Positions 1 through 64,000 of a stretch of 64,000 bases of DNA are shown here, piece after piece (position 1 is the first letter of the stretch; every line of letters starts with the position of its first letter). Position numbers and translations under genes: made by a program. Under the pieces are notes generated by a model that was given only the letters and a program-made list of their open reading frames with translations, made no database searches and had not been told where the DNA came from. The DNA is from an uncultured Gemmataceae bacterium (GTDB lineage: Bacteria > Planctomycetota > Planctomycetia > Gemmatales > Gemmataceae): the NCBI GenBank assembly GCA_963750165.1, contig CAVVPN010000011.1, positions 960,001 to 1,024,000 on the forward strand, given 5' to 3'.

Positions 1-2101
1 CCACGTCGGCGTGGCGGATGCCGTTGGTGAGCGTGGCGGCCAGCTTGCCCTCGACCACCTGCGCGAGGCTGCCCAGTTCCTTCTTGATCGTCTCCGTCTT
101 GCGGACCAGCACGCGGAGCACGCGATCCTCGGGGCGCTGGGCGTAGACGAAGTAGTGACAGAACACCTCCGGCCGGGGCTGCAGCTTGCGGTCGATGCGG
201 CCGTTGCGCTGCTCCATACGGCTGGGGTTCCAGGGCACGTCGAAGTGGAACAGGTTCCAGCAATGGCTCTGCAGGTTGATGCCCTCCCGGGCCGCGTCCG
301 TGGCCAGCAGGATACGCACGGGGTGCTTGCGCGGGTCGGTGTTGAACGCCCGCTTGATCTCCTCGCGCCTGGCCTGGGGCGTCGGGCCGTGGTAGACCTC
401 GATGCGCTCGTCTGCGCGGTCGGTACCCTGAATCGCGACGGTCAGCTGCTCGCGCAGGTAACGCAGCGTGTCCTCGTACTCGGTGAAGATGAGCACGCGC
501 ACGTCGTTCCAGCGCGGCGGTTGCTCCGGCGGCGCCGTTCCCAGGGGCGGGAGACCGGGGCACAGGGTTTCCCGGAGCCAGTCCACCAGCCGCCGCACCC
601 GCGCATCCGGCAGGCTGCGGGACGCCTCCGCCACGCGGGTCATCGCATCGAGCAGGACTTGTTCCTCGCTGCCATCCGCCGCGGCCGGGCCGGTGGGGGC
701 GCTGGCGACCGTGGCGGCCTCAATCTGCGCTTCCTCCTCGGCGGACAGCAGGGTTTCGGGCAAGGTCGCCCGCTCGTCGTCGCTGCCAATCCCTCCCCCG
801 AGCAGGTCCAATCGGCCGGTGCTGGCCGTCAAGGCGGCCCGCTCCTGGCGCTGCCGCTCGATGGTGCGGCGGTGGACGCGCAGGGTCCGCGCGAAGGCTT
901 CGATGGACGAGAGCAGCCGCTGTTGCAGTCCCGAGATGAGCAGGCTGGCGACCGCCTGTTTGCGTTTGGTTTCCTCGCGGAGTCGCTCCTCCCGCAGCCG
1001 GCGGTACTGGTCGAGCAATGCGGACAACCGCAGTTCCGGCGCCTCCGCGGGCAGGTTGTCGATGTCGAACTGGCGGACCACGCGCTGCGGGAACACTTCA
1101 TGGATCTGGCGGACATCCTCCTTGAGCCGCCGCACCATGACGGCTTCCAGCAGTTTCTTGTCCTTGACCGGCACGCCGCGGCAGAAGCGCTGCGGGTCGA
1201 GGATTTCCAGCAAGGCGGAGAAGCTGTTGGAGTGGCCGTTGTGCGGCGTCGCGGACAGAAACAGGCGGTGCTCGAAGCGCGGCGCCAGGTCCCGGATGGC
1301 CCTGGTGATCTTGGAGTCGATGGCGTAGCGGCCGCCGCTGGACGGCGCGGCGTGGTGGGCCTCGTCCAGGATGAGCAAGGCGCCGGCCCGGAAGTCCCCG
1401 AGCCAGTCGCGCAAGGGGCCGGCGTAGGCTTCGTCCACGAGCAGGCGGTGCGAGATGAGGAAGCGGCTGTGGGTGGTCCAGGGGTTGACCCCGTAGCCGC
1501 GCTCGCGGCGGACGCGCGTGACGAAGTCCTTGTCGAGAATCTCGAACGTCAGGCCGAAGCGGTTTTCCAGTTCGTCCTGCCACTGCTGCAAGACCGAGGG
1601 CGGGCAGGCGACGACGATGTCCCGGACCTTCTTGCGGAGCAGCAGTTCGCGGGCGATGAGACCGGCCTCAATCGTTTTGCCGAGTCCGACGTCGTCCGCG
1701 ATGAACAGGTTGACGCGCGGCAGCAGCAGGGCCTTGCGAAGGGGTTCCAGCTGGTAGGCGTCGATGCGGATGCCGGCGCGGAAGGGCGCCTGGAACAATT
1801 TCGGGTTGGTGGCGGTGACACAGTTCCAGCGCAGCGTGTGCAAATACGCCGAGAACAGCCGGGGCGGGTCGAAGCCGCGGGTGGAGAGCGCGTCCCAGGA
1901 GGTGTCGCCCAGGATCTCGGCGTCCACTTCTTTCTGCCAGAGCACCTCCAGGGGCTTTCCCTGGTTGTCGTCATCCAGGCAGGCCATGCAGACCACGGCA
2001 CAGTCACCGACCCGCGGCGGGTTGGTCACTTCCTCAACGAGATACTGGCGCTGGCGCACGCGGACGATCTGGCCGAGTTTCGGAATCGAGTCGTCACGCA
2101 T
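1..2101 (-). CDS. drmD: DISARM-type SNF2-like helicase DrmD, 5' part (runs off left edge; absent from ORF track)
   Basis: Manual translation from ATG at 2101: MRDDSIPKLGQIVRVRQRQYLVEEV...NLFIADDVGLGKTIEAGL (Walker A)...LILDEAHH (Walker B)...LSATPHNGHSNSF...LATDAAREGINLQ...PWNPSRMEQRNGRIDR. Motifs are co-linear with the DrmD at 46968-50171. The 11..2239 + ORF is its antisense shadow. Confidence 0.9.
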   Translation of the reverse strand, partial: MRDDSIPKLGQIVRVRQRQYLVEEVTNPPRVGDCAVVCMACLDDDNQGKPLEVLWQKEVDAEILGDTSWDALSTRGFDPPRLFSAYLHTLRWNCVTATNPKLFQAPFRAGIRIDAYQLEPLRKALLLPRVNLFIADDVGLGKTIEAGLIARELLLRKKVRDIVVACPPSVLQQWQDELENRFGLTFEILDKDFVTRVRRERGYGVNPWTTHSRFLISHRLLVDEAYAGPLRDWLGDFRAGALLILDEAHHAAPSSGGRYAIDSKITRAIRDLAPRFEHRLFLSATPHNGHSNSFSALLEILDPQRFCRGVPVKDKKLLEAVMVRRLKEDVRQIHEVFPQRVVRQFDIDNLPAEAPELRLSALLDQYRRLREERLREETKRKQAVASLLISGLQQRLLSSIEAFARTLRVHRRTIERQRQERAALTASTGRLDLLGGGIGSDDERATLPETLLSAEEEAQIEAATVASAPTGPAAADGSEEQVLLDAMTRVAEASRSLPDARVRRLVDWLRETLCPGLPPLGTAPPEQPPRWNDVRVLIFTEYEDTLRYLREQLTVAIQGTDRADERIEVYHGPTPQARREEIKRAFNTDPRKHPVRILLATDAAREGINLQSHCWNLFHFDVPWNPSRMEQRNGRIDRKLQPRPEVFCHYFVYAQRPEDRVLRVLVRKTETIKKELGSLAQVVEGKLAATLTNGIRHADV

Positions 2102-2312
2102 GAGGCGCCCCAGTCAATCCAATCGGGGATGAAAGCGGTTGTGTTCCGGCTGCATGGATGGCGCTGGTCACGCCCCACCGGGATCAGCCAGCACGTCGGG
2201 TTGGTGTATTGGAATGAGCGGGCCCGAGTGCGTCAATGAAAATCGGGGTGCCGAGCGGAGAGATCGCAAAAGTTGCTGAACGGACGGCAGAAGCAACCAG
2301 CGCGTGAATCGA

Positions 2313-3851
2313 TCACATGCCGGCAGTTCTGCTGCGCTGGAAAACATAGGGCACCTCCTTGACCCCGCCCCGCTGGCCCTCGTGCTCCTGCACCAGCTGC
2401 GCGGCGTACCCCAGGCAGTCGATCTGGTCATCTTTGCCGCCATCCGCGCCGACAAACACCGCCAATTCTGCCAGGAAGTCCCCTAGCCAGGGCGCCTCTA
2501 CGGGGAGGTAGATTTGCCCCGCTTCGGCCCGAATTACCGCGGGCAGCGCCCGTACCAGCTTGCTTTTGCCGCCGGGGTGCAACTCCTTGACCGGCACCAT
2601 GCCGGCCAACTTCCGGGCCTGCTGCGCCAGTTTGCCCTGAAAGAAGCCGGTCTCCAGCGCCGCGAAGCTCGGCCGCCACTGGTCGCACACGGCCTTGAGC
2701 CGCGGCACGATGGCCTCCAGCGGCACACGCTCGCGGAGCATGTACTCCAGCAACAGATCGCAGCCGGGCGTAACCGCGAACACGCCGGCGGCGGTAAAGT
2801 CTGCCGAACTCGATTCGCCCCCCGCAGGGTCCAGCACCACGAACCGCCAGCAGTCGCGCTTGAGCACCGGGGGCCCACCGGCCAGGCGGTAGGCGTCGCC
2901 CTGATCGACGAACCGACGTTTCTCAAACCAGGCCGTCTTGAAAATGGCGCCCTCGCGCGGCACCGGGCGCTGCTGGTGCTGCGCCAGGTAGCCGGCGCTG
3001 CCGAGCGTGCGCTTCGCCTCCGCGGTCTGTTCGGGGCCGAACACTTCGGGGCGGAGCAGCTGCCCCGGCTCGGTCCGCCAGTCCGACCAGCCGATGGGCG
3101 TGGCGCAGCGCTCCCTGGGGTCGTACTCCTCCTGGAGCAGCAACTCGACCCAGTCGCCGCTGCGGCGCAGGTGGCCGATGAGGTCGTCGTGGTGGACGCG
3201 CTGGCCGATGACCACGCGGCCGCCCAGTCGGGCGTCGTTGACGCGGTTGAAGAACGCCTGGTCATGCCAGTCGATGGTGCCCAGCCGGACCGCCGCACTC
3301 TCGGCCTCGCGGACGTTGTGCGCGTCGTCGATGAGGGTGAACTGGCCGCGCTCGCCGGTGGTGCCGCCGTCCACCGACGCCGTGACGCGGAAGCCGGTCC
3401 GGTCGTTCTCGTACCGCTCCTTGACGTTCTGGTCCCCGGTCATCCGGAAGCAGTCGCCGAAGTGCGCCTGGTACGGCGGCGACTCGATGACGCGGCGGCT
3501 GCGGACGCTGTCGCGCAGGGCGAGCTTCAGGGCGTAGGAGGCGGTGACGAAGCGGTCGGCGGGCCAGTTGACCCAGTGCCAGGCGGGCCAGAGCACCGAG
3601 GCGACCGTGCTCTTGCCGAGGCCGGGCGGGCACTCGACCAGGAGGTTGCGGAGTTGGCGCCGGCTGACGGCCTCCAGGTGGTCGCAGACCGCGTCCAGGT
3701 GCCGGCCCCAGCGCAGCGGCGTGGCCGGCTCGACGACGGGCCAGGCCCAGCGGACGAAGTCACGCAGGCGGCGCCGCGCCTTCTCCGCCCGGACCTGGCC
3801 CAGGGGTGGCAGCCCGGTCGAGAATCGCTTCGAGCGTATCGAGGTCATCAT
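2313..3851 (-). CDS. Phage terminase large subunit
   Basis: ATPase motifs PPGLGKS and LIDD; RNase H-like nuclease motifs VVLDPA and DDQID; typical Y-x-AQxQQxP linker. Start codon uncertain (3851 or 3866). Confidence 0.88.
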   Translation of the reverse strand: MMTSIRSKRFSTGLPPLGQVRAEKARRRLRDFVRWAWPVVEPATPLRWGRHLDAVCDHLEAVSRRQLRNLLVECPPGLGKSTVASVLWPAWHWVNWPADRFVTASYALKLALRDSVRSRRVIESPPYQAHFGDCFRMTGDQNVKERYENDRTGFRVTASVDGGTTGERGQFTLIDDAHNVREAESAAVRLGTIDWHDQAFFNRVNDARLGGRVVIGQRVHHDDLIGHLRRSGDWVELLLQEEYDPRERCATPIGWSDWRTEPGQLLRPEVFGPEQTAEAKRTLGSAGYLAQHQQRPVPREGAIFKTAWFEKRRFVDQGDAYRLAGGPPVLKRDCWRFVVLDPAGGESSSADFTAAGVFAVTPGCDLLLEYMLRERVPLEAIVPRLKAVCDQWRPSFAALETGFFQGKLAQQARKLAGMVPVKELHPGGKSKLVRALPAVIRAEAGQIYLPVEAPWLGDFLAELAVFVGADGGKDDQIDCLGYAAQLVQEHEGQRGGVKEVPYVFQRSRTAGM

Positions 3852-4191
3852 CGGACACGTTGGCAAGGTTGATAGTGTGGGCCAGCTGCCCGCTCTGCCG
3901 CACCTCAGAGCGCTCCACGAAGCCGCGGTCCTTGCCGAGGGTCTTCAGCGTCAGGGCGATGGCCCAGGGCTCTCCCCGCTTGATCGCGGCGAACAACTTT
4001 TCCTCGGCGGTGTCCACGACTTCGCCACGCCGGTTGGCGATACACCTGGCGATCTCCGGGCTCTGCCTCGCGCGGTTGTAGATCGTGTCCGGGTCGCAAC
4101 CGAGGCTCTTGGCGGCGAGGTAGACCAAGCCCTTCGTTTTGCTGAGGGCCGCCTTGATCTGGTCGTCGGAGTACACACGCGGCCTGGCCAT
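3760..4191 (-). CDS. Putative terminase small subunit (N-terminal HTH)
   Basis: 143 aa; HTH-like AAKSLGCDPDTIYNR; 'AEEKLF...AIALTLKT.GKDRGFVER' pattern; overlaps the TerL 5' end. Confidence 0.7.
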   Translation of the reverse strand: MARPRVYSDDQIKAALSKTKGLVYLAAKSLGCDPDTIYNRARQSPEIARCIANRRGEVVDTAEEKLFAAIKRGEPWAIALTLKTLGKDRGFVERSEVRQSGQLAHTINLANVSDDDLDTLEAILDRAATPGPGPGGEGAAPPA

Positions 4192-4574
4192 GATAAATCC
4201 CGAGTAACCTAGAAATCATGTAGTACGGGCACCTCGTGCCGCAGATCGTCGGCCCCACCCGGCGGGGACATTTCGTGTCTGTGATCTTGCCCACTACACC
4301 AGAGGGTCGGCCCGCAGTTCTTCCGCGCGTACCATCCCCAACTGCGGCATTGCTGAGAGCTGCACCTTTCAGGCGTCGGACTCGTTGACCCCACTGGCCC
4401 CTGGGAACGTTTTTTTCTCCTACGCGCGTGCGCATCAATGTCTTCTTGTCTTCCTGTCGTGCGCGCACGATAGAAAAATAATTTCATCTACAACCCAAGT
4501 GGACATTTCGGCGCCGCAATGACTTGCGGCAAATCGTCTCCGCCGCAGTTAGTGACAGACGCAAGGGGGTGCCA

Positions 4575-6738
4575 CTAATCTGCTGAGTGACACCCCCCAT
4601 TTGTTGTCACTGATTCCTCAATGTCCCTCTCGGGAGCCGCGATCAGAATTTCGTCCCGCAGGTCGTCGGAGAGCACAATCAACCGATGGCCGCCAGAAAG
4701 TCGGTCAGTCACCGGCGGGTCGGGGTTCAGGCAGCCGGCCTTCTTTGCCAGGGCCTGCAGCGAGTCCTGGTTGATCACCCCCGGTAACATCACTTCAATC
4801 TCCCCTGCGAGTTCCCACCGCATGCCGAGGTACAGCGTCACCTCCCCCTCGTTCGTCACCACCGCCCGCCAATATGCGTGATGCGCCCGCTGCACTTCCC
4901 GCCAACCGCGAGAGGACTCCCGCACCCCCGTCGCCACGTCCCTGGCGCGCCGGGCCAGACTGGTCTTGCTGGCGGTGCGCACGTCGCCGTCGCCCGGCTT
5001 CAGCAACTCGAAGGTCTTCGGCTTCGTCCACAGCGACACCAGGTTCGCCCGGAACCGCATGGAGAACCGCATGTCCCGGGTCAGGTTGGCGGCCGAGATG
5101 AGGGGTTCCGTCTCGATCAGGTTGGCGTACAGCACCGTCAGTTCGTCGCGCAGCGCCCCCAGGAGCATGCCCCGGTTCATCCCCGCGGGCGATTGAGGGG
5201 CGTCCGCCGCTGCCGCCGCAGCCTTCAGCAACCGCTCGGGCGTGAAGGCGATCAGGTCGGCCCGCGTCAGTTCGCCGTCCTTGGCGTCAGACCACAATCC
5301 CTTGTCGGTGCGGCCGACGATCTGCAGCGCCGTGGGCACGATAGTGCGAACCACGTCCCGTAGGTTGAGGGCGGCCACCGGCGGCCCGTGATCTAGTTCC
5401 TGGGCGGCGGCCGCGATGATCCGCGCCAGTAGCAGCTGCACTTCCGTCGGCTTGGGAGCTTCACCTGCGAAATGAGCGGCCAGCGTCCGCGCCGCCGCCC
5501 TGCGGCCGCCGTCCGTATTGCTCAACGGCACCTGGTCGAGCATCACGCCGTCGCGCAGCACCGCCACGCTGAGCGTAATCCGCCCGGAGCCGGTGCGCCG
5601 TGGCAGGCCCGGTCGCAAGGTGACGCCACCGATTTCATGGCCCGCCGGCACCTCTACAACCTCGCGGTCGTCCTGTTCGACTCTGACCGCCTTCCGCCGT
5701 CGTCGCTGCTCGCCGTAGCCCTGGTGGCTTAGATCGGCGGCAGCCTGCTTGAAGTCGCCGCCGTGATTCAGGATCGCGTAGACGGCGAATCGGTTGTACG
5801 CCTTGTTGGGTTCGAACGGGCTAGCGTTGCTGCTGAAGACGTAGAGCAAGGGGTTGCCGTCCTCATCCCGGCAGTGCCCGATGGTGGCGGACCAGCCCTT
5901 GCTTTTGCCTGGCCGGCGCACTGCGCAGCACGCCGTCGGCTGTCTCCTGGACCACCTCCCAACCCTGCAACAATTCCTCGATTGGTGGGCCGCAGCGAAT
6001 GTAGTCGTCACCCGGTCGCACCCCATCCCCCTTGGCGCTGACCGCCTGGGGCCGACTCTGGCGCGGCTGGTTGACGCCCGCCCGCTGGAACGACCTGGCC
6101 GTCTCGTGCAACAACTCGCGTTCGTCGGGAGAGAGGTCGGCCAGCTCGGAGAACGTGCGCCCCGCGTGATGCTGGTACTGCCCACCCGCATCGTGGCAGG
6201 CCCCGGGCGAGCCCGGGGCCAGGCCCTGGCCGCCCTCGCCGCGCGTCTCGATCAGCGTGCGCAGCAGGGCATTGCCGTGCGCGTCGCGTTGGATTTTGCC
6301 GGTGTCGTCATACCGATAGTCTGTCGCCAACTTCAGGTTGCCCGGGATGACGCCGGCTCGGCAGGTGTACCAGCAGTGAAACCGACCGCTCGGCGTCCTG
6401 ACCTGGCACAATCTGGCGACCAGCCCTGGCGCCTGCTGTTCGACCAGGGCGCACCAGGTCGGGAAGATCGTATCTGCTTCAACGTCGAAGTCTAGCAGTT
6501 CCAGGTTGCCGCTGGCCTTGCCGCAGCGCAGGCCGATGCCGTTGCGGCCGTCGCCGAACCACTTCTGAAGTTCGTCCGGCGTCGGCGCTGCCAGGTTTTG
6601 CCACCCCTTCAGGAAGGGTCGTTTCTCGCCGTTTGGCAGGATGGGCGTAACGGCGATCTTGGCGGCCCGGTAGCCCAGGGCATAGTCCAGAACCGTCAGC
6701 CGGTCTTCGGTGCCGTTGATGCTGGTGGGAGGTGTCAT
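4575..6738 (-). pseudogene. Bifunctional DNA primase/polymerase (Prim-Pol) protein, frameshifted near 5920
   Basis: ORF 5863-6738 has GEKRP..KGW, GIGLRCG, LDFD, RTPSGRFH and IETRGEGG. It continues in another frame as RRPGKSKGWSATIG...LYVFSSNA.PFEP (ORF ending 4575). RBS-like GGGAGG lies upstream of ATG 6738. Confidence 0.8.
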
Positions 6739-6902
6739 AGGTCGGCCCTCCCGCCTTTGCCAATTGTCGCCGCTGAAGATACCATGTTCTATGTTCCCGA
6801 TTCGTTTTTGGCGGAGGGACCGCGAATCCCTGCCGCCTTTTTTCAAACTCACGCCACGCCTCTTGGCGCTCCGCCTGCGAACGGTTAGCCAGCCAGACGG
6901 GG

Positions 6903-7259
6903 TCAGATGCCGATCCGGTCGAGTTCCTTGTCGGCGCGGGCCGCTGCGCTCTGACGTTTCGCCGGTGAGCGCGAAGCGGGGATGTCGCCCCGGGCGGCCT
7001 TCGGCGTCTGCCTCTCAATGAATCGTGCCAGGGCGGGGCCGGTCGTGATCCAACGGCCTGACAGCCTCGCGGCCTCCAGGTAAACCCGCTCGCCGTTTGG
7101 CCCCGCGGTGCCGTTCAGCACCCAGCGCAGCACACAGCCCAAAGTCGGCTTCTTGCCGCCGCGTGTCACCGGCAGCCGCTGGCCAGCCTCCACCAAACTC
7201 AACCCCTGCCCGGCCGCGATCTCTTCCGCCAGTGTGTCCGTGGTCGTCTCGTCGTTCAT
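6903..7259 (-). CDS. DUF1580-like HTH protein (probable excisionase/regulator)
   Basis: LSLVEAGQRLP...TLGCVLRWVLNG...LEAARLSGRWITT..ALARF pattern; located directly downstream of the integrase. Confidence 0.75.
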   Translation of the reverse strand: MNDETTTDTLAEEIAAGQGLSLVEAGQRLPVTRGGKKPTLGCVLRWVLNGTAGPNGERVYLEAARLSGRWITTGPALARFIERQTPKAARGDIPASRSPAKRQSAAARADKELDRIGI

Positions 7260-7434
7260 GGTGTCCCCCTCGTGCTCGATAGTTGTCCGCCGCTTGCCAG
7301 AGCCGACGAACATTCACGGATTATGGGGGCTACATGGGTGTGTTTCGGTGCCGTCCCTTGCTTGTTGGTGTCCGCCGCTCACCGCGGACGACGAGTTGTT
7401 GCGACCACTCGTGGGCACACCGATTTTCAGCCGC

Positions 7435-7489
7435 AAACGCATTCCGGCGGTTGGCACCGTCTTAAGGCCCCAACCGCCGGAATGCGTTT
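7435..7489. terminator. Perfect 20-bp inverted repeat (terminator or cruciform)
   Basis: aaacgcattccggcggttgg (7435-7454) / ccaaccgccggaatgcgttt (7470-7489), just past the integrase stop. Confidence 0.65.
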
Positions 7490-7544
7490 AGCTGATGTTA
7501 TTTACGGAAATATGCGATCGTCCGCTGCGGAAGCAAAATCGGCG

Positions 7545-8723
7545 TCAGCCGATGTCCCGCATGATCTCCTGCGCCTTGTTCAAGTCCCGCTCTGCGTAGA
7601 TTTGCGTCGTCTCAATCCGGGTGTGTCCGAGGACCGTTTTTGCAGCCTCGACGCCGAACTTCGCTCGGATCGCGGTCGCAGCCGTGTGTCGCAGCTGCAG
7701 GGGCGACCACGCTGGCACCTTGGCCTTTTGACAGGCCCGGACGATGGCGACGCGGAAGCTCCGTCGGTTGTAGCGCTCGGCGGGGACGCGGCGGGGCTGG
7801 GGCTTACGCTTCCGCTTCAGTTCCGAGGGCGTCCGCTTGGTTTTCCGCTGGGCGGCCCGCCGGCGGCGCAACTCTTCGACGTAAGCGCGAGGGCTGAAGA
7901 GGTACGCTTCCAGGTTCGTGGTCAGGAACGGCTTGACGATCTCCTGGGCCTGTGGCCCGAGATGGATGATGCGGTCCAGGCCGCGGTGCTTGTTCTTGTG
8001 GCTAGCCGGGCAGTAGGTCCAGACTGGCCCGGCCATGTTCAGGTCGGCGGCGCGCATGACCATGACCTCACCCGGCCGGCACCCGGTCAGCCGCTGCAGC
8101 CCCACCATGGCCCGTACTGGTTCGGGCAGGAACGGGAGGGTGGCGGTCACAACCTCGTCGGCGACGGGTTGGACAGGCGGGGCTTCCTTTGCCGAACAGC
8201 GGCCGCGCTGCAAGCCCGGCACGGTGCGCAGGGATTCAAAGACGGCGGACGGGATGTGTTGGTAACTGACGGCCCACTTGAACACGCGGCGGACGCGGTT
8301 GACGCGGGCGTTGACCACGCCGCGGGACAGGCCGGACTTGGCCAGGTCTTCTTGAATGGTGCGGAGTGCCAGGGGGCCGAACGCCGCCGCCTGGGAGTGA
8401 CTGTAGAGGCGTCGGAGGGGCTTGAGCGCGTTGCGGATGTTCTCCAGCTCTAGGCCGGGGTTGCCCTGGTCATCGCGGTAGTAGCCTTCGGCCCAGTGCC
8501 AGTAGCTCACCATCAGTTCGGCCACGGTCGGGCCGTCGGCCGCCGGCGCGGCCAGACTGCGGCCGCTGCCGAGCCATTCGGCAATGAGCCGGTCGTACTC
8601 CGCGCGGCTTTCGGCAGAGCCGAAGGCGCCCAGATAGTGGTCTTTGCCGTCGATGCGCACGACGGCCCGGCCGCTGGCTTTGTGCAGGCAGTAGGAGGGG
8701 GTGCGGGGTGCTCGCTTGGACAT
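7545..8723 (-). CDS. Tyrosine recombinase/integrase
   Basis: N-terminal arm domain (YCLHKASGRAVVRIDGKDHYLG); catalytic motifs TGCRPGE, HK, QLRH, LGH and TQIY. Confidence 0.93.
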   Translation of the reverse strand: MSKRAPRTPSYCLHKASGRAVVRIDGKDHYLGAFGSAESRAEYDRLIAEWLGSGRSLAAPAADGPTVAELMVSYWHWAEGYYRDDQGNPGLELENIRNALKPLRRLYSHSQAAAFGPLALRTIQEDLAKSGLSRGVVNARVNRVRRVFKWAVSYQHIPSAVFESLRTVPGLQRGRCSAKEAPPVQPVADEVVTATLPFLPEPVRAMVGLQRLTGCRPGEVMVMRAADLNMAGPVWTYCPASHKNKHRGLDRIIHLGPQAQEIVKPFLTTNLEAYLFSPRAYVEELRRRRAAQRKTKRTPSELKRKRKPQPRRVPAERYNRRSFRVAIVRACQKAKVPAWSPLQLRHTAATAIRAKFGVEAAKTVLGHTRIETTQIYAERDLNKAQEIMRDIG

Positions 8724-8734
8724 GGTGCAAAGGC

Positions 8735-8758
8735 CCTTTTCCGTAATTACGGAGAAGG
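8735..8758. promoter_or_regulatory. Near-perfect palindrome, candidate operator or integrase-binding site
   Basis: ccttttCCGTAATTACGGagaagg, immediately upstream of the integrase ATG. Confidence 0.5.
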
Positions 8759-8831
8759 ATTCCTTTCCGGGCTGCACCATTCACCGCGAATGGGTACGCT
8801 CAACCTGAGTCTGGTTGAGGATTTCTGTCTA

Positions 8832-8875
8832 GAGCGGGCGATGGGATTCGAACCCACGACGTCCAGCTTGGGAAG
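8832..8875 (-). repeat. 3' half of tRNA-Gly(CCC), an att-site remnant (not a full tRNA)
   Basis: Reverse complement cttCCCaagctggacgtcgtgGGTTCGAATCCcatcgcccgctc gives the anticodon loop, T arm and acceptor 3' strand. The D-arm/5' half is replaced by T-rich DNA. It sits between two divergent integrases. Confidence 0.88.
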
Positions 8876-9021
8876 ATGTATGCTTTTCGCATTTTTCCGT
8901 TTTTTCTGGCTTTTTTCTTCTCAAATTAAACGATTTTGTACCACTTTCTGCTATAATCGTTTAAGATGTCGTTTAATGGGGGCGATCTCGCCGCCATCCC
9001 GACAAGCGCGAGGAGACGATC

Positions 9022-10494
9022 ATGCCACGACGCTACGAGCTAACTTGGGTGAAGTCCTTGAAGCGATGGAAAAAATGCTATCAGGGTAAGCAATACTACT
9101 TCGCCTTCGGGACCGGGAAAACAGACGATCAAGGATACATGCAGGCGTTGGAGGCGTGGAAAATCAAGAAAGCAGAACTGGACTGCGCACGCCAAGCCCA
9201 GAAACCCCACAAATCCGAATACGAGGCTGCGATCTTGGGCCGTCAAGACCTTGCCCGATGGAGCCGTGAAAACGGTGAAGAAGAACAAGCCGCTGTTTTT
9301 CAGCAAGAGGCGGACAGGCTACTTTCACGGTTCAACGCATCGGACGACCCGCCCGCATTAACGAGAGAAGAAGCCGAACCGTTGTCTACGATTTTTGCGA
9401 ACACGCCGACGAGCCTGAAGGTGGTGCAAATCGAGTCTGGCTTCCCTATTCCACCGGATATGGAACCTCCAGAACACGAGGCTCTACGACAGATATGGCA
9501 AGACAGGCTGGCGCGGACTCGCAAAGCTCCCGCGCACAAGGCTATCGGCACGAACATCGACGAGTACATTCAAACCAAGAGCAACCTAGCCAAGAGCGGT
9601 CAGATAACGCACGGTTGGAGCCAGATCATTAAAGAGCGGCTTGAGCATTTTCGGGGATACACGGGTGCAACAACCTCGGTGGATGCCATCAACGGGAAGA
9701 CGCTCAGCGGATACCATGCCTATCTGTTGCGAAAGCTCCACGAAAAACAAATATCTGCATCTTATGCTTCAGAGCTTCTGAGCATTGCTAAGCGATTCGT
9801 CAAGTGGCTCTGGCGGCACGAAGTCATCCAGACCTTGCCACGAAACTTCGACGACAAAGAACTGTCGATCAACGTGCCTATTAAGAAGATCGAGACCTTC
9901 ACGGCAGATGAAATTCAGACATTCCTGACAAATGCCACGGAACGAACGCAACTATACATCCTCCTAATGCTCAATTGCGGGATGACCCAACAAGACATCT
10001 CTGATGTGGCTCAAGAGGAAGTCGATTGGACGATGGGAAGGATCATCAGGAAACGATCAAAAACCGGCGAAGTGGAGACAGTACCAACTGTCAACTACTT
10101 GCTGTGGGATCAGACGTTCGACCTTCTGAAGAAATCTCGTAGTAATGCAACGCAAGTTCTCATCAACGAAAACGGGAGTCCGTTGCGGTTTAGGCACGTG
10201 AAGGAAGATGGCAGGGGAATCAACTTGGACAACATCAAGTGCGCGTACGTTCGCCTCGTTACCAAGCTGGGCCTCAAAGACGCCAAGCCCCCGAAGTTCT
10301 TCAGAAAGACATCGGCAAGTGAGCTAGAAAAGCACGAGACTTATGGTCGCTTTTCACAATACTTCCTCGGTCATGCCCCGCGTTCTGTGGCTGAGAAGCA
10401 TTACGCCAAGCCTTCGGACGAATTGTTTGATAAGGCAGTGATCTGGCTGGGCGAGCGTTACGGTCTAAAGACGCTCCGTACAGCGTTGAAATGA
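9022..10494 (+). CDS. Tyrosine recombinase/integrase (divergent)
   Basis: Arm-type N-terminus (RWKKCYQGKQYYF); core-binding region; LLMLNCGM, RSKTG, FRKT, FLGH and KHY motifs; RBS gagga upstream. Confidence 0.85.
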   Translation: MPRRYELTWVKSLKRWKKCYQGKQYYFAFGTGKTDDQGYMQALEAWKIKKAELDCARQAQKPHKSEYEAAILGRQDLARWSRENGEEEQAAVFQQEADRLLSRFNASDDPPALTREEAEPLSTIFANTPTSLKVVQIESGFPIPPDMEPPEHEALRQIWQDRLARTRKAPAHKAIGTNIDEYIQTKSNLAKSGQITHGWSQIIKERLEHFRGYTGATTSVDAINGKTLSGYHAYLLRKLHEKQISASYASELLSIAKRFVKWLWRHEVIQTLPRNFDDKELSINVPIKKIETFTADEIQTFLTNATERTQLYILLMLNCGMTQQDISDVAQEEVDWTMGRIIRKRSKTGEVETVPTVNYLLWDQTFDLLKKSRSNATQVLINENGSPLRFRHVKEDGRGINLDNIKCAYVRLVTKLGLKDAKPPKFFRKTSASELEKHETYGRFSQYFLGHAPRSVAEKHYAKPSDELFDKAVIWLGERYGLKTLRTALK

Positions 10495-10510
10495 TCCATG
10501 CGGTGTAAGA

Positions 10511-10543
10511 GGGGGACCGAGCCGCGAGTCGGCTCGATCCCCT
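10511..10543. terminator. Hairpin between convergent integrase and MTase genes
   Basis: ggggaccgagccg-cgagt-cggctcgatcccc stem-loop. Confidence 0.55.
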
Positions 10544-10553
10544 TCGACGTTTC

Positions 10554-11339
10554 TCACGATGCCCACAGCAGCCGTTCGGCCTTCCTCAGCCGCTCGTGGG
10601 CGACGGCGACGTACTCGGCGTTGATCTCAAAGCCGAGCCAGCGCCGCCCGTTCAGCATCGCCATCTTGGGCGTGGTGCCTGCACCTGCGAACGGGTCGAG
10701 AACCACGTCATAGGGCCTGCTGAAACCGACGATCAGGTCGCGGGCCAGCGCCTCGGGCATCAACGCGGGGTGGGCGAACGCCTCCTTGTCCTTGGTCGTC
10801 GTGTTGAAGCCCGTGACGTACTCCCAGATCGTCGTTCGGCGACCATACAGGGGAAGCACTGCTGGGAGCTTGCCGCGCCGCATCGACCCATCCGAACGCC
10901 GTCGATGCCAGTTCGCCTTCAGGAGACCGGCGTGCTTGTTCAGTCGGTCCTTCAGGATTTTCACGGTCCTCGGCCTTCCCCTGCTCAGCACGAAGCAGTA
11001 CGAGAAGGGGGCGAAGTAGCGTCTGTTGTTGGGCAGCATGTAGCAGCGTGACACGATTATCAGCACATCCCAGATCCCGAACCCTACCCGCTCGAAGTGG
11101 AGCGCCTGCTTGAAACTGGTCAAGGTGCGGCGTCCGTCTTCAATGGCATCCTGAACTTGCCAGCAGACAAGGCCCCCGTCCTTTGTGACCCGGTAAAGTT
11201 CATCAGCCACACGCTCGAAGTCCCACTCCGCGAAATCGCGCACGCGGTCGTAGGGCGGACTGGTTACGGTCAAGGGGATGCTGTTGCTCGGCAACTTCGA
11301 CATGCCCTCGACGCAATCGCAGCAGGTGATGGTGTTCAT
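10554..11339 (-). CDS. Orphan site-specific DNA methyltransferase (N4-C/N6-A, beta class)
   Basis: TSPPY catalytic motif precedes the DPFAGAGTT SAM-binding motif; HPA.MP and GFEIN motifs; RBS ggagg. Confidence 0.9.
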   Translation of the reverse strand: MNTITCCDCVEGMSKLPSNSIPLTVTSPPYDRVRDFAEWDFERVADELYRVTKDGGLVCWQVQDAIEDGRRTLTSFKQALHFERVGFGIWDVLIIVSRCYMLPNNRRYFAPFSYCFVLSRGRPRTVKILKDRLNKHAGLLKANWHRRRSDGSMRRGKLPAVLPLYGRRTTIWEYVTGFNTTTKDKEAFAHPALMPEALARDLIVGFSRPYDVVLDPFAGAGTTPKMAMLNGRRWLGFEINAEYVAVAHERLRKAERLLWAS

Positions 11340-11467
11340 TGTTCCTCCAAGAAGGAAGGGGGCCGAGCGCTGCTCGGCCCCCTTCAACGCCCTTTGCCTA
11401 TCCGGTCACGCCGCCATCTTTTGCTCCAGCCCGGCCCGAACCTTTTGCAGCAGGAGGGCCGCATCGT

Positions 11468-12049
11468 CTACGCGCCGGTGGCGCTGTCGGTCGTGTCCAG
11501 AGACGGCAGGTCGCGGACGATGGAGAGCAGCAGCGCCACCACTGGAGCCAGCCGCTTCAGCAGGGAATCAGGCTCCCCCTCGGGCTCGGCGGGAACGACG
11601 CTGTAGGCGGGCGGCTGCGGGGACTTGCCTGCGGGGGCCGGTTCGGTCGGGGTGTCCTCGGCCTCAGCAGGGCTGGTCTTCTGCGGCGAATCGCCAGCCG
11701 GGGCCGGGCTCGTCGGCGCGTCGGCCTCGTCGGGGCTGGCCTTCTTCGGCACGATGCCGAGGTGGCGGTACGCCTCGGTCAGCCTCTTGCCCGTCACCTC
11801 TTCCTCGGGCAGCTTGCTGACGGCCTCGTAGCGGCTCAGGGTAGGCTGGCTTAGGAAGGGGAGCCATTCCTTCTGCCACGTCTCAATCTTCTTGCCCTCG
11901 GTCTTCGCCTTCTGCTTGGCGATGGTGTAGGCCCGCCCGAGCAGCCATGCGTCGTGGGCGGTGCGTTTGGCGATCCGCTGGGCGAACTGGCCGAGTTCGT
12001 CGAGGGTCCAGTCTTCGCAGGGGCTATCGGTCGGGAGGTTGGTCTTCAT
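11468..12049 (-). CDS. Hypothetical protein, DUF3102-like N-terminus; possible frameshift at the 3' end
   Basis: AWLLGRAYTIAK...W..EWLPFLSQPTLSRY pattern; Pro-rich linker; another frame continues VDDAALLLQKVRAGLEQKMAA to about 11406. Confidence 0.6.
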   Translation of the reverse strand: MKTNLPTDSPCEDWTLDELGQFAQRIAKRTAHDAWLLGRAYTIAKQKAKTEGKKIETWQKEWLPFLSQPTLSRYEAVSKLPEEEVTGKRLTEAYRHLGIVPKKASPDEADAPTSPAPAGDSPQKTSPAEAEDTPTEPAPAGKSPQPPAYSVVPAEPEGEPDSLLKRLAPVVALLLSIVRDLPSLDTTDSATGA

Positions 12050-12250
12050 GGTCGTTCTCTTGTAGATGGTTCTTCTTGGCCGCTTCACCTTGAAGTCGGC
12101 CCTCTACCTTCTGGCGCGGCAAGTTTGCTGTGTAATGGTTCAGATGTACAGTATGCGACGAGATTGCAGCGATCCGACCCGACGATGTGAAAAGCAGCAC
12201 AGCCCCGGTGGATGCTCATCGGGGGCGTCCTGCTCATGTAGAACAAGTGT

Positions 12251-13138
12251 TCAGATGCGCGATTTGATTCTCAGCCCGTCGATGTGCGGAGACGCTTTCT
12301 TTTGCGGCATCTTCTCTTCACGGTTGAGCGCATGGCCCATGCCCTCGACCACTCTCACGGCGATGTCCTCGTCAGACCAGTCGGCGAACTGGGCGACGAA
12401 GTTCTGAATGACGGCGAGCGCGGCACCGTGGTCAGCAGCGGGGGAATTCAGAGAGGCGAGGACCAAGGAGAGAACCTTCGCGGCCCGGTCTTCCTCGGCC
12501 TGCACCGCGTTGAGGCACTCCTCGTCGGCCCGCTTCTCTCGCTGCGCCACCGCCTCAAAGTAGGCGTGAGCGATGGCCTCGACGGTTGGGCCAGAAGGGA
12601 AGTGTTCTTGGAGGTGGACGAGAATGGCGTGTTCCATCTGCTCGTCGGTCAGGTCGTCGAGGTTGTCGCCGATGGGGTACGAGATGATCGAGCGGAAGTC
12701 GCCACGGAGGCCGAGGACCAGTTCCATCGAGCGCTTGTATTGCGGGTGTTCTTCGAGGGCGCGGAGGAAGATGCGCGTCCACCGAGCGGTAAGCGTCTCT
12801 TGCACCGGCTTGTTCAGGAGCGATGTGGCAAGGTCGTCGGCAAGCTGGTCGTCGGTGAAGTTGGGGTGCGCGGCGGCGAGATCGACGATCCGCTCAACGA
12901 CCTCGGTGATCGAGGCTTGCAGGAGTGGGAGAAGGTCGCGGTGCTTGGTCAGCAACTTGCCCAGAACACGGGAAATAATGCGCTCGGCCTGTTTTTTCTG
13001 CCGCTGGCGCAGCCGCGCCACGCCGATGAGGTTGGCGTCCACCACGATGCCGCGAGCGGCTAGAAGGCGCTCAATGGCCTTCGGCTTGAGGGCGGGAAAG
13101 CGGCTCAGGAGGTCGCGGATCAGTTCACTGCGGCTCAT
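12251..13138 (-). CDS. Hypothetical helical protein
   Basis: Long ORF with coding-like composition, co-oriented with its neighbours; no family recognised. Confidence 0.6.
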   Translation of the reverse strand: MSRSELIRDLLSRFPALKPKAIERLLAARGIVVDANLIGVARLRQRQKKQAERIISRVLGKLLTKHRDLLPLLQASITEVVERIVDLAAAHPNFTDDQLADDLATSLLNKPVQETLTARWTRIFLRALEEHPQYKRSMELVLGLRGDFRSIISYPIGDNLDDLTDEQMEHAILVHLQEHFPSGPTVEAIAHAYFEAVAQREKRADEECLNAVQAEEDRAAKVLSLVLASLNSPAADHGAALAVIQNFVAQFADWSDEDIAVRVVEGMGHALNREEKMPQKKASPHIDGLRIKSRI

Positions 13139-13235
13139 GCGGTCGAGGATACGCGAGGGCAACGCCGGATGCAAGAAACAGCGATGGTGAATTATTCAGC
13201 GTGAATGAAATCGAGTTTCTGAGATGCTATGCAGG

Positions 13236-13943
13236 CTAGGAGTTATCTTCTCTCCGGTCGGAGTCGGCGGCACGCCTCTTGATCAGTTCGTCGTATACGT
13301 CGATCAGTCGGCGAAACGCCTCAGCTTCCGAGGAGTCGAGGATCGAGGCGAGCTTGTTCGCGTAAGGGCCAGTGAGGATAGGCACATGCGTATCCTCCAA
13401 GCCCAATGCTCGGTTCAACCACGCGAGTTGTTCGCGCCGGATCGGCTCTTCCTCTAGTCGCCTTTCCCGTTCGGTCAGCAGCCGCGTGCGAAATGTCTGC
13501 ACGAATTTGCTGTCCTTCGGGAAGACGAGCCGCCGCACGAGGTCGTTACGCCATAGATCCTCGACGCTCGGCAGACAGAAGAAATCGGCGATCTTCGTGA
13601 GGCTCTTCAAGTTCCGGTCGTCGGTGCGGCTGACTCCAGCGGTGATGAGCCGCCTCAGAAGCCGGTAGGAGACGCGCATCTCACGGGCAGCATCTACCCG
13701 GCTCAATCCGACAAGGCTGACGAGTTGGTCGAGGTTGTCGGCGAACCGCCGTTTCCACTCCTCGGGCGTGAGCCGTGCCCCAAAGTCAGGATCAACCTCC
13801 CGATCAGTGGTCGGCTTCCGTGTGGGGGCTGGTTCCGGTCTGTCGTTCTCTGAAACCACCCGTCTTTTGAGCTTTTTCTTTGCCGGATCAACGGGTTCGC
13901 TCGGCTGCTCACTGGACTCCCGTGCGTTCCTTTGCAAGTTCAT
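13236..13943 (-). CDS. XRE-like HTH transcriptional regulator
   Basis: FADNLDQLVSLVGLSRVDAAREMRVSYRLLRRL...LTKIADFF.LPSVEDLW; RBS aaggag. Confidence 0.7.
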   Translation of the reverse strand: MNLQRNARESSEQPSEPVDPAKKKLKRRVVSENDRPEPAPTRKPTTDREVDPDFGARLTPEEWKRRFADNLDQLVSLVGLSRVDAAREMRVSYRLLRRLITAGVSRTDDRNLKSLTKIADFFCLPSVEDLWRNDLVRRLVFPKDSKFVQTFRTRLLTERERRLEEEPIRREQLAWLNRALGLEDTHVPILTGPYANKLASILDSSEAEAFRRLIDVYDELIKRRAADSDRREDNS

Positions 13944-14134
13944 GGCTGTTCTCCTTTCGACCATAAAGCGTAGCGTAGGAGACTGGCGCAATCAATGTCA
14001 ATGATGACTATGGACATCGGTTGTCACACCTGCTACTCTAGTCGTGGAGCGGTCGCGGCTGCGCATCACTTTTTGGCGGAAACATACCCGCCTGCTTGCG
14101 GGAAGCGAGCCCCGCAAGTTCAAGGAGAAATCTT

Positions 14135-14746
14135 ATGAACTGGCCCTCCAATCCGATCTCTCAGATGCTTCAGCAGGACTCGCGCGTGTTGCGGGCGGCG
14201 CGGGTCTGTGCTGTGCGCCGCCCACGCGCCGACCTCGTGGTGACAATCTGCGTGGAGGAAAGCACTTGTGTCTGCCGCCGCCTTCACGCGCCAGAGTGGG
14301 AATGCCCTCGTGACATTGAGGAGTGGTGCGAACCGCTTGGCTGGACACTCGGGTCGTCATGGCTAACGCGGGAGTTTTGGGCCGCGACTCGCACGCCCAA
14401 CGTCGTGACGCTGCTCGATTTCGGCTTCGACGCCTACTTTCCATGCCTCGACGCGGGCGATGAGTGTCCTGACCTTCTCGCTGAAGCCGTGGCTGGGGGC
14501 TACTGGAAGTGGACGTTCCAGCCGCGCTGGCCTGTCCATGACCGTGCCATCACGGACATGCCAGATGACACGCTGGATGGCGACGGGGGCCGCGAGAGGC
14601 CCTTTCCCGGCTGGCGACCGACGTACTGGACAGATGTGGCAAAGCGGTTCGAGACGCTCGCCCCGGTTGAACCTTGGAACTACATCGCCACCCTCTACTC
14701 CTACTGCGCCCTGCAAGTCGAACAGGGCAGTCCGTTAGCCCATTGA
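14135..14746 (+). CDS. Hypothetical protein
   Basis: RBS aaggag before ATG 14135; divergent from the XRE gene; Trp-rich. Confidence 0.55.
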   Translation: MNWPSNPISQMLQQDSRVLRAARVCAVRRPRADLVVTICVEESTCVCRRLHAPEWECPRDIEEWCEPLGWTLGSSWLTREFWAATRTPNVVTLLDFGFDAYFPCLDAGDECPDLLAEAVAGGYWKWTFQPRWPVHDRAITDMPDDTLDGDGGRERPFPGWRPTYWTDVAKRFETLAPVEPWNYIATLYSYCALQVEQGSPLAH

Positions 14747-15412
14747 GAGCTTGAAAGGGCTCGTACACGGTTCGAGATGCGATGTCCTGCATCATGTCGC
14801 CCCGACCGTGTTGGGGGACTGTGGAAGAGGCGCTTCATTGGCACATGGAAGAGGAAGGCCCTGACCTTCGCCTTTAGCTATCAACTTCTGCCCGTTGGTG
14901 TCGAGGTACGGTCGGTGACGTTCATAAGGTCGCGGCACTGGCAAACGAAGGCTGATAACGAAATGGAGAGGGGCGGGTGGATCGACACCACAACAGCCTC
15001 TCGCCATCCTCATCGGCTTTATGAGCAGGCCATCCGTTAGAAAAGCCCGTCGCCTCAGAATCCATAGCCGATTTTGGGGTTCCACAGTGCTGCGCTGGAT
15101 GGGCGCTGGGGTTATTCGGAGGGGCTGGTCGGGTTCGTGTTTGATGCAAGCGACATGCACCGGGCCGAGCGCCATGCACTTGCTGTCGGTCAGCCTTTGA
15201 GTCAGGCATTTTGAGCCACAAAAGCGAGGAGTTCGTCATCGTAAAAATGAGCGGTCTCCGTCGCCTTGTTGAACATGCCGGTCGGGACGTACCGGGGCTG
15301 TAGCACCTGTTCAAACTGGCGCTCTGTCGTAATCTCGTGGTCCTCTTGGAAGCCGATGACCGTCATGGAGGTGCTCGGCATCGCCCTTTCTGGGGGCCGA
15401 AGGCCGCTAATA

Positions 15413-16965
15413 CTACAGCGCTACGGTGGGCGATCACGTTGTCTTTGAGTTCTGGGTTGTTTTCTTCGTCGCCGGCGTCTGGATCGTGCCGCCGGCCTGG
15501 CGGACTCGGCTGGCAGGCCACAACCCCGCCGCTGCCGGGATTCGCGTGCCGCCTGATTACGCCGCTGGTGGTAACCGATGACTGTGGACGTGTACTGCAA
15601 CTGGGTCGTCTGTCGCAGCGTCGCCAGCCACGCCGCGCACACGCAGTTCAACGCCCGGCACACCTGCTCCGGCGTCACCTCCGGGTTTTTCCCCCCGCAG
15701 CCGTTCCGCCTGGCCGGCCACGAAACGCCAGCATCACCAAGCACAGCATCAGGTGCCGCATCATCCCCGTGTAGTTGCGCCCCTCGATAGTGCCCGAAGC
15801 CGATCTCGCTTTTGGCTCACGCGGAATCCGTGTTCCACGTTCCAACGCATGAAGGCGATCCGCAACAGCGCTCCAACGGCGTGGCCGCCGCCGCCCCGTC
15901 GGAGACGAAGTACTTGTCCTCGCGCCGTCGCGCGTCGTTCCGCGCCACGATCAGCCAGTAGGTGCGGGCCGTCGGCTCTCCCCGTCCCGCGATCAGGCAC
16001 ACCTGCGCCGTCCTTGACCTCCCACACGTGCTCCCCCAGCGTTTGCCGGTTCAACGGTCACTCGTCCGCCACGGCCTGGTCCCGGAAGGCCGGGCTGTGC
16101 CGCACCAGGTCATCGGCCCGCTTGCCCGTCCAGCCCTTGCGGGGCTTTTGCCCTTGGGCGGCGTCGTGAAGCAGCGGAACGACTTGGGCACTTCGCCGAC
16201 GTAACGCAGTTCGGCCAAGTCGTCCAGGTTCGGCCAGGAACCCCGTGCTTGGCAGCCGTAGCCCTCGTCGAAGGTCAGCCAGTCCAGGGCGAGGCCGTTG
16301 GCCCATCGCCCGGCAGCATCTGCTGCAGACCCAGCCGCCACTTGGGGCTGGTAGGCCACGTCGTCGGGGATGCCGGCCGCCCGGCAACGCGGTCGCGGTC
16401 CTCGGACCCAGGACTGGGGCAGGAACAGGTCGGCGTCGAGCAGGGTCTTGTAGCGGCCCCGGGCGACGCCGAGGTGGACGGTGACGATGCAGTTCTCGAC
16501 TGCTTGCCGACCGCTCGCCGCACCACTGCCGCTGCACGCCGGGGGTCTTCGGTGCCCTTCTTGACGCACGGAGGTCTCGTCGAGCAGGCCGACGGTGCCC
16601 AGGTCGTCGGCCGGCACGGACGCCAGACCCTGGGCCACGTGGTCGGTGCAGGCGGTCGCGCAGGGCGCGTCGGTCCCAGACGTGATCCTTGAGGAACTCC
16701 TGGAGGGTGCGGACGGCGGTGCCCGCGTCCAGGGCAATGGGTTCGGCGCTCTTGCGGGGCAGATCGGAGAGCAGGCCGCGGCAGTAGACGTTGAGCAGGT
16801 CGAAGGTCTGGGTGTACTCACAGCAGAAGAGGAACTGCCGCAGGTAAGCGGTGAAAGCCGGACCCAGCGCTTCGATCTGCTCAGGCTGTCATGACAACCT
16901 CCCGGTCTTGCCGGAGGTGGTGTACAGAATACAAGATCAGTGGCCAGTCAACCGTAGCGCTGTAG
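15413..16965 (-). mobile_element. IS701-family-like insertion sequence with heavily frameshifted transposase
   Basis: Perfect 17-bp inverted repeat tactacagcgctacggt (15411-15427) / accgtagcgctgtagta (16951-16967). Transposase fragments across frames: GLLSDLPRKSAEPIA, LLDETS, ENCIVTVHL, LDADLFLP, TFDEGYG, RWNVEH.F. Confidence 0.88.
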
Positions 16966-18609
16966 TACTGATCGCGCCTTCTTGTCCAGATAATAGTTAA
17001 GTGGGGGTTGGGGGTGCATCCCCTGAAGGAACTCTTCAAGAGGAACAGGTTCGTTGATAGATGGTTGCCGCTTCGTTTTGTACCAGACGTGTAAATCATG
17101 GAACCTGTCAGTCGGTCGCCACTTCATCGCCTGACCGTTGCCGTTGCCGAAATGCCACTTGCGGTCGAAGACATCAATGACACCGATCTCATCCAGCCAG
17201 TTGCGGGCGATGGCCCACTTTCGGTCGTCCCAGTCCACGTCAATCAGGTGCGCTCGACGGCTCGACTCCCAAAGGGCACGCGCCCCTGTCTGGGGCAACG
17301 ACTGGTCAGGATTCGGGTGGTCAAAGCAGAACTCCACGATGGACAGCATCACGGACACGAACCGCCAGTCCACCGTTGTTCGACTTCGCTGTTCGTGGAT
17401 CACGCCGTACTCGTCCACATACCGACGCACCTTCTCGCGGAGGGTGCCGACGTGAGTACGAGCCCAACTGTCGAACTTTCCGAAATGGATCTTGTACTTC
17501 GCGCTTCCGCACTTGGCGGGGTCAAACGTCTTGGCGATGTGCTTCAGAATCCACCGGACTCGGCCCCGGCGTCTGGCCTCGTTGTCGGCCCAGTCGCCCG
17601 AATAGAGCCGGTTCTCCTTGATGAAAGCCAGAGCCTCCCTCTCGGTGGGGACGTGGCGCAGCCTCCGGGCCATTTCGAGAAGTGCCCGTAATTGACGTGT
17701 CAGTGCATTCGGCTCCTCGTTGTAGTCGCCGAGCGCCATCGGCACCTTCACGGCCTCCCGCTTGGTGATTGGTTCCTCGGTCTTCAAGACAGGCACCTCA
17801 CTGACTTTTGCCACGGGCCGGTCGGGGAGGTTTGCGCACGCAGTCTTGAGGACGCGATGAAGGGTGTCCTCGTCGTAACATGACCGAGCCCGGATGGCGT
17901 CGAGGAAGGCGACCGTCGAATACGTCTCAAACAAGACCATCTTGTCGTCCAGTTTCTTCTTGCGAGGGCACTTCCCCAAGACGCCAGACGATACGATGGT
18001 TTTCTTGTCTGTCCGCATGGGCAGGCCGACTTGCACGCAGTTGTAGGGGAAGACCTCAGGGTCGCCAAAGCCATGTTCAACAAGGAAGTCGTGAATGCGC
18101 CGCCCGAGATCGAGGGCCGTTTCAATGGGGATGGGCTTGCCGGTGAATCCGAAGAGTTTTGCCGAGCCATTCTTGTCGTTGACTTCCGCTACAGGCCAGT
18201 AGAGTTCGGGGAAGTGCCGTTTCAGGAGACGCCCCGCGTTAAGGACGCGAAGAGTGTGATCACGGGCAAGTACGCTGCCGTCGTGGCGGTCGAAATCGGC
18301 GGACACGAAGAGAACGTCCTTGGCGTTGAGTGCCACGATGCCGCGATGGTTGCCTTTCAGGTGGTCCCAGACCGGATTCCACCATTTGCGCTGGTCCTGT
18401 TCAGTTGGAATAGTCCAGAAGCGCCAGCCATCTTTGCCTTCCTTTTGCCATGTGCCATCTGGCATGAGAAGTTTATCGGCAACTCTCCACCCAAGGAACT
18501 TCGCGCCTGCACCGCCATAGATTAGCCTGTGGAGGATCTCTGTCGCTCGAATCTCGGGATTCTGAGTTTTTCGGTTGCGCTTTCGAGTTGTGAAGTGTAT
18601 AATACTCAT
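16948..18609 (-). CDS. Putative replication protein with AEP primase-like N-terminal domain; 3' end clipped by the IS
   Basis: SADFD (DxD), NGSAKLF and EVFP...VGLP motifs; helical C-terminal part; the last codons lie within the IS inverted repeat. Start uncertain (18609 or 18654). Confidence 0.6.
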   Translation of the reverse strand: MSIIHFTTRKRNRKTQNPEIRATEILHRLIYGGAGAKFLGWRVADKLLMPDGTWQKEGKDGWRFWTIPTEQDQRKWWNPVWDHLKGNHRGIVALNAKDVLFVSADFDRHDGSVLARDHTLRVLNAGRLLKRHFPELYWPVAEVNDKNGSAKLFGFTGKPIPIETALDLGRRIHDFLVEHGFGDPEVFPYNCVQVGLPMRTDKKTIVSSGVLGKCPRKKKLDDKMVLFETYSTVAFLDAIRARSCYDEDTLHRVLKTACANLPDRPVAKVSEVPVLKTEEPITKREAVKVPMALGDYNEEPNALTRQLRALLEMARRLRHVPTEREALAFIKENRLYSGDWADNEARRRGRVRWILKHIAKTFDPAKCGSAKYKIHFGKFDSWARTHVGTLREKVRRYVDEYGVIHEQRSRTTVDWRFVSVMLSIVEFCFDHPNPDQSLPQTGARALWESSRRAHLIDVDWDDRKWAIARNWLDEIGVIDVFDRKWHFGNGNGQAMKWRPTDRFHDLHVWYKTKRQPSINEPVPLEEFLQGMHPQPPLNYYLDKKARSVLQRYG

Positions 18610-19311
18610 AGTAGTCAGCACTACTATAATAGTGTAAGCCGCCAATTTTCTCAACAGAAAATTGACGGCTGCACTTGTTTACACAGGACTGCGATGCGCT
18701 CGGGCTCCGCATTCTCGTGTTGGAAACCAACAGGTTTCATCTTCAACTAATAGAAGTTCCAGTCGCAGAAGAGCACATCATCTGCGATGTAGGAGAAGAG
18801 TCGATCTAAAATGGCGAAGGAGAATGTTTACACCTGAAAGTGATCTTTTTGGAAAAGTGGCAGGATCTCACTTTGGGCGACAATACACCGGATTATCCAT
18901 GCGAAGTGATGAGGCTTTTTTGCTTGACTCATTTCTTTTTTCTCGATAAGATCGTGATATATTGAATGCTGTAGGTTTCGGTCCTGCCTATGAAGCTTTC
19001 TTATGAACTGGACGCCAACAACCCTTGCGGCTGATTAGGCGAGTGCTGGGCGATCATGCCCCAATCACATCTCCAGACCCCTCTATGTAAGCTCGTATCC
19101 GTTCGTGGCGCACATGAAGCTCCAAGTATTTGCTCTGAGCTTCCGCATGTCACGATTGCTCGCCGGTTGTCCTGCCTCGCCGCAACTGTTGCGGATGGAA
19201 TGGACTATTAGCGATAGCCACTACGCCGCGGTTAAGGTCGCCCCCGCTTTCAGCGGCTATGACCGGATGCGGGGCTAAAAGTCAGCCCACGATGGGCTCA
19301 ACATTTTTTTC

Positions 19312-20670
19312 CTGACCGTCACGGATTGTGGGGCGAATGATTTCCGCGGCGGTATCCACCCAGGGAAGCGGATACCAAGAGGTTTTGGAGCCAGTCGTCG
19401 TGATACCGGTGCTGGTTGATCCGCTCCGCCGGGCTGCGCCAGCCGCCGTGGGCCCGCGCCGTCGCGGGGTGCCACGGCCGGAAGTTGTGCAACAGCGCCC
19501 ACCCCCGACAGTGCAGGGCACAGGCCGCGGCGCTGCCGTGCAGGTGCTGCGCGTCCTCGAAGTAGCGGCTCATGGACCGCATCAGCCGGTCCAGCATGGT
19601 GCTGGTCCGGTGGCCGCCCGGGTGCCGGTACGCCACGCCATACTCCCGCGCCCGGCCGCACAACTTCTCGACCTGTTCCAGCAACCAGGCGGTCAGGGGT
19701 TGGACCCGCGCCCACTGCCCCAACCGCCGCAGCCGTTGCGCGAAACTCCGGCGGTCCGGGGCGCGGAACGCCTCCCACACCTTCCGGGACAGTTCCGCGA
19801 ACGCCGCGCTGAGTTTGCCCCGGCTGCGGAGGTTGAGCCAGCCGTGCAAGAAGCAGCGCAACAACACCACCAGCGGGAACAAAGTCCGCCACGCCTGGTG
19901 GGTGGCCGCCCAGCCATCCACACTCACCGTCTGGGGTCGGTAGTCGGGCTGCACGTCGTGCGCCTCCTCCTGGAAGGTCGTGTAGGCGGCTTGCAAGTCC
20001 TCGGCGCCGGCCGTCTGGGCCAGGGCCGCCCCCAGGCAACAGCCCTCCCCGACCGTGGTGGCGATGTAGTTCTTCAGGCCGGCGCGGCTCTGGTGGTGCT
20101 CGTCGGCGAGCAGGTGCTCGGGCAGGGGGGCGCGGCGGAGGGTGGTGCCGACGATGCTGTGGCGCCCCAGGCCGACCGCCAGGCGATACCAGTACATGGC
20201 GTCCCTGCCGAAGACGCGGGCCAGGGCCCAGAAGGGCACGCCGAAGGCCCGCAGGAACAAGGGCGCCTGCACCTGGTCGGCCGAACCGGTCTGGTACGGC
20301 AGGGCGAAACTGGGGCGGACGGAGAAGGCCTGGCCGGTGGCCCGCAGGCGGAGGCGGCGCAGCGCAGGCCGGTCTTGGCGGAGCGGCGGCTGTCCTTGAG
20401 GCGGTAGCCCAGAGCGAAGTCTTGGGGGAACAACTCCGGCCAGGAGCGGAAGGCTTGATCGAGCCAGCCGCGAAACCGCCTTGGGTCCTCGACGAGGTCT
20501 TGGTAGGCGTCTGTGCCGATGGGCAAACAAATGGTAGAACAAGAGCGGGCCAAGGGTCACCTCCGCGTCGTGCGGGTTTACAGCAAAGGTGATTCTTGGC
20601 CCGTTTCATGCGCTTGTCCCCTGGACGCTTGTTTACAACTCCAGGCCGCCCCTCAATCCGTGACGGTCAG
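19312..20670 (-). mobile_element. Insertion sequence with Mutator-like (CxxH) DDE transposase, one frameshift near 20365
   Basis: 24-bp TIRs ctgaccgtcacggattg(t/a)ggggcg at 19312-19335 and 20647-20670; flanking T7C/T8C target duplication; transposase (19319-20553) has ADEHH, VDGW and RCFLH. Confidence 0.88.
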
Positions 20671-20693
20671 TTTTTTTTCAAGGAGGAAGTGTC

Positions 20694-21593
20694 ATGAAGA
20701 CAGAGAAAACCACACGCAGCTTTATCGAGGTCTACATCGCCGACATCGTGTCGGGGGTCGAGAACCTGCGGGACGCAGTACCTCGTCTCAGCAACCAAGG
20801 CTTCGGCATCTTCGAGGCCACAGATAAGCAACCGGACTCGCTGGCGTCCTTGGCGCTTTCCGAGGACAGCCTGCAACAGAAACGGTACGTGAAACTGATC
20901 GAGGAGCACGAACCTGACATCGAGTCATTGGCCGCGAACATGGCGACGATGGGCCTCCTCGAACCGATCTGCGTCCGCGCTGCCGAAGAGAAGGGCAAGT
21001 ACGATCTGATCTTCGGGTGCCGCCGCTGTCTGGCGTGGCTCTATAACTTCGCCAAAAGTGCGGGCAAGATCCCGGCGCGGCTCACCGCCGAGGTCGTGGA
21101 GGCCGATGGAAAGCTCTCTCTCTTGTCGTCGCTGTCCGAGAACATGCGCGTGGACCCGTCGCCCATTGATGAAGCCAAGAGCTTCAAGAAGCTCGAAAAG
21201 GCGTTCGGGATGAAGGCGTCAGAGATCGCCGCTGTGACGGGAAAAGACCCGAAGGTCGTGCGAGAACGCCTGAAACTGCTCAAGCTGCCGCTGGATGTGC
21301 AAGAGAAAGTGCATCTCGGAAAACTGGCACAGCACAAGGCGCTTGCTCAATATGAGGGCGACAAGGGCAACGCTACGGCCTCGTCGGCAGATCCTCGGCG
21401 AATCCCTCAAATCAAGGTGATCGAGAAGCTGTACGAAGCCCAACACGACCAGCTTCCTCCTGACTACGAGCCACTCATCACGGAGGATGTGCGGCGGCTG
21501 TTCGCCCACTGGTTGAAGGTCAGCTACAAGCCGCAGGCTGAAGCGCAGAAGCCGCCCGCACCAGACGAAAATGCCCAGACGCAACCTGCATGA
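20694..21593 (+). CDS. ParB/RepB/Spo0J family protein
   Basis: GLLEPICVR, YDLIFGCRR, SENMR.D.SPIDEA and HTH (SEIAAVTGKDPKVVRERLKLL); RBS aggagg. Confidence 0.88.
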   Translation: MKTEKTTRSFIEVYIADIVSGVENLRDAVPRLSNQGFGIFEATDKQPDSLASLALSEDSLQQKRYVKLIEEHEPDIESLAANMATMGLLEPICVRAAEEKGKYDLIFGCRRCLAWLYNFAKSAGKIPARLTAEVVEADGKLSLLSSLSENMRVDPSPIDEAKSFKKLEKAFGMKASEIAAVTGKDPKVVRERLKLLKLPLDVQEKVHLGKLAQHKALAQYEGDKGNATASSADPRRIPQIKVIEKLYEAQHDQLPPDYEPLITEDVRRLFAHWLKVSYKPQAEAQKPPAPDENAQTQPA

Positions 21594-21604
21594 CATCGAC
21601 AATA

Positions 21605-21652
21605 GCTCGCTACACCGGCCACTGTCTCCTGATAGTGGCCGGTGTAGCGAGC
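21605..21652 (+). terminator. 19-bp stem hairpin after the ParB gene
   Basis: gctcgctacaccggccact / agtggccggtgtagcgagc. Confidence 0.7.
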
Positions 21653-21707
21653 AACCACAGCGAACGGCATCGAGAATGGTGAAACCGCCTTTTGAGGAGG
21701 TAGATCA

Positions 21708-22151
21708 ATGAACCGCTATGTGTCAAAAAAGTCTGCGCGGCGTCTCGGTGCGGAACTGCCTGCTTCACCCGCCCGTTTGGTCAAGACGGCTGACAACCGT
21801 GAACGCGGGTTTTACCTGTTGGACAGTCTTTGCCCAACAAGGTCAGTGAACGTCGAAGTTCTCACTGACGAGCAAATTGACGAACTGGCCGAGCGCGAGC
21901 AGCAAGAAAGGCTGCGGCGCGCCGTAGCTGAAGCAAAGCGGCGCGAAGAGCACGAACGCTGGTGTGCAGAGGCTCTAGTCCGCGAGGCCGAGCACAAGCG
22001 TCAGGTCACTTTACGGCGTAAGCAGACAATCGCGGAGCGGCGGACCCAGACAGATCCCGGTTGCCCCTATAGGTCGCTGAACGCCGCCTACGCGGACGGC
22101 TGGATCAAAAGGACGGACGGCAGCATTATGGAGGGCAGGAAATGCTGTTGA
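21708..22151 (+). CDS. Hypothetical protein (coiled-coil)
   Basis: Strong RBS gaggagg; start of a run of small + strand ORFs. Confidence 0.6.
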   Translation: MNRYVSKKSARRLGAELPASPARLVKTADNRERGFYLLDSLCPTRSVNVEVLTDEQIDELAEREQQERLRRAVAEAKRREEHERWCAEALVREAEHKRQVTLRRKQTIAERRTQTDPGCPYRSLNAAYADGWIKRTDGSIMEGRKCC

Positions 22152-22408
22152 AGGGGCACCGACTTATTCGAGGGGCTCGCGTGGCGGTTTCCAAGACAGA
22201 GTGGAAGAGAAGAGGGTATGAGATCAAGGCAGGTGAGCAACCGCACGGATGGCTGTGTCACAACATGGGCTGCATGGTGACGTATGCGGTTTACCGCGAC
22301 GACCAAGTTGAGCAATTGGTCCCCCGACCACGGACACGGAGACGGACACGACGAAAAGCGGTGCGGGAGGTCATCCCCGAGATCAGATGGCAAGAAGTTG
22401 GCTTCTGA
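22142..22408 (+). CDS. Hypothetical phage-like small protein
   Basis: Overlaps the upstream stop; SKTEWKRRGY...P...YAVY..DQV pattern. Confidence 0.5.
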   Translation: MLLKGHRLIRGARVAVSKTEWKRRGYEIKAGEQPHGWLCHNMGCMVTYAVYRDDQVEQLVPRPRTRRRTRRKAVREVIPEIRWQEVGF

Positions 22409-22465
22409 CGGTATCCGCGAGGCCACTGCCCGAAGCAGATCAACAACGAAGAAAAGGAGTTCAAC

Positions 22466-22957
22466 ATGACCGTAAGAGAAACTTGTCCAGATTGCGGCGT
22501 GGGCGTCGGCGAGCCGCACGTCAACGCCTGCGATGTCGAACCCTGCTCCGTCTGCGGCGGACAGCAGTGCAGTTGCGAGTGCAAGGGCCACGACCCGACC
22601 AAATCGGTTTGGACCGGAGCTTGGCCGTTCAAGTGCAAGAACAACGACCAGAAGTCACCGCACCCAATCACGAGCGATGGCTTCGTGATCTACGGCCTTG
22701 AAGAAGCACTTCGAAGACAGCAGGGAGCGCCTCAAAGGAAGCAGGAGCCCCCTCCGCGAGAGTATCCTGACCACCTCCTTGAACGGAATGCGCGCTGTGC
22801 CTTCAGAACGGGCTTCATCGAGCCAGTCTTCAGTGGCGGACAAATGACGGGAGACTTCCGTGCGTGCCGCCGATGCCCTGATGGGGCATACGAGATGGGC
22901 CAGTTCACAAGCCGAGAGGAGGCCCTTGGTTGGGCGAAACGATACGAGAAACGCTGA
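22466..22957 (+). CDS. Cys-rich putative zinc-binding protein
   Basis: CPDCGV..GEPH...CDVEPCSVCGGQ..SCEC; RBS aaggag. Confidence 0.65.
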   Translation: MTVRETCPDCGVGVGEPHVNACDVEPCSVCGGQQCSCECKGHDPTKSVWTGAWPFKCKNNDQKSPHPITSDGFVIYGLEEALRRQQGAPQRKQEPPPREYPDHLLERNARCAFRTGFIEPVFSGGQMTGDFRACRRCPDGAYEMGQFTSREEALGWAKRYEKR

Positions 22958-22992
22958 CAACAACATCACTTCACGAAAGGTAAGGAAGCCAC

Positions 22993-23634
22993 ATGACCAC
23001 TACGCGACCCAAGGAATACGTCTACAAGTCTACCTTGCGAGACGTTTACGGACTTACACCGTCAATGATCGACGAACTGGACCCGCCCGACAAGATCGTT
23101 GACAACCCGCTTTACACTAATGCGCCAAGCGCCAGTTTATATCTGATTGTGCGGGTCGAATCGTGGATCGACGCCAATCAGGAACGAGTCGAGAAGGCAC
23201 GGGCGAGTCGAGCCAAGAGATCGGAAGCGGCCAAGAAGTTTCACGACAAGCTGCGCGCCCAGAAACGCGATCTTGCTTTTGAATGGGTTGGCAGTGTGCA
23301 GATCACCTTGGAACCGCTGCCCGACGATTTGATCGAACGAGCGAATGCTCGTTACCCGCTGCGAGCGGTTGTTGACGTTGAAACTGAAAAGGGGCTGCGC
23401 ACGTTCGTGCGGCATCGGCTCAGCAACTATGAATCCCTTCTGGCACTCCTTCGTGGGTACGAACCTTGGCTGTCGGAAGAACTGTATCTGAAACTTCGAA
23501 GTCGTGTTGACGCGATTGTTGATCAGGCAGTGATGCAATGGCAGCGCCGCACGACCGAAAACAGCGGGGTCAAGAACGACGGCCTTGCCCATGAGCCTCG
23601 TGAGACACGGCAAATGAGCGCAATGACGGTGTGA
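22993..23634 (+). CDS. Hypothetical protein with XPA-C/MerR-like N-terminal DNA-binding fold
   Basis: VYKSTLRDVYGLTPSMIDELDPPDKIVDNPLYTNAPSASLYLIVRV. Confidence 0.6.
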   Translation: MTTTRPKEYVYKSTLRDVYGLTPSMIDELDPPDKIVDNPLYTNAPSASLYLIVRVESWIDANQERVEKARASRAKRSEAAKKFHDKLRAQKRDLAFEWVGSVQITLEPLPDDLIERANARYPLRAVVDVETEKGLRTFVRHRLSNYESLLALLRGYEPWLSEELYLKLRSRVDAIVDQAVMQWQRRTTENSGVKNDGLAHEPRETRQMSAMTV

Positions 23635-23734
23635 CGCTGGGTCCATCCACGTACTACGCCAGCGGGCTTCTCGCATTCGGCTTCTTCGCCATGACTCACT
23701 CCACCTCAGCAAAGGTGCCTCGATCCGCTGGGAT

Positions 23735-24235
23735 TTACGGGATTAGGCCCTTCTTGAAGGCCATTTCCTGCACCTCCCGTGTTGCGCGTCGGCTGTCAAG
23801 CATGAAGCCGTTCACGCTCAAGGTCCAGATGATCGAATAACTGTCGATCTGACTCGGCAAGAGCCAATGCCAATCGAATTGGCGGATCTTGAGCATCTTG
23901 CGGATCAGCGCCGACTTGCCTTGTCCCGTGCTCTCGGCGACCTCGAACGCCTTGTCGATGGCGGTCAACTTCATGTGCGGAGATCTGCCGCTGTCGTCGA
24001 GGAAGTTCGCCCAGCCGATTGTGCGAACTATGCCGCAGGCCCACGTGTTCGGCTTGCCGCTCACCAGAGGCGAGGGGCGCTTACGAGCGAGTTTCTCGGT
24101 GAGCTTGCGGCAGAGGACCGCATACTCGTCGTTCAGGTGCTCGCGGCAGAAGCCTTGCACGAGACGGTCAATGACCTCGAAGACGGGCTGGACCTCTTCG
24201 GGGATCGCGGTGCCACCGCTCTTGCGTTTCGCCAT
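23735..24235 (-). CDS. DUF6398-like protein (premature stop near the C-terminus)
   Basis: FCREHLNDEY..LC..L..KLARKRPSPL..GK...WA.GI...G..NFL.D; reads GLIP-TAA-IPAD where GLIPYIP is typical. Confidence 0.75.
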   Translation of the reverse strand: MAKRKSGGTAIPEEVQPVFEVIDRLVQGFCREHLNDEYAVLCRKLTEKLARKRPSPLVSGKPNTWACGIVRTIGWANFLDDSGRSPHMKLTAIDKAFEVAESTGQGKSALIRKMLKIRQFDWHWLLPSQIDSYSIIWTLSVNGFMLDSRRATREVQEMAFKKGLIP

Positions 24236-24340
24236 CGCTCGCCTTCGTCAGATTGTGACATCACCAGAATGCGAGAATCCCGCCTACGACGGTTCTCCGG
24301 TGTGGTGCTGATGTCATTTCCTCCCAAATTCAGCAAATGA

Positions 24341-25168
24341 CTAAGTTGGGGGTTGCGATACCAGCAGTCGCCTCTTAATCACCCTCCCGATGAACCGCCA
24401 GTAGACATCGGGAGCGGGTTCGTGGTCATCGGGGCACACGGGCGGAAGGTCTTTACCGGCCATAAATCTGCCTTGGATGAGGCCGATGGGGGTCTTGTCG
24501 TAAGCGTCGTTGTGGAGAAGTGGGACGAAAGACCGGAGGATCGCCACGATCCGATCCACATCCCCGTTGGGTGCCATCTGGACAACGGCGTGGCGCAAGT
24601 AGCTGGTGACGCCGTGCCCGTCCGGGTCTTCGTCGGTGCAGAAGCGGAAGAATAGCCCAACCTGCGTATTCTTGTTGACCGGCAACTTCAAGGTGCATCC
24701 CGGTGCCTCGGTGCATCGACGGAGAAACTCAGCCCCGTAGCTGTTCAGGTGACCCTCGGTGAACTCATCCTTTCCCGTCAGCAGGTAGGTACACAGCGCG
24801 TAAATGGACGAGTGCTTGAACACGAGCCAGAGGGTCTGCTCTGGGGCGAATTCGGCCAGCAAGGCTGGAATATCCTGCCCTAGCCGCAATTGTCCCCCAG
24901 TGGGCTTACGGAGCACGTTGATGCGGCGAGGCGTCTCATCCTTCAGGATCTCCTTCGCTTGATCGAGCACCTTCAGGGTATTGTCCACGTCGCCTTCCTC
25001 GTAGAAGGCCATAACCGCCGAGAGAAGTGGGGTCGCCACCAGATTCGGGAAAACCCCGTGCCGGGGGTCCAGCGCCACCAGTTCGGAGAGGCTACCGCTT
25101 GGGAACGGGGTGTTGTGCTTGCTCTTGTCTTCTGGAAGGGCTTTCCCGACGAAATACAGGTCTTTCAT
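24341..25168 (-). CDS. Hypothetical protein
   Basis: Long ORF at the tail of the minus-strand defence operon; no family recognised. Confidence 0.65.
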   Translation of the reverse strand: MKDLYFVGKALPEDKSKHNTPFPSGSLSELVALDPRHGVFPNLVATPLLSAVMAFYEEGDVDNTLKVLDQAKEILKDETPRRINVLRKPTGGQLRLGQDIPALLAEFAPEQTLWLVFKHSSIYALCTYLLTGKDEFTEGHLNSYGAEFLRRCTEAPGCTLKLPVNKNTQVGLFFRFCTDEDPDGHGVTSYLRHAVVQMAPNGDVDRIVAILRSFVPLLHNDAYDKTPIGLIQGRFMAGKDLPPVCPDDHEPAPDVYWRFIGRVIKRRLLVSQPPT

Positions 25169-25190
25169 CCCAGCACCTTTCACATGCTTG

Positions 25191-26072
25191 TCATCGGCTC
25201 TTCCTCATCGCCGCTGTCGCCTTCTTCGGGTCAAACGCCTCGGGATCGAACGGCCCGCGCCACGCCAGCAGTTCATCGTGCTGCTCGTGCTCGGGGTCGG
25301 CAAGGGCGGCAAGGTAGTCCACGTATCCCCATGGTCCACCAACATCCTCGGGCGGACAGGCGCGCCCGCCTTCGACGCACCGTGGATACTTCTGGCCCTG
25401 CTCAGGCGTCGGGTGGCCCTCGAAGACGATCTCGTGCCGCCAGCCGTCGCCGAAGTCGTACTCGTACACCCACCGGGTCTTCTTCTTCGACTTTGGCAGC
25501 AGATCGCTCAGCACCACCTTGGTCTCGTCCTCCATCTCCAGTTCGAGGTTCATGTCGGCGGGCTCGGGCGGGCCGTAGCGTACCCCCTCGATCTCGAACT
25601 GGTGCAAGTGGTAGTTCTCCCACCCGAAAGCCGCTTGGATGTAGAGGTGAAGCACGTCGAGGCTGCAATCCGGCACCAGAATCCGCCGCCAGATCGCGGG
25701 CTTGATGTCGAGCAGGGTGATCTTGAACTGGAACAGCAGGCCCGAGTTCTGGAAGGGGCGTCGGGTGGTGGCACGGGTCACGGCCAGCGATGCGCCGTCC
25801 TCAACGGCCTCGAACAGATGGGTGACTTTGCGCAAGACGGCGATGAGCCGCTTCTTGTCCGCGCCGACAGCGTACAAGGCGGCTTGACCGATCTCGTCGT
25901 TGAGAGCGTCGAGATCCTTGCGGGTGACGAGGACGGTCTGCGTCCCTTCACCGGCCTGCTCGATTTTCTGCTTGATCGACCGCTTCAGGCGGGTGGAGTG
26001 GATGAGTGACTCCCGCTGCGGTTGGGTCAGCTTGAAGGGATAGCTGGCAGCAGAGGTGTGTTTCTTCGCCAT
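25191..26072 (-). CDS. Plasmid pRiA4b ORF-3 family protein
   Basis: QFKITL..IKPAIWRRILVP, AFGWENYHLHQF, YEYDFGDGW.H and RACPPEDVGG motifs. Confidence 0.9.
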   Translation of the reverse strand: MAKKHTSAASYPFKLTQPQRESLIHSTRLKRSIKQKIEQAGEGTQTVLVTRKDLDALNDEIGQAALYAVGADKKRLIAVLRKVTHLFEAVEDGASLAVTRATTRRPFQNSGLLFQFKITLLDIKPAIWRRILVPDCSLDVLHLYIQAAFGWENYHLHQFEIEGVRYGPPEPADMNLELEMEDETKVVLSDLLPKSKKKTRWVYEYDFGDGWRHEIVFEGHPTPEQGQKYPRCVEGGRACPPEDVGGPWGYVDYLAALADPEHEQHDELLAWRGPFDPEAFDPKKATAAMRKSR

Positions 26073-26124
26073 TCCTACCCCACTCCTTTCACTTCGACCA
26101 CTTCGGTCGCCACTCACGGGGTCA

Positions 26125-27099
26125 TCAATCCATTTGTGTCGGGACAATTGCGTTCAGAATCCCCTCGTCGTCCTTGGCCTGCATGAACGCGATGGTCCCC
26201 ATCGGAGGTCGCTTACTCAGCAGCCGATAGCCTTGCGGTGGCGAATACTGGATGACACCCGACTTCACCCCCTTGCTCTTCGTAGAGCACTTGGCTCTGA
26301 TCGCCTGCTCGATGTGCTCCTTCAGCGCAGCCCCTTCGAGCAATTCGCTCTTCTCGGCCACCCCGCATACGGCACAAAGGATGGCATCGAACTCGTCGTG
26401 TGACAGCACCTCGGATGCCGGGGCTGTCCATCCGAGACCGTTCAAGATTCCGGCCAGTTGGTGATTCATTTTCGACTGGGCAGGGATCTTGTCAGGACGC
26501 CCCTGCCACGTTCCGTCTTCCCCGCAGGAAGCCGCTCCCTTGTATTTCTTATTCGGTAGGCTCATCAGTTTGAGGGAAGCAGCCGGATAGGTTTCAAACA
26601 GGGTTGCGGCAAGTGCATTCTTCAGTTCGGCGGGCAGTGAGCGCCGCAGGTGTAGGAAGCGGGCGACGTATGACCCGATCCGTTGGGCGAGCGGCGGCAT
26701 GGCGTTGAAGGCGTAGTCCACGGGTCGTTTGGTCAATTCCCATACGAAGTGAGGCTTTCGCGGGGTCGGCAAGTCTTGCAGGTCTATTGGCACATCCACC
26801 ACCAAGCGATGATGGCGAAGGCAAGCGGCGAGCAGGGCCGATTCCGCCTTGATTACATTTGAGAGCACCCGCTTTCCGGCGACCTTCCGCCCAAAACACT
26901 GATTTCGGAAGACAGTGATGCGGAGCGTGCCGGAATCGAGCCGATCCGCTCGGGCGAGCGCCGAGCCGTCTGTGGAGTACCCGGCAAGGTCGAGGCCAAG
27001 CGCCGTCTTCAGCACCCGTTCTGGTTGCGATGTACCCGTCATGGCACATGGGGTGTCCTGAAACTCGCGCTCGGGATCGTTGGGCTTCCCCGGCATCAT
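26125..27099 (-). CDS. DUF429-like predicted nuclease (RNase H fold)
   Basis: LGLDLAG, VVDVPI, RPVD, FETYPAASL and FDAILCA motifs. Confidence 0.75.
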   Translation of the reverse strand: MMPGKPNDPEREFQDTPCAMTGTSQPERVLKTALGLDLAGYSTDGSALARADRLDSGTLRITVFRNQCFGRKVAGKRVLSNVIKAESALLAACLRHHRLVVDVPIDLQDLPTPRKPHFVWELTKRPVDYAFNAMPPLAQRIGSYVARFLHLRRSLPAELKNALAATLFETYPAASLKLMSLPNKKYKGAASCGEDGTWQGRPDKIPAQSKMNHQLAGILNGLGWTAPASEVLSHDEFDAILCAVCGVAEKSELLEGAALKEHIEQAIRAKCSTKSKGVKSGVIQYSPPQGYRLLSKRPPMGTIAFMQAKDDEGILNAIVPTQMD

Positions 27100-27108
27100 A
27101 ATGCTCCC

Positions 27109-27918
27109 TCACGGTGCGGACAGCACTCCCGTCTGGATCATGCGGTTGAAGTGCCTTTCGACCTGCTCGGGGAGGCCCCCGCCTTTGACCAGCAGACCAA
27201 GCTCCATGTTCAGCGTGAAGGCGTACTCCGTCAAGTTGGCGCTCGACAGGAACAGCCAGCGGCCATCGGCCACGGCGCACTTGACGTGCAGGATGCCCGC
27301 CTTGCCGCTCTCGCCCCGCGCCCGCTGCTCCAGCGGCCAGAGGTATACGCCGCACCGGCTGGCGACGGACGGGCCGAGTGCCGCGAGTGTGCTGTAGGCG
27401 TTCTGACCCTCGATTCGGTCGGGGCTTTCCACGACGATGTTGATTGCAACACCTCGGTTCGCGGCCTGCACCAAGGCATCACAGACGCGAGGGATGTTGT
27501 AGACGGCGTAGCTGACGACCAACAGCCGTGCTGTCGCTGATTCGATGACCTGAAGTATGGCTTGTTCCGTGCGCCGCACCGGCACTACGCCAACATCAGG
27601 GCCGGTCCAGACCAGTTCGACCGATTGGTGTTCGCTGTGCGCCTTTGCCATCGAAGAAGCGGTCAAGAGGGCGGTGGCGACCGCTTGGGCCGACACGTCG
27701 GCTGCATGTTCCCTCCATCCGTCGAGGAAGGCGACGACGAGGCTACGGTAGTGAGCATGGGCAAGGTCGCGCACCGCACTGGCGCGGCACGTCGCCCAGT
27801 CCCCCACAGCGACCGGGACGAGGGCCTCGGCGACCGCTTCCGCCACGGACCACGGCAACTTCTTGACCAGTAACGTCGCTTGATCGGAGACGAAGCGAAA
27901 GCCGCTGCTAAACGTCAT
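27109..27918 (-). CDS. drmC: DISARM phospholipase D-like nuclease DrmC
   Basis: ELVWTGP, LLVVSYAVY, LHVKCAVAD (HxK...D), SSANLT and NMELG; downstream of drmAB. Confidence 0.92.
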   Translation of the reverse strand: MTFSSGFRFVSDQATLLVKKLPWSVAEAVAEALVPVAVGDWATCRASAVRDLAHAHYRSLVVAFLDGWREHAADVSAQAVATALLTASSMAKAHSEHQSVELVWTGPDVGVVPVRRTEQAILQVIESATARLLVVSYAVYNIPRVCDALVQAANRGVAINIVVESPDRIEGQNAYSTLAALGPSVASRCGVYLWPLEQRARGESGKAGILHVKCAVADGRWLFLSSANLTEYAFTLNMELGLLVKGGGLPEQVERHFNRMIQTGVLSAP

Positions 27919-30019
27919 GGCGAGTCCCCTTTACCCGGCAAAAAGGGACTCGGCGCGCCCCACGAGGTTACGACCAGCAGGTCGCGGGCTCGGGTTGCCG
28001 CGACAAAGAGCAAAGAGCGTTCGCGGTCCACATGCTCGGCCCATGCAGCGGCGTCACTCTCGGCAGCGGGCACGCGCAAGGGCAGGACCGAGGCGTTGGC
28101 CCCTGCGAGGATCATGACGGGGAATTCGAGCCCCTTGACGCGGTGCATTGTCGCCAGACGGACGCCTTGGCCTTCGCGGGTTTTTTCTAAGCAGCGCATC
28201 TGATCCCCAGATCGCTCAAGATCGGCTGGTAGTCTTCCTTCAGCATCTTGTTCGTGCGGGCGACGAGACAGACCTCCTCTGGATGCCGGTCGCCGATGAG
28301 TTCTTTGATCCGCTGGCCGAGGAATTGTCGCTCGTCATTTTTCGAGCCAAAGAGGCGCACTTCGGGGACAGGTCCAGACAACAGCGACTTGTACCCCTGT
28401 TCCTCGTCGCGCTCGCCGTCGAGGTCGTCGGTTTCGACGCCTTTGAGCATTGCCATCGCCCACGCCCTGATCTCTTCGGTGGTCCGGTAGTTGATCCTCA
28501 ACTTGCTGGACCGCCCCTGCACGTTGATGCCGCAGCCTCGAAGTGTCACTTTCTGGCCGTAGATGCGCTGGTGCGCATCTCCCACGATGAACAGGTCATT
28601 CGCGCCGGGAGCAGCGATGGCTCGGATCAGTTTCCACTCATCGGCGTGGAAATCCTGCGCCTCGTCCACGATGACGGCCCGGTAAGGGAGGCGGGGCTTC
28701 TTCTCTTCAAGAAAACGGTGTGTTTGCTGAATGACGCTTTTCCACTCGGTCTTGCCAAGGTTGCGTAGGCCCAGACGGAACTTCTCGAACACCTTCCAGA
28801 CACGGCTGCGATGAGGGCGGCTGAGCGTCTGGCCTCGCCCAATGCGAGGCACTTTCAGGTAGTCGGCTTCCGCCTCGATGTCGTTGGCCTGCACCACCCG
28901 TTCCCATTCTTGCCGCAGAAATCCGATGTCATAGCCGAGGTCTTCCGCTGCGAGCAGGGCGTCCTCCCAGCAGCGGTCGAGGTCGTCTGGGCTGGCAATG
29001 TCGAACGCGAGTCCTTGGTCCTTCATGAAACGAATGGCCCAAGCATGTAGATGCAGGATCTCGATCTTCTTCCTCTGGTCGCCGCACAGACTGTCGAGGT
29101 TGTGCCCGACGTTCTGAGCAAGGTTCGCCGTGTAGGTCGTGAAGAGTACCTTGTCGTCTGCCCCCGTACAGAGGGAATTTGCCAGATGCCGAGCCCTGTG
29201 CATCGCCACGACCGTCTTGCCCGTGCCTGCGCCGCCCGTCACGCGGGCTGGGCCGTTGAACGCCTTCGCCACCAGCCGCTCTTGGCTGGGATGGAGGAAC
29301 ACTCGCCACTTCTCCAGTGGGGCGTTGAGGATCGAAGTCAGGTCTTCGTCGGTCTGGATGGTCACGAATCGGCGGCGAGAGTCGGGATGCTGGAGCGCCG
29401 CCGCGAGGTCGGCGGCATCTACCTTCTCCTTCGCTGTCTGGACTGCTACTGCCTCGCGTACTTCGTCCGGTGGCAGTCCCTCGGCCAGCCACGTCAGGGC
29501 CTCGGCGGCTTCCGCAGGAAGGTGCTTCGTGAGCGACAAAAGCTCATCTGGCTTTGCGACGGCCCGCACCGAAGGCAGAAGGACGGCGGGCACTCCAAAA
29601 GAAAGGAGAAGTTCGTCGTCGAACTGCGCCAATATGCCCGCCCGTTTCTTCCCGTTCACGGTCGGCTGGATCGCTTCGGTTGCCTCACTGACGCTGACGA
29701 CTTGAAGTGATCCTGTCCGTGGATTGACCTCGAAGACCCGGTTTTCAGTCCACGCCATCGCCTCATCATGGTTATCTACCCACATGAGGACGTAGACATC
29801 GCCCTGCTCAGGATGGAGAACGACGGCCCGGTACTTCTGGTCGATCCGAACGGTGCGGACCTTCGGATCTTTGGAGGCGTGGATCTTCTCGTAGTGGATC
29901 GCGGCTGATTTGGGATCGGCCTTGAACTTCTCGGTGAAGTCGCGCACTTTCTTCTGCTGCGCACGAGGTATGCGGGCGAAGGCGTCGAGGAACTCAGAGG
30001 AAATGGCGACAGTGGGCAT
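27915..30019 (-). CDS. UvrD-like SF1 helicase with N-terminal RelE/ParE-like domain; frameshift near 28190
   Basis: FLHPSQ, GGAGTGKT, VDEAQD, GDAHQRIY and NYRTT; C-terminal ATMHRVKGLEF and LLFVAATRAR are in the next frame (27915-28199). Confidence 0.85.
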
Positions 30020-30025
30020 GGGCAG

Positions 30026-32263
30026 TTACACCCCCAGTAATTCTCGCAGTTTGCCTTCCTTGCCGGTAAGATCCGTGGCATCGAGTACCTTCCAGCCCTG
30101 TTTCTCGAAGGCTGGGTGGGCGTCCGCTCCCTCTGGTAGCACAGCCGCGACCTTCTGCGTCGGCCACGCCAGTTCTGCCTGAGCACAGACCCGCCCGTCC
30201 TCCTGAAGCTCGAAGCCGACGACTGGAAGAGGCAGTTTCTTCCCCGCCCATGAGCGAACGAACTCCTTACACCGCTCGTCGCAAAAGTCCACCAGTTCGT
30301 CGGTCGCGCTCAACGCGGTTTTCACGGGCAGGACAGAACTGGCCGATTCTTCGGTATGGGCGGTGATTTCTCCTTTCGGCATCGCTTCGGCGAAATCCTT
30401 GAAGAAAGCCAGATCCGCTGACTCGACAGTGGAGACCAGCACCGAACGGTCGAGATACTTGTTCCCGCGCTCGCACGAGGTCTCTGGCAGGAAGAGGCAA
30501 GCGTGGCAAGCCGCTCCGTGCAACGTCAGGCTGTCCCTGTAAGGGTGGTGCTCGGCACAGAGAGGGTCAGAAGTGCAGAGCCGCATCGCCTCCAACGCCT
30601 GATCCAGATGCCGACCGAGTGACTTCGGTTCCCCCAGACTGACGAGCCCACCGAGCGTGCCTTCGCTGTCGGGAGCGGCAGTGTAAAGGAGAACTCCCGC
30701 CATCGGATCGTGGTCTCCTCCCGGTGGCCGGGAATAAATGCGTTCACGGATGCTGGCTGTCGTGTAACCGCACTCCAGCGAGAACTGCCGAATCAGGGCG
30801 TGGGCCAGCGAGTGCAGCAGCACATAGCGCATCGTCGGGTAGTCCGCGTCTGGGTGCGGATGCCCACGGTTCATGCGCCAGCGCCGGTGGGATTCGCGGA
30901 ACTCCTTATCGCGGTCAGTGGTCTTCTTGATCCATGCTTCGATGGCCTTCTCCGAGAATTGCAGGAAGACGCCCTCGCCACGTACTTCTGAAGTCGGAAC
31001 CCACTTGGGGGCAGAGCGGCCCAAGGGGACGCGCTGTTCCTCGGGCAAGCTGCCGAGTTCGGTGTAATCACCGGGAGACTCGATACGGGTGAAGGCGATC
31101 AGCGACCGCACCTCCCGCAGACGCTCAGCCAGCACAACTTTCTCCACCACGTTCTTGTACTGCTTCGGGGCCTCGACGACGCGAAGCCGAAAGTCGCGGC
31201 TGTTCAGCTTCGGGTCGGGGTTAGAGAGTACCTCCCACTCGGGGTCGCGGAGGTCGCGGGCCTCCTCGTCCTCCTCACCCGTACTGGATTTTTTCTTGGA
31301 GACCGCCTGCCAGATTTCGTCCTCGGTGAAAGTCGCCAGCCCCTTCAAGAGCTTGCGCTTCAGTTTGACCTCGCGGGCGCTCTCGCACTCCTCAAGTTCG
31401 GCCCAGTTCATCTCGATCAACTGGCCGAGCTTGTCCGTGGTGGACGGGATCGACAGTGCCGACAGCATCACCGGGAACCAGCTATTCGACGCACCGAGCA
31501 AAATGGCACGTTGCTTCCCTTGGCACGCATTTTCGTCGAATTTGCGCAGGTGCGGCCAGCGGCCTTTGCACTGGTGCAACTCGATCTTGCCTTCTTCGCT
31601 GAAGGCATCGCTCATGCGACGAGTCGTCGGTTTCTCCTTCGTCCCACATTTCACACATTCCACCTGAATGTCGGCCACCTCGCCGGATGCGCCCAGTTCA
31701 TACAGACGCAATTCATAGCGGCAGTCGGTCTTGCCTCGATGCACGAACTGGACCCAAGGAAAATCGTCAAGGTGGCCCTGTTCGCAGGCGATGAGGAAGC
31801 GAGCGGGAACGGCGGTTGGCGGCTTGCCCGGCTTCTTGCAAATGCGGTGAACATAGCGGCTGCGGTCCTTGCGGTAGGGGTCGAGACGAAGCTCGAAAAG
31901 CCCCGACTGGATGGGGGCCAACAGGCGGCAGTACGGACACAGCAGCCAGCGGGGAAAGGGCGCAACCGGGACGCCGATGTTGGCCGAGTCGTCAAACGGG
32001 TTGGCCTGATACCCTGTCGAGTCGCTGGTCACGGGTGGCGTGAGCAGCTTGACCACTTGCCTTCCCAACTCCTGCTGCACCGCCTTGAGGAGCCGAGGTT
32101 CGGTGATCTCGCTGGACCCTTGTTCGATGGGCCAGTCGTCCAATCCCATTACCATCACCGACAGATTGGGCAATTCGACCATCGCCCCGACACCATAGGT
32201 GAAGAGGAGTTGGCTGGGGCGGATGTCGCCTACTTTCCGCTTGTCCGTGGCGAGGTTACTCAT
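30026..32263 (-). CDS. drmB: DISARM DUF1998 protein DrmB
   Basis: IRPSQLLFTYGVGA, LLHSLAHALIR, SEGTLGGL and CTSDPLC...AACHAC..LPETSCE.GN..LDR; overlaps the drmA stop. Confidence 0.93.
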   Translation of the reverse strand: MSNLATDKRKVGDIRPSQLLFTYGVGAMVELPNLSVMVMGLDDWPIEQGSSEITEPRLLKAVQQELGRQVVKLLTPPVTSDSTGYQANPFDDSANIGVPVAPFPRWLLCPYCRLLAPIQSGLFELRLDPYRKDRSRYVHRICKKPGKPPTAVPARFLIACEQGHLDDFPWVQFVHRGKTDCRYELRLYELGASGEVADIQVECVKCGTKEKPTTRRMSDAFSEEGKIELHQCKGRWPHLRKFDENACQGKQRAILLGASNSWFPVMLSALSIPSTTDKLGQLIEMNWAELEECESAREVKLKRKLLKGLATFTEDEIWQAVSKKKSSTGEEDEEARDLRDPEWEVLSNPDPKLNSRDFRLRVVEAPKQYKNVVEKVVLAERLREVRSLIAFTRIESPGDYTELGSLPEEQRVPLGRSAPKWVPTSEVRGEGVFLQFSEKAIEAWIKKTTDRDKEFRESHRRWRMNRGHPHPDADYPTMRYVLLHSLAHALIRQFSLECGYTTASIRERIYSRPPGGDHDPMAGVLLYTAAPDSEGTLGGLVSLGEPKSLGRHLDQALEAMRLCTSDPLCAEHHPYRDSLTLHGAACHACLFLPETSCERGNKYLDRSVLVSTVESADLAFFKDFAEAMPKGEITAHTEESASSVLPVKTALSATDELVDFCDERCKEFVRSWAGKKLPLPVVGFELQEDGRVCAQAELAWPTQKVAAVLPEGADAHPAFEKQGWKVLDATDLTGKEGKLRELLGV

Positions 32264-35200
32264 GACGCTTCTTCCTCCTCGCCACCCTCAGTGTCTTCGC
32301 TGACCGACGTTACAAAGGTAGGATCGCCGTCCAATCCGCCGTCGTGGAAGATCAGCCCGACTGTCGGCTCCACGTCTCGTAGCGAGTTGAGGCAAGTGAA
32401 ATCATCCCACGGATCGAGGGCGGGGCGATGTAGCAAGCCCACTGTCACACCGTCACGTTCCTCGTCGTAGCCCAACACTCGCCCGCCAGCGGTCTTTTGA
32501 GCTTCGGCGAGCCATTGGTCGAGCCGCTCGTTCAACTCGGTTTTCAGGTTCTTGATGAAGTCGTCGTCGCTGTTGCCGACCAGTTCGGCCCGCCGCAGGA
32601 TCGTCTTAACGGCCTCCTGCACATACGGATGGTTGCGGTCGATGCGGGCGGCTTTCTTATTCGAGTTGAACTCGGTCCCTTGCAGTCGCACGCACGAGAT
32701 CAAGAGCGCCGTCAACCCACGGCTCAAGGCTCCCAAGGCGAACGGAGTCACCGACAGTGCCTCGACGTGCTTGTAGAACGTAGCGTGGTAGTGCTCGAAA
32801 GTCTCATAGTGCGACAGGTCGCGGGGCCGCGTCCAGTTGTAGACCGTGAAGACCAGACCGGGGAACTTGCGTCCGACCCGGCTGGTGGCCTGAATGTATT
32901 CTGCTGTCGTCTTCGGCTGACCTGCCACTACCATGAGGCCGAGTCGCTGCACGTCCACGCCTACCGAGACCATGTTGGTCGCCAGCAGCACATCGAGCGG
33001 GCGTCTCGGCATCTCATGGATGCGCCCCTTTTTCTTCAACTCTTCGCGTTTAGCTTCGATCAGGGGGTTGAATTCCGCTTCAAGGTGGTCGAGCACTTGG
33101 GGAATGTCCGTCGAATCCTTGCGGGATGTCAGTTCGTCCACCATGTAGAGCGACCGCCTCGACAGACCACGCTGGTCCATTTTTCCCAACCGGGTCTTCA
33201 CGTCGTCATCCACCAGCCGTCGCATTCCGGCGAGTTCCCGCATTGAGTTGAAGTAGCCGATGAGGGTCATCCACGAGTCGGCATCCTTGCCGTAGCCCTT
33301 CTTTTCGTAGAGCGTCTGGGCGGCGGAAAGCAGGGCGAGATACACCCGGATCAGAGAAACCTTGAGTCGGCGACCGGGGGCGCAAATGCCGATGTAGCGG
33401 CGACCGGGAAGTTCCTCACTCGGCTTTCGTTGGAGGGCGAAGAAATTGTCTCGCACGTCCAAGGCGTAGGGTGGGAAGACGTTGACCTTGCGCAGAAAGG
33501 TCGCGTGGATCTGATCCCCGGCCTTGCGGATCGTCGCGGTCGAGGCAATGACCTTGGGCCGCACGGTCTTGCCGTTCACCTCCCACGAACACAGTTTGTC
33601 CACCGCCGTCTCGTATAAGCCGACGAGCGTACCCAGCGGCCCGGAGATCAAGTGCAACTCGTCCTGAATGATGAGGTCCGGTGGCCGCAGTAACGGGTGC
33701 TGTTTTGTCTTGGTGGCTGGCAGTTTGCCCTTCTTGACGTGCGACTCGCCACAGGTCAGTTCTGGAGAACAATAACCGTGGCGGTCACAATAGGCTTCAA
33801 CCTGTCCGAAAAGCATCTGGACCTTGCCGTTCCACGGCATCTGGGCGAACTTGTCCACGGTGGCGATGAGCAACGTCGGCAGGCGGCGGTAGATCTCTTC
33901 ATCGACCACAAGTACCGGAATGCCTTCCAGCGGCGACTGCTTGCCGCTGAAAGGGCAACGGCCCAGCACGTCGCCGCAGAACGAGACCGTGCGGCTACGG
34001 CCCTTCGCGTAGGTTTCCACCTTGATGTGCAGACCAACATTGATCTTGGCACCGCACCAAGGACAGTTAGTCAATTGAGCCGGGGAGCCGCTTCCTTTTC
34101 CCTTGAACTTGCCGCCATGCTCCTGCTGGATTGCTTCCGCCGCCCCATCAGTCGTGTTCGGCGTCGTCTTCTGACCAACCCAGAGGCCGATGCGGAACGG
34201 CTCCTTGCCCCATTTCTTCTCGTCGCCGCGCCGAATGACCTCGCAGGCGCAGACAAGGGCCGTCGCCCGCTGGAACTGTTGGATCGTCAGAAGCCGCAGC
34301 GTGTAGCGCATTAGCACGGCCACACCCTGTTCGCCCGAGCGACCCGCTACGCTCCCTTGGAGCCGTCGCAGGGCCATCGTATACGCCGACAGGCCAAGGT
34401 AGGCTTCGGTCTTGCCGCCGCCTGTAGGGAACCACAATAGGTCGGCTACCGCATTCTCTTCGCCGATTCGATCTACGTGGTCGAACTTGGTGATGCCGGG
34501 AAGGTTCAACAGAATGAACGCCAACTGAAATGGATACCACGAGCGGTTGCGAGGCTCGTCGATGGTCTTGAGGTCGGCCTCTTCGTCCCGCCGCCGCTTT
34601 TGCGAGTAGATGGTGTGGACGCGCTGCTGCCACATGGCCTGATTGGCAAACCGGAAGGCTTCCGCCGCCTTCTCGTCCTCTTGCAGTAGTTTGAGACCGG
34701 CTTCGATCCGCTTCAGGGCATTCTTGCAGAGTTCGAGCGCCGTTTGGCCCGGCTTCTGGTAGAGGGCCATGTCCGGTTTCGTGAGGTCAGCCTCCCGCTC
34801 CTTGATCCATGCCGCATACGCCGTTACCAGCGGACGCAGCTTCTTGTCCAACTCGGCGGTCGGCGTCTCGCCCAACTCCTTCATGTCCACTGCCAGCCCG
34901 GCCAGCTTGGGCAAGTCGGCTCCGGTCGGCGGGGTGGTGCGCGGGACTTCGTAGGTCGGCACCACCTTGGTCGAGATGCGGAAGGCCCGGTCGCAGACGC
35001 CTTCGGGACAGTCAACGTGTATGCTCACGCCATGTCCTACGCCGAACTCGACGTGCTGGCGGTAAAGCATTGCCATCTCCTGTTCCTCGGCAAAAGTGAC
35101 CGGATCGCTCTTACCGGGGTCGCGCTGCTGGGGGCGGCTGTGCAACACTGGCTTGCTATCAGGCGACTGGACGCTCAATTCCGGCTGGAAGATCCACGCC

Positions 35201-35790
35201 ATATCCCGCAACTTCTTCGGCTCCTGCTGGCCGTTGACCAAGAAGAGCGTGATGGTCCAGAAGTGGTCGCGCTTGCGGAGAAGCCCCTGTACCTCGACTT
35301 CGGGAAATTCATTGTCCGGCGTCCAGTTCAGCCTGCCTACCTTCAACGGGATCGGCTCCGATACTCCTCCTCGCGGGCTCCGTTTCCAGACCACCTTCTT
35401 CTCGCCCTTGGTTGTCGTGAGGGTGGCGCTGCGGTCGCGGTGATAGTGGCCCCAGCGTGCAGTAAGTTGAAGTTCCTTGGCGTCCAGATCGACGCAGAAC
35501 GTCATCCCGAAGGAAGACGGAAACATCGTCTTCGTCGAGGGGGCAGTGGCTTCGGTGGAGCCGTCCTCAGCGGCCCCACTGCCCCCTTGAGGCAATTCGT
35601 CGAATTCCTCGGGAGAAAGCTCCTGCCGCTTGGGGGCGAGCATCCCGACAAGATAGCGGTCGCGCACGCTGGGCTCGTCGATCTCTTCGTCCTGCCCGCC
35701 GACCGGCCCGAGGAGGTCGTTCAGGACCATCTGCTCCAGTTCGTCCCGAATCTTCATCGAGGACGGGATGCTTTGCAGGAGGTTGCTCAT
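32260..35790 (-). CDS. drmA: DISARM SF2 helicase DrmA
   Basis: LLWFPTGGGKTEAY, MRYTLRLLT.QQFQRA, IIQDELHLISGPLG, LATNMVSVGVD and YIQATSRVGR. Confidence 0.95.
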   Translation of the reverse strand: MSNLLQSIPSSMKIRDELEQMVLNDLLGPVGGQDEEIDEPSVRDRYLVGMLAPKRQELSPEEFDELPQGGSGAAEDGSTEATAPSTKTMFPSSFGMTFCVDLDAKELQLTARWGHYHRDRSATLTTTKGEKKVVWKRSPRGGVSEPIPLKVGRLNWTPDNEFPEVEVQGLLRKRDHFWTITLFLVNGQQEPKKLRDMAWIFQPELSVQSPDSKPVLHSRPQQRDPGKSDPVTFAEEQEMAMLYRQHVEFGVGHGVSIHVDCPEGVCDRAFRISTKVVPTYEVPRTTPPTGADLPKLAGLAVDMKELGETPTAELDKKLRPLVTAYAAWIKEREADLTKPDMALYQKPGQTALELCKNALKRIEAGLKLLQEDEKAAEAFRFANQAMWQQRVHTIYSQKRRRDEEADLKTIDEPRNRSWYPFQLAFILLNLPGITKFDHVDRIGEENAVADLLWFPTGGGKTEAYLGLSAYTMALRRLQGSVAGRSGEQGVAVLMRYTLRLLTIQQFQRATALVCACEVIRRGDEKKWGKEPFRIGLWVGQKTTPNTTDGAAEAIQQEHGGKFKGKGSGSPAQLTNCPWCGAKINVGLHIKVETYAKGRSRTVSFCGDVLGRCPFSGKQSPLEGIPVLVVDEEIYRRLPTLLIATVDKFAQMPWNGKVQMLFGQVEAYCDRHGYCSPELTCGESHVKKGKLPATKTKQHPLLRPPDLIIQDELHLISGPLGTLVGLYETAVDKLCSWEVNGKTVRPKVIASTATIRKAGDQIHATFLRKVNVFPPYALDVRDNFFALQRKPSEELPGRRYIGICAPGRRLKVSLIRVYLALLSAAQTLYEKKGYGKDADSWMTLIGYFNSMRELAGMRRLVDDDVKTRLGKMDQRGLSRRSLYMVDELTSRKDSTDIPQVLDHLEAEFNPLIEAKREELKKKGRIHEMPRRPLDVLLATNMVSVGVDVQRLGLMVVAGQPKTTAEYIQATSRVGRKFPGLVFTVYNWTRPRDLSHYETFEHYHATFYKHVEALSVTPFALGALSRGLTALLISCVRLQGTEFNSNKKAARIDRNHPYVQEAVKTILRRAELVGNSDDDFIKNLKTELNERLDQWLAEAQKTAGGRVLGYDEERDGVTVGLLHRPALDPWDDFTCLNSLRDVEPTVGLIFHDGGLDGDPTFVTSVSEDTEGGEEEEAS

Positions 35791-35915
35791 AAACCGTGTC
35801 CCAAGTTGTTCACTTCATGCAGGTAACGCCGATTCGCCGGGCCGATATTCCGCAGGCGAACCAGAGACAGCATAGCCGGTGTCTTGACAAAATGCAACAA
35901 GAATTCAAGTTTCGA

Positions 35916-35944
35916 TTGACTTTGTAAACCTCTGGGCTGATAAT
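35916..35944 (+). promoter_or_regulatory. Sigma70-like promoter for the QueC-like cassette
   Basis: TTGACT (35916-35921), 17-bp spacer, GATAAT (35939-35944), in the AT-rich divergent intergenic region. Confidence 0.6.
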
Positions 35945-35994
35945 GTTCCTAGACGGAGCAGGACGCTTAGCCGAACCTCGGAGCGAACACCAAC

Positions 35995-36573
35995 ATGGCT
36001 GAGAACGAATCGCTGGACCTCGGCTCTTCTTACGCGAAACGCTGGGACGCCGCTTTCACCGCCGCCCAAAACGGCGACCCCTGCGAAAAGGTCGCCCCCA
36101 AGGTCAGCAAGGCGCTGTATGACGGGGTGCGGAAAGCGCTCAAGCAATTTCAGGAGCACGGCATCACCCTCTCCGACTTGCTGGACGCCCGCGACTCGCG
36201 GCAACGGCTTCGCCAGTTGATCCGCCAGATCGGGGGCCACCAGTACGCCCAGCTTTTTGAGTCCGCCGCTCACGCGAGCGGCCCCACCGCCAAGGACTGT
36301 GTACAGGGGTGGGTCGAAGCGATCCTCGACAAAGTGTTCGACCAGATCTGCCTCCGAATCACCGAGACGGACGAATCGCGCACCTTTTTCGATCTCAAGG
36401 AGCTTGCCGACACCGTGCGCGATGCTGTCGCGGGTGACGTGGAGCACCTCGCCACCACACTTGCCAACAACCCCGACTGGCGACCGCAGCGAAAATCGGG
36501 GAAAGCCAAGTCCGCAGACGCCACCAGTCCCACGGAAGAACTGATGGGCATGTCGCTACTGGGAGGCAAGTAA
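35995..36573 (+). CDS. Hypothetical helical protein (possible remote QatB-like partner of QueC)
   Basis: 192 aa; stop is 2 nt before the QueC-like ATG; predicted all-helical by residue pattern. Confidence 0.7.
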   Translation: MAENESLDLGSSYAKRWDAAFTAAQNGDPCEKVAPKVSKALYDGVRKALKQFQEHGITLSDLLDARDSRQRLRQLIRQIGGHQYAQLFESAAHASGPTAKDCVQGWVEAILDKVFDQICLRITETDESRTFFDLKELADTVRDAVAGDVEHLATTLANNPDWRPQRKSGKAKSADATSPTEELMGMSLLGGK

Positions 36574-36575
36574 CC

Positions 36576-37988
36576 ATGATAACCCAGCGGTTCCCGTTCA
36601 CCACGTCTTTCTGGGTACGTCCCCAGAACAACGTCATCGAACTCCGCGCGGGCAAGCACTTCCGGTTTGACCTCGACGCCGTGAACACCTTCTGCCTCGG
36701 GGACTTGCCCGCCCGGCTCGTGGACTTCCTGCGGATCTCTTCGGCGTTCTACGTCGTGGACCGTCTCGTGAAGCGCCGACCCACGGGCGGCGTGAGGAAA
36801 CCCTCTCGCACCATCGGCCTGAAGGTCGGGGTGCTGGACGCCGGGTTCTGGGGCCAGCGCGAGGTCCGTGACGCGATCCTAGACACCGTGGAGTTCGTTA
36901 GCAGCGACTTCTGGGACATCGAGTTCCTTCAAGACACGTCGCCGTTCTGCCGGACTGACCGCTTCTTGCCCGACCCGTATGAGGGGATGTCGCCGCTCGT
37001 CTGCTTGTACAGCGGCGGTCTCGATTCCGCCGCAGGTCTGGTGGCCCGCATGGTCGAGTGTCCCGGCAGGCCGGTGCTGCCTGTCACGATTTGGCATCAG
37101 CCCCGGCAGCGTCACCTCGTCCGCGAGCAGTTGAAACTCCTTGGCGGTCGGTTCGACGTTCCGGTCGATCCGCTGATAGTCAAGGTGGCGATGATGTGGA
37201 AGTCGCTCCTCGACCGGGATCTGGAGGAGAACACCCAGCGCTGCCGCTGTTTCCAGTTCGCCTCGATAGGCGCGATTGCAGCCATCATGCACGGCCAGCG
37301 GATCGTGGAGGTCTTCGAGTCCGGCATCGGGGCCATCAACCTACCCCTGATGGCCGGGATGGTCGGCGCGATGACGACCAAGAGCGCCCATCCGAAGTTC
37401 CTGCGCTTGATGTCCCACCTCGCCAGCCTCGTCGCTGATGGCGAGGTCGAGTTCCGCCTGCCGTTCTTCGACCGGACGAAGGGTGAGGTGGTCCGCACGA
37501 TGGCCGAGGCGGGGTTGGAGGAACTGGCCCGCCAAACGGCATCCTGTGTGCATTACCCACTTCGGCATTCGCAGCAGAAGCAGTGCGGCGTCTGCCCGGC
37601 CTGCGTCTTCCGGCGACAGGCGATGACGGTTGCCGGAATCACGGAGCCTGACGACACGTACAAGTACGACTTCATGGGTTCGTCGGGCGGGACGGCTCGG
37701 ATTCCGTCTAAAGGACTCCTTTACCTTAAGGCATTCTTGATGCAGGTGGCGTCACTGAAGGACGCCTGCGCCGGGAAGTCCCTCCCTCGCTCCGTCGCCC
37801 GCCACCTCGTCAGCACCGAGGTTCTGGCTGACGGATGCCCGCGAGAGGCAGTGACCGCCCTGCTTGCCCGCTACCGGGACGAGTGGATGGACATCGCCTC
37901 GGACGGATACCGGAAAGGGTTGGCGTGGTCGCGGCTCCTCGCCGCGCCACGACTACAGAAACAAGGAGTGACCCATGCCTCAGTCTGA
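36576..37988 (+). CDS. QueC-family (QatC-like) PP-loop ATPase
   Basis: LYSGGLDS PP-loop, TKGEVV and zinc site SCVH...QCGVCPACVFRR; 470 aa with an N-terminal extension, longer than housekeeping QueC. Confidence 0.88.
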   Translation: MITQRFPFTTSFWVRPQNNVIELRAGKHFRFDLDAVNTFCLGDLPARLVDFLRISSAFYVVDRLVKRRPTGGVRKPSRTIGLKVGVLDAGFWGQREVRDAILDTVEFVSSDFWDIEFLQDTSPFCRTDRFLPDPYEGMSPLVCLYSGGLDSAAGLVARMVECPGRPVLPVTIWHQPRQRHLVREQLKLLGGRFDVPVDPLIVKVAMMWKSLLDRDLEENTQRCRCFQFASIGAIAAIMHGQRIVEVFESGIGAINLPLMAGMVGAMTTKSAHPKFLRLMSHLASLVADGEVEFRLPFFDRTKGEVVRTMAEAGLEELARQTASCVHYPLRHSQQKQCGVCPACVFRRQAMTVAGITEPDDTYKYDFMGSSGGTARIPSKGLLYLKAFLMQVASLKDACAGKSLPRSVARHLVSTEVLADGCPREAVTALLARYRDEWMDIASDGYRKGLAWSRLLAAPRLQKQGVTHASV

Positions 37989-39195
37989 CACGCTCGATCC
38001 CCGCATTGTGGGCCAGCGGATCACCGAGGCTCGCAAAGCCCGTGGCAAGACGCAGGAGGAAGTCGCCGATTTTTTGGGGTGTAGTCGTCCTACCTACATC
38101 GCCATCGAGAAGGGCGACCGTCTCGCCAAGTCGGAAGAGATCATCAAGCTCGCCTCCTTCTTGGGTCGCAAGGTCCACGAACTCGTGCGCCCCACCGAGC
38201 CAGTCGTGGACCTCCAGCCACATCTCCGCGCCGCCGTCGAGAAGATGAAGGGGGCGGACGAGGCAGTGCTCAACGCTGCTATTGACGAACTTCAGCGACT
38301 CGCCGAAGACTACCGGGACTTGGAGAAGTTGATGAACGCGCCATTGCGCTTCAACTATCCCCCGGAGGTCACGCTGAGCCCACGGATCGACCCGGCTGAA
38401 CTGGCCGAGGGCGTGGCTCTTCAGGAGAGGCAGCGGCTCGGACTGGGCGACCAGCCTGTGATCTACTTGCGCAACACGTTGGAGTGGGATGTCGGCCTGC
38501 GGATCTTCTACTGGAGCTTGCCCTCACCCATCGCTGGGATGTACGCCTACACGGCGGACCTCGGCTGTTGCATCCTCGTCAATCGCAAGCACCCGCCCGA
38601 GCGGAGGCGAGTCTCGATGCTGCACGAGTACGGTCATTTGATCGTGGACCGCTACAAGCCCGGCATCGACTACCTGTCGATGACCGGACGCAAGCCTGCT
38701 AACGAGCGTTTCGCGGAGTCGTTCGCGCTGAGTTTCCTGATGCCGACGAGTTCCGTGCGGCAGCGGTTCCACGACATCGTGACGACGACCGGCAACTTTC
38801 GAGTGGCCGACCTGCGACGATTGAGTCATTTTTACTACGTCTCGATGGAGGCGATGGCTCTGCGGTTGGAGCAGTTGGGACTCATTCAAAAGGGAAGCTC
38901 GCAGTTCTTGAAGGAGTCGAAGTTCTCACCACGTGAGGCGGCGGAACTGCTGTGCTTGCAGCCACAGCCGGTGAACGACTTCCCGTTCCCCGACCGCTAC
39001 AAGTATCTCGCCGTTGCCGCCTACGAGCGAGGAGAGATCGGCGACGGCGACCTCGCGCATTACCTGCGGTGTGACATCGTGACGGCCCGAGAAATCGCGT
39101 CGGCGACCCTGACTAGCCGAGAGATGGAGCCCACCGGCGAGGCGAGCGCGTGGCGGCTCGACTTCGCCAAATCGCTACTCAGTACAACCCCCTGA
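37975..39195 (+). CDS. XRE HTH + ImmA/IrrE zinc metallopeptidase
   Basis: RKARGKTQEEVADFLGCSRPTYIAIEKG; RRVSMLHEYGH (HExxH); ERFAESFALSFLMP. Confidence 0.92.
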   Translation: MPQSDTLDPRIVGQRITEARKARGKTQEEVADFLGCSRPTYIAIEKGDRLAKSEEIIKLASFLGRKVHELVRPTEPVVDLQPHLRAAVEKMKGADEAVLNAAIDELQRLAEDYRDLEKLMNAPLRFNYPPEVTLSPRIDPAELAEGVALQERQRLGLGDQPVIYLRNTLEWDVGLRIFYWSLPSPIAGMYAYTADLGCCILVNRKHPPERRRVSMLHEYGHLIVDRYKPGIDYLSMTGRKPANERFAESFALSFLMPTSSVRQRFHDIVTTTGNFRVADLRRLSHFYYVSMEAMALRLEQLGLIQKGSSQFLKESKFSPREAAELLCLQPQPVNDFPFPDRYKYLAVAAYERGEIGDGDLAHYLRCDIVTAREIASATLTSREMEPTGEASAWRLDFAKSLLSTTP

Positions 39196-39212
39196 TCCGA
39201 CAAGGATTCGTC

Positions 39213-39767
39213 ATGTCTCAAGCAGCCATTGACGCCTGCTGCATGTTCGACCTATTGGCTTCGGGACAGGCCGAGGCCATCCTTCGAGCCAGTGGCTTCA
39301 CATGGCAGTTGCCCTCTGCCGTGCAGGGTGAGGTTCAGTACCTTCGTCAACACGACCCGGCGCAACCGGGGAAGTTTGTGAAGGTTCCTGCCGACCTTTC
39401 GGGCGTGATTTCCTCCGGGGTCTTGACCGTTTGCTCCCCGGAGAACCAACAGGAGTTGGACCGCTACACCCACTATGCCACAGTGTTTCGTTCGGACGGC
39501 GAGTCGATGTGTCTGGCGCTTGCCGAGAGGCGGGGGTGGGTCGTCGCAACGGATGATCGAAAAGCGATTCGGGTCGCCCAGCAGGCGGGCCTGACGGTGG
39601 TATCCTGCCCCCAACTGATCAAGGCGTGGGCCGACGCGACTGCACCGGATCAAACCGTGCTGATCAAGGTCTTGCAAGACATTCAGGTACTCGCCCAATT
39701 CAAGCCGAATCCTTCCATGCCCGAGTACAAATGGTGGGTCGATGAGCTTGCAAAAAGCAGTCCGTAA
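39213..39767 (+). CDS. PIN-domain nuclease (putative toxin)
   Basis: AIDAC, V..EV, DGE..CLALA and VATDD.KA acidic PIN motifs. Confidence 0.8.
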   Translation: MSQAAIDACCMFDLLASGQAEAILRASGFTWQLPSAVQGEVQYLRQHDPAQPGKFVKVPADLSGVISSGVLTVCSPENQQELDRYTHYATVFRSDGESMCLALAERRGWVVATDDRKAIRVAQQAGLTVVSCPQLIKAWADATAPDQTVLIKVLQDIQVLAQFKPNPSMPEYKWWVDELAKSSP

Positions 39768-39885
39768 TAGGCGCAGGTCGAGGCTCGTCGAAACTTCTCT
39801 TTCCGCGAATCCACGGAGCCAAGAAATCGACCAGCACCATTTGTTCTAACCCTTCCTGACTCATCATCGGGATGGGATCGCGGTC

Positions 39886-41382
39886 TTACACCTTGTCCTT
39901 GGAGAACAACACTCTGTCAATCTCTTGCGCTCCGAGAACCTCCTTGGCCTCCGCGATCCTCCTTTGCAGTCGCTCGATCAGAAGAGCATGTGACTCGTCC
40001 GTGAAGGTGAAGATGCGAATCGAGCCATGCCGCCCAACTCGGACAAACTGGCCGATTCGCGCTTCGAGAATCGCAGGGTTCAGAGGAAGATCATAGAAGA
40101 CAACGGCTGCTACTTCAGGGATCGGAGTCGCCACGGCTTCGGTAGCGATCAAGATGCCGCCGTTCTCAGCAAAGTCAGCAACGCCCCGCTCGCGTTCTGC
40201 GAACGAATGGCTTCCCGTCAGCACTCGAACTTGCGAGAAACGGTCTCGAAGAGTGATTTCCAAGTAGGTTGCGGTGTCAACGAATCTGGTGAATACGCAC
40301 ACGCGGCGCTCAGCGCCATCCTTGACACCCAATGAGGTCAGTAGATTTAGAAGGGCACCACACTTGGAATCCGACGCGACATCTTCCAGCATTTGCAGGA
40401 TTGGGTTAGCAATCTCGGCCAGTTCAAGATGAATCCTGATCTGATCGGCCTTTGCGAGCGATGCAGGCTGCACAGTTTCGCTTTCTTCAGCATCCTGCTC
40501 GGCTTCAGATACCCCGGCGATTCCATGAGCAAGCTCATTCCGGCGTTGGCGTAGTCGGCGCAGTCTTTGCTCAAGAGCAAATAGACTGGACGAAGCTGAC
40601 TGCAACAAGGTCACGGCGATGAGCCGCGTTTGAGGATCAGAACCGCTGATCGACTGCAAAGAGTCTTGCAGCCGAGCCAGCACCGCTGCCTCATCTGCAT
40701 GTCGATGGTGAGCAACCCATTCGATATGTACCTCTGGCAACAGCGGCCTGCCCTCATGGTCACGCAAGTTCTCGCGCGACCAAACGGTAATCGCTGCGTC
40801 ACGGAAGAGCCCAGACGATCTGTCGATCTCTGGACTGTCCAACGATCCACCTACGCGGAGGAACAGGGCGCGCATCATTGGCGCTCGGCTAAGCAGGTCC
40901 ATGACTAACTTGCCGCGCTGCGTGTCGGGCGTCACCAGTTGCACTTCATCGACGACCATCAGATCCCATGTAACGCTACCGAGACTCTCTGCGACATCCG
41001 CCTGCTTCGCAAAGTCAACCGACATGATGATGACGGAGTTCATCGGCCAGATGTCCTCACCCACTGGCCGTCGAGCTTCAAGCTCTCGCAGACGAGGACG
41101 ATCAACAAGTAGGAGCGAAGCATGTGCATCGCCTCGTTCGATGGTGTCTCGCCATTGCCAGACTAAGGCGGAAGGGGCCAGCACGAGAACTCGATGAGCT
41201 TGCCCAGAAAGAAGCGAGTAATTGATGATCGCTGCTGCCGCGAAAGACTTCCCCATACCGGGCGCGCTGATGAGAAGTTGCCTCCGCACCGCGTCCGGGG
41301 CAAAGAATGCCGCTGCGTACTCGGCCTGATGAGGTAGGCACCCTTTGCCGGTGAATGCCTTCTGCAAGGGGGTGTCGTTCAT
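39886..41382 (-). CDS. Short, divergent SNF2-related helicase
   Basis: LPHQ, APGMGKS, LVLAPSALVWQW, VVDEVQ, CVFTRFVDT and YDLPLNP..LEARIG.F.RVG. Confidence 0.8.
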   Translation of the reverse strand: MNDTPLQKAFTGKGCLPHQAEYAAAFFAPDAVRRQLLISAPGMGKSFAAAAIINYSLLSGQAHRVLVLAPSALVWQWRDTIERGDAHASLLLVDRPRLRELEARRPVGEDIWPMNSVIIMSVDFAKQADVAESLGSVTWDLMVVDEVQLVTPDTQRGKLVMDLLSRAPMMRALFLRVGGSLDSPEIDRSSGLFRDAAITVWSRENLRDHEGRPLLPEVHIEWVAHHRHADEAAVLARLQDSLQSISGSDPQTRLIAVTLLQSASSSLFALEQRLRRLRQRRNELAHGIAGVSEAEQDAEESETVQPASLAKADQIRIHLELAEIANPILQMLEDVASDSKCGALLNLLTSLGVKDGAERRVCVFTRFVDTATYLEITLRDRFSQVRVLTGSHSFAERERGVADFAENGGILIATEAVATPIPEVAAVVFYDLPLNPAILEARIGQFVRVGRHGSIRIFTFTDESHALLIERLQRRIAEAKEVLGAQEIDRVLFSKDKV

Positions 41383-42232
41383 TGCTTGGCCTCCTCTCGA
41401 CGTGCTTCGGCAGCGCGCGCCTTGAGCAGCATCCATTCTCTCCCAGCCGCGAGAGTCTCGTATTCTTCCACCGTGATCCCGCGCTTGAAGTGAAAGACGA
41501 CGTTTCGGAGATCCCGCAATTGTTCGAGCTTGGCCCTTGCGCCACTCGGTTTCCGCCCATGAAGGTCTGGAAATGGTCCCAACTGCGGCCATCACCGATG
41601 ATCTGCACGTAGTCGTTGAACGTCATGTCTTCCAGCCGCGTCGGAAGCTGATCTGCGTATTTGTCCTTGAGGCATTCTTTGGCGCAAGCCGCGAGTGTCT
41701 CAGGGGCCACTGCCAACTGGATAAGCGCTCGCAGGGCGAGTTCGATTTCGGCGATCAGCACAAAGGGGCTTGCTACGCCATACAGATAACGCAGTATGTC
41801 CATTGCCGTCACGATTCCCTGCAACCGATTCGGTTCGCCGACTAGAACGGAATCGAATTGGTCGATGAAATCGAACCACTCCACAAATTCATCGGTGACA
41901 CGCGCAAACGTCGGTTTTTCGAGGCAGTCCTCGACCAGCAATTCCAATGGATTGAATCTCTGATTCTTGGGAGCAGATTGACCGAGCGTGACAACGGCAT
42001 TGGCAAAGGAACGATAAGAAAAGAGTCCAAGGACTTCTCGGCCAACGACTACTGGAAGCTGCGAGAACCGATGCTCCTTCATTTTCTTGAGTGCATCCAC
42101 GGCCAGCATGTCTGGAGGCACGGCGACAATCTGCTGGTCAACAGGGAGAACGCTGTTCAGGCGATGGAAGAGTTCCGTTACCGACAGTGCAGCCCCGCCA
42201 AGGGCCTTCAACAGTATCTTGGTTGCGTTCAT
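41379..42232 (-). CDS. CBS-pair + HEPN-like protein; frameshift near 41545
   Basis: CBS motifs FSQLPVV and GIVTAMDIL; helical 'IAEIELALR'; the next frame gives RAKLEQLRDLRNVVFH (RxxxxH) and ends overlapping the SNF2 ATG. Confidence 0.75.
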
Positions 42233-42306
42233 TCGTTGCCCTCTCCATCGTCGGCAGACAGAGGTGTGGATGGCTCGCGCATGGCCCGCTCGTGGTGGTT
42301 CATAGC

Positions 42307-45300
42307 CTATTCCTCCCTCCAGATCACGCTGCCTTCGTAGCCAAGGACGCCGTGGCGGATCGCGCTGTTGATGGCCGACTTGATGGCGTCCCGGCTAGTG
42401 TCGGTGACGCGAGCGAAACCAAGGTAGCGGGCAAGGGCGTGGATTACATCCTCGCGCTCATAGTTGGTCCCCTTCCGCATCACGGAGCGGAACGTCTCCC
42501 TCAGTTCGTCGAGGCCGTAGTCGGCCATCGTGCCGGTCCCAGCCCGCACCAAGCTGGCCCCGTCCGCCTCAATGATCCGGCGACGAATCGCCGCTCGCAG
42601 GTGCCCCCGCAGCGTCTCGTCAATCTTGGGACCGAGCCGCTGGAAACCGAGAGTCAGCGACACATCTTTCAACAGTTCATCCCGCTCCAGCCAACCCCGC
42701 CCTCGTGTCGCTTGGCGGAAAGCCGCCATGATGGTGTCCGCGTCGATCAGGTCGATGGAAACGGGCCGATTCGTGGGCTCGGCCTCGCTCTCGGGTTCAA
42801 GTTGATCGTCGTCTTTGGGCTCAGGGTCTTCTTCGTTGCCCTCATCGAACAGCGACTTGCCGCCCGCTGGAGGCGACGATTTCCGCCCGCGCCCACTCGA
42901 CGGCTTCTTGCCCTTCCCCTTCTTCTCGTGGAGCCCCTGCTTGACTTCCTCGGCGTATCGCTCGTGATTGAGCCTCAGTAGGCGGGCGAGAATCTCGTGC
43001 CGTGCCGGTTCGCTGATCGTGTTGCGACCACCTTGCTTCGTTTCATGGAATCCGTGGCCGAGGTTGAGATCATGCCAACCGTATGTAGCGACGACGGCAT
43101 TGTCCATTTGGGCGTGCAAGGCGCGTAGTTCTTCCACGTCGCGTGCCTTCTCCTCAGAATCATGAAGACGGTTGTATACCTTGGTAAGCCCTTCTTGTCG
43201 AGCAGTCATGATTTGCTGCCGCGCCAAGAGATACTCGTCCCCGATCTTGCGCAAGCCCTGAACGTCCAGAGGAAACGGAAACGTCTCGCAGCAATCGCTT
43301 GGCGAGTAGTTGAGACGGGATTCCAGTGACGATGAGTAGGCCCTTGCCCAAGGCTCGTGGACGTTCGATTGAAGTACGGAGAAGTCACCAGAATCGCTCG
43401 AAGGAAACACGCCAAGCCGATGAGCGAATACCTGAGCCGCTGGGACCAGCGCGATAGCAACGTGATGGGTCACAAGAGAGACAGCAAAGACTTTGCGCAG
43501 CTTCTTCTCACGAATCGCGGAATACAGTTCAATCGCCTTTCGACCAAATTGCCACCAGAACTTCGCGTACCCTTTGGCTGAGGCATCGTTCTTGAGTCCA
43601 AGCCGATCCCTCTCGGGCTTGACCTTGGCGCGCACAACTTCCAAACATGCTGGATAGTCGGAGGCCACTGGTCCTCGGTAGTCGCTCGCGGCTGACTTTC
43701 GGTCGAGCGGCCAGTCAAAGAAGTTTATCACCCACCGGGTCGCTGACTGATCGACTTGGGAATTTAGGTCTTCTCCGTTTAGATAGGGAAACAGAACCTC
43801 GCTGTTACGCTCGTTCTGCTTCAGAAGTTCGTGAGCTTCCTCTTGGCTCACGACAAAGCCTATCCCAACGATGTTCGAGCCCTGAAAGCAACGGCCACGA
43901 TTCGCACTCAAGCGTGAAGGTGGACCGCCGACCACGTTAGAAGTAGTCAGGAAAGGAGTGATACCGGGAACGTGCGTCTCATCAAGAACGAACGGGCCAC
44001 TCCATTGTCCGAGCCGGACCCAGACATGGGCCACTTCAAGATTCGCAGTTCCGGGCCACTTACGACTCGGCACTGCACGCGGTACGGTACAGCCAGAGGC
44101 GACCAACGACTCCAGTGATACTTCCCGCGTATCGCCCTGTGCAATGGTGTTGGTGGCAAGGAATCCAAACTGACCGTTTTCCCGAAGCAGGGTCTTGGCT
44201 CGAAGGAAGAAGTAGGCACAGAGATCGGCGCTGCCCTTCTTATTGTTCGCCAAGTGTTCCACAAGGTAGTTTCGGTAGGCTGTACCAAGGACTCCCGTGA
44301 TCTTTTTGCCGCCCATGAACGGCGGATTGCAGACGAAGGCGTCGAAGCCACCCCGGTCCACCAGCACCTCGGGAAACTCCAGCGGCCAGTGGAATGTCGG
44401 ATTGCCGCGCATGCCCTTTCTCGCCGCCGCGCTGAACTCCTCCACAGTTCCTTTCTCGACGTAGTATCCCGCCTGTATCGCCATGCTGTTGTGGAGCCGC
44501 TCTTTCCCCTCGGGAGCCTCTTGAAACTCGACCGATAGCAGCAGATCAGCGGCGCAGCGGAGTCGGGCGGTCTTCGCTTCGACCTCAGCAAGCAACTTCT
44601 CCTTGGCCTGCACATCCTCGACCGTGTTCGCAGGAGCCGCTTCGATCTTCTTCCGCAGGGCGATGGCGTCGTCCACCCAGTCTTCGAGCGGCCCCTTGAA
44701 TTTCAGCGTACCCGGCTGGTCCGCCTCCAAATGGAAGTTCTTGAGTTGTCCGAGGTCTTTGATCCCCACCAGCGAGTCGCCGGTGCGGATCGCGTGGTCG
44801 AGGAAGGTGAACGGCTTGTCTTTGGCAACCGTCAGTAGCCAGAGGGACAGCTTCGCCATTTCCACCGCGAGGTGGTTCTTGTCCACGCCGTACAGGCAGC
44901 GCTGGGCGACAATGCGGTGGGCGAACGCAAGCCGCTCGTTCGTGTCCGTGGGAATGGGTTGCTCCGAGGGCACCCCCTTCGATGGCTCCCCGTAAGGGGT
45001 GATGCGCGTCCCCTCGGGGTACTTCTCCTCGCGCTCCATCCATGCTTCGACCAGCCGTTGCGACAGATAGCGGCACGCCTGCACCAAGAAGGCTCCTGAT
45101 CCACACGCCATATCGCAAATTTTGAGGTCAAGCAGTTCCTTCGCCGACCGCAGATTCCACTCATCTTCGGGCTTGCCCTCGGCGGGGCCGACATACACAA
45201 GCGGCTCCAATGTGTAGCGGACGATGGGTTCGGTCAGTTCAGGAGGCGTGTAGTGCGTTCCGCTGGAGCGTCGGTCAGTCCCCTCCGTGACGAAGATGCT

Positions 45301-46953
45301 CCCGGTGCGAACGACCACGGGCCTATCGAACGTGTCGTTCCGCAGCAGGCCAGAGAAGCGAAGCACTCGCTGGAAGAGCTTCTCCTCGTTGCCACAAGTT
45401 GCCCGCAGTTTCTTGGCGTCCTCCCCTTCGAGCGGGGTGTCCAGTCCGCGATTGAGCGTCTTCTCCTGCCTGCCCGTCTGGTCGTTCAGGAACGCGATAA
45501 GGTCGGACTCGCCCTTGTCTTTCAGCCGCTCTACTGCGGCAAGGGCTACTTCCGTTTCCTTGCCTTTCGCACCGAGCAGGCCGAGCATCGGTTCGGCGGC
45601 GCGCTTCGCAGTGTGGTCGAGGAGTCCCTCGTAGACGTGGCCGATCTGTTCGATGCCGAGTGATTGGAAGCTCAGCCGAACAGCGAGGTCTTCCTTGCGC
45701 TCCCCTTGCAAGTATTGCAGAGAGCGCAGCAGGTGCAGCACCGTGCGATTGTTCACAGGCAGCGGTGTGGCCGGGGTATCCCGCCACATCGTCCCCGACT
45801 TACGGCCTTCGAGGAACGGGAAGCGGTCAGGGTTGAAGAGGTTGCCTCCGTAGGCGGGCAGTTTCATACGCTCGTGCTGGACGCCGCCGAACACGGCCCG
45901 AAAGATGGCGAGCAGCCGCGTGTAGGCATCGAGACGGCGTTCGAGAACCTCTTCGCCATGCTGGTCGGCGGCTTCTTGAAGCTGATCGAGGATCGTCGAG
46001 ACGGCGTAGTGCTGCAAGTACAGTTCGTCGTCCGTCTGTGCCGGGATCAGCTTGTTTTCCTCCGCGTAGAAGAGGAACACGAGCCGCATCATGACCGTGA
46101 GGGCGGCTTCGTAGAGTACAGCCTCGGACACCTCGCGCAAGAGTTTCCGTTCGTGGTCCTGATCGGCCCGGTCGAGCGACTGGATGAGTACCGCGACCGC
46201 CTGACGCACTTGAAGTCCCAACTGGTCGGTGACTTCCTTTTGGTGCGTGACGCTCTCGACCAACATCGCTTCTAACGTGTCGAGGTCGGCGACGGAGAAG
46301 AAGCGGCTGACGCCCAAGAGGCTGCGGAACGCCCGGAGTGTCAGCGGTTCGTCGAACCACAGGGTCGCGTACCACGAGGCGAAGCCCGCCGTGCGATCCC
46401 GTGGGGCATCGACGAGCATCCAGTGTTCGCCGTTGGTAACGAGACCGAGGCGGACATCCGTGGCGCGTAGGAGGTCCGCCATCCGGCTCGCGGGAGACGC
46501 ATTCCAGTGCCGTCCCACGATTGGCCTCTCCAAGTCCTGCTGAGACGGGTGGATCTGGACCAGCAGGCGGGGTTTACCAGTATTCGGCACTCCCTCCGGG
46601 TTGCGGACGAGGACATCGGGACGCAGCACCTCGCCGTGAAGGGCGATGTTCGCCTTGAGCGTCTGCGGGATGTCCTGCCCCTCGGCCATCACCTCGTCGG
46701 GTAGGCCGAGAGTCTGCTTGAGCACGAAGTCGATCCACGCCTTGTGAATGGCAGGATTGGGTCGGTGGCTGCTCTCGTTGTCATCCCACTCGTCATACGC
46801 CAGCCGCAAGTGACGGGCGTGCGCCTTCGCCTCGGGCGAGTCGTCCTTGTCGAGCCCCTGCGGGAAGACGCGCTCCAGCACCGGCAGCGTGAGGAACGGC
46901 CCAGCGACCTCGATCAGCGATAGCCATTCGGCGTGATGGCGTGATGCGGCCAT
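42307..46953 (-). CDS. drmMI: DISARM class I adenine methyltransferase DrmMI (Eco57I/type IIG-like)
   Basis: IGHVYEGLL, GTHYTP, DMACGSGAFL, LYGVD, FHWPLEFPEV and CNPPF; follows drmD. Confidence 0.9.
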   Translation of the reverse strand: MAASRHHAEWLSLIEVAGPFLTLPVLERVFPQGLDKDDSPEAKAHARHLRLAYDEWDDNESSHRPNPAIHKAWIDFVLKQTLGLPDEVMAEGQDIPQTLKANIALHGEVLRPDVLVRNPEGVPNTGKPRLLVQIHPSQQDLERPIVGRHWNASPASRMADLLRATDVRLGLVTNGEHWMLVDAPRDRTAGFASWYATLWFDEPLTLRAFRSLLGVSRFFSVADLDTLEAMLVESVTHQKEVTDQLGLQVRQAVAVLIQSLDRADQDHERKLLREVSEAVLYEAALTVMMRLVFLFYAEENKLIPAQTDDELYLQHYAVSTILDQLQEAADQHGEEVLERRLDAYTRLLAIFRAVFGGVQHERMKLPAYGGNLFNPDRFPFLEGRKSGTMWRDTPATPLPVNNRTVLHLLRSLQYLQGERKEDLAVRLSFQSLGIEQIGHVYEGLLDHTAKRAAEPMLGLLGAKGKETEVALAAVERLKDKGESDLIAFLNDQTGRQEKTLNRGLDTPLEGEDAKKLRATCGNEEKLFQRVLRFSGLLRNDTFDRPVVVRTGSIFVTEGTDRRSSGTHYTPPELTEPIVRYTLEPLVYVGPAEGKPEDEWNLRSAKELLDLKICDMACGSGAFLVQACRYLSQRLVEAWMEREEKYPEGTRITPYGEPSKGVPSEQPIPTDTNERLAFAHRIVAQRCLYGVDKNHLAVEMAKLSLWLLTVAKDKPFTFLDHAIRTGDSLVGIKDLGQLKNFHLEADQPGTLKFKGPLEDWVDDAIALRKKIEAAPANTVEDVQAKEKLLAEVEAKTARLRCAADLLLSVEFQEAPEGKERLHNSMAIQAGYYVEKGTVEEFSAAARKGMRGNPTFHWPLEFPEVLVDRGGFDAFVCNPPFMGGKKITGVLGTAYRNYLVEHLANNKKGSADLCAYFFLRAKTLLRENGQFGFLATNTIAQGDTREVSLESLVASGCTVPRAVPSRKWPGTANLEVAHVWVRLGQWSGPFVLDETHVPGITPFLTTSNVVGGPPSRLSANRGRCFQGSNIVGIGFVVSQEEAHELLKQNERNSEVLFPYLNGEDLNSQVDQSATRWVINFFDWPLDRKSAASDYRGPVASDYPACLEVVRAKVKPERDRLGLKNDASAKGYAKFWWQFGRKAIELYSAIREKKLRKVFAVSLVTHHVAIALVPAAQVFAHRLGVFPSSDSGDFSVLQSNVHEPWARAYSSSLESRLNYSPSDCCETFPFPLDVQGLRKIGDEYLLARQQIMTARQEGLTKVYNRLHDSEEKARDVEELRALHAQMDNAVVATYGWHDLNLGHGFHETKQGGRNTISEPARHEILARLLRLNHERYAEEVKQGLHEKKGKGKKPSSGRGRKSSPPAGGKSLFDEGNEEDPEPKDDDQLEPESEAEPTNRPVSIDLIDADTIMAAFRQATRGRGWLERDELLKDVSLTLGFQRLGPKIDETLRGHLRAAIRRRIIEADGASLVRAGTGTMADYGLDELRETFRSVMRKGTNYEREDVIHALARYLGFARVTDTSRDAIKSAINSAIRHGVLGYEGSVIWREE

Positions 46954-46967
46954 TGTCCCTACACCTC

Positions 46968-49900
46968 TCAGCGGGCCATCTTTTGCGGCACGAGGAACGT
47001 CACTGCCACGGGGAACAAGCGTGGTTGCGGGTCGGCGAAACGAAGTTTCACTGCCTCCGTCTCACGCTCGATCTCCTCGGGGATCTCCTGAAGCCTGTGT
47101 CGCAGGGCATCGACGTTCCGCTCGAACTGCTCCTGCTCGGCGGGAGCCATACCGGGAAGATACTGCTGCTGGTAGAACGGGTCATTAAGCTGGCCCTGAA
47201 TCGCCCGCCGCAATTCGGTCAGGATCGTCTCGATGTCTTTCGCTTCCTTCTCGGCTCGCTCGGCGAGCGCCCTCCTCAACCCGTCCGTTCGGTCCTTCAT
47301 CCGTGCTTCGAGTGCCTGCCGCAGCGACTCGGCATTCTTCGGCCACAGGGCCAGCAACTTCTCTTTGACGACTTTTGAGGGCTCCTCAGCGGTAGCCGCC
47401 GCCAATGCCTCCTGCATCTCCTTCAGAGATCCGAACCGCGAAAACCGTCCCTCCCGAAGCTGCCCGCCTGCTGTGATGATCTCCTCGTGGAGCCGGTGAC
47501 AGTCGCCGCCGATGACTACCAGTCGGGCATGTGCGACCATCGCCAGATGTTGTAGGGCGGTGTCTGGGATCACCCGCGCCGTGATCCGGTTCAGCCTCTT
47601 CCTGCCTTCCACCGACCAGACCTCGGCTCGCAGCAGGCGTAGGCCCATCTGCACGAGCCGGTGGTTCAGGTGGACGAGCGCGACATCATCCCGCCCCTTC
47701 GCCAAATCGTGAGCGAAGACGAACGGGCGCATCTTCTCCCGCTCGTAGGGGTCGTACAGGCCCTCAACGCACTGCTCCCAACTGCCGCTCAGGGCGGGCA
47801 GGTGGAAGACTGGGCAGGCGTGCAGTTTGGGATCGGGCCACATGCCCTTTACCTCGGCGGGGATGAGCGGCGGCTGACCGGCAAGCTCCAAAGCCACCTC
47901 GACGACCTTCTGGACGTTTTCGGGCGACAGGCGAAGCTCCCTCTTCGTCTCCTGCAACTGGTCCATCAACTGCTTGATCTGCTTTGCGAGGTCGCGCTCG
48001 AACTTCATGAGCCGCCGCACCGGCTCCGCGTCTGCCTCGGCCTTCTTGGTGTCAAGCCGCGAGCGTCGGCCCAGCATCGCTTCCTCGACCTGTTCGGCGA
48101 TGACGGGGCCGACTTTGCCGAGGTCTTCGCGGATCGCCTCTATCTTCCGCACGGCCCGCATGAGAAACTCAAGGTCGGCTTCGAGGTCGCCTACCGCTGT
48201 CTCAGCAATCCGGCGCTCGCGGTCGAGGTAGCCCTTGCCGACGAAGTGGTGGACCAGCACCTTCTTCGCCTTTTGCCCGTGGCGGTCGATGCGCCCATTC
48301 CGCTGCTCCAGCCGGTTCGGGTTCCACGGGATCTCGTAGTGGATCAAGCGCGAGCAGTAATTCTGAAGGTCAATACCCTCCGAGGCAGCGTCGGTGGCAA
48401 GTAGGATGCGCACAGGGCTCCGCTTTGGGTCGGTCTGGAATGCCGCTTTGACCCGCTCCCGCTCGTCCTTGTCCATGCCGCCGTACATGGTCATGAGCCG
48501 ATCCCCGGTCGTGAAGCCCTCAGCGGCGAATTTCTCCTGAAGCCAGTTCTGCGTGGCGCGGTATTCGGTGAAAATGATGACGCGAAGGTCGGACCATTTC
48601 CCTCCCGGTCGGATAGAGTCGTGCAGCCAACGGATCAGCCCCTTGGCCTTGGCGTCAAGCTGAGCGGTCGCCCGTCCAGCCCACGTCTTCATCGCCTTGA
48701 GCAGCGTCAGTTCGTCGTCCGTGGGCTCATGGAAAAGTAGGCTGGCAGCGTCGAGGGCATCGTTCGTCGCCTCGTCGGCCTCGTCGTCCACCGAGTAGTC
48801 TTCCTCCACGCGGTCGATCTGCCGCTGGAGGATACCCCGCGTCGGCCTCGTGATCGCCTTGCGTTTCTTGGCGTTTTTCAGGGAAAACTCATGTTGCTCC
48901 AGTGTGCGGAGGAAGGCGGCAGGGCTGGAAAAGAGCCGCTTCTTGAGCGTCATCAGCACGAAGTCGCTGGCGAAGCGCTCGGCGTGGTCATCGGACTTTG
49001 CCTGCCGCAGTCTTGTGTATTCTTTGAGGGCCGCGTGGACGCGCCGCTCCTCCTCGGGGTAATCGACCTCAAGCGCCTCCAGCACGCGCTTGGGGAAGCG
49101 GTCCTGCCCAAAGTCGTCCTTGGGCAACTCCGACTTCAGGCGGCGCACCATCACCACGTCGCGCTGCCGCATGAACTCCTTCGATTCCGTGGACATGCCA
49201 CGGGCGAATCGCTGGTTGTCCAGCAGTTCGAGCAAGGCCGTGAAGCTCTCCGAGTAGCCGTTGTGCGGCGTGGCCGTCAGGAAGAGCTTGTGCTCGAAGT
49301 GCGGCGCGAGCACCCGGATCGCTTCGGTACGCAGCGAGTCGGTGGCGTACTTGCCCCGGCCAGCCGGGGCGCAGTTGTGGGCCTCGTCCAGAATGAGTAC
49401 GTCGTAACGGCGGGGGTAGATCGACTCGCCTTCGGCGGGCAGAGTCTCCTTGAACAGACGCAGTGGTCGCTCGCGTTTGAGGAAGTCGATGGACGTAATG
49501 AGGCGCGGGAAGTGAGTCCACGGGTTGACGTGGATGCCGCGCTTGCGGCGCAACTCCCGCATCATCTCGCTGTCCACGATGCGGAAGTCGAGGCCGAACT
49601 TGTCCCGCATTTGGTCGCGCCACTGTACCTGAAGGGAGGACGGGCAGACGACCACTACACGCCTCGCCCGGTGCCGGATGATGAGTTCCGAGACGGTCAG
49701 CCCCGCCTCGATGGTCTTGCCGAGGCCCACGTCGTCGGCGATGAGCAGGTTTGCCCGTGGCATCTGGATGGCGCGCACCACCGGGTCAAGCTGGTAGTCC
49801 TCAATGTCGATGCCCGAGCGGAAGGGGGACTGGATGCTCTTCAGGTCGGCGGTCGAAGCCGCGCCCCAGCGGACGGCATCGAGGAAGGCATCGAGGCGGT

Positions 49901-50171
49901 CGGGGGCGTCGAAGCCGGTCGGTTCGGGCAGCGGCGACTTCTCGATGGCCTTAGCGCCGGGCTCCAGTTCCCAGATGACTTGCAGTTCTTCGCCGAGGCC
50001 ATCGTCCTCGACGGAAGACAGGGTGATGAGGTGCTGCGGGCTCCTGTCGAGTGGTTGCAGGGGGCCATCGACCAACGCACTCCTGACCACCTCGTTGACC
50101 ATCCACTGCCGCTGGCGGACGTTCACGAGTTGTCCCTGTTCTGGGGGACCAGCAAGAGCAGTGGTGGTCAT
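46968..50171 (-). CDS. drmD: DISARM SNF2-like helicase DrmD
   Basis: PEQGQLV.VRQR, LIADDVGLGKTIE, LDEAHN, LTATPHNGY, ATDAASEGIDLQ and PWNPNRLEQRNGRIDR; C-terminal PRLFPVAVTFLVP. Confidence 0.95.
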   Translation of the reverse strand: MTTTALAGPPEQGQLVNVRQRQWMVNEVVRSALVDGPLQPLDRSPQHLITLSSVEDDGLGEELQVIWELEPGAKAIEKSPLPEPTGFDAPDRLDAFLDAVRWGAASTADLKSIQSPFRSGIDIEDYQLDPVVRAIQMPRANLLIADDVGLGKTIEAGLTVSELIIRHRARRVVVVCPSSLQVQWRDQMRDKFGLDFRIVDSEMMRELRRKRGIHVNPWTHFPRLITSIDFLKRERPLRLFKETLPAEGESIYPRRYDVLILDEAHNCAPAGRGKYATDSLRTEAIRVLAPHFEHKLFLTATPHNGYSESFTALLELLDNQRFARGMSTESKEFMRQRDVVMVRRLKSELPKDDFGQDRFPKRVLEALEVDYPEEERRVHAALKEYTRLRQAKSDDHAERFASDFVLMTLKKRLFSSPAAFLRTLEQHEFSLKNAKKRKAITRPTRGILQRQIDRVEEDYSVDDEADEATNDALDAASLLFHEPTDDELTLLKAMKTWAGRATAQLDAKAKGLIRWLHDSIRPGGKWSDLRVIIFTEYRATQNWLQEKFAAEGFTTGDRLMTMYGGMDKDERERVKAAFQTDPKRSPVRILLATDAASEGIDLQNYCSRLIHYEIPWNPNRLEQRNGRIDRHGQKAKKVLVHHFVGKGYLDRERRIAETAVGDLEADLEFLMRAVRKIEAIREDLGKVGPVIAEQVEEAMLGRRSRLDTKKAEADAEPVRRLMKFERDLAKQIKQLMDQLQETKRELRLSPENVQKVVEVALELAGQPPLIPAEVKGMWPDPKLHACPVFHLPALSGSWEQCVEGLYDPYEREKMRPFVFAHDLAKGRDDVALVHLNHRLVQMGLRLLRAEVWSVEGRKRLNRITARVIPDTALQHLAMVAHARLVVIGGDCHRLHEEIITAGGQLREGRFSRFGSLKEMQEALAAATAEEPSKVVKEKLLALWPKNAESLRQALEARMKDRTDGLRRALAERAEKEAKDIETILTELRRAIQGQLNDPFYQQQYLPGMAPAEQEQFERNVDALRHRLQEIPEEIERETEAVKLRFADPQPRLFPVAVTFLVPQKMAR

Positions 50172-50303
50172 GGAATCCTCGTAACGAGCGGCCTCCGTTG
50201 CCCGACCCGGTGATGTCCGACGACCGGCATCTTTGTGGTTGAACTCCAACGACAACTAGCTTATCCTTACGGTATGACGCCTGCAAGCAGGAACCGACAC
50301 AAA

Positions 50304-50666
50304 ATGACTTTCGGCCAGCGACTTCGGGATTTGCGGAAGGCCAAGAACCTCGGCCAGCGGGGGCTCGCCGAAAGGGTCGGGATCAACTTCACGTACCTGA
50401 GCAAGATCGAGAACGAGCGGCTCGATTTTGCCCAGTTCCCCAGCGAGGAGTTGATCCGCAAGTTGGCGAAGGCGCTCGACGCCGACGAGGACGAACTCCT
50501 GTTGCTGGCTGAGAAGATCCCCGAGCCAATTAAGAAGCGGGTGCTCCAGCGGCCAGACGCCTTCCGCAAACTGGCCTCGCTCGACGACGAAGCTCTTGAC
50601 GCCGTACTGGTCCAGATCGGGCAGCGCCCGGCCCCAGCGCAGCGGCGGCAGAAACGCAGCGAGTAA
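50304..50666 (+). CDS. XRE-family HTH regulator, divergent from drmD
   Basis: FGQRLRDLRKAKNLGQRGLAERVGINFTYLSKIEN. Confidence 0.88.
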   Translation: MTFGQRLRDLRKAKNLGQRGLAERVGINFTYLSKIENERLDFAQFPSEELIRKLAKALDADEDELLLLAEKIPEPIKKRVLQRPDAFRKLASLDDEALDAVLVQIGQRPAPAQRRQKRSE

Positions 50667-50784
50667 CATGGCTTTTTTCCGCGTCGATTTTCGGGGCCAG
50701 TTGCACGACCCGGACGGCAACCTCACCAGATACCGTGAGCGAAGTGCTCAAGCCGCTGGACGGGACCGCGCAGCAAGCGGCGGG

Positions 50785-52077
50785 TCAAAGGATCGGCGGC
50801 ACTTCGCCGAAGAGCACCTTTGCCGCCGACAGGCAGATCTCTCGGTTCTGCTCCTCGCTTAGCATGACGGTGTGGTTCAAGTCGTTCAGCCCGCGAAAGG
50901 CAAAGTGGAGAAACTCGCTCATACGTTGTTGCTGAACGTCGTCTGTCAGCCGCTCCTCGTAGACCCAGCAGGCAGCAAGCAGCTTCAGTAGTGCTCCTTC
51001 TGGATGAGCCAGCAGCATGACGAACGGGCACTCGACGAAAAGACGGCGGAAGAACTCCTTCGCCTTCGGAACCTCCCACAACTCTCTCGGGTCAGCGTCG
51101 TATCCCTCCACCATCAACCCGATCCGCTGCCGAAACGCCGACGCCTTTTCTCGTGTGGACACCATGTCTCTCAAGGCCCACGTGATCGGGGTGGTGTCCC
51201 CTTCCTCAATCAAATCATGGGGGACCGCCAGCATCACCAGTTGGAGTTGGTTCTTGAGACCTCGGACGATGTACGGGTTCTTGTCCGCGACGAATCGCGT
51301 CGGGTAGTGGTGCAGAAGCGGGTACATGCTCGCGGCGGCGTGGTCCCATCCAGCCGTGGTTGTCAAGCGACCGATGCCGGGCAGGATCGGCTGCGCGGCT
51401 GGATAACCGCTGGTAAATGCCTTGATCCACTGGTCGAACTCTGGGCAGGGCCACACCGAGTCTGCGCGAGCGATCAACAGGGTGAAGGCGAGGGAGTTGA
51501 TCGCCACCGTCCGCTGGACGAGCGACAGGGCCGGGTGGTCGGTGATGCGGAACTGCCCGATGCGAAACGAGTGCGGCTCCTTGACATACGGCTGGCCCTG
51601 TTCGTCCCGCCGTGCAGGACGGATGAGCTTGGCTTCTGGGTCAATGCTTGTCGCCGACACAAGATGGAGCCAGCAGCGAATACGGTCGGGGAGCGGCGAC
51701 TCGCCGAGCATGACCTTGCGGTACTCGCGGACCACTCGCATGTCGGCGTTCTGGGCGCGGGCGCTGTTGTACGACAGCTTCAGCAGCCACCGGAGGAGGC
51801 GGTCGCCGTCGAAGTCGAAGGTAACGGTCTCGCCCGCGTAGACTGGGGTGGCGAAGTAGCGCTCGTACAACTCCTTGCCATAGCCGTCCAAGCTGGAGAG
51901 GACGCCGCTGTTGCAGACGGTGCATACGTCTCGGACGATCAGGTCGCCCTTGACGTGCGTGAGCGGGGCGCGTGCGCTGAAGGTCTCGGCCTCGCCGGGC
52001 GTATCGTTGTACCAGCGCGGGACCACGTGTTCCCGCGTTTGTTGGCACGGCATGTCGCAGTAAGCACAGTTCAACAC
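50785..52077 (-). CDS. HNH-like zinc-binding N-terminal domain fused to a CRR6-like C-terminal domain
   Basis: CAYC...TREHVVP...VCTVCN..LSSLD; C-terminal GYDADPRELWEVP..KEFF. Confidence 0.7.
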   Translation of the reverse strand: MLNCAYCDMPCQQTREHVVPRWYNDTPGEAETFSARAPLTHVKGDLIVRDVCTVCNSGVLSSLDGYGKELYERYFATPVYAGETVTFDFDGDRLLRWLLKLSYNSARAQNADMRVVREYRKVMLGESPLPDRIRCWLHLVSATSIDPEAKLIRPARRDEQGQPYVKEPHSFRIGQFRITDHPALSLVQRTVAINSLAFTLLIARADSVWPCPEFDQWIKAFTSGYPAAQPILPGIGRLTTTAGWDHAAASMYPLLHHYPTRFVADKNPYIVRGLKNQLQLVMLAVPHDLIEEGDTTPITWALRDMVSTREKASAFRQRIGLMVEGYDADPRELWEVPKAKEFFRRLFVECPFVMLLAHPEGALLKLLAACWVYEERLTDDVQQQRMSEFLHFAFRGLNDLNHTVMLSEEQNREICLSAAKVLFGEVPPIL

Positions 52078-52797
52078 GACGACCTCCCCGAGCCTTCCTC
52101 TGATCCCTCCTTCTTGGACCGGCTGCTGGAGTTTCGGGTTCGCCTTCGCTCACATGCAACGGTCATGAGCCGGATTGCCTTTGCTTCTCCAGCCAGTCGG
52201 CAGCGAGGAGGGCGTCCTGCCGCATTTGCAGCACGAAGTCGTACAGCGCCCGGAGCAGCGTGTTCAGTTCGTCAAGGTCGAACCCCTCCACATGCACGTA
52301 CAGTTCCACCAACTTACAGGGTCTTGGAGCGGGTCGCCAAAGTAGAAGGCGCTGTTGCGAACGCTCTTGAACTTGTGGATGCGTTCGAGGGTAGGCGGGA
52401 CGCGCTTGCGGTGGTCGATGGTCGCCTGCGACAGCGCCCCCATGACCTTCAGCTTGTTGTGCCAGTGGTCCAGCATGAGCCGCAGTTGACGAAGTACAAG
52501 TCTTTCATTCCAGTACCTTTTAGCTGCTTCTTATTGGGGGCTACGTCATCGTATCGAAGATCGACGGCTCGTTCCTGCTCAGCTAGACTGCGCCAAGGTC
52601 GCATCGGTACAAGAGTATAGACGCAACCGCGAGGTCGAGGTTCACTCTCGCAACGCTCGATCCGGGCATCGAAACCTGAACCGGCGTGCGCCTTCGACTG
52701 TCAGGTAAGGTAGGTGGGCGCTTCCAGTCGGCCAGTAGATGTTGCTCCTGAGACTAGCCGCCTCCCCCACCCGTCGCCCACGTATGAGGCCCCAACA

Positions 52798-54333
52798 ATG
52801 TCGTCGGCTCTTGATCGTATCCAAGCTGAGGTCCGGCTCCTGAAACTGGATGACTCGCTGCTGTTCCTGAACCACCTCCTCGCCGTGGCACGCGACGAAC
52901 GCCAAGACCCGGTGCTCGATGAGTACGTCCGCTCGCGGAAGGCCAAGGCCCCTGCGTTCGTGGTTCACTTTTTGGCGAAGCAAATCTTGCTCCACGGCAG
53001 TAACCTTGGCATCTACCCCCTCGACGGGTCGAGGTTTATCCGGTTTCAAGATCTCTACTTTCAACTGGACGATCCGATTGTCCATGACCCGACGTGGAAA
53101 GACGCCGACCCGACCGGATTCTTCGAGCGGCTGCTGGCCCAGCAGCTACCCTCTCAGCGGCGGAACATGATCCAAAAGTACGGACTCGCCCTCGGTTTGT
53201 TCCGTGACGCAGGCCCGGTTAGCTGGCCGGTCGCCTACGACCTCAAGGATGACATCGAGCGCGAACTCGGGACACCCATCGAGCAGTTTATGGCGATGGG
53301 GCATCTCGGCTACGCCCTACGCCGCGCCTCCCTTAACGGCCACGAGTGCAACGGCACGTTCGACCACATGTACCTCGTCGAAGCCTTTCGTCAAGGGTTC
53401 GCGTTTTCCGTCCCCGAGGTGTGGCGCACCTTCTTGACGCGGGCCGCGTGCGACAGGGACGCCTTCCGCGCCGCCTGCCAGAATCCCCTGTACCGGGTCA
53501 CGGACGCGCAGTTCACCCAGTTCGAGTTCAACCCGCTGCACCGCTACCCGCTGATTGACGTGGCTGGCGGGCGTTTCGTGGCCGTCGATCCCGACCTCAT
53601 CGTCGAACGCGCGACCTTCGGCCTGTTCTACGACCTCTTCGAGCGCGACGGGATCGTGTTCTCCGAGCGATTCGGCTACGTCTTCGATCAGTTCGTCGGA
53701 AAACTGCTCCGGTCGGTTTGCACACCCGAAGCCCTGTGGTCGGCAGCGGCGTGGGAGAGCGCCCTCGGCGGCAAGAAGCCGAAGAACACCAGCAAGATCG
53801 GCGATTGGGTGTACGTCGGCCAGAACCGCCATGTCCTGATCGAATGCAAGAGCCTCCGACCTTCACTGGAGCTACTGACCTACGGTTCCGATAAGAGCGT
53901 TGGGGACACGAGGGGCAGAATTGCGTCCGCTCTGGAGCAACTGATCCGCCACGACCGGGCGATCCAGCAGTGGCAGTGGCAGGCTCAGGGTCTTCTGCCG
54001 AAGCCCGCCGTGTGCGTCGTCGTTACCTACGGGCGCATCCAGACCATCAACGGACCCTTCGTGCGCAGGCGGGTTCGCCAGCAGCTTGCCGACAAGGGGC
54101 TGGAGGCTCCTCCGTTCGTCGTCCTTTCTCTGGAAGAACTCGACATGACGATCCGGTTGGTTGAACTCGGCCACCCGTTCGACGATGTGATCGCGGCGCT
54201 GGCGAGCAACGAAGATTCCTTCGAGCCCCTGACGAAGTTCAAAGACGAGTTGAAAGTCCACGCCCTCAGTTCGTTCACCTACGCCAAGGGCAAGGCGTTC
54301 ATGGATGGGATCGCGCCCGGAGGGACAACGTGA
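52798..54333 (+). CDS. Hypothetical protein with C-terminal PD-(D/E)xK (NERD-like) nuclease motif
   Basis: NPL.RYPLI, FGYVFDQFV, GDWVY...VLIECKS and ALEQL. Confidence 0.7.
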   Translation: MSSALDRIQAEVRLLKLDDSLLFLNHLLAVARDERQDPVLDEYVRSRKAKAPAFVVHFLAKQILLHGSNLGIYPLDGSRFIRFQDLYFQLDDPIVHDPTWKDADPTGFFERLLAQQLPSQRRNMIQKYGLALGLFRDAGPVSWPVAYDLKDDIERELGTPIEQFMAMGHLGYALRRASLNGHECNGTFDHMYLVEAFRQGFAFSVPEVWRTFLTRAACDRDAFRAACQNPLYRVTDAQFTQFEFNPLHRYPLIDVAGGRFVAVDPDLIVERATFGLFYDLFERDGIVFSERFGYVFDQFVGKLLRSVCTPEALWSAAAWESALGGKKPKNTSKIGDWVYVGQNRHVLIECKSLRPSLELLTYGSDKSVGDTRGRIASALEQLIRHDRAIQQWQWQAQGLLPKPAVCVVVTYGRIQTINGPFVRRRVRQQLADKGLEAPPFVVLSLEELDMTIRLVELGHPFDDVIAALASNEDSFEPLTKFKDELKVHALSSFTYAKGKAFMDGIAPGGTT

Positions 54334-54393
54334 CCGCGAGCGGCTCGAAGGCATCCACAAGTGATTGGCGGGCATCCGCTGCTCTGCAAGAAG

Positions 54394-54921
54394 TTACGGC
54401 TCTATCCCGTCAAGCGCCGCCCGCTTCTCGGCGATGAACGGCAGGTGGTGCCGCAGGTGCCGCACGGCCTGCAACACCAGTTGCCGCAGGGTGAGGAGGC
54501 CCGACCCGCTGTGGACGGCGATGCGGTGCCACGCCTCGGGCGACTGCGCCCGCAGGATGCGAACGGCGTGCCGCCGCAGGGCCGCGAACAGCGCCAGTTG
54601 TTCATCGAGGTCAAAGGACTGGTAGTCGAGCCGCTCGATGTACAGTTTCTCGTCGGCACTCATCAGCAGCGGGCGGTCGAGGGCGATGGTCCGCACGATG
54701 CGGTCGGTGAAGAAGACCTCAGTGTCAGCGAGGTGGCCGACGCACTCCACCGTGCTCCACTTGCCGGGCACGGGCCGGGCGAGAACCTGCTCGGCGGTCA
54801 TGCCCGCCACGGCGGATCGCAGGTCGTCGATCCCCTGTTCGTAGGCGGCGATCAACTCGGCGCTGCCCAGCGTCTCGTTGTCCCGTTGCATCATCGACAT
54901 ATACTCAGAGTTCTGCATCAT
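54394..54921 (-). CDS. DinB family protein
   Basis: RP.PGKWS..E.VGHLAD.E and H.RHHL..I; overlaps the GNAT stop. Confidence 0.88.
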   Translation of the reverse strand: MMQNSEYMSMMQRDNETLGSAELIAAYEQGIDDLRSAVAGMTAEQVLARPVPGKWSTVECVGHLADTEVFFTDRIVRTIALDRPLLMSADEKLYIERLDYQSFDLDEQLALFAALRRHAVRILRAQSPEAWHRIAVHSGSGLLTLRQLVLQAVRHLRHHLPFIAEKRAALDGIEP

Positions 54922-55687
54922 CGGTCCCCTGTGGTAGCCCGTACTCGTAGTGCAGGAACGCAGTGTCCCGCCGCCAGCCGTCCCGCTCGTAGAGGGCCTG
55001 CGCCGTCGTGTTCGTGACCGCCGTGGAGAGTGCAAGTCGGACAGCGCCCGTTCGCAAAGCGTGGTCACGGGCAGCTTGCAACAACCGAGCCCCCACGCCT
55101 CGCCGCCGAGCGTCGTCAGCGACGAACAGATCGTTCAGAATCCAGATCGGTCTCATCGACACGGACGAGAACGACGGGTAAAGCTGCGTGAAACCCAGCG
55201 CTCGCCCGCCCTCGACCACGGCAAGGATCACCGACTCGCCCCGGACCAGCCGCTCGGCCAAGAACCGGCGAGCGCCATCTGGGTCGGGCGGCTGGCCGTA
55301 AAACTGCCGGTAGGCGTCGAAGAGCGGGGCGACCAGTTCGACCTGTTCCGCCGTGACTTGTACGGGTTGAAACTGCGAGGCACCACCCAGTTCGATCTCC
55401 ATGTAAAGCGCCCCCTCTATTGGGTTGGTCCGGTACGGGTCGATGCGATTGAAGCCGAGGGACTCGTAGAGTCGGATCGCTCCCGCCATCTCGGGCGTCG
55501 TGTCCAGTCGGATGCGGCGGTAGCCGATGCTCGCGGCCTCCTCCAACACTGTCCGGGCGAGCCGCTTCCCCAGCCCCACGCCACGGTGCTCGGGGCGAAC
55601 GTAGAGCCGCTTCATCTCCCCGACATCCGGCTCCAGCCGACGCAGGGCGACACACACCGCGAACTCGCCACGGTCGGTAGTCGCCAA
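54905..55687 (-). CDS. Tandem GNAT acetyltransferase, 5' end apparently truncated
   Basis: EMKRLYVRPEHRGVGLG and LNDLFV..DARRRGVG acetyl-CoA motifs; upstream YALPSGGLWLA has no proper N-terminus. Confidence 0.82.
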   Translation of the reverse strand: MATTDRGEFAVCVALRRLEPDVGEMKRLYVRPEHRGVGLGKRLARTVLEEAASIGYRRIRLDTTPEMAGAIRLYESLGFNRIDPYRTNPIEGALYMEIELGGASQFQPVQVTAEQVELVAPLFDAYRQFYGQPPDPDGARRFLAERLVRGESVILAVVEGGRALGFTQLYPSFSSVSMRPIWILNDLFVADDARRRGVGARLLQAARDHALRTGAVRLALSTAVTNTTAQALYERDGWRRDTAFLHYEYGLPQGTDDAEL

Positions 55688-55985
55688 CCATAGACCTCCG
55701 CTGGGCAGGGCATACGAGGAACCAGATTCCGCATCACCCTATCCTTTGGGACCAACGCCGTCAAGAAAGCACGCCAGCCTGTTGAGGAGCCTCCCTCGGA
55801 GCCAGATTGGTCCCGAGGGGCTCGGTCTTCACGATCTCAAGAATTTGATGCGCTCTTGCTGAATTTTGCTGTCAAAGGGACGTACAGTGGGAATGGATTT
55901 CGGAGACCAAGCCGACCTTGGTGAGTTTCCACAGCGGCTAACAGCACTCCCAAGCCGGTAGCGGTTCGATGCGAAGGGATGACCC

Positions 55986-56276
55986 ATGACGGACAACACG
56001 GCCAAGAAACTGTTGCGCAGGATGCTCCGCTCGTTCACGGCAGGAAGAGTCCTTCACCTCCTTGCCCACCTCCACGTCGAGGCAGCAAAGGAGGCGCGGC
56101 AAAACGGAAACGAGTTGCTCTACATGCAACTCGCGCTGATCGAGGCTGGGCTGATCGTCGCCGGGTACGGGGTCGATGCGGCTTGGCCTGATCAGGAGTA
56201 CGCGGTCCTGTTCGCTGAACGAAAAACTCAGCCCAATCATACGAGGAGGAATCATGTCCGAAAAGCAAGTAACTGA
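55986..56276 (+). CDS. Hypothetical small helical protein, first gene of the ruvB operon
   Basis: 96 aa; overlaps the ruvB start region. Confidence 0.55.
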   Translation: MTDNTAKKLLRRMLRSFTAGRVLHLLAHLHVEAAKEARQNGNELLYMQLALIEAGLIVAGYGVDAAWPDQEYAVLFAERKTQPNHTRRNHVRKASN

Positions 56277-57237
56277 CATCAACGACGTTGCTCCTTCGGC
56301 GCTTTCGCACCTGATCGGGCAGAAGAGCGTCGTCGAGCAGGTGCGCGTTGCGCTCGACGCGGCCCATCAGGACGGCAAGAAGTTCGACCACGCTCTTTTG
56401 GTCGGGCCGAGCGGCGTAGGCAAAACGCAGACGGCCAAGGTCATCGCCGCCGAGATGGCAACTGAACTGCACGAGATGTTGGGGCAGTCGATCACCTGCC
56501 CCGCCGACTTCAACTCGGTGCTCCTCGCCGCCAAGGACCGCGACATCCTGTTCGTGGACGAGTGCCATGAACTTCCCAAGGAGTTTCAGACGGCGCTGTA
56601 CCTCGCCCTCGACCAGCGAAAGCTGGTCCTTGCTGGCGGTCGGTCGGGGCGAGGGGTCCAGAGCATCCCGGTGCGCGACTTTACCCTCTTGCTGGCGACG
56701 ACCGACGAGTTCGGCGTTTTGGCACCCCTCGCGCAACGGGTTCGTCTCGTCCTGCGCTTCGACTTCTACTCGGTCGAAGAGTTGACCACCGTGCTTCTAC
56801 AGCGAGGTCGGGCGCTCGGCTGGTCCGTCCACGAGGAACTGCTGCCGCTGATCGCACAACGCTCACGCGGGACGCCTCGCCTCGCGCTACGGCTGCTGTC
56901 CTCCTGTCGGCGTGTCTGTCGCAGTGAAGGCGAGAACACGATCACAGGCGAGCACCTGCACCGGGCCTGCGACCTTGAACAGATTGACGAACTCGGCCTC
57001 GGGCCGACCGAGCAGCAGTACCTCGGGCTACTCGCCGAGGGGACCAGCCGCCTGAACGTCATCGCGTCCTTGCTGGGTTTGCCGTCGCGCACCGTAAGCC
57101 ATGTGACCGAGAGTTTCTTGCTCCGCGCCGGACTGATCATCAAAGACGATCAAGGAAGGCGTCAATTGACGGCGAAGGGCCGTGGGCATCTGGCCGCGAA
57201 GCGACCCCTCGTGGCTTCCTTGGAGAAACTGTCATGA
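56254..57237 (+). CDS. ruvB: Stand-alone RuvB-like Holliday junction branch-migration ATPase
   Basis: IGQ..V, DHALLVGPSGVGKT, LFVDECH, FTLLLATT, RFDFYS.EEL, RSRGTPR.ALRLL, IDELGL and E.FLLR.GLI...GR; RBS gaggagg. Confidence 0.88.
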   Translation: MSEKQVTDINDVAPSALSHLIGQKSVVEQVRVALDAAHQDGKKFDHALLVGPSGVGKTQTAKVIAAEMATELHEMLGQSITCPADFNSVLLAAKDRDILFVDECHELPKEFQTALYLALDQRKLVLAGGRSGRGVQSIPVRDFTLLLATTDEFGVLAPLAQRVRLVLRFDFYSVEELTTVLLQRGRALGWSVHEELLPLIAQRSRGTPRLALRLLSSCRRVCRSEGENTITGEHLHRACDLEQIDELGLGPTEQQYLGLLAEGTSRLNVIASLLGLPSRTVSHVTESFLLRAGLIIKDDQGRRQLTAKGRGHLAAKRPLVASLEKLS

Positions 57238-57722
57238 CCGTGATCAACCAGAATCCTGACAACCTGAAAACCGCTGTGAGCGTGAAGGACATGGCGGCGA
57301 TGTGCGGCCTCTCGCGCCAGCGGTTCGCCCAACTCGTCAAGGCCGGGGTCTTCCCCACGCCGCTATACGACACGGCGACTCGCCGCCCCTTCTACGCCGA
57401 GGACATGCAGAAAGTCTGTTTGGAGGTTCGTCGGCGCAACTTCGGGATCAACGGCAAGGCCGTCCTGTTCTACGCGCGTCGAGCGGGTCTGGTTGTGGCC
57501 CCTCCGAAGGGGTCAAAGTCACCAAAGGACGACCCGAACAGCGAGATCCTCGGCGGGTTGAAGGCGCTCGGCCTGACGACCGTGACGGCCAGCCTTGTCG
57601 CCGAGGCGCTGAAGGCGCTCTTCCCCAAGGGAACGGCCTCCACGGATCAGGCCGAGGTCGTCCGGGCCGTGTTCATCCACCTGCGCGGAAAGAATACGGC
57701 GGTAAATGCGGGGAGTAAATAG
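57234..57722 (+). CDS. Excisionase/AlpA-like HTH protein with RuvA domain III-like C-terminus
   Basis: N-term VSVKDMAAMCGLSRQRFAQLVKAGVFPTP; Pro/Lys linker; C-term SEILGGLKALGL...VAEALKALF....DQAEVVRAVFIHL; ATGA overlap with ruvB. Confidence 0.7.
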   Translation: MTVINQNPDNLKTAVSVKDMAAMCGLSRQRFAQLVKAGVFPTPLYDTATRRPFYAEDMQKVCLEVRRRNFGINGKAVLFYARRAGLVVAPPKGSKSPKDDPNSEILGGLKALGLTTVTASLVAEALKALFPKGTASTDQAEVVRAVFIHLRGKNTAVNAGSK

Positions 57723-57796
57723 CCCTTTACTCCCCAGTAGAGGGCGGTCGGTGGCAAATTCGTGCAACATTCGAGACTCAATCAAGGAGCTATCCC

Positions 57797-58708
57797 ATGA
57801 AGAATTCGTCTGTAAATGTTTTCGAGGGCATCCCGGTCGGAACGGAAGAGGCGGGCCTCGTCGTCCGGTTCCTCGACGGCCACGACTTCGCCACTGGCAC
57901 TCGGCGGCTCATCATGCTTGATGTGCGCCAGTTCGCCAAGTGGTTCGCCGACGCCAATCGAGAGCCATTCATTGTGAATAGAGTGACCGTGCGCGATGTC
58001 GTCGATTTCCGCGAGTACCTGCGCCGCGAGAAGGAGCAGGCGGTCGCCACCGTGAACCGAACCCTCGTCCTGCTGCGGGGTTTCCTCGGTTGGCTGGTTG
58101 ATCAAGGCCACATCCCCTCGAACCCGGCCAAGCAGGTCAAGGAGCTTCGCCGTGTCCAACTCGCTCCGAAGGGTCTGGATCGCAGTCAGGTGCGGCGACT
58201 GTTACGCGAAGTCGATCTGCGGAAGGACATTCGTGCTGCCGCGATCTTCTCGTTGTTCCTGTTCACTGGCGGTCGCGTCGGCGATCTGGTCTATCTCGAA
58301 CTCCAAGACGTGATGATCACCGAGCGGAGCGGCAACGTGGTCTATCGTTTCGGCAAGGGTGGCAAGGAGCGGTCGGTGCCGCTGCCTCTTCCCGCGCGGC
58401 GAGTGCTGCAAGCGTACCTCGACACGCGGCCCCCAGTCGAGTCGCGCCGCGTCTTCATCGGCGAGCGCGGGCCACTCACCGACCGGGGCATGAGGGCGCT
58501 CCTCAACAAGTACAGCGCCATCATCGGCGTGAAAATGTTCCCGCACCTGTTGCGGCATACGATGGCGCACGAGTTTCTCGCCGACAACAACAACGATCTG
58601 GTCGCGCTGGCACAGATCCTCGGACACGAAAGCCTGTCCACGACTGCCCGCTACGTCCAGCGCACCCAGCAGGAGTTGAATGACGCGACGGATCGCCTCG
58701 ACTACTGA
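57797..58708 (+). CDS. XerC/D-like tyrosine recombinase
   Basis: ATVNR.L..LRGF..WL, TGGRVGD, GKGGKERSVP, PHLLRHT, ILGH and TARY. Confidence 0.93.
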   Translation: MKNSSVNVFEGIPVGTEEAGLVVRFLDGHDFATGTRRLIMLDVRQFAKWFADANREPFIVNRVTVRDVVDFREYLRREKEQAVATVNRTLVLLRGFLGWLVDQGHIPSNPAKQVKELRRVQLAPKGLDRSQVRRLLREVDLRKDIRAAAIFSLFLFTGGRVGDLVYLELQDVMITERSGNVVYRFGKGGKERSVPLPLPARRVLQAYLDTRPPVESRRVFIGERGPLTDRGMRALLNKYSAIIGVKMFPHLLRHTMAHEFLADNNNDLVALAQILGHESLSTTARYVQRTQQELNDATDRLDY

Positions 58709-58732
58709 CACACTACAAGAACGGAGGTAGCC

Positions 58733-59050
58733 ATGACCACTTATGAGATCAACCAGTTGATCGTTCTGGTCGAAAAACACCGTGTTGAAGCTCAGTCAGC
58801 AGCAGAAGCCGTCGTGAAGGTGTTCGATGGTGAGTCATAGCTGATTGGCATCGAAATCGCCGACCTCTGCCACGAGCGCGGCTTGCCCGCTGAAGATTAT
58901 CCGGCTCTAGTGGCCGAACTGCGGCAGGCGGGAATCATGACGAACGAAACCGTTATTCCCTCCATCAGCAGCATCGAGAAATTCGGAGACGCCCGCTTCA
59001 CCATGCCGAAGGACGCCGAAGTGGCCTTCAGTTTCGAGCCTGCGGATTAA
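58733..59050 (+). pseudogene. Small hypothetical gene with internal TAG (58838-58840)
   Basis: RBS ggagg and ATG 58733; the frame stays open after a single TAG to TAA 59050. Confidence 0.5.
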
Positions 59051-59065
59051 AGGCGGGACGCCAAG

Positions 59066-60585
59066 CTTGGCAGTCGCACTTTTCCGAGTGCTCAAACCGC
59101 GAGATTTACGCAGTTTTTCAGCGCTTCGATGAGTTTCAGGAGTTCCGTTGCATCGGCCGACTTGGGTTTAATTAGGGCGTTCAAAGTCGCCCGCCGCAAC
59201 ACGGCAACCATATGACGCAACGACCATTCACTCTCCCAGGGTCCCATCACTTGGCGCAATTCCTCCGCCTCCGGCAACTGCCGACCGGCGGTAAGATACC
59301 ACACCATCACGACGCTCTGCAACGACCACACCCACGGCGCCACCTTCTCCACCGCTTCCCGACTGTAGTGTTGTGGCGCCTCGAGGTCCAGCACCTGTTT
59401 GCTCGCCCGGAACAGTACCTCAATGGACCAGCGCCAGGCGAACTGCGTAATCACCCACCCCACGTCCGCACGCACGTCGGTCGTGAACAGGTAGGCATCG
59501 TCCAACTTCCCGTCCGGGTCGCGCACCACCACCACCTGCACCGGCCGCAACCCCAACACCCGCGGCCACACCGCCCGGTAGGCGAACGCCCGCAGGACGC
59601 GCTGCTCCCCGTAGACGGTCACCGTCACCGCCTGCCACACCCAGTCCCCGGTGGCCACGCGCTTACGGTCGGCCTTGGCGGCGGCTGCTTTGGGGTTGGG
59701 CAGACGCGGCCCCTTCTGCGCCTTGCGGCCGCGCCGGCCGGGCTTGGCCTGAGGCAGACGCGGGTCGTACACGGCCGCGTCGCCGCGCAACCGGCCGACG
59801 AAGGTCACGCGCTCGTCCAGGTCCGCCAGCAGCGCTTGGGCCGCGTAAGCGCCGTCGGCCACCAGGGTAAAGCGCCGGCCGGGGAACCAGGCCAGCACTT
59901 CGGCGAGCAGCGCGCGCGCCAGCAGTGGGCAGGACGGCTGCGCCTGGCCGGGCCGGTGCAACCGGGCCAGCAAGGGCAACGCCAGGATCGGGGCGTTCGC
60001 GAAGGGCAGGCAGACGGCGACGGCGACGACCACCCAGTTGTGCCCCGCGGCCGTGGCGGTGCGTTTGCGGGTCGAGGCGACGGCATCGCGGAACCAGCCG
60101 AGGCCCCAGACGTGCTTGCCGCGCTTGTGGGCCAGGGTGTCGTCCACCAACAGCGTGATGGTGCCGCCCAGGTGGAGGCGCGTCAGGATGAGGACGGCGA
60201 CGTGGTAGGCCAACCCGGTCACGGTCCAGGCGGAGCGCGCAAAGAAGTTGTAGGTGGTGTCCAGGCCGTGGCGCCGGGAATGGTCCCGCAAGTCTTGGGG
60301 TTGGGCGGTGTCGGCGACGCGACAGAGGCGGTGCTGGCCCAGGCACATCACCCAGCCGAGCACGAGTTGGCAGTGGGTGTGGAACGAGGGCAGGGTGAAG
60401 GCCGGGGCGAGGGCTTGGACGATGGGCTGGAGAGAAGCTATCATCAGCCACATGAGGGGCTCCTTCCGGCGAGTGCATGGCTTGAGAACCTATGCACAAA
60501 CTTAGGAGGAACCCCTCTCTCTTTCTGCGACAGCCCCGTGACACTATCGGTGTTCGTCTGTTCATGGAAGCGTGCGACAGTTCAG
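59066..60585 (-). mobile_element. Insertion sequence (IS701/IS4-like DDE), transposase 59092-60453
   Basis: Intact 453-aa transposase with LLVDDT, LVADGAY, LFTTD and RWSIEVLFR.SKQ; imperfect ends cttggcagtcgcac (59066) and gtgcgacagttcag (60585). Confidence 0.85.
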
Positions 60586-60597
60586 CAACGAGTATCA

Positions 60598-60637
60598 GTG
60601 AAAGAGGCGGCGGCACGGACGCCGCCGCCTCTTTCAC
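60598..60637. terminator. 17-bp stem hairpin
   Basis: gtgaaagaggcggcggc / gccgccgcctctttcac. Confidence 0.65.
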
Positions 60638-60684
60638 AAATAAACCCATTTGAGACCAATAAGAAAAATGGGAAGCCATTTCCC

Positions 60685-62445
60685 ACAGCCATCTCCAGTG
60701 GTTTTCCACCATCAAATACGATCTCGCCGAGCATCCGAATCACTGAGAAGGATTTGAGCTTCATTGCTCCCGATCAGTCGTTCCATCGCGCAGGCTTGAT
60801 TGGGTTCGCCTCCAAGGGTCCGATTAACGTCCCGACGCTGATCGCCACTGATAACCAGTTGGCGACCGTGTTTGGCTACCCGCACCCTGAGTCTGGCGAT
60901 CCTTACCTCATCTACGCCGCCAAGCAATATCTGCTCGTGGGTAACGAGCTTTATGTCGTGCGCGTAGCTGACACCGATAACGTCTCCGACGAGCAGGCCC
61001 ACACCGCAAGTGTGGCTGTGCCCAGCGCCGGTGGACAGATCAGCATTCTCGCCAGCAAGGCAGGCCCCTACACCTTCGGTGTGGACTCCTTCTTCCGCTG
61101 GAGACTGAACGGCGTCCTGCACAGCAAGACGCTCGTGATGCTTGCTGGAACTTACAGCGCCGCGCAGATGGCCGAAGACCTGAACCTGCAAGTCGATCCT
61201 GAGATCGACGGCATCAGCTTCTTCTACGACCAGAGCAGCACGCACGTCGGCGTTGAAACGACATGGGCCTTCGGTCCCGACGCCTCCTTCGAGTTCGTCT
61301 CGGTGCAGGACGCCATGTACGGCGACACTGTGCTGCACGGCAACCCGACTGGTTGGGGTACGGGCATGACCAAGGCTGCGATCACTTGCAGCAACGACCG
61401 CTACCCAGCCTCTTACCAGAGCGCCGGTGAGTACGACTTCACAGGTCTGACGAACCAGAACCTCCAGATCGTCATCGACGGCACCGACAACGTGCTGATT
61501 GATAACGTCGTGCAGGTCATTGACCTTAGCTCTCTTGAGGGCTCCGAAGTCACGATTGCCACAATCGTCAATGAAATCAACCTCCAGAGCGTAGACAACG
61601 GCGGCACCCTACCGGGTGGCTGGATCGCTTCCGCCACTGGCAACAACCTGACCTTCAAGACGCTGACCACGGGTGTAGACGCCCGCTTGCTCTTGAAGCC
61701 AGACGGCACCGCTAACGGCATCTTCGGCGTCAGCAGCGTCACAGTGCTGGGCACCAGCCCGCAGGGTGACAGCGGAGACGCTGGCGTTGCGACCTACGGC
61801 ATCATCAACGGTGACGCCAACGTAGATGGGGCGACGACCTTCACGATCACGGCGGACTCCGCTGGTATCGACGGTAACGCCACGCAGGTTGTGATTGAGA
61901 ACAACGTCCGCGAAGGCAACTGGACGATGCAGATCTACAACAACGGCGGACAGGTCGAAAGCTGGGGTGGTATGGTCAAGGACCAGAACTCCTCCTTCTA
62001 TGTCGAAACCTTCCTCGCCTTGGTGTCGGACTGGATCAGAGTTACCGACAACACCGCGAACGCGGCCCCGCCGCTTGATGGAACGTACACCTTGACGGGT
62101 GGCACAGACGGTATTCCATCTGACCCCGACAAGCAGGACGCCCTGATCATCGGCAACCAGTTGGCTTACACCGGCATCTACGCCCTCTCCGAACCGGAGC
62201 AGATCGACATCGACCTGATCGCGGTTCCGGGCCACGCTTCGACCGCAGTGGTCTCGGCCTTGCTCGATCTTGCCCAGAACGTCCGTATGGACTGCTTGGC
62301 GATCATCGACCCGCCGTTCGGCCTGACGGTGCAGGAGATCGTGGATTGGCAGAACGGTAGTCACCCGCTGATAAGATCATGTGTAGCGGCGAAAGCGCGC
62401 ACCCGTCTCCTCGGCCTCGGTGATCGCTGCGTCAAGGACCGTTAG
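60685..62445 (+). pseudogene. Contractile phage tail sheath protein fragment (no in-frame start, C-terminus missing)
   Basis: SPSIRITEKDLS, GLIGFASKGP.NVPTLI, YVVRV, LTGGTDG, IDLIAVPG and R.DCLAIIDPP; sheath-like sequence stops at about 62370, before the expected ALYWPW motif and C-terminal domain. Confidence 0.85.
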
Positions 62446-62522
62446 TACGATCTGGGCCGCATCGAGCTTGTCGTGTAGTGGCACGAGCCGTTCGTCAGTT
62501 CCCCTCTCGACGCGGATGAAAC

Positions 62523-62684
62523 TCACTTCTTCCCTTTGGTGTCCTTCTTCTCCTTGCGCGGCCTGTTCCAGTATGGGCTCTTGCACTTGGGGCAGACACG
62601 CGGTTCCTCGGTGCTTCCTTGCCGCTGAACCCAGACGTGTCCGCACCTCTCGCACTGCCACCCAGACAACTCGACTTTCGCCAT
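62523..62684 (-). CDS. Small zinc-ribbon protein
   Basis: CERCGHVW...P.VCPKCKSPYWN.PR; 53 aa. Confidence 0.7.
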   Translation of the reverse strand: MAKVELSGWQCERCGHVWVQRQGSTEEPRVCPKCKSPYWNRPRKEKKDTKGKK

Positions 62685-63079
62685 AGAAAGCCTCGATGAG
62701 CGCAATTCAGCAACCAACTTCCTCACGAGAGTATATCCACTAAAGGAATATACTTCAAGGAAATCGTTTCCGGTTGCTCGCAGCGCGATCTTCACGGACC
62801 TGTCCACACGCACGGGAAACGCCGAGCAGTGGGGTTGCCGCTAGACGGACGATGCCCGCTGGCTGCGAGTCCACGGCTACATCCACGCGGCCTCGGCTCG
62901 GCTGGTCTGCTCCGGGTTCAAGTACCACGCCCCTGAGACCAAGGCAGAGGTCGCGGTCAAGGACAGTCGTTACAGGGTCAAGGTGGTCATCTCGGAATAG
63001 CCACCAATCGGCGAGCCGTCAGTATCCGTAGCCACGTTTTCGTGGACAAGGGCCGACCAGAGCCGTAAAATGGGGCGGA

Positions 63080-63274
63080 ATGGGACGCAAGAAGTTGCCA
63101 CCAGAGCAGGCCCGCGAGAAGCCGCTGCGCATCCGCCTCAATGCGGAGGAGCGGCGGCTAGTGGATGGAGCCGCTGAAGCTCAAGGGCATCGGAACACCT
63201 CAGCATGGGCGCACGAGGTGTTGCTCCGGCTGGCATCTAAAGTCCTGAACGAAGGAGACGTAAGAGAGCCTTGA
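63080..63274 (+). CDS. Ribbon-helix-helix (CopG/MobC-like) protein
   Basis: LRIRLNAEER..VD.AA...G...SAWAHEVLL. Confidence 0.7.
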   Translation: MGRKKLPPEQAREKPLRIRLNAEERRLVDGAAEAQGHRNTSAWAHEVLLRLASKVLNEGDVREP

Positions 63275-63518
63275 CCGTGGCAGAATGAGGGCCTCGGTAA
63301 CAACCTGACTGACGCGCGTGCGTCAAGAACTGCTTTCAGTGAAACCGCCAACCTGAGCGGGCAACCGCTCTTGTATCCAGACGAAGCAGCCTTGGCCGCG
63401 CTCCCGTAAGGGAGCGCTGGGCCTTGTGCTGTTCGTCTGCGCCCTTGGCGGGGGCCACTGGAGCGGCCTTGGTTTGGCGCTCTCTATTTTGTTGGCCCCG
63501 CCAACCGGGAGAACAGCA

Positions 63519-64000
63519 ATGGCACAAGACTGGTTCGTCAGCCGTGACGGCGAGGAGACTGGCCCGTTCACCACACCGCAACTCAAACAGATGGCCGCTA
63601 CCGGGAAGCTCCAGCCCGACGATAAGGTTCGGCGCGGCGACATGAAGGCCGCAAGCAAGGCCAGCAGCATCAAGGGGCTCCTTACCACGGTCGAGCCCGC
63701 GCCCGCGAAGCCGTCCCCGCCTCCACCTTCGACTGAACCCCGGCCACCTGCCGCCCAGAAGAAGGGCGTTCCATCGAAGAAGACCCTCATCATGGCGTCC
63801 GTTGTCGGCGGCGCGTGCCTGTTGCTGTGCTGCGGCATCTTCGGCATCTTCGGCCTTTTCGGCCTGAAGATGCAAGACAGCACCCGCAAGCAACTGGCGG
63901 AAGCGGACACCCTCTGGGACAAGGGCGACAAGACGGGTGCGGTGAGCAAGTACCGAGCGATCCTCGACGACCACCGCGCCACCTTCCTCAAGGAAGAGGA
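63519..64000 (+). CDS. DUF4339/GYF_2-domain membrane protein (partial, runs off right edge)
   Basis: Manual translation MAQDWFVSRDGEETGPFTTPQLKQMAATGKLQPDDKVRR, then a Pro-rich linker and a hydrophobic segment containing LLLCCG; RBS ggag. Confidence 0.8.
   Translation, partial: MAQDWFVSRDGEETGPFTTPQLKQMAATGKLQPDDKVRRGDMKAASKASSIKGLLTTVEPAPAKPSPPPPSTEPRPPAAQKKGVPSKKTLIMASVVGGACLLLCCGIFGIFGLFGLKMQDSTRKQLAEADTLWDKGDKTGAVSKYRAILDDHRATFLKEE

Follow-up and report, generated by a model that had tools for sequence, protein, structure and literature searches.

The locus raises the question whether four genes lying inside a DISARM system, and facing away from it, make up one anti-phage operon or two modules joined by a common switch. 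The window, i.e., the whole stretch of 64,000 nucleotides that was analysed, had been described in an earlier note as carrying a four-gene + strand cassette with a promoter of its own. Both points were confirmed: the ORFs of all four genes, designated A to D, are present (Table 1), and the promoter was found as the sole promoter-like site in 35600-40000. Shuffled sequences are expected to give 0.6 such sites, and the real support for the promoter is its conservation in relatives. Gene B starts 2 nt past the stop of A, genes B and C overlap by 14 nt, and for gene D the start at ATG 39213 suits the family alignment more than GTG 39150. The placement inside DISARM also held, the flanking - strand genes drmA, drmB, drmC, and drmD each scoring above the NCBIfam cut-off. 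The methylase at the drmMI position is of Eco57I type, and a CBS gene and an SNF2-like gene sit between drmMI and the cassette.

Table 1. Features of the cassette and its surroundings, in coordinates of the window.
Feature	Coordinates	Strand	Description
drmA, drmB, (split UvrD), drmC	27109..35790	-	divergent from cassette; DISARM context
Sigma-70-type promoter TTGACT-17-GATAAT	35916..35944	+	similar -35/-10 spacing visible in relatives
Palindromic operator-like site TTGACTTTGTAAA	35916..35928	+	13 bp; overlaps -35 box
Gene A	35995..36573	+	192 aa, all-helical partner, family unnamed
N-terminal segment of A, AENESLDL, residues 2-9	35998..36021	+	predicted acceptor
Hydrophobic-x-x-SLL tail of A, M184-L189	36544..36561	+	in 42/60 loci
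Gene B	36576..37988	+	470 aa, QatC-clade QueC-fold ATP-dependent ligase (SGGLDS, four Zn cysteines)
Gene C	37975..39195	+	406 aa, Xre HTH fused to M78 (ImmA/IrrE/CapP-like) zinc peptidase
Hydrophobic-x-x-SLL tail of C, F397-L402	39163..39180	+	in 46/50 loci
Gene D	39213..39767	+	184 aa, PIN-domain protein, likely RNase toxin
drmD + methylase at drmMI position	42307..50255	-	DISARM context

Of the 42 QueC-anchored loci long enough to test, 41 had the complete set of four genes with its order unchanged, which bears out the expected co-occurrence of the two gene pairs elsewhere. Gene A lay upstream of B in 65/66 QueC-anchored loci, while C and D lay downstream in 62/63 and 52/52, respectively. 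In the reverse search, each of the 25 plasmid records nearest to C had a QueC gene or its partner adjoining, and the 11 plasmid records that were fetched all had the four genes; a sister form of the cassette resides on alphaproteobacterial plasmids, with Pannonibacter, Labrenzia, and Methylocystis among the hosts. Genes A to D are thus one conserved unit and the cassette is real. The 130-nt regions preceding gene A shared a palindrome, TT[GT]AC-N3-GT[AC]AA, exact in 48 of 57 and with at most one mismatch in all 57 (shuffle expectation 0.065 exact and 0.855 within one mismatch); ahead of qatA or MGH-type partners it was absent (0/12 regions). This palindrome is likely the target of the HTH domain of C, and its position over the -35 box in 57/57 loci makes it likely that the four genes are one autoregulated operon. 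The distance from the operator to the start of drmA was 114-265 nt in nine related loci, and the divergent drmA, drmB, and drmC are possibly co-regulated with the cassette.

Insertion in DISARM is recurrent, not obligatory: DISARM surrounded the cassette in 10/52 of the loci flanked by 1 kb or more. Shedu, AbiE, and a methylase were the defence neighbours of plasmid loci, and of the non-DISARM loci scanned only 5/31 had a restriction- or defence-type neighbour, several others lying amid housekeeping genes. These last copies, the plasmid-borne ones, and the patchy spread of the cassette, which occurred in 3/401 genomes of the phylum (Planctomycetota), would suit a module that serves mobile DNA in addiction or stress and has no part in phage defence, the element being stabilised by C and D, which A and B would tune. 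We hold this to be unlikely, as anti-phage activity is known for the nearest characterised relatives of B (PMC13279940) and positions inside DISARM and beside restriction genes recur.

Enzyme B matched Pfam QueC, and scored 150 bits against NCBIfam QatC, below the cut-off of 280. Against canonical QueC (TIGR00364), a protein of about 220 aa, it reached 30.8 bits vs a cut-off of 150, and a canonical queC is present separately in the same genome, on C3. The assignment to the QatC kind was nevertheless upheld by the presence of all the motifs and by matches to the QatC chains 9zee and 9vlk at 1e-37. The QatC motif set comprises D(x)4R..W, DxWxxxF, SGGxDS, RxRxxxF, ExG, HP, P(x)4TK, and four Cys (PMC13329287). 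Each of these residues is kept in 75-77 of the 77 rows of the B family, and in B of the window they are D62, R67, W92, D111, W113, F117, S146-S151, R222, R224, F228, E248, H272, P273, P296, T301, K302, C324, C337, C340, and C343. In a quick tree the B branch was separate from 17 QatC rows (SH-aLRT 95 and 99). What B does not have is the Tyr/Asp base-binding pair, a feature of QueC and Cap9 (PMC13279940); in its place are T268 (76/77) and S, G, or N at position 270 (T268/S270 in the window). The deazaguanine donor which had been assumed for the cassette is therefore doubtful.

The 192-aa protein A had been proposed as the partner of the QueC enzyme, and the modelling favours this role, as it predicts both the binding and an N-terminus of A at the active site of B. 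The modelled complex scored 0.86, with the best control at 0.30; 116/157 solved and 2/215 mismatched pairs reach the mark used for this score, counts which are only rough here. Runs agreed in at least 77% of contacts and the pLDDT of the partner was at least 80. On the side of A the modelled interface comprises residues 2-9 and the helical body, and on the side of B residues 146/148, 219-225, 258-270, 323-325, 340-342, and the C-terminal extension, i.e., the surfaces which B is predicted to use for A are those through which QatC binds QatB (PMC13279940, PMC13376578). Part of the score may come from resemblance to QatBC complexes that have been solved. The model of A itself had a pLDDT of 87, with disorder past residue 170.

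By sequence, A appears to be an analogue of QatB and not detectably QatB. Its family, 488 clusters at 50% identity, is unmatched in NCBIfam and PADLOC, where the same QatB models did match true QatBs, and a profile comparison of A with 16 QatB in HHalign gave 4.2%. Fold searches (Foldseek, VIA) did not list QatB for A, the membership of QatB in those libraries being uncertain. The N-terminus M-[A/P]-E-N-E is near-invariant (E5 90/90, N4 88/90, E3 87/90; residue 2 Ala in 81 and Pro in 5), and residues 2-5 are the most conserved stretch of A. An acceptor exposed by the peptidase, as had been speculated, is not needed, since ordinary methionine removal would bare Ala/Pro2 where the motif begins, and the N-terminus is modelled at the active site. 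A cut by the peptidase near the N-terminus of A, baring a glycine for deazaguanylation, would agree with G10 in 53/90 close relatives and with an A that does not begin with MG as QatB and CdnD do, yet G10 is not conserved and the residues modelled in the active site are 2-9. In addition, four representatives of A begin M-[E/D]-N-E, which with Met kept in place would leave the register unchanged (their starts are unverified on DNA), and we regard the glycine acceptor as very improbable. Two candidates were rejected here. A 664-aa A-B "fusion" (P0040) had lost the tail sequence of A at a frameshift-like junction and was left out. A ubiquitin-like role of the C-terminal Gly-Gly of A was discarded, the second Gly being present in only 16/90 rows and the Gly-Gly codons overlapping the GGAGG ribosome site of B.

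Protein C matched Pfam HTH_3 and Peptidase_M78, with H217, E218, H221, and E244 invariant in 50/50. Its best fold match was CapP (7t5t; 175 columns of C, TM 0.29 by query), and PADLOC RmrA models matched it, up to 4e-22, while D was without a match to the RmrT models. D alone had no Pfam match, PIN (Pfam) being found in 16/46 members of its family, where D7, E40, E97, and D114 are invariant and D95 and D115 are kept in at least 90%. C is likely a self-repressing peptidase and D likely an RNase toxin.

A and C share a hydrophobic-x-x-SLL tail, a pattern defined after inspection of the two proteins. C carries it only where A does too; elsewhere it occurred in 2/61 B, 0/47 D, and 1.0% of 4,876 genome ORFs, and it was found in none of 19 stand-alone relatives of C. 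The codons of the A tail vary synonymously, and 0-14 unconserved residues follow the tail. In the plasmid sister type it was seen in 0/9 A and 0/10 C. The consensus of the sliding-clamp motif has a Gln two residues ahead of the position matching the Ser of SLL; this Gln is rare in A and occurs in 7/50 C, and a sliding-clamp motif was rejected for the tail.

One tail on two proteins, followed by few and unconserved residues, could also be read as a substrate: C would trim the tails of A and C so that both end uniformly, and B would adenylate the freed carboxylate and join it to the N-terminal amine of A, so that A is cyclised or chained or the repressor is tied up. Such a protein-to-protein ligase would fit the missing base-binding pair of B and a first substrate of QatC that is as yet unresolved (PMC13279940, PMC13376578). 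If true, it would be a conjugation switch without ubiquitin-like parts, in which the repressor is disabled and the RNase freed, and would indicate that QatC-type enzymes, for which a first substrate is still missing, can use a protein in that role. However, the cleavage is conjectural, the sister type has no tail, and a deazaguanine-modified QatB peptide was detected, at a low level, in E. coli QatBCD (PMC13639016); altogether we find this reading quite improbable.

Whether the two halves act together is a more even matter. A and B might defend alone like QatBC, with D as a back-up toxin, and C might resemble a CapH-CapP fusion which upon DNA damage lifts the repression of the operon and of the divergent drmABC, the tail serving otherwise. 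QatBC by itself defends against some phages (PMC13279940), C+D pairs without A and B are common, and a pair of this type was predicted as a toxin-antitoxin module by itself (PMC2701414). One such pair, in L207, was read by eye as facing away from an operon of ubiquitin-like type. Some DISARM operons have a CapH-CapP fusion and a vapC-like gene lying divergent from them, and in Nocardia such a fusion with vapC adjoins DISARM (10.1101/2022.04.27.489752). In L029 and L036, C is 80-85% and B only 40-41% identical to the versions of the window, so the halves can be exchanged. Against two independent modules speak the C subfamily scoring better than 1e-78, which always adjoined B in the loci examined, the tail in C only where A has one, and the pairwise distances of C, which track A (0.77) and B (0.75) and poorly D (0.41), kin not being independent. 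The last value falls short of what one would expect from a tight toxin-antitoxin pair, although D is a short and divergent protein. We consider two independent modules somewhat unlikely.

The cassette was compared with four kinds of known systems. With QatABCD and QatBC it shares the long QueC-fold enzyme with QatC motifs, encoded straight after a helical partner (PMC13279940, PMC13376578, PMC13639016), a conserved partner N-terminus that enters the active site, here by prediction, and a nuclease gene coming next. QatB bridges QatC and the nuclease QatD in QatABCD (PMC13639016), and other types of the QatC clade also carry nucleases, i.e., TatD, or a DpnII-type domain fused in L111. In contrast to QatABCD, the cassette has no QatA or QatD, whose absence, like that of a CD-NTase, had been noted earlier and was seen again on inspection of ORFs, NCBIfam, Pfam, and PADLOC; C and D occupy the downstream place, and an HTH-peptidase, a PIN gene, and an operator are added. 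B forms its own branch under the QatC cut-off, QatB begins MGTS instead of M-[A/P]-E-N-E, and A has about 10 residues before the first helix where QatB has a tail of 30-90. Type IV CBASS is alike in that the QueC-fold enzyme Cap9 targets the N-terminus of its partner CdnD (PMC13279940, PMC13329287), and differs in the size of Cap9, about 185 aa, in its Tyr/Asp pair, and in the CD-NTase and Cap10, which the cassette does not have; Pfam and PADLOC gave no CD-NTase match among the four genes. The COG2856-Xre fusion with PIN (PMC2701414) likewise has a PIN gene directly after an Xre-M78 fusion, and RmrA of RosmerTA is likewise an HTH with an HExxH M78 peptidase beside a toxin-type gene (10.1101/2022.05.11.491447, PMC10440598). 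Unlike in these, C and D form the 3' half of an operon of four genes, whose operator lies upstream of A, and the stand-alone relatives of C are without its C-terminal extension, which has SLL at its end. CapH/CapP resembles C as an HTH and M78 peptidase divergent from DISARM genes, but neither QueC nor a partner is described there (10.1101/2022.04.27.489752). The suggestion of an undescribed architecture agrees with PADLOC and full-text literature, which gave no matching system, although large tables of defence candidates could use other names, and the four genes probably make up an anti-phage system not yet described. No set of QueC/QatC with ImmA/IrrE/metallopeptidase and PIN was described in the literature searched, which covered few subscription journals. 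The name DdaTA had no support in the literature searched and was dropped.

Our tentative main reading, at a probability of about 0.42, is that the four genes are one anti-phage operon with an A-B modification arm and a C-D toxin arm. On this reading the cassette would join a modification core like QatBC to a toxin module of HTH-peptidase and PIN protein, acting by abortive infection. B would hold the N-terminus of A in its active site, as modelled, and modify A; Met1 would be removed and the amine of Ala2 acylated by an adenylated carboxylate. C would bind the operator and neutralise D. Through the shared tail, A could take the site normally held by the tail of C itself, whereby the state of the A-B complex would be coupled to C; repression would then be lifted and D freed to cut RNA, and the infection aborted. 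The tail step would not be universal, since the plasmid sister type has no SLL tail in A or C, and A and B may do without C or D, as QatBC alone protects against some phages. In loci where the cassette and drmA are divergent, the restriction half of DISARM may be under the control of C as well.

Each of at least four branches of the enzyme is paired with a partner whose N-terminus is particular to that branch (MGTS, MAENE, M[S/T]DGP, or MGHxRL), which indicates that the QatBC principle is a family wider than QatABCD. The attachment chemistry of QatC-type enzymes and the route from it to phage arrest are an open question in three structure papers from 2026. For this question the operon offers a different acceptor, Ala/Pro instead of Gly, and a downstream read-out in its PIN RNase and operator-controlled promoter, while the sister form offers cultured, plasmid-bearing hosts.

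When re-examined in the window, the four open reading frames, their spacing and their promoter agreed with the description in the earlier note. The cassette (genes A to D), on the + strand, is enclosed by a DISARM locus of class I on the - strand, the order being drmD, methylase, CBS gene, SNF2-like gene, cassette, drmA, drmB, split UvrD and drmC. Each of the four genes is present as a single copy in the genome, and the nearest named relatives carry the labels Planctomycetota and Gemmatales, which makes a planctomycete host likely. The CBS and SNF2-like ORFs look like a later insertion, since neither is found in the close relative L002, in which the methylase comes immediately after gene D. 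Between drmB and drmC, the gene for a UvrD-like helicase is broken in two, through decay or an assembly error, and the same contig holds two more DISARM-like drmD/drmA/drmB sets.

Coordinates of the cassette, neighbouring features and related loci (G000, source genome; C4 and C11, its contigs; L, loci of relatives)
Feature	Location	Strand	Remark
Gene A	window 35995-36573	+	192-aa partner
Gene B	window 36576-37988	+	470-aa QatC-like enzyme
Gene C	window 37975-39195	+	HTH-peptidase
Gene D	window 39213-39767	+	PIN protein
Operator-like palindrome	window 35916..35928
Weaker TTGACA/TTTACA half-site	window 35884-35897		about 30 nt upstream of operator
Split UvrD-like helicase	window 27915-30019	-	frameshift near 28190; 610-aa and 94-aa parts
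CBS-domain and SNF2-like ORFs	window 39886-42232	-	mutual overlap about 490 nt
DISARM-like set	G000 C11 ~948800-962100		just upstream of window, overlapping its start
DISARM-like set	G000 C11 1536700-1551700
Short QueC-like gene	G000 C4:851768-852352		under canonical cut-off
Sister four-gene type	L088-L090, L094-L098, L204-L206, L112		mainly alphaproteobacterial plasmids
Two-gene QatC-clade type	L105-L111, e.g. L108:561-3450, L111:793-3632		7/401 genomes; partner about 260 aa; enzyme with C-terminal extension
Long qatC gene	L100:3848-5977		710 codons; no separate qatD behind
Stand-alone HTH-peptidase/PIN pair	L207:458-5269		divergent from three genes

The earlier note had made its proposal depend on the A-B and C-D pairs occurring together elsewhere, and this was borne out in 83 loci chosen by similarity to B. 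Three of these came from genomes and the others were the best 80 of 239 metagenomic loci, with some near-duplicates among them. Where the flank was long enough to judge, 65 of 66 loci had A, 62 of 63 had C and 52 of 52 had D; the complete set stood in 41 of 42, the misses being L003, a broken copy, and L040. The cassette was also present on two viral contigs. The sister type has the same gene order and a related partner, which mostly begins M[S/T]DGP, ends [L/V]D[Q/D]G[V/P]xL and gave a profile match to A of 89.7% over 143 columns. In a search from C, the best 25 plasmid records all had B or the partner adjoining, and 11 of 11 examined carried four genes (B split in one); three weaker C matches examined had no B. 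In one sister-type partner (L090) the annotated second residue is Arg, which Met removal would not expose.

The 401 genomes searched from the phylum yielded 20 long QatC-like genes: three belong to the cassette kind, ten to QatABCD and seven to a two-gene kind, the partner in which mostly begins with MGHxRL. A quick tree built from 58 enzymes gave each kind a separate branch, with the enzyme of L134, a further four-gene locus, on a long unplaced one. L134 is located on a viral contig, and its 231-aa upstream ORF matches none of the partner profiles. In L111, a two-gene locus, the enzyme's extension is a DpnII/MboI-type nuclease, and the long qatC gene of L100 is possibly a QatC-QatD fusion.

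A 13-bp palindrome over the -35 box recurred within one mismatch in 57 of 57 upstream regions and exactly in 48, against shuffle expectations of 0.855 and 0.065, respectively. With 49 occurrences in 410 kb of these loci, the exact palindrome is nearly confined to upstream regions. Matches within one mismatch were found in 7 of 12 sister-type regions, in none of 12 qatA or MGHxRL-kind regions, and not at L134. The weaker half-site recurs in many relatives. The operon encodes no HTH protein other than C, whose SRP recognition residues are invariant, and from this we infer autorepression. Since the start of C overlaps the end of B and the promoter scan found no promoter-like site between them, the HTH-peptidase/PIN pair would be transcribed together with A and B. 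It is almost certain that the four genes form a single conserved operon.

Gene B gave a Pfam QueC match and an NCBIfam QatC match under cut-off; its solved relatives by profile were two QatC chains only, and the QatC motif set, as listed in the accessible part of PMC13329287, is nearly invariant in the family (77 rows). A Tyr/Asp pair binds 7-carboxy-7-deazaguanine in QueC and Cap9, with two Thr instead in QatC, according to the accessible part of PMC13279940. The gene B family holds Thr (76 of 77) and Ser, Gly or Asn at these positions, so a deazaguanine donor cannot be taken as given. In their accessible parts, PMC13279940 and PMC13376578 leave the substrate of QatC open, and one study (PMC13639016) detected a deazaguanine-modified QatB peptide at low level. 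A deazaguanine donor may be available, since the genome encodes a canonical QueC and two members of the QueD/PTPS family. The short QueC-like gene could be Cap9-like or another paralogue.

The gene A product was modelled as all-helical with a disordered tail. Its family, 488 clusters at 50% identity, is unnamed in NCBIfam and PADLOC and has a sub-threshold Pfam match only. Although members may share as little as about 20% identity, E5 is the same in all of them and E3 and N4 in nearly all. As called in databases, 141 representatives start with MAENE (104), MPENE (10), M-[E/D]-N-E (4) or MAEDE (1), carry the motif behind an extension (10) or are without it (12). Met is removed before Ala or Pro. 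Exposure of an acceptor by proteolysis, as the earlier note had speculated, is very improbable. For a predicted complex of B, A(2-192), ATP and Zn, the score was 0.86 and that of the best control 0.30 (the mark is reached by 116 of 157 solved pairs and by 2 of 215 mismatched ones, counts only roughly valid here), contacts agreeing by at least 77% between runs and partner pLDDT being at least 80. In the model, the interface takes in A residues 2-9 together with the P-loop and RxR region of B, and the body of A rests against the 258-270 loop and the C-terminal extension of B in the same manner as QatB on QatC; the pass may be partly due to likeness to solved QatBC. Profile comparison with QatB gave 4.2%, so A is not QatB by profile, and the partner, flanking genes and enzyme clade set the cassette apart from QatABCD.

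The closest folds to C, an Xre-M78 fusion whose catalytic residues are intact, are CapP and IrrE, and D was assigned to PIN proteins at family level. Stand-alone C+D pairs are common; the three genes beside that of L207 resemble, on inspection by eye, those for ubiquitin-like, JAB and E1/ThiF proteins. In the accessible parts of these sources, Xre-M78/PIN-type pairs are predicted to be toxin-antitoxin modules (PMC2701414), a fused CapH-CapP with vapC is noted beside DISARM (10.1101/2022.04.27.489752), the RosmerTA antitoxin is similar to C (PMC10440598; 10.1101/2022.05.11.491447), and QueC or Qat is unmentioned (PMC8649781). A and C end alike in hydrophobic-x-x-S-L-L, behind a low-confidence linker and with varied codons. 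This pattern, defined after the fact, occurred in 42 of 60 A and 46 of 50 C, against 2 of 61 B, 0 of 47 D and 49 of 4,876 genome ORFs; none of 19 stand-alone C relatives had it, nor, in the sister type, did any of 9 A or 10 C. Distance correlations in 32 complete loci, where kin are not independent, were 0.79 (A-B), 0.77 (A-C) and 0.75 (B-C), and with D 0.41 (C-D), 0.43 (A-D) and 0.56 (B-D). At sequence level, tails and distances point to some A-C link; that trimmed tails are joined by protein ligation is improbable. One locus (L029) is near the window in drmA (88%), C (85%) and D (74%) but distant in A (34%) and B (41%), which indicates that the two halves are exchangeable in situ, and both tails are retained there. 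Independent modules with a DNA-damage switch in common rank second and appear somewhat unlikely.

The genomic defence context of the loci is mixed. Of the 52 loci whose flank reaches 1 kb or more, 10 are flanked by DISARM genes; counting all loci, 12 are, and in nine of these drmA is divergent and the operator lies 114-265 nt from its start. Among 31 other loci, scanned for up to four neighbours each, restriction- or defence-type genes were near five, an integrase or transposase near two and housekeeping genes near several. The operon probably has a defence role, and a role other than defence is rather improbable. No description of the four-gene set was found by full-text literature search, the reach of which stopped short of subscription papers and supplements. 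By analogy, the cassette would work in the manner of QatBC combined with a COG2856/PIN module. We favour, at a probability of about 0.4, a single abortive-infection pathway, in which B would modify the N-terminus of A, the tail of A would take up the site used by that of C, and repression and PIN restraint would then be lifted.
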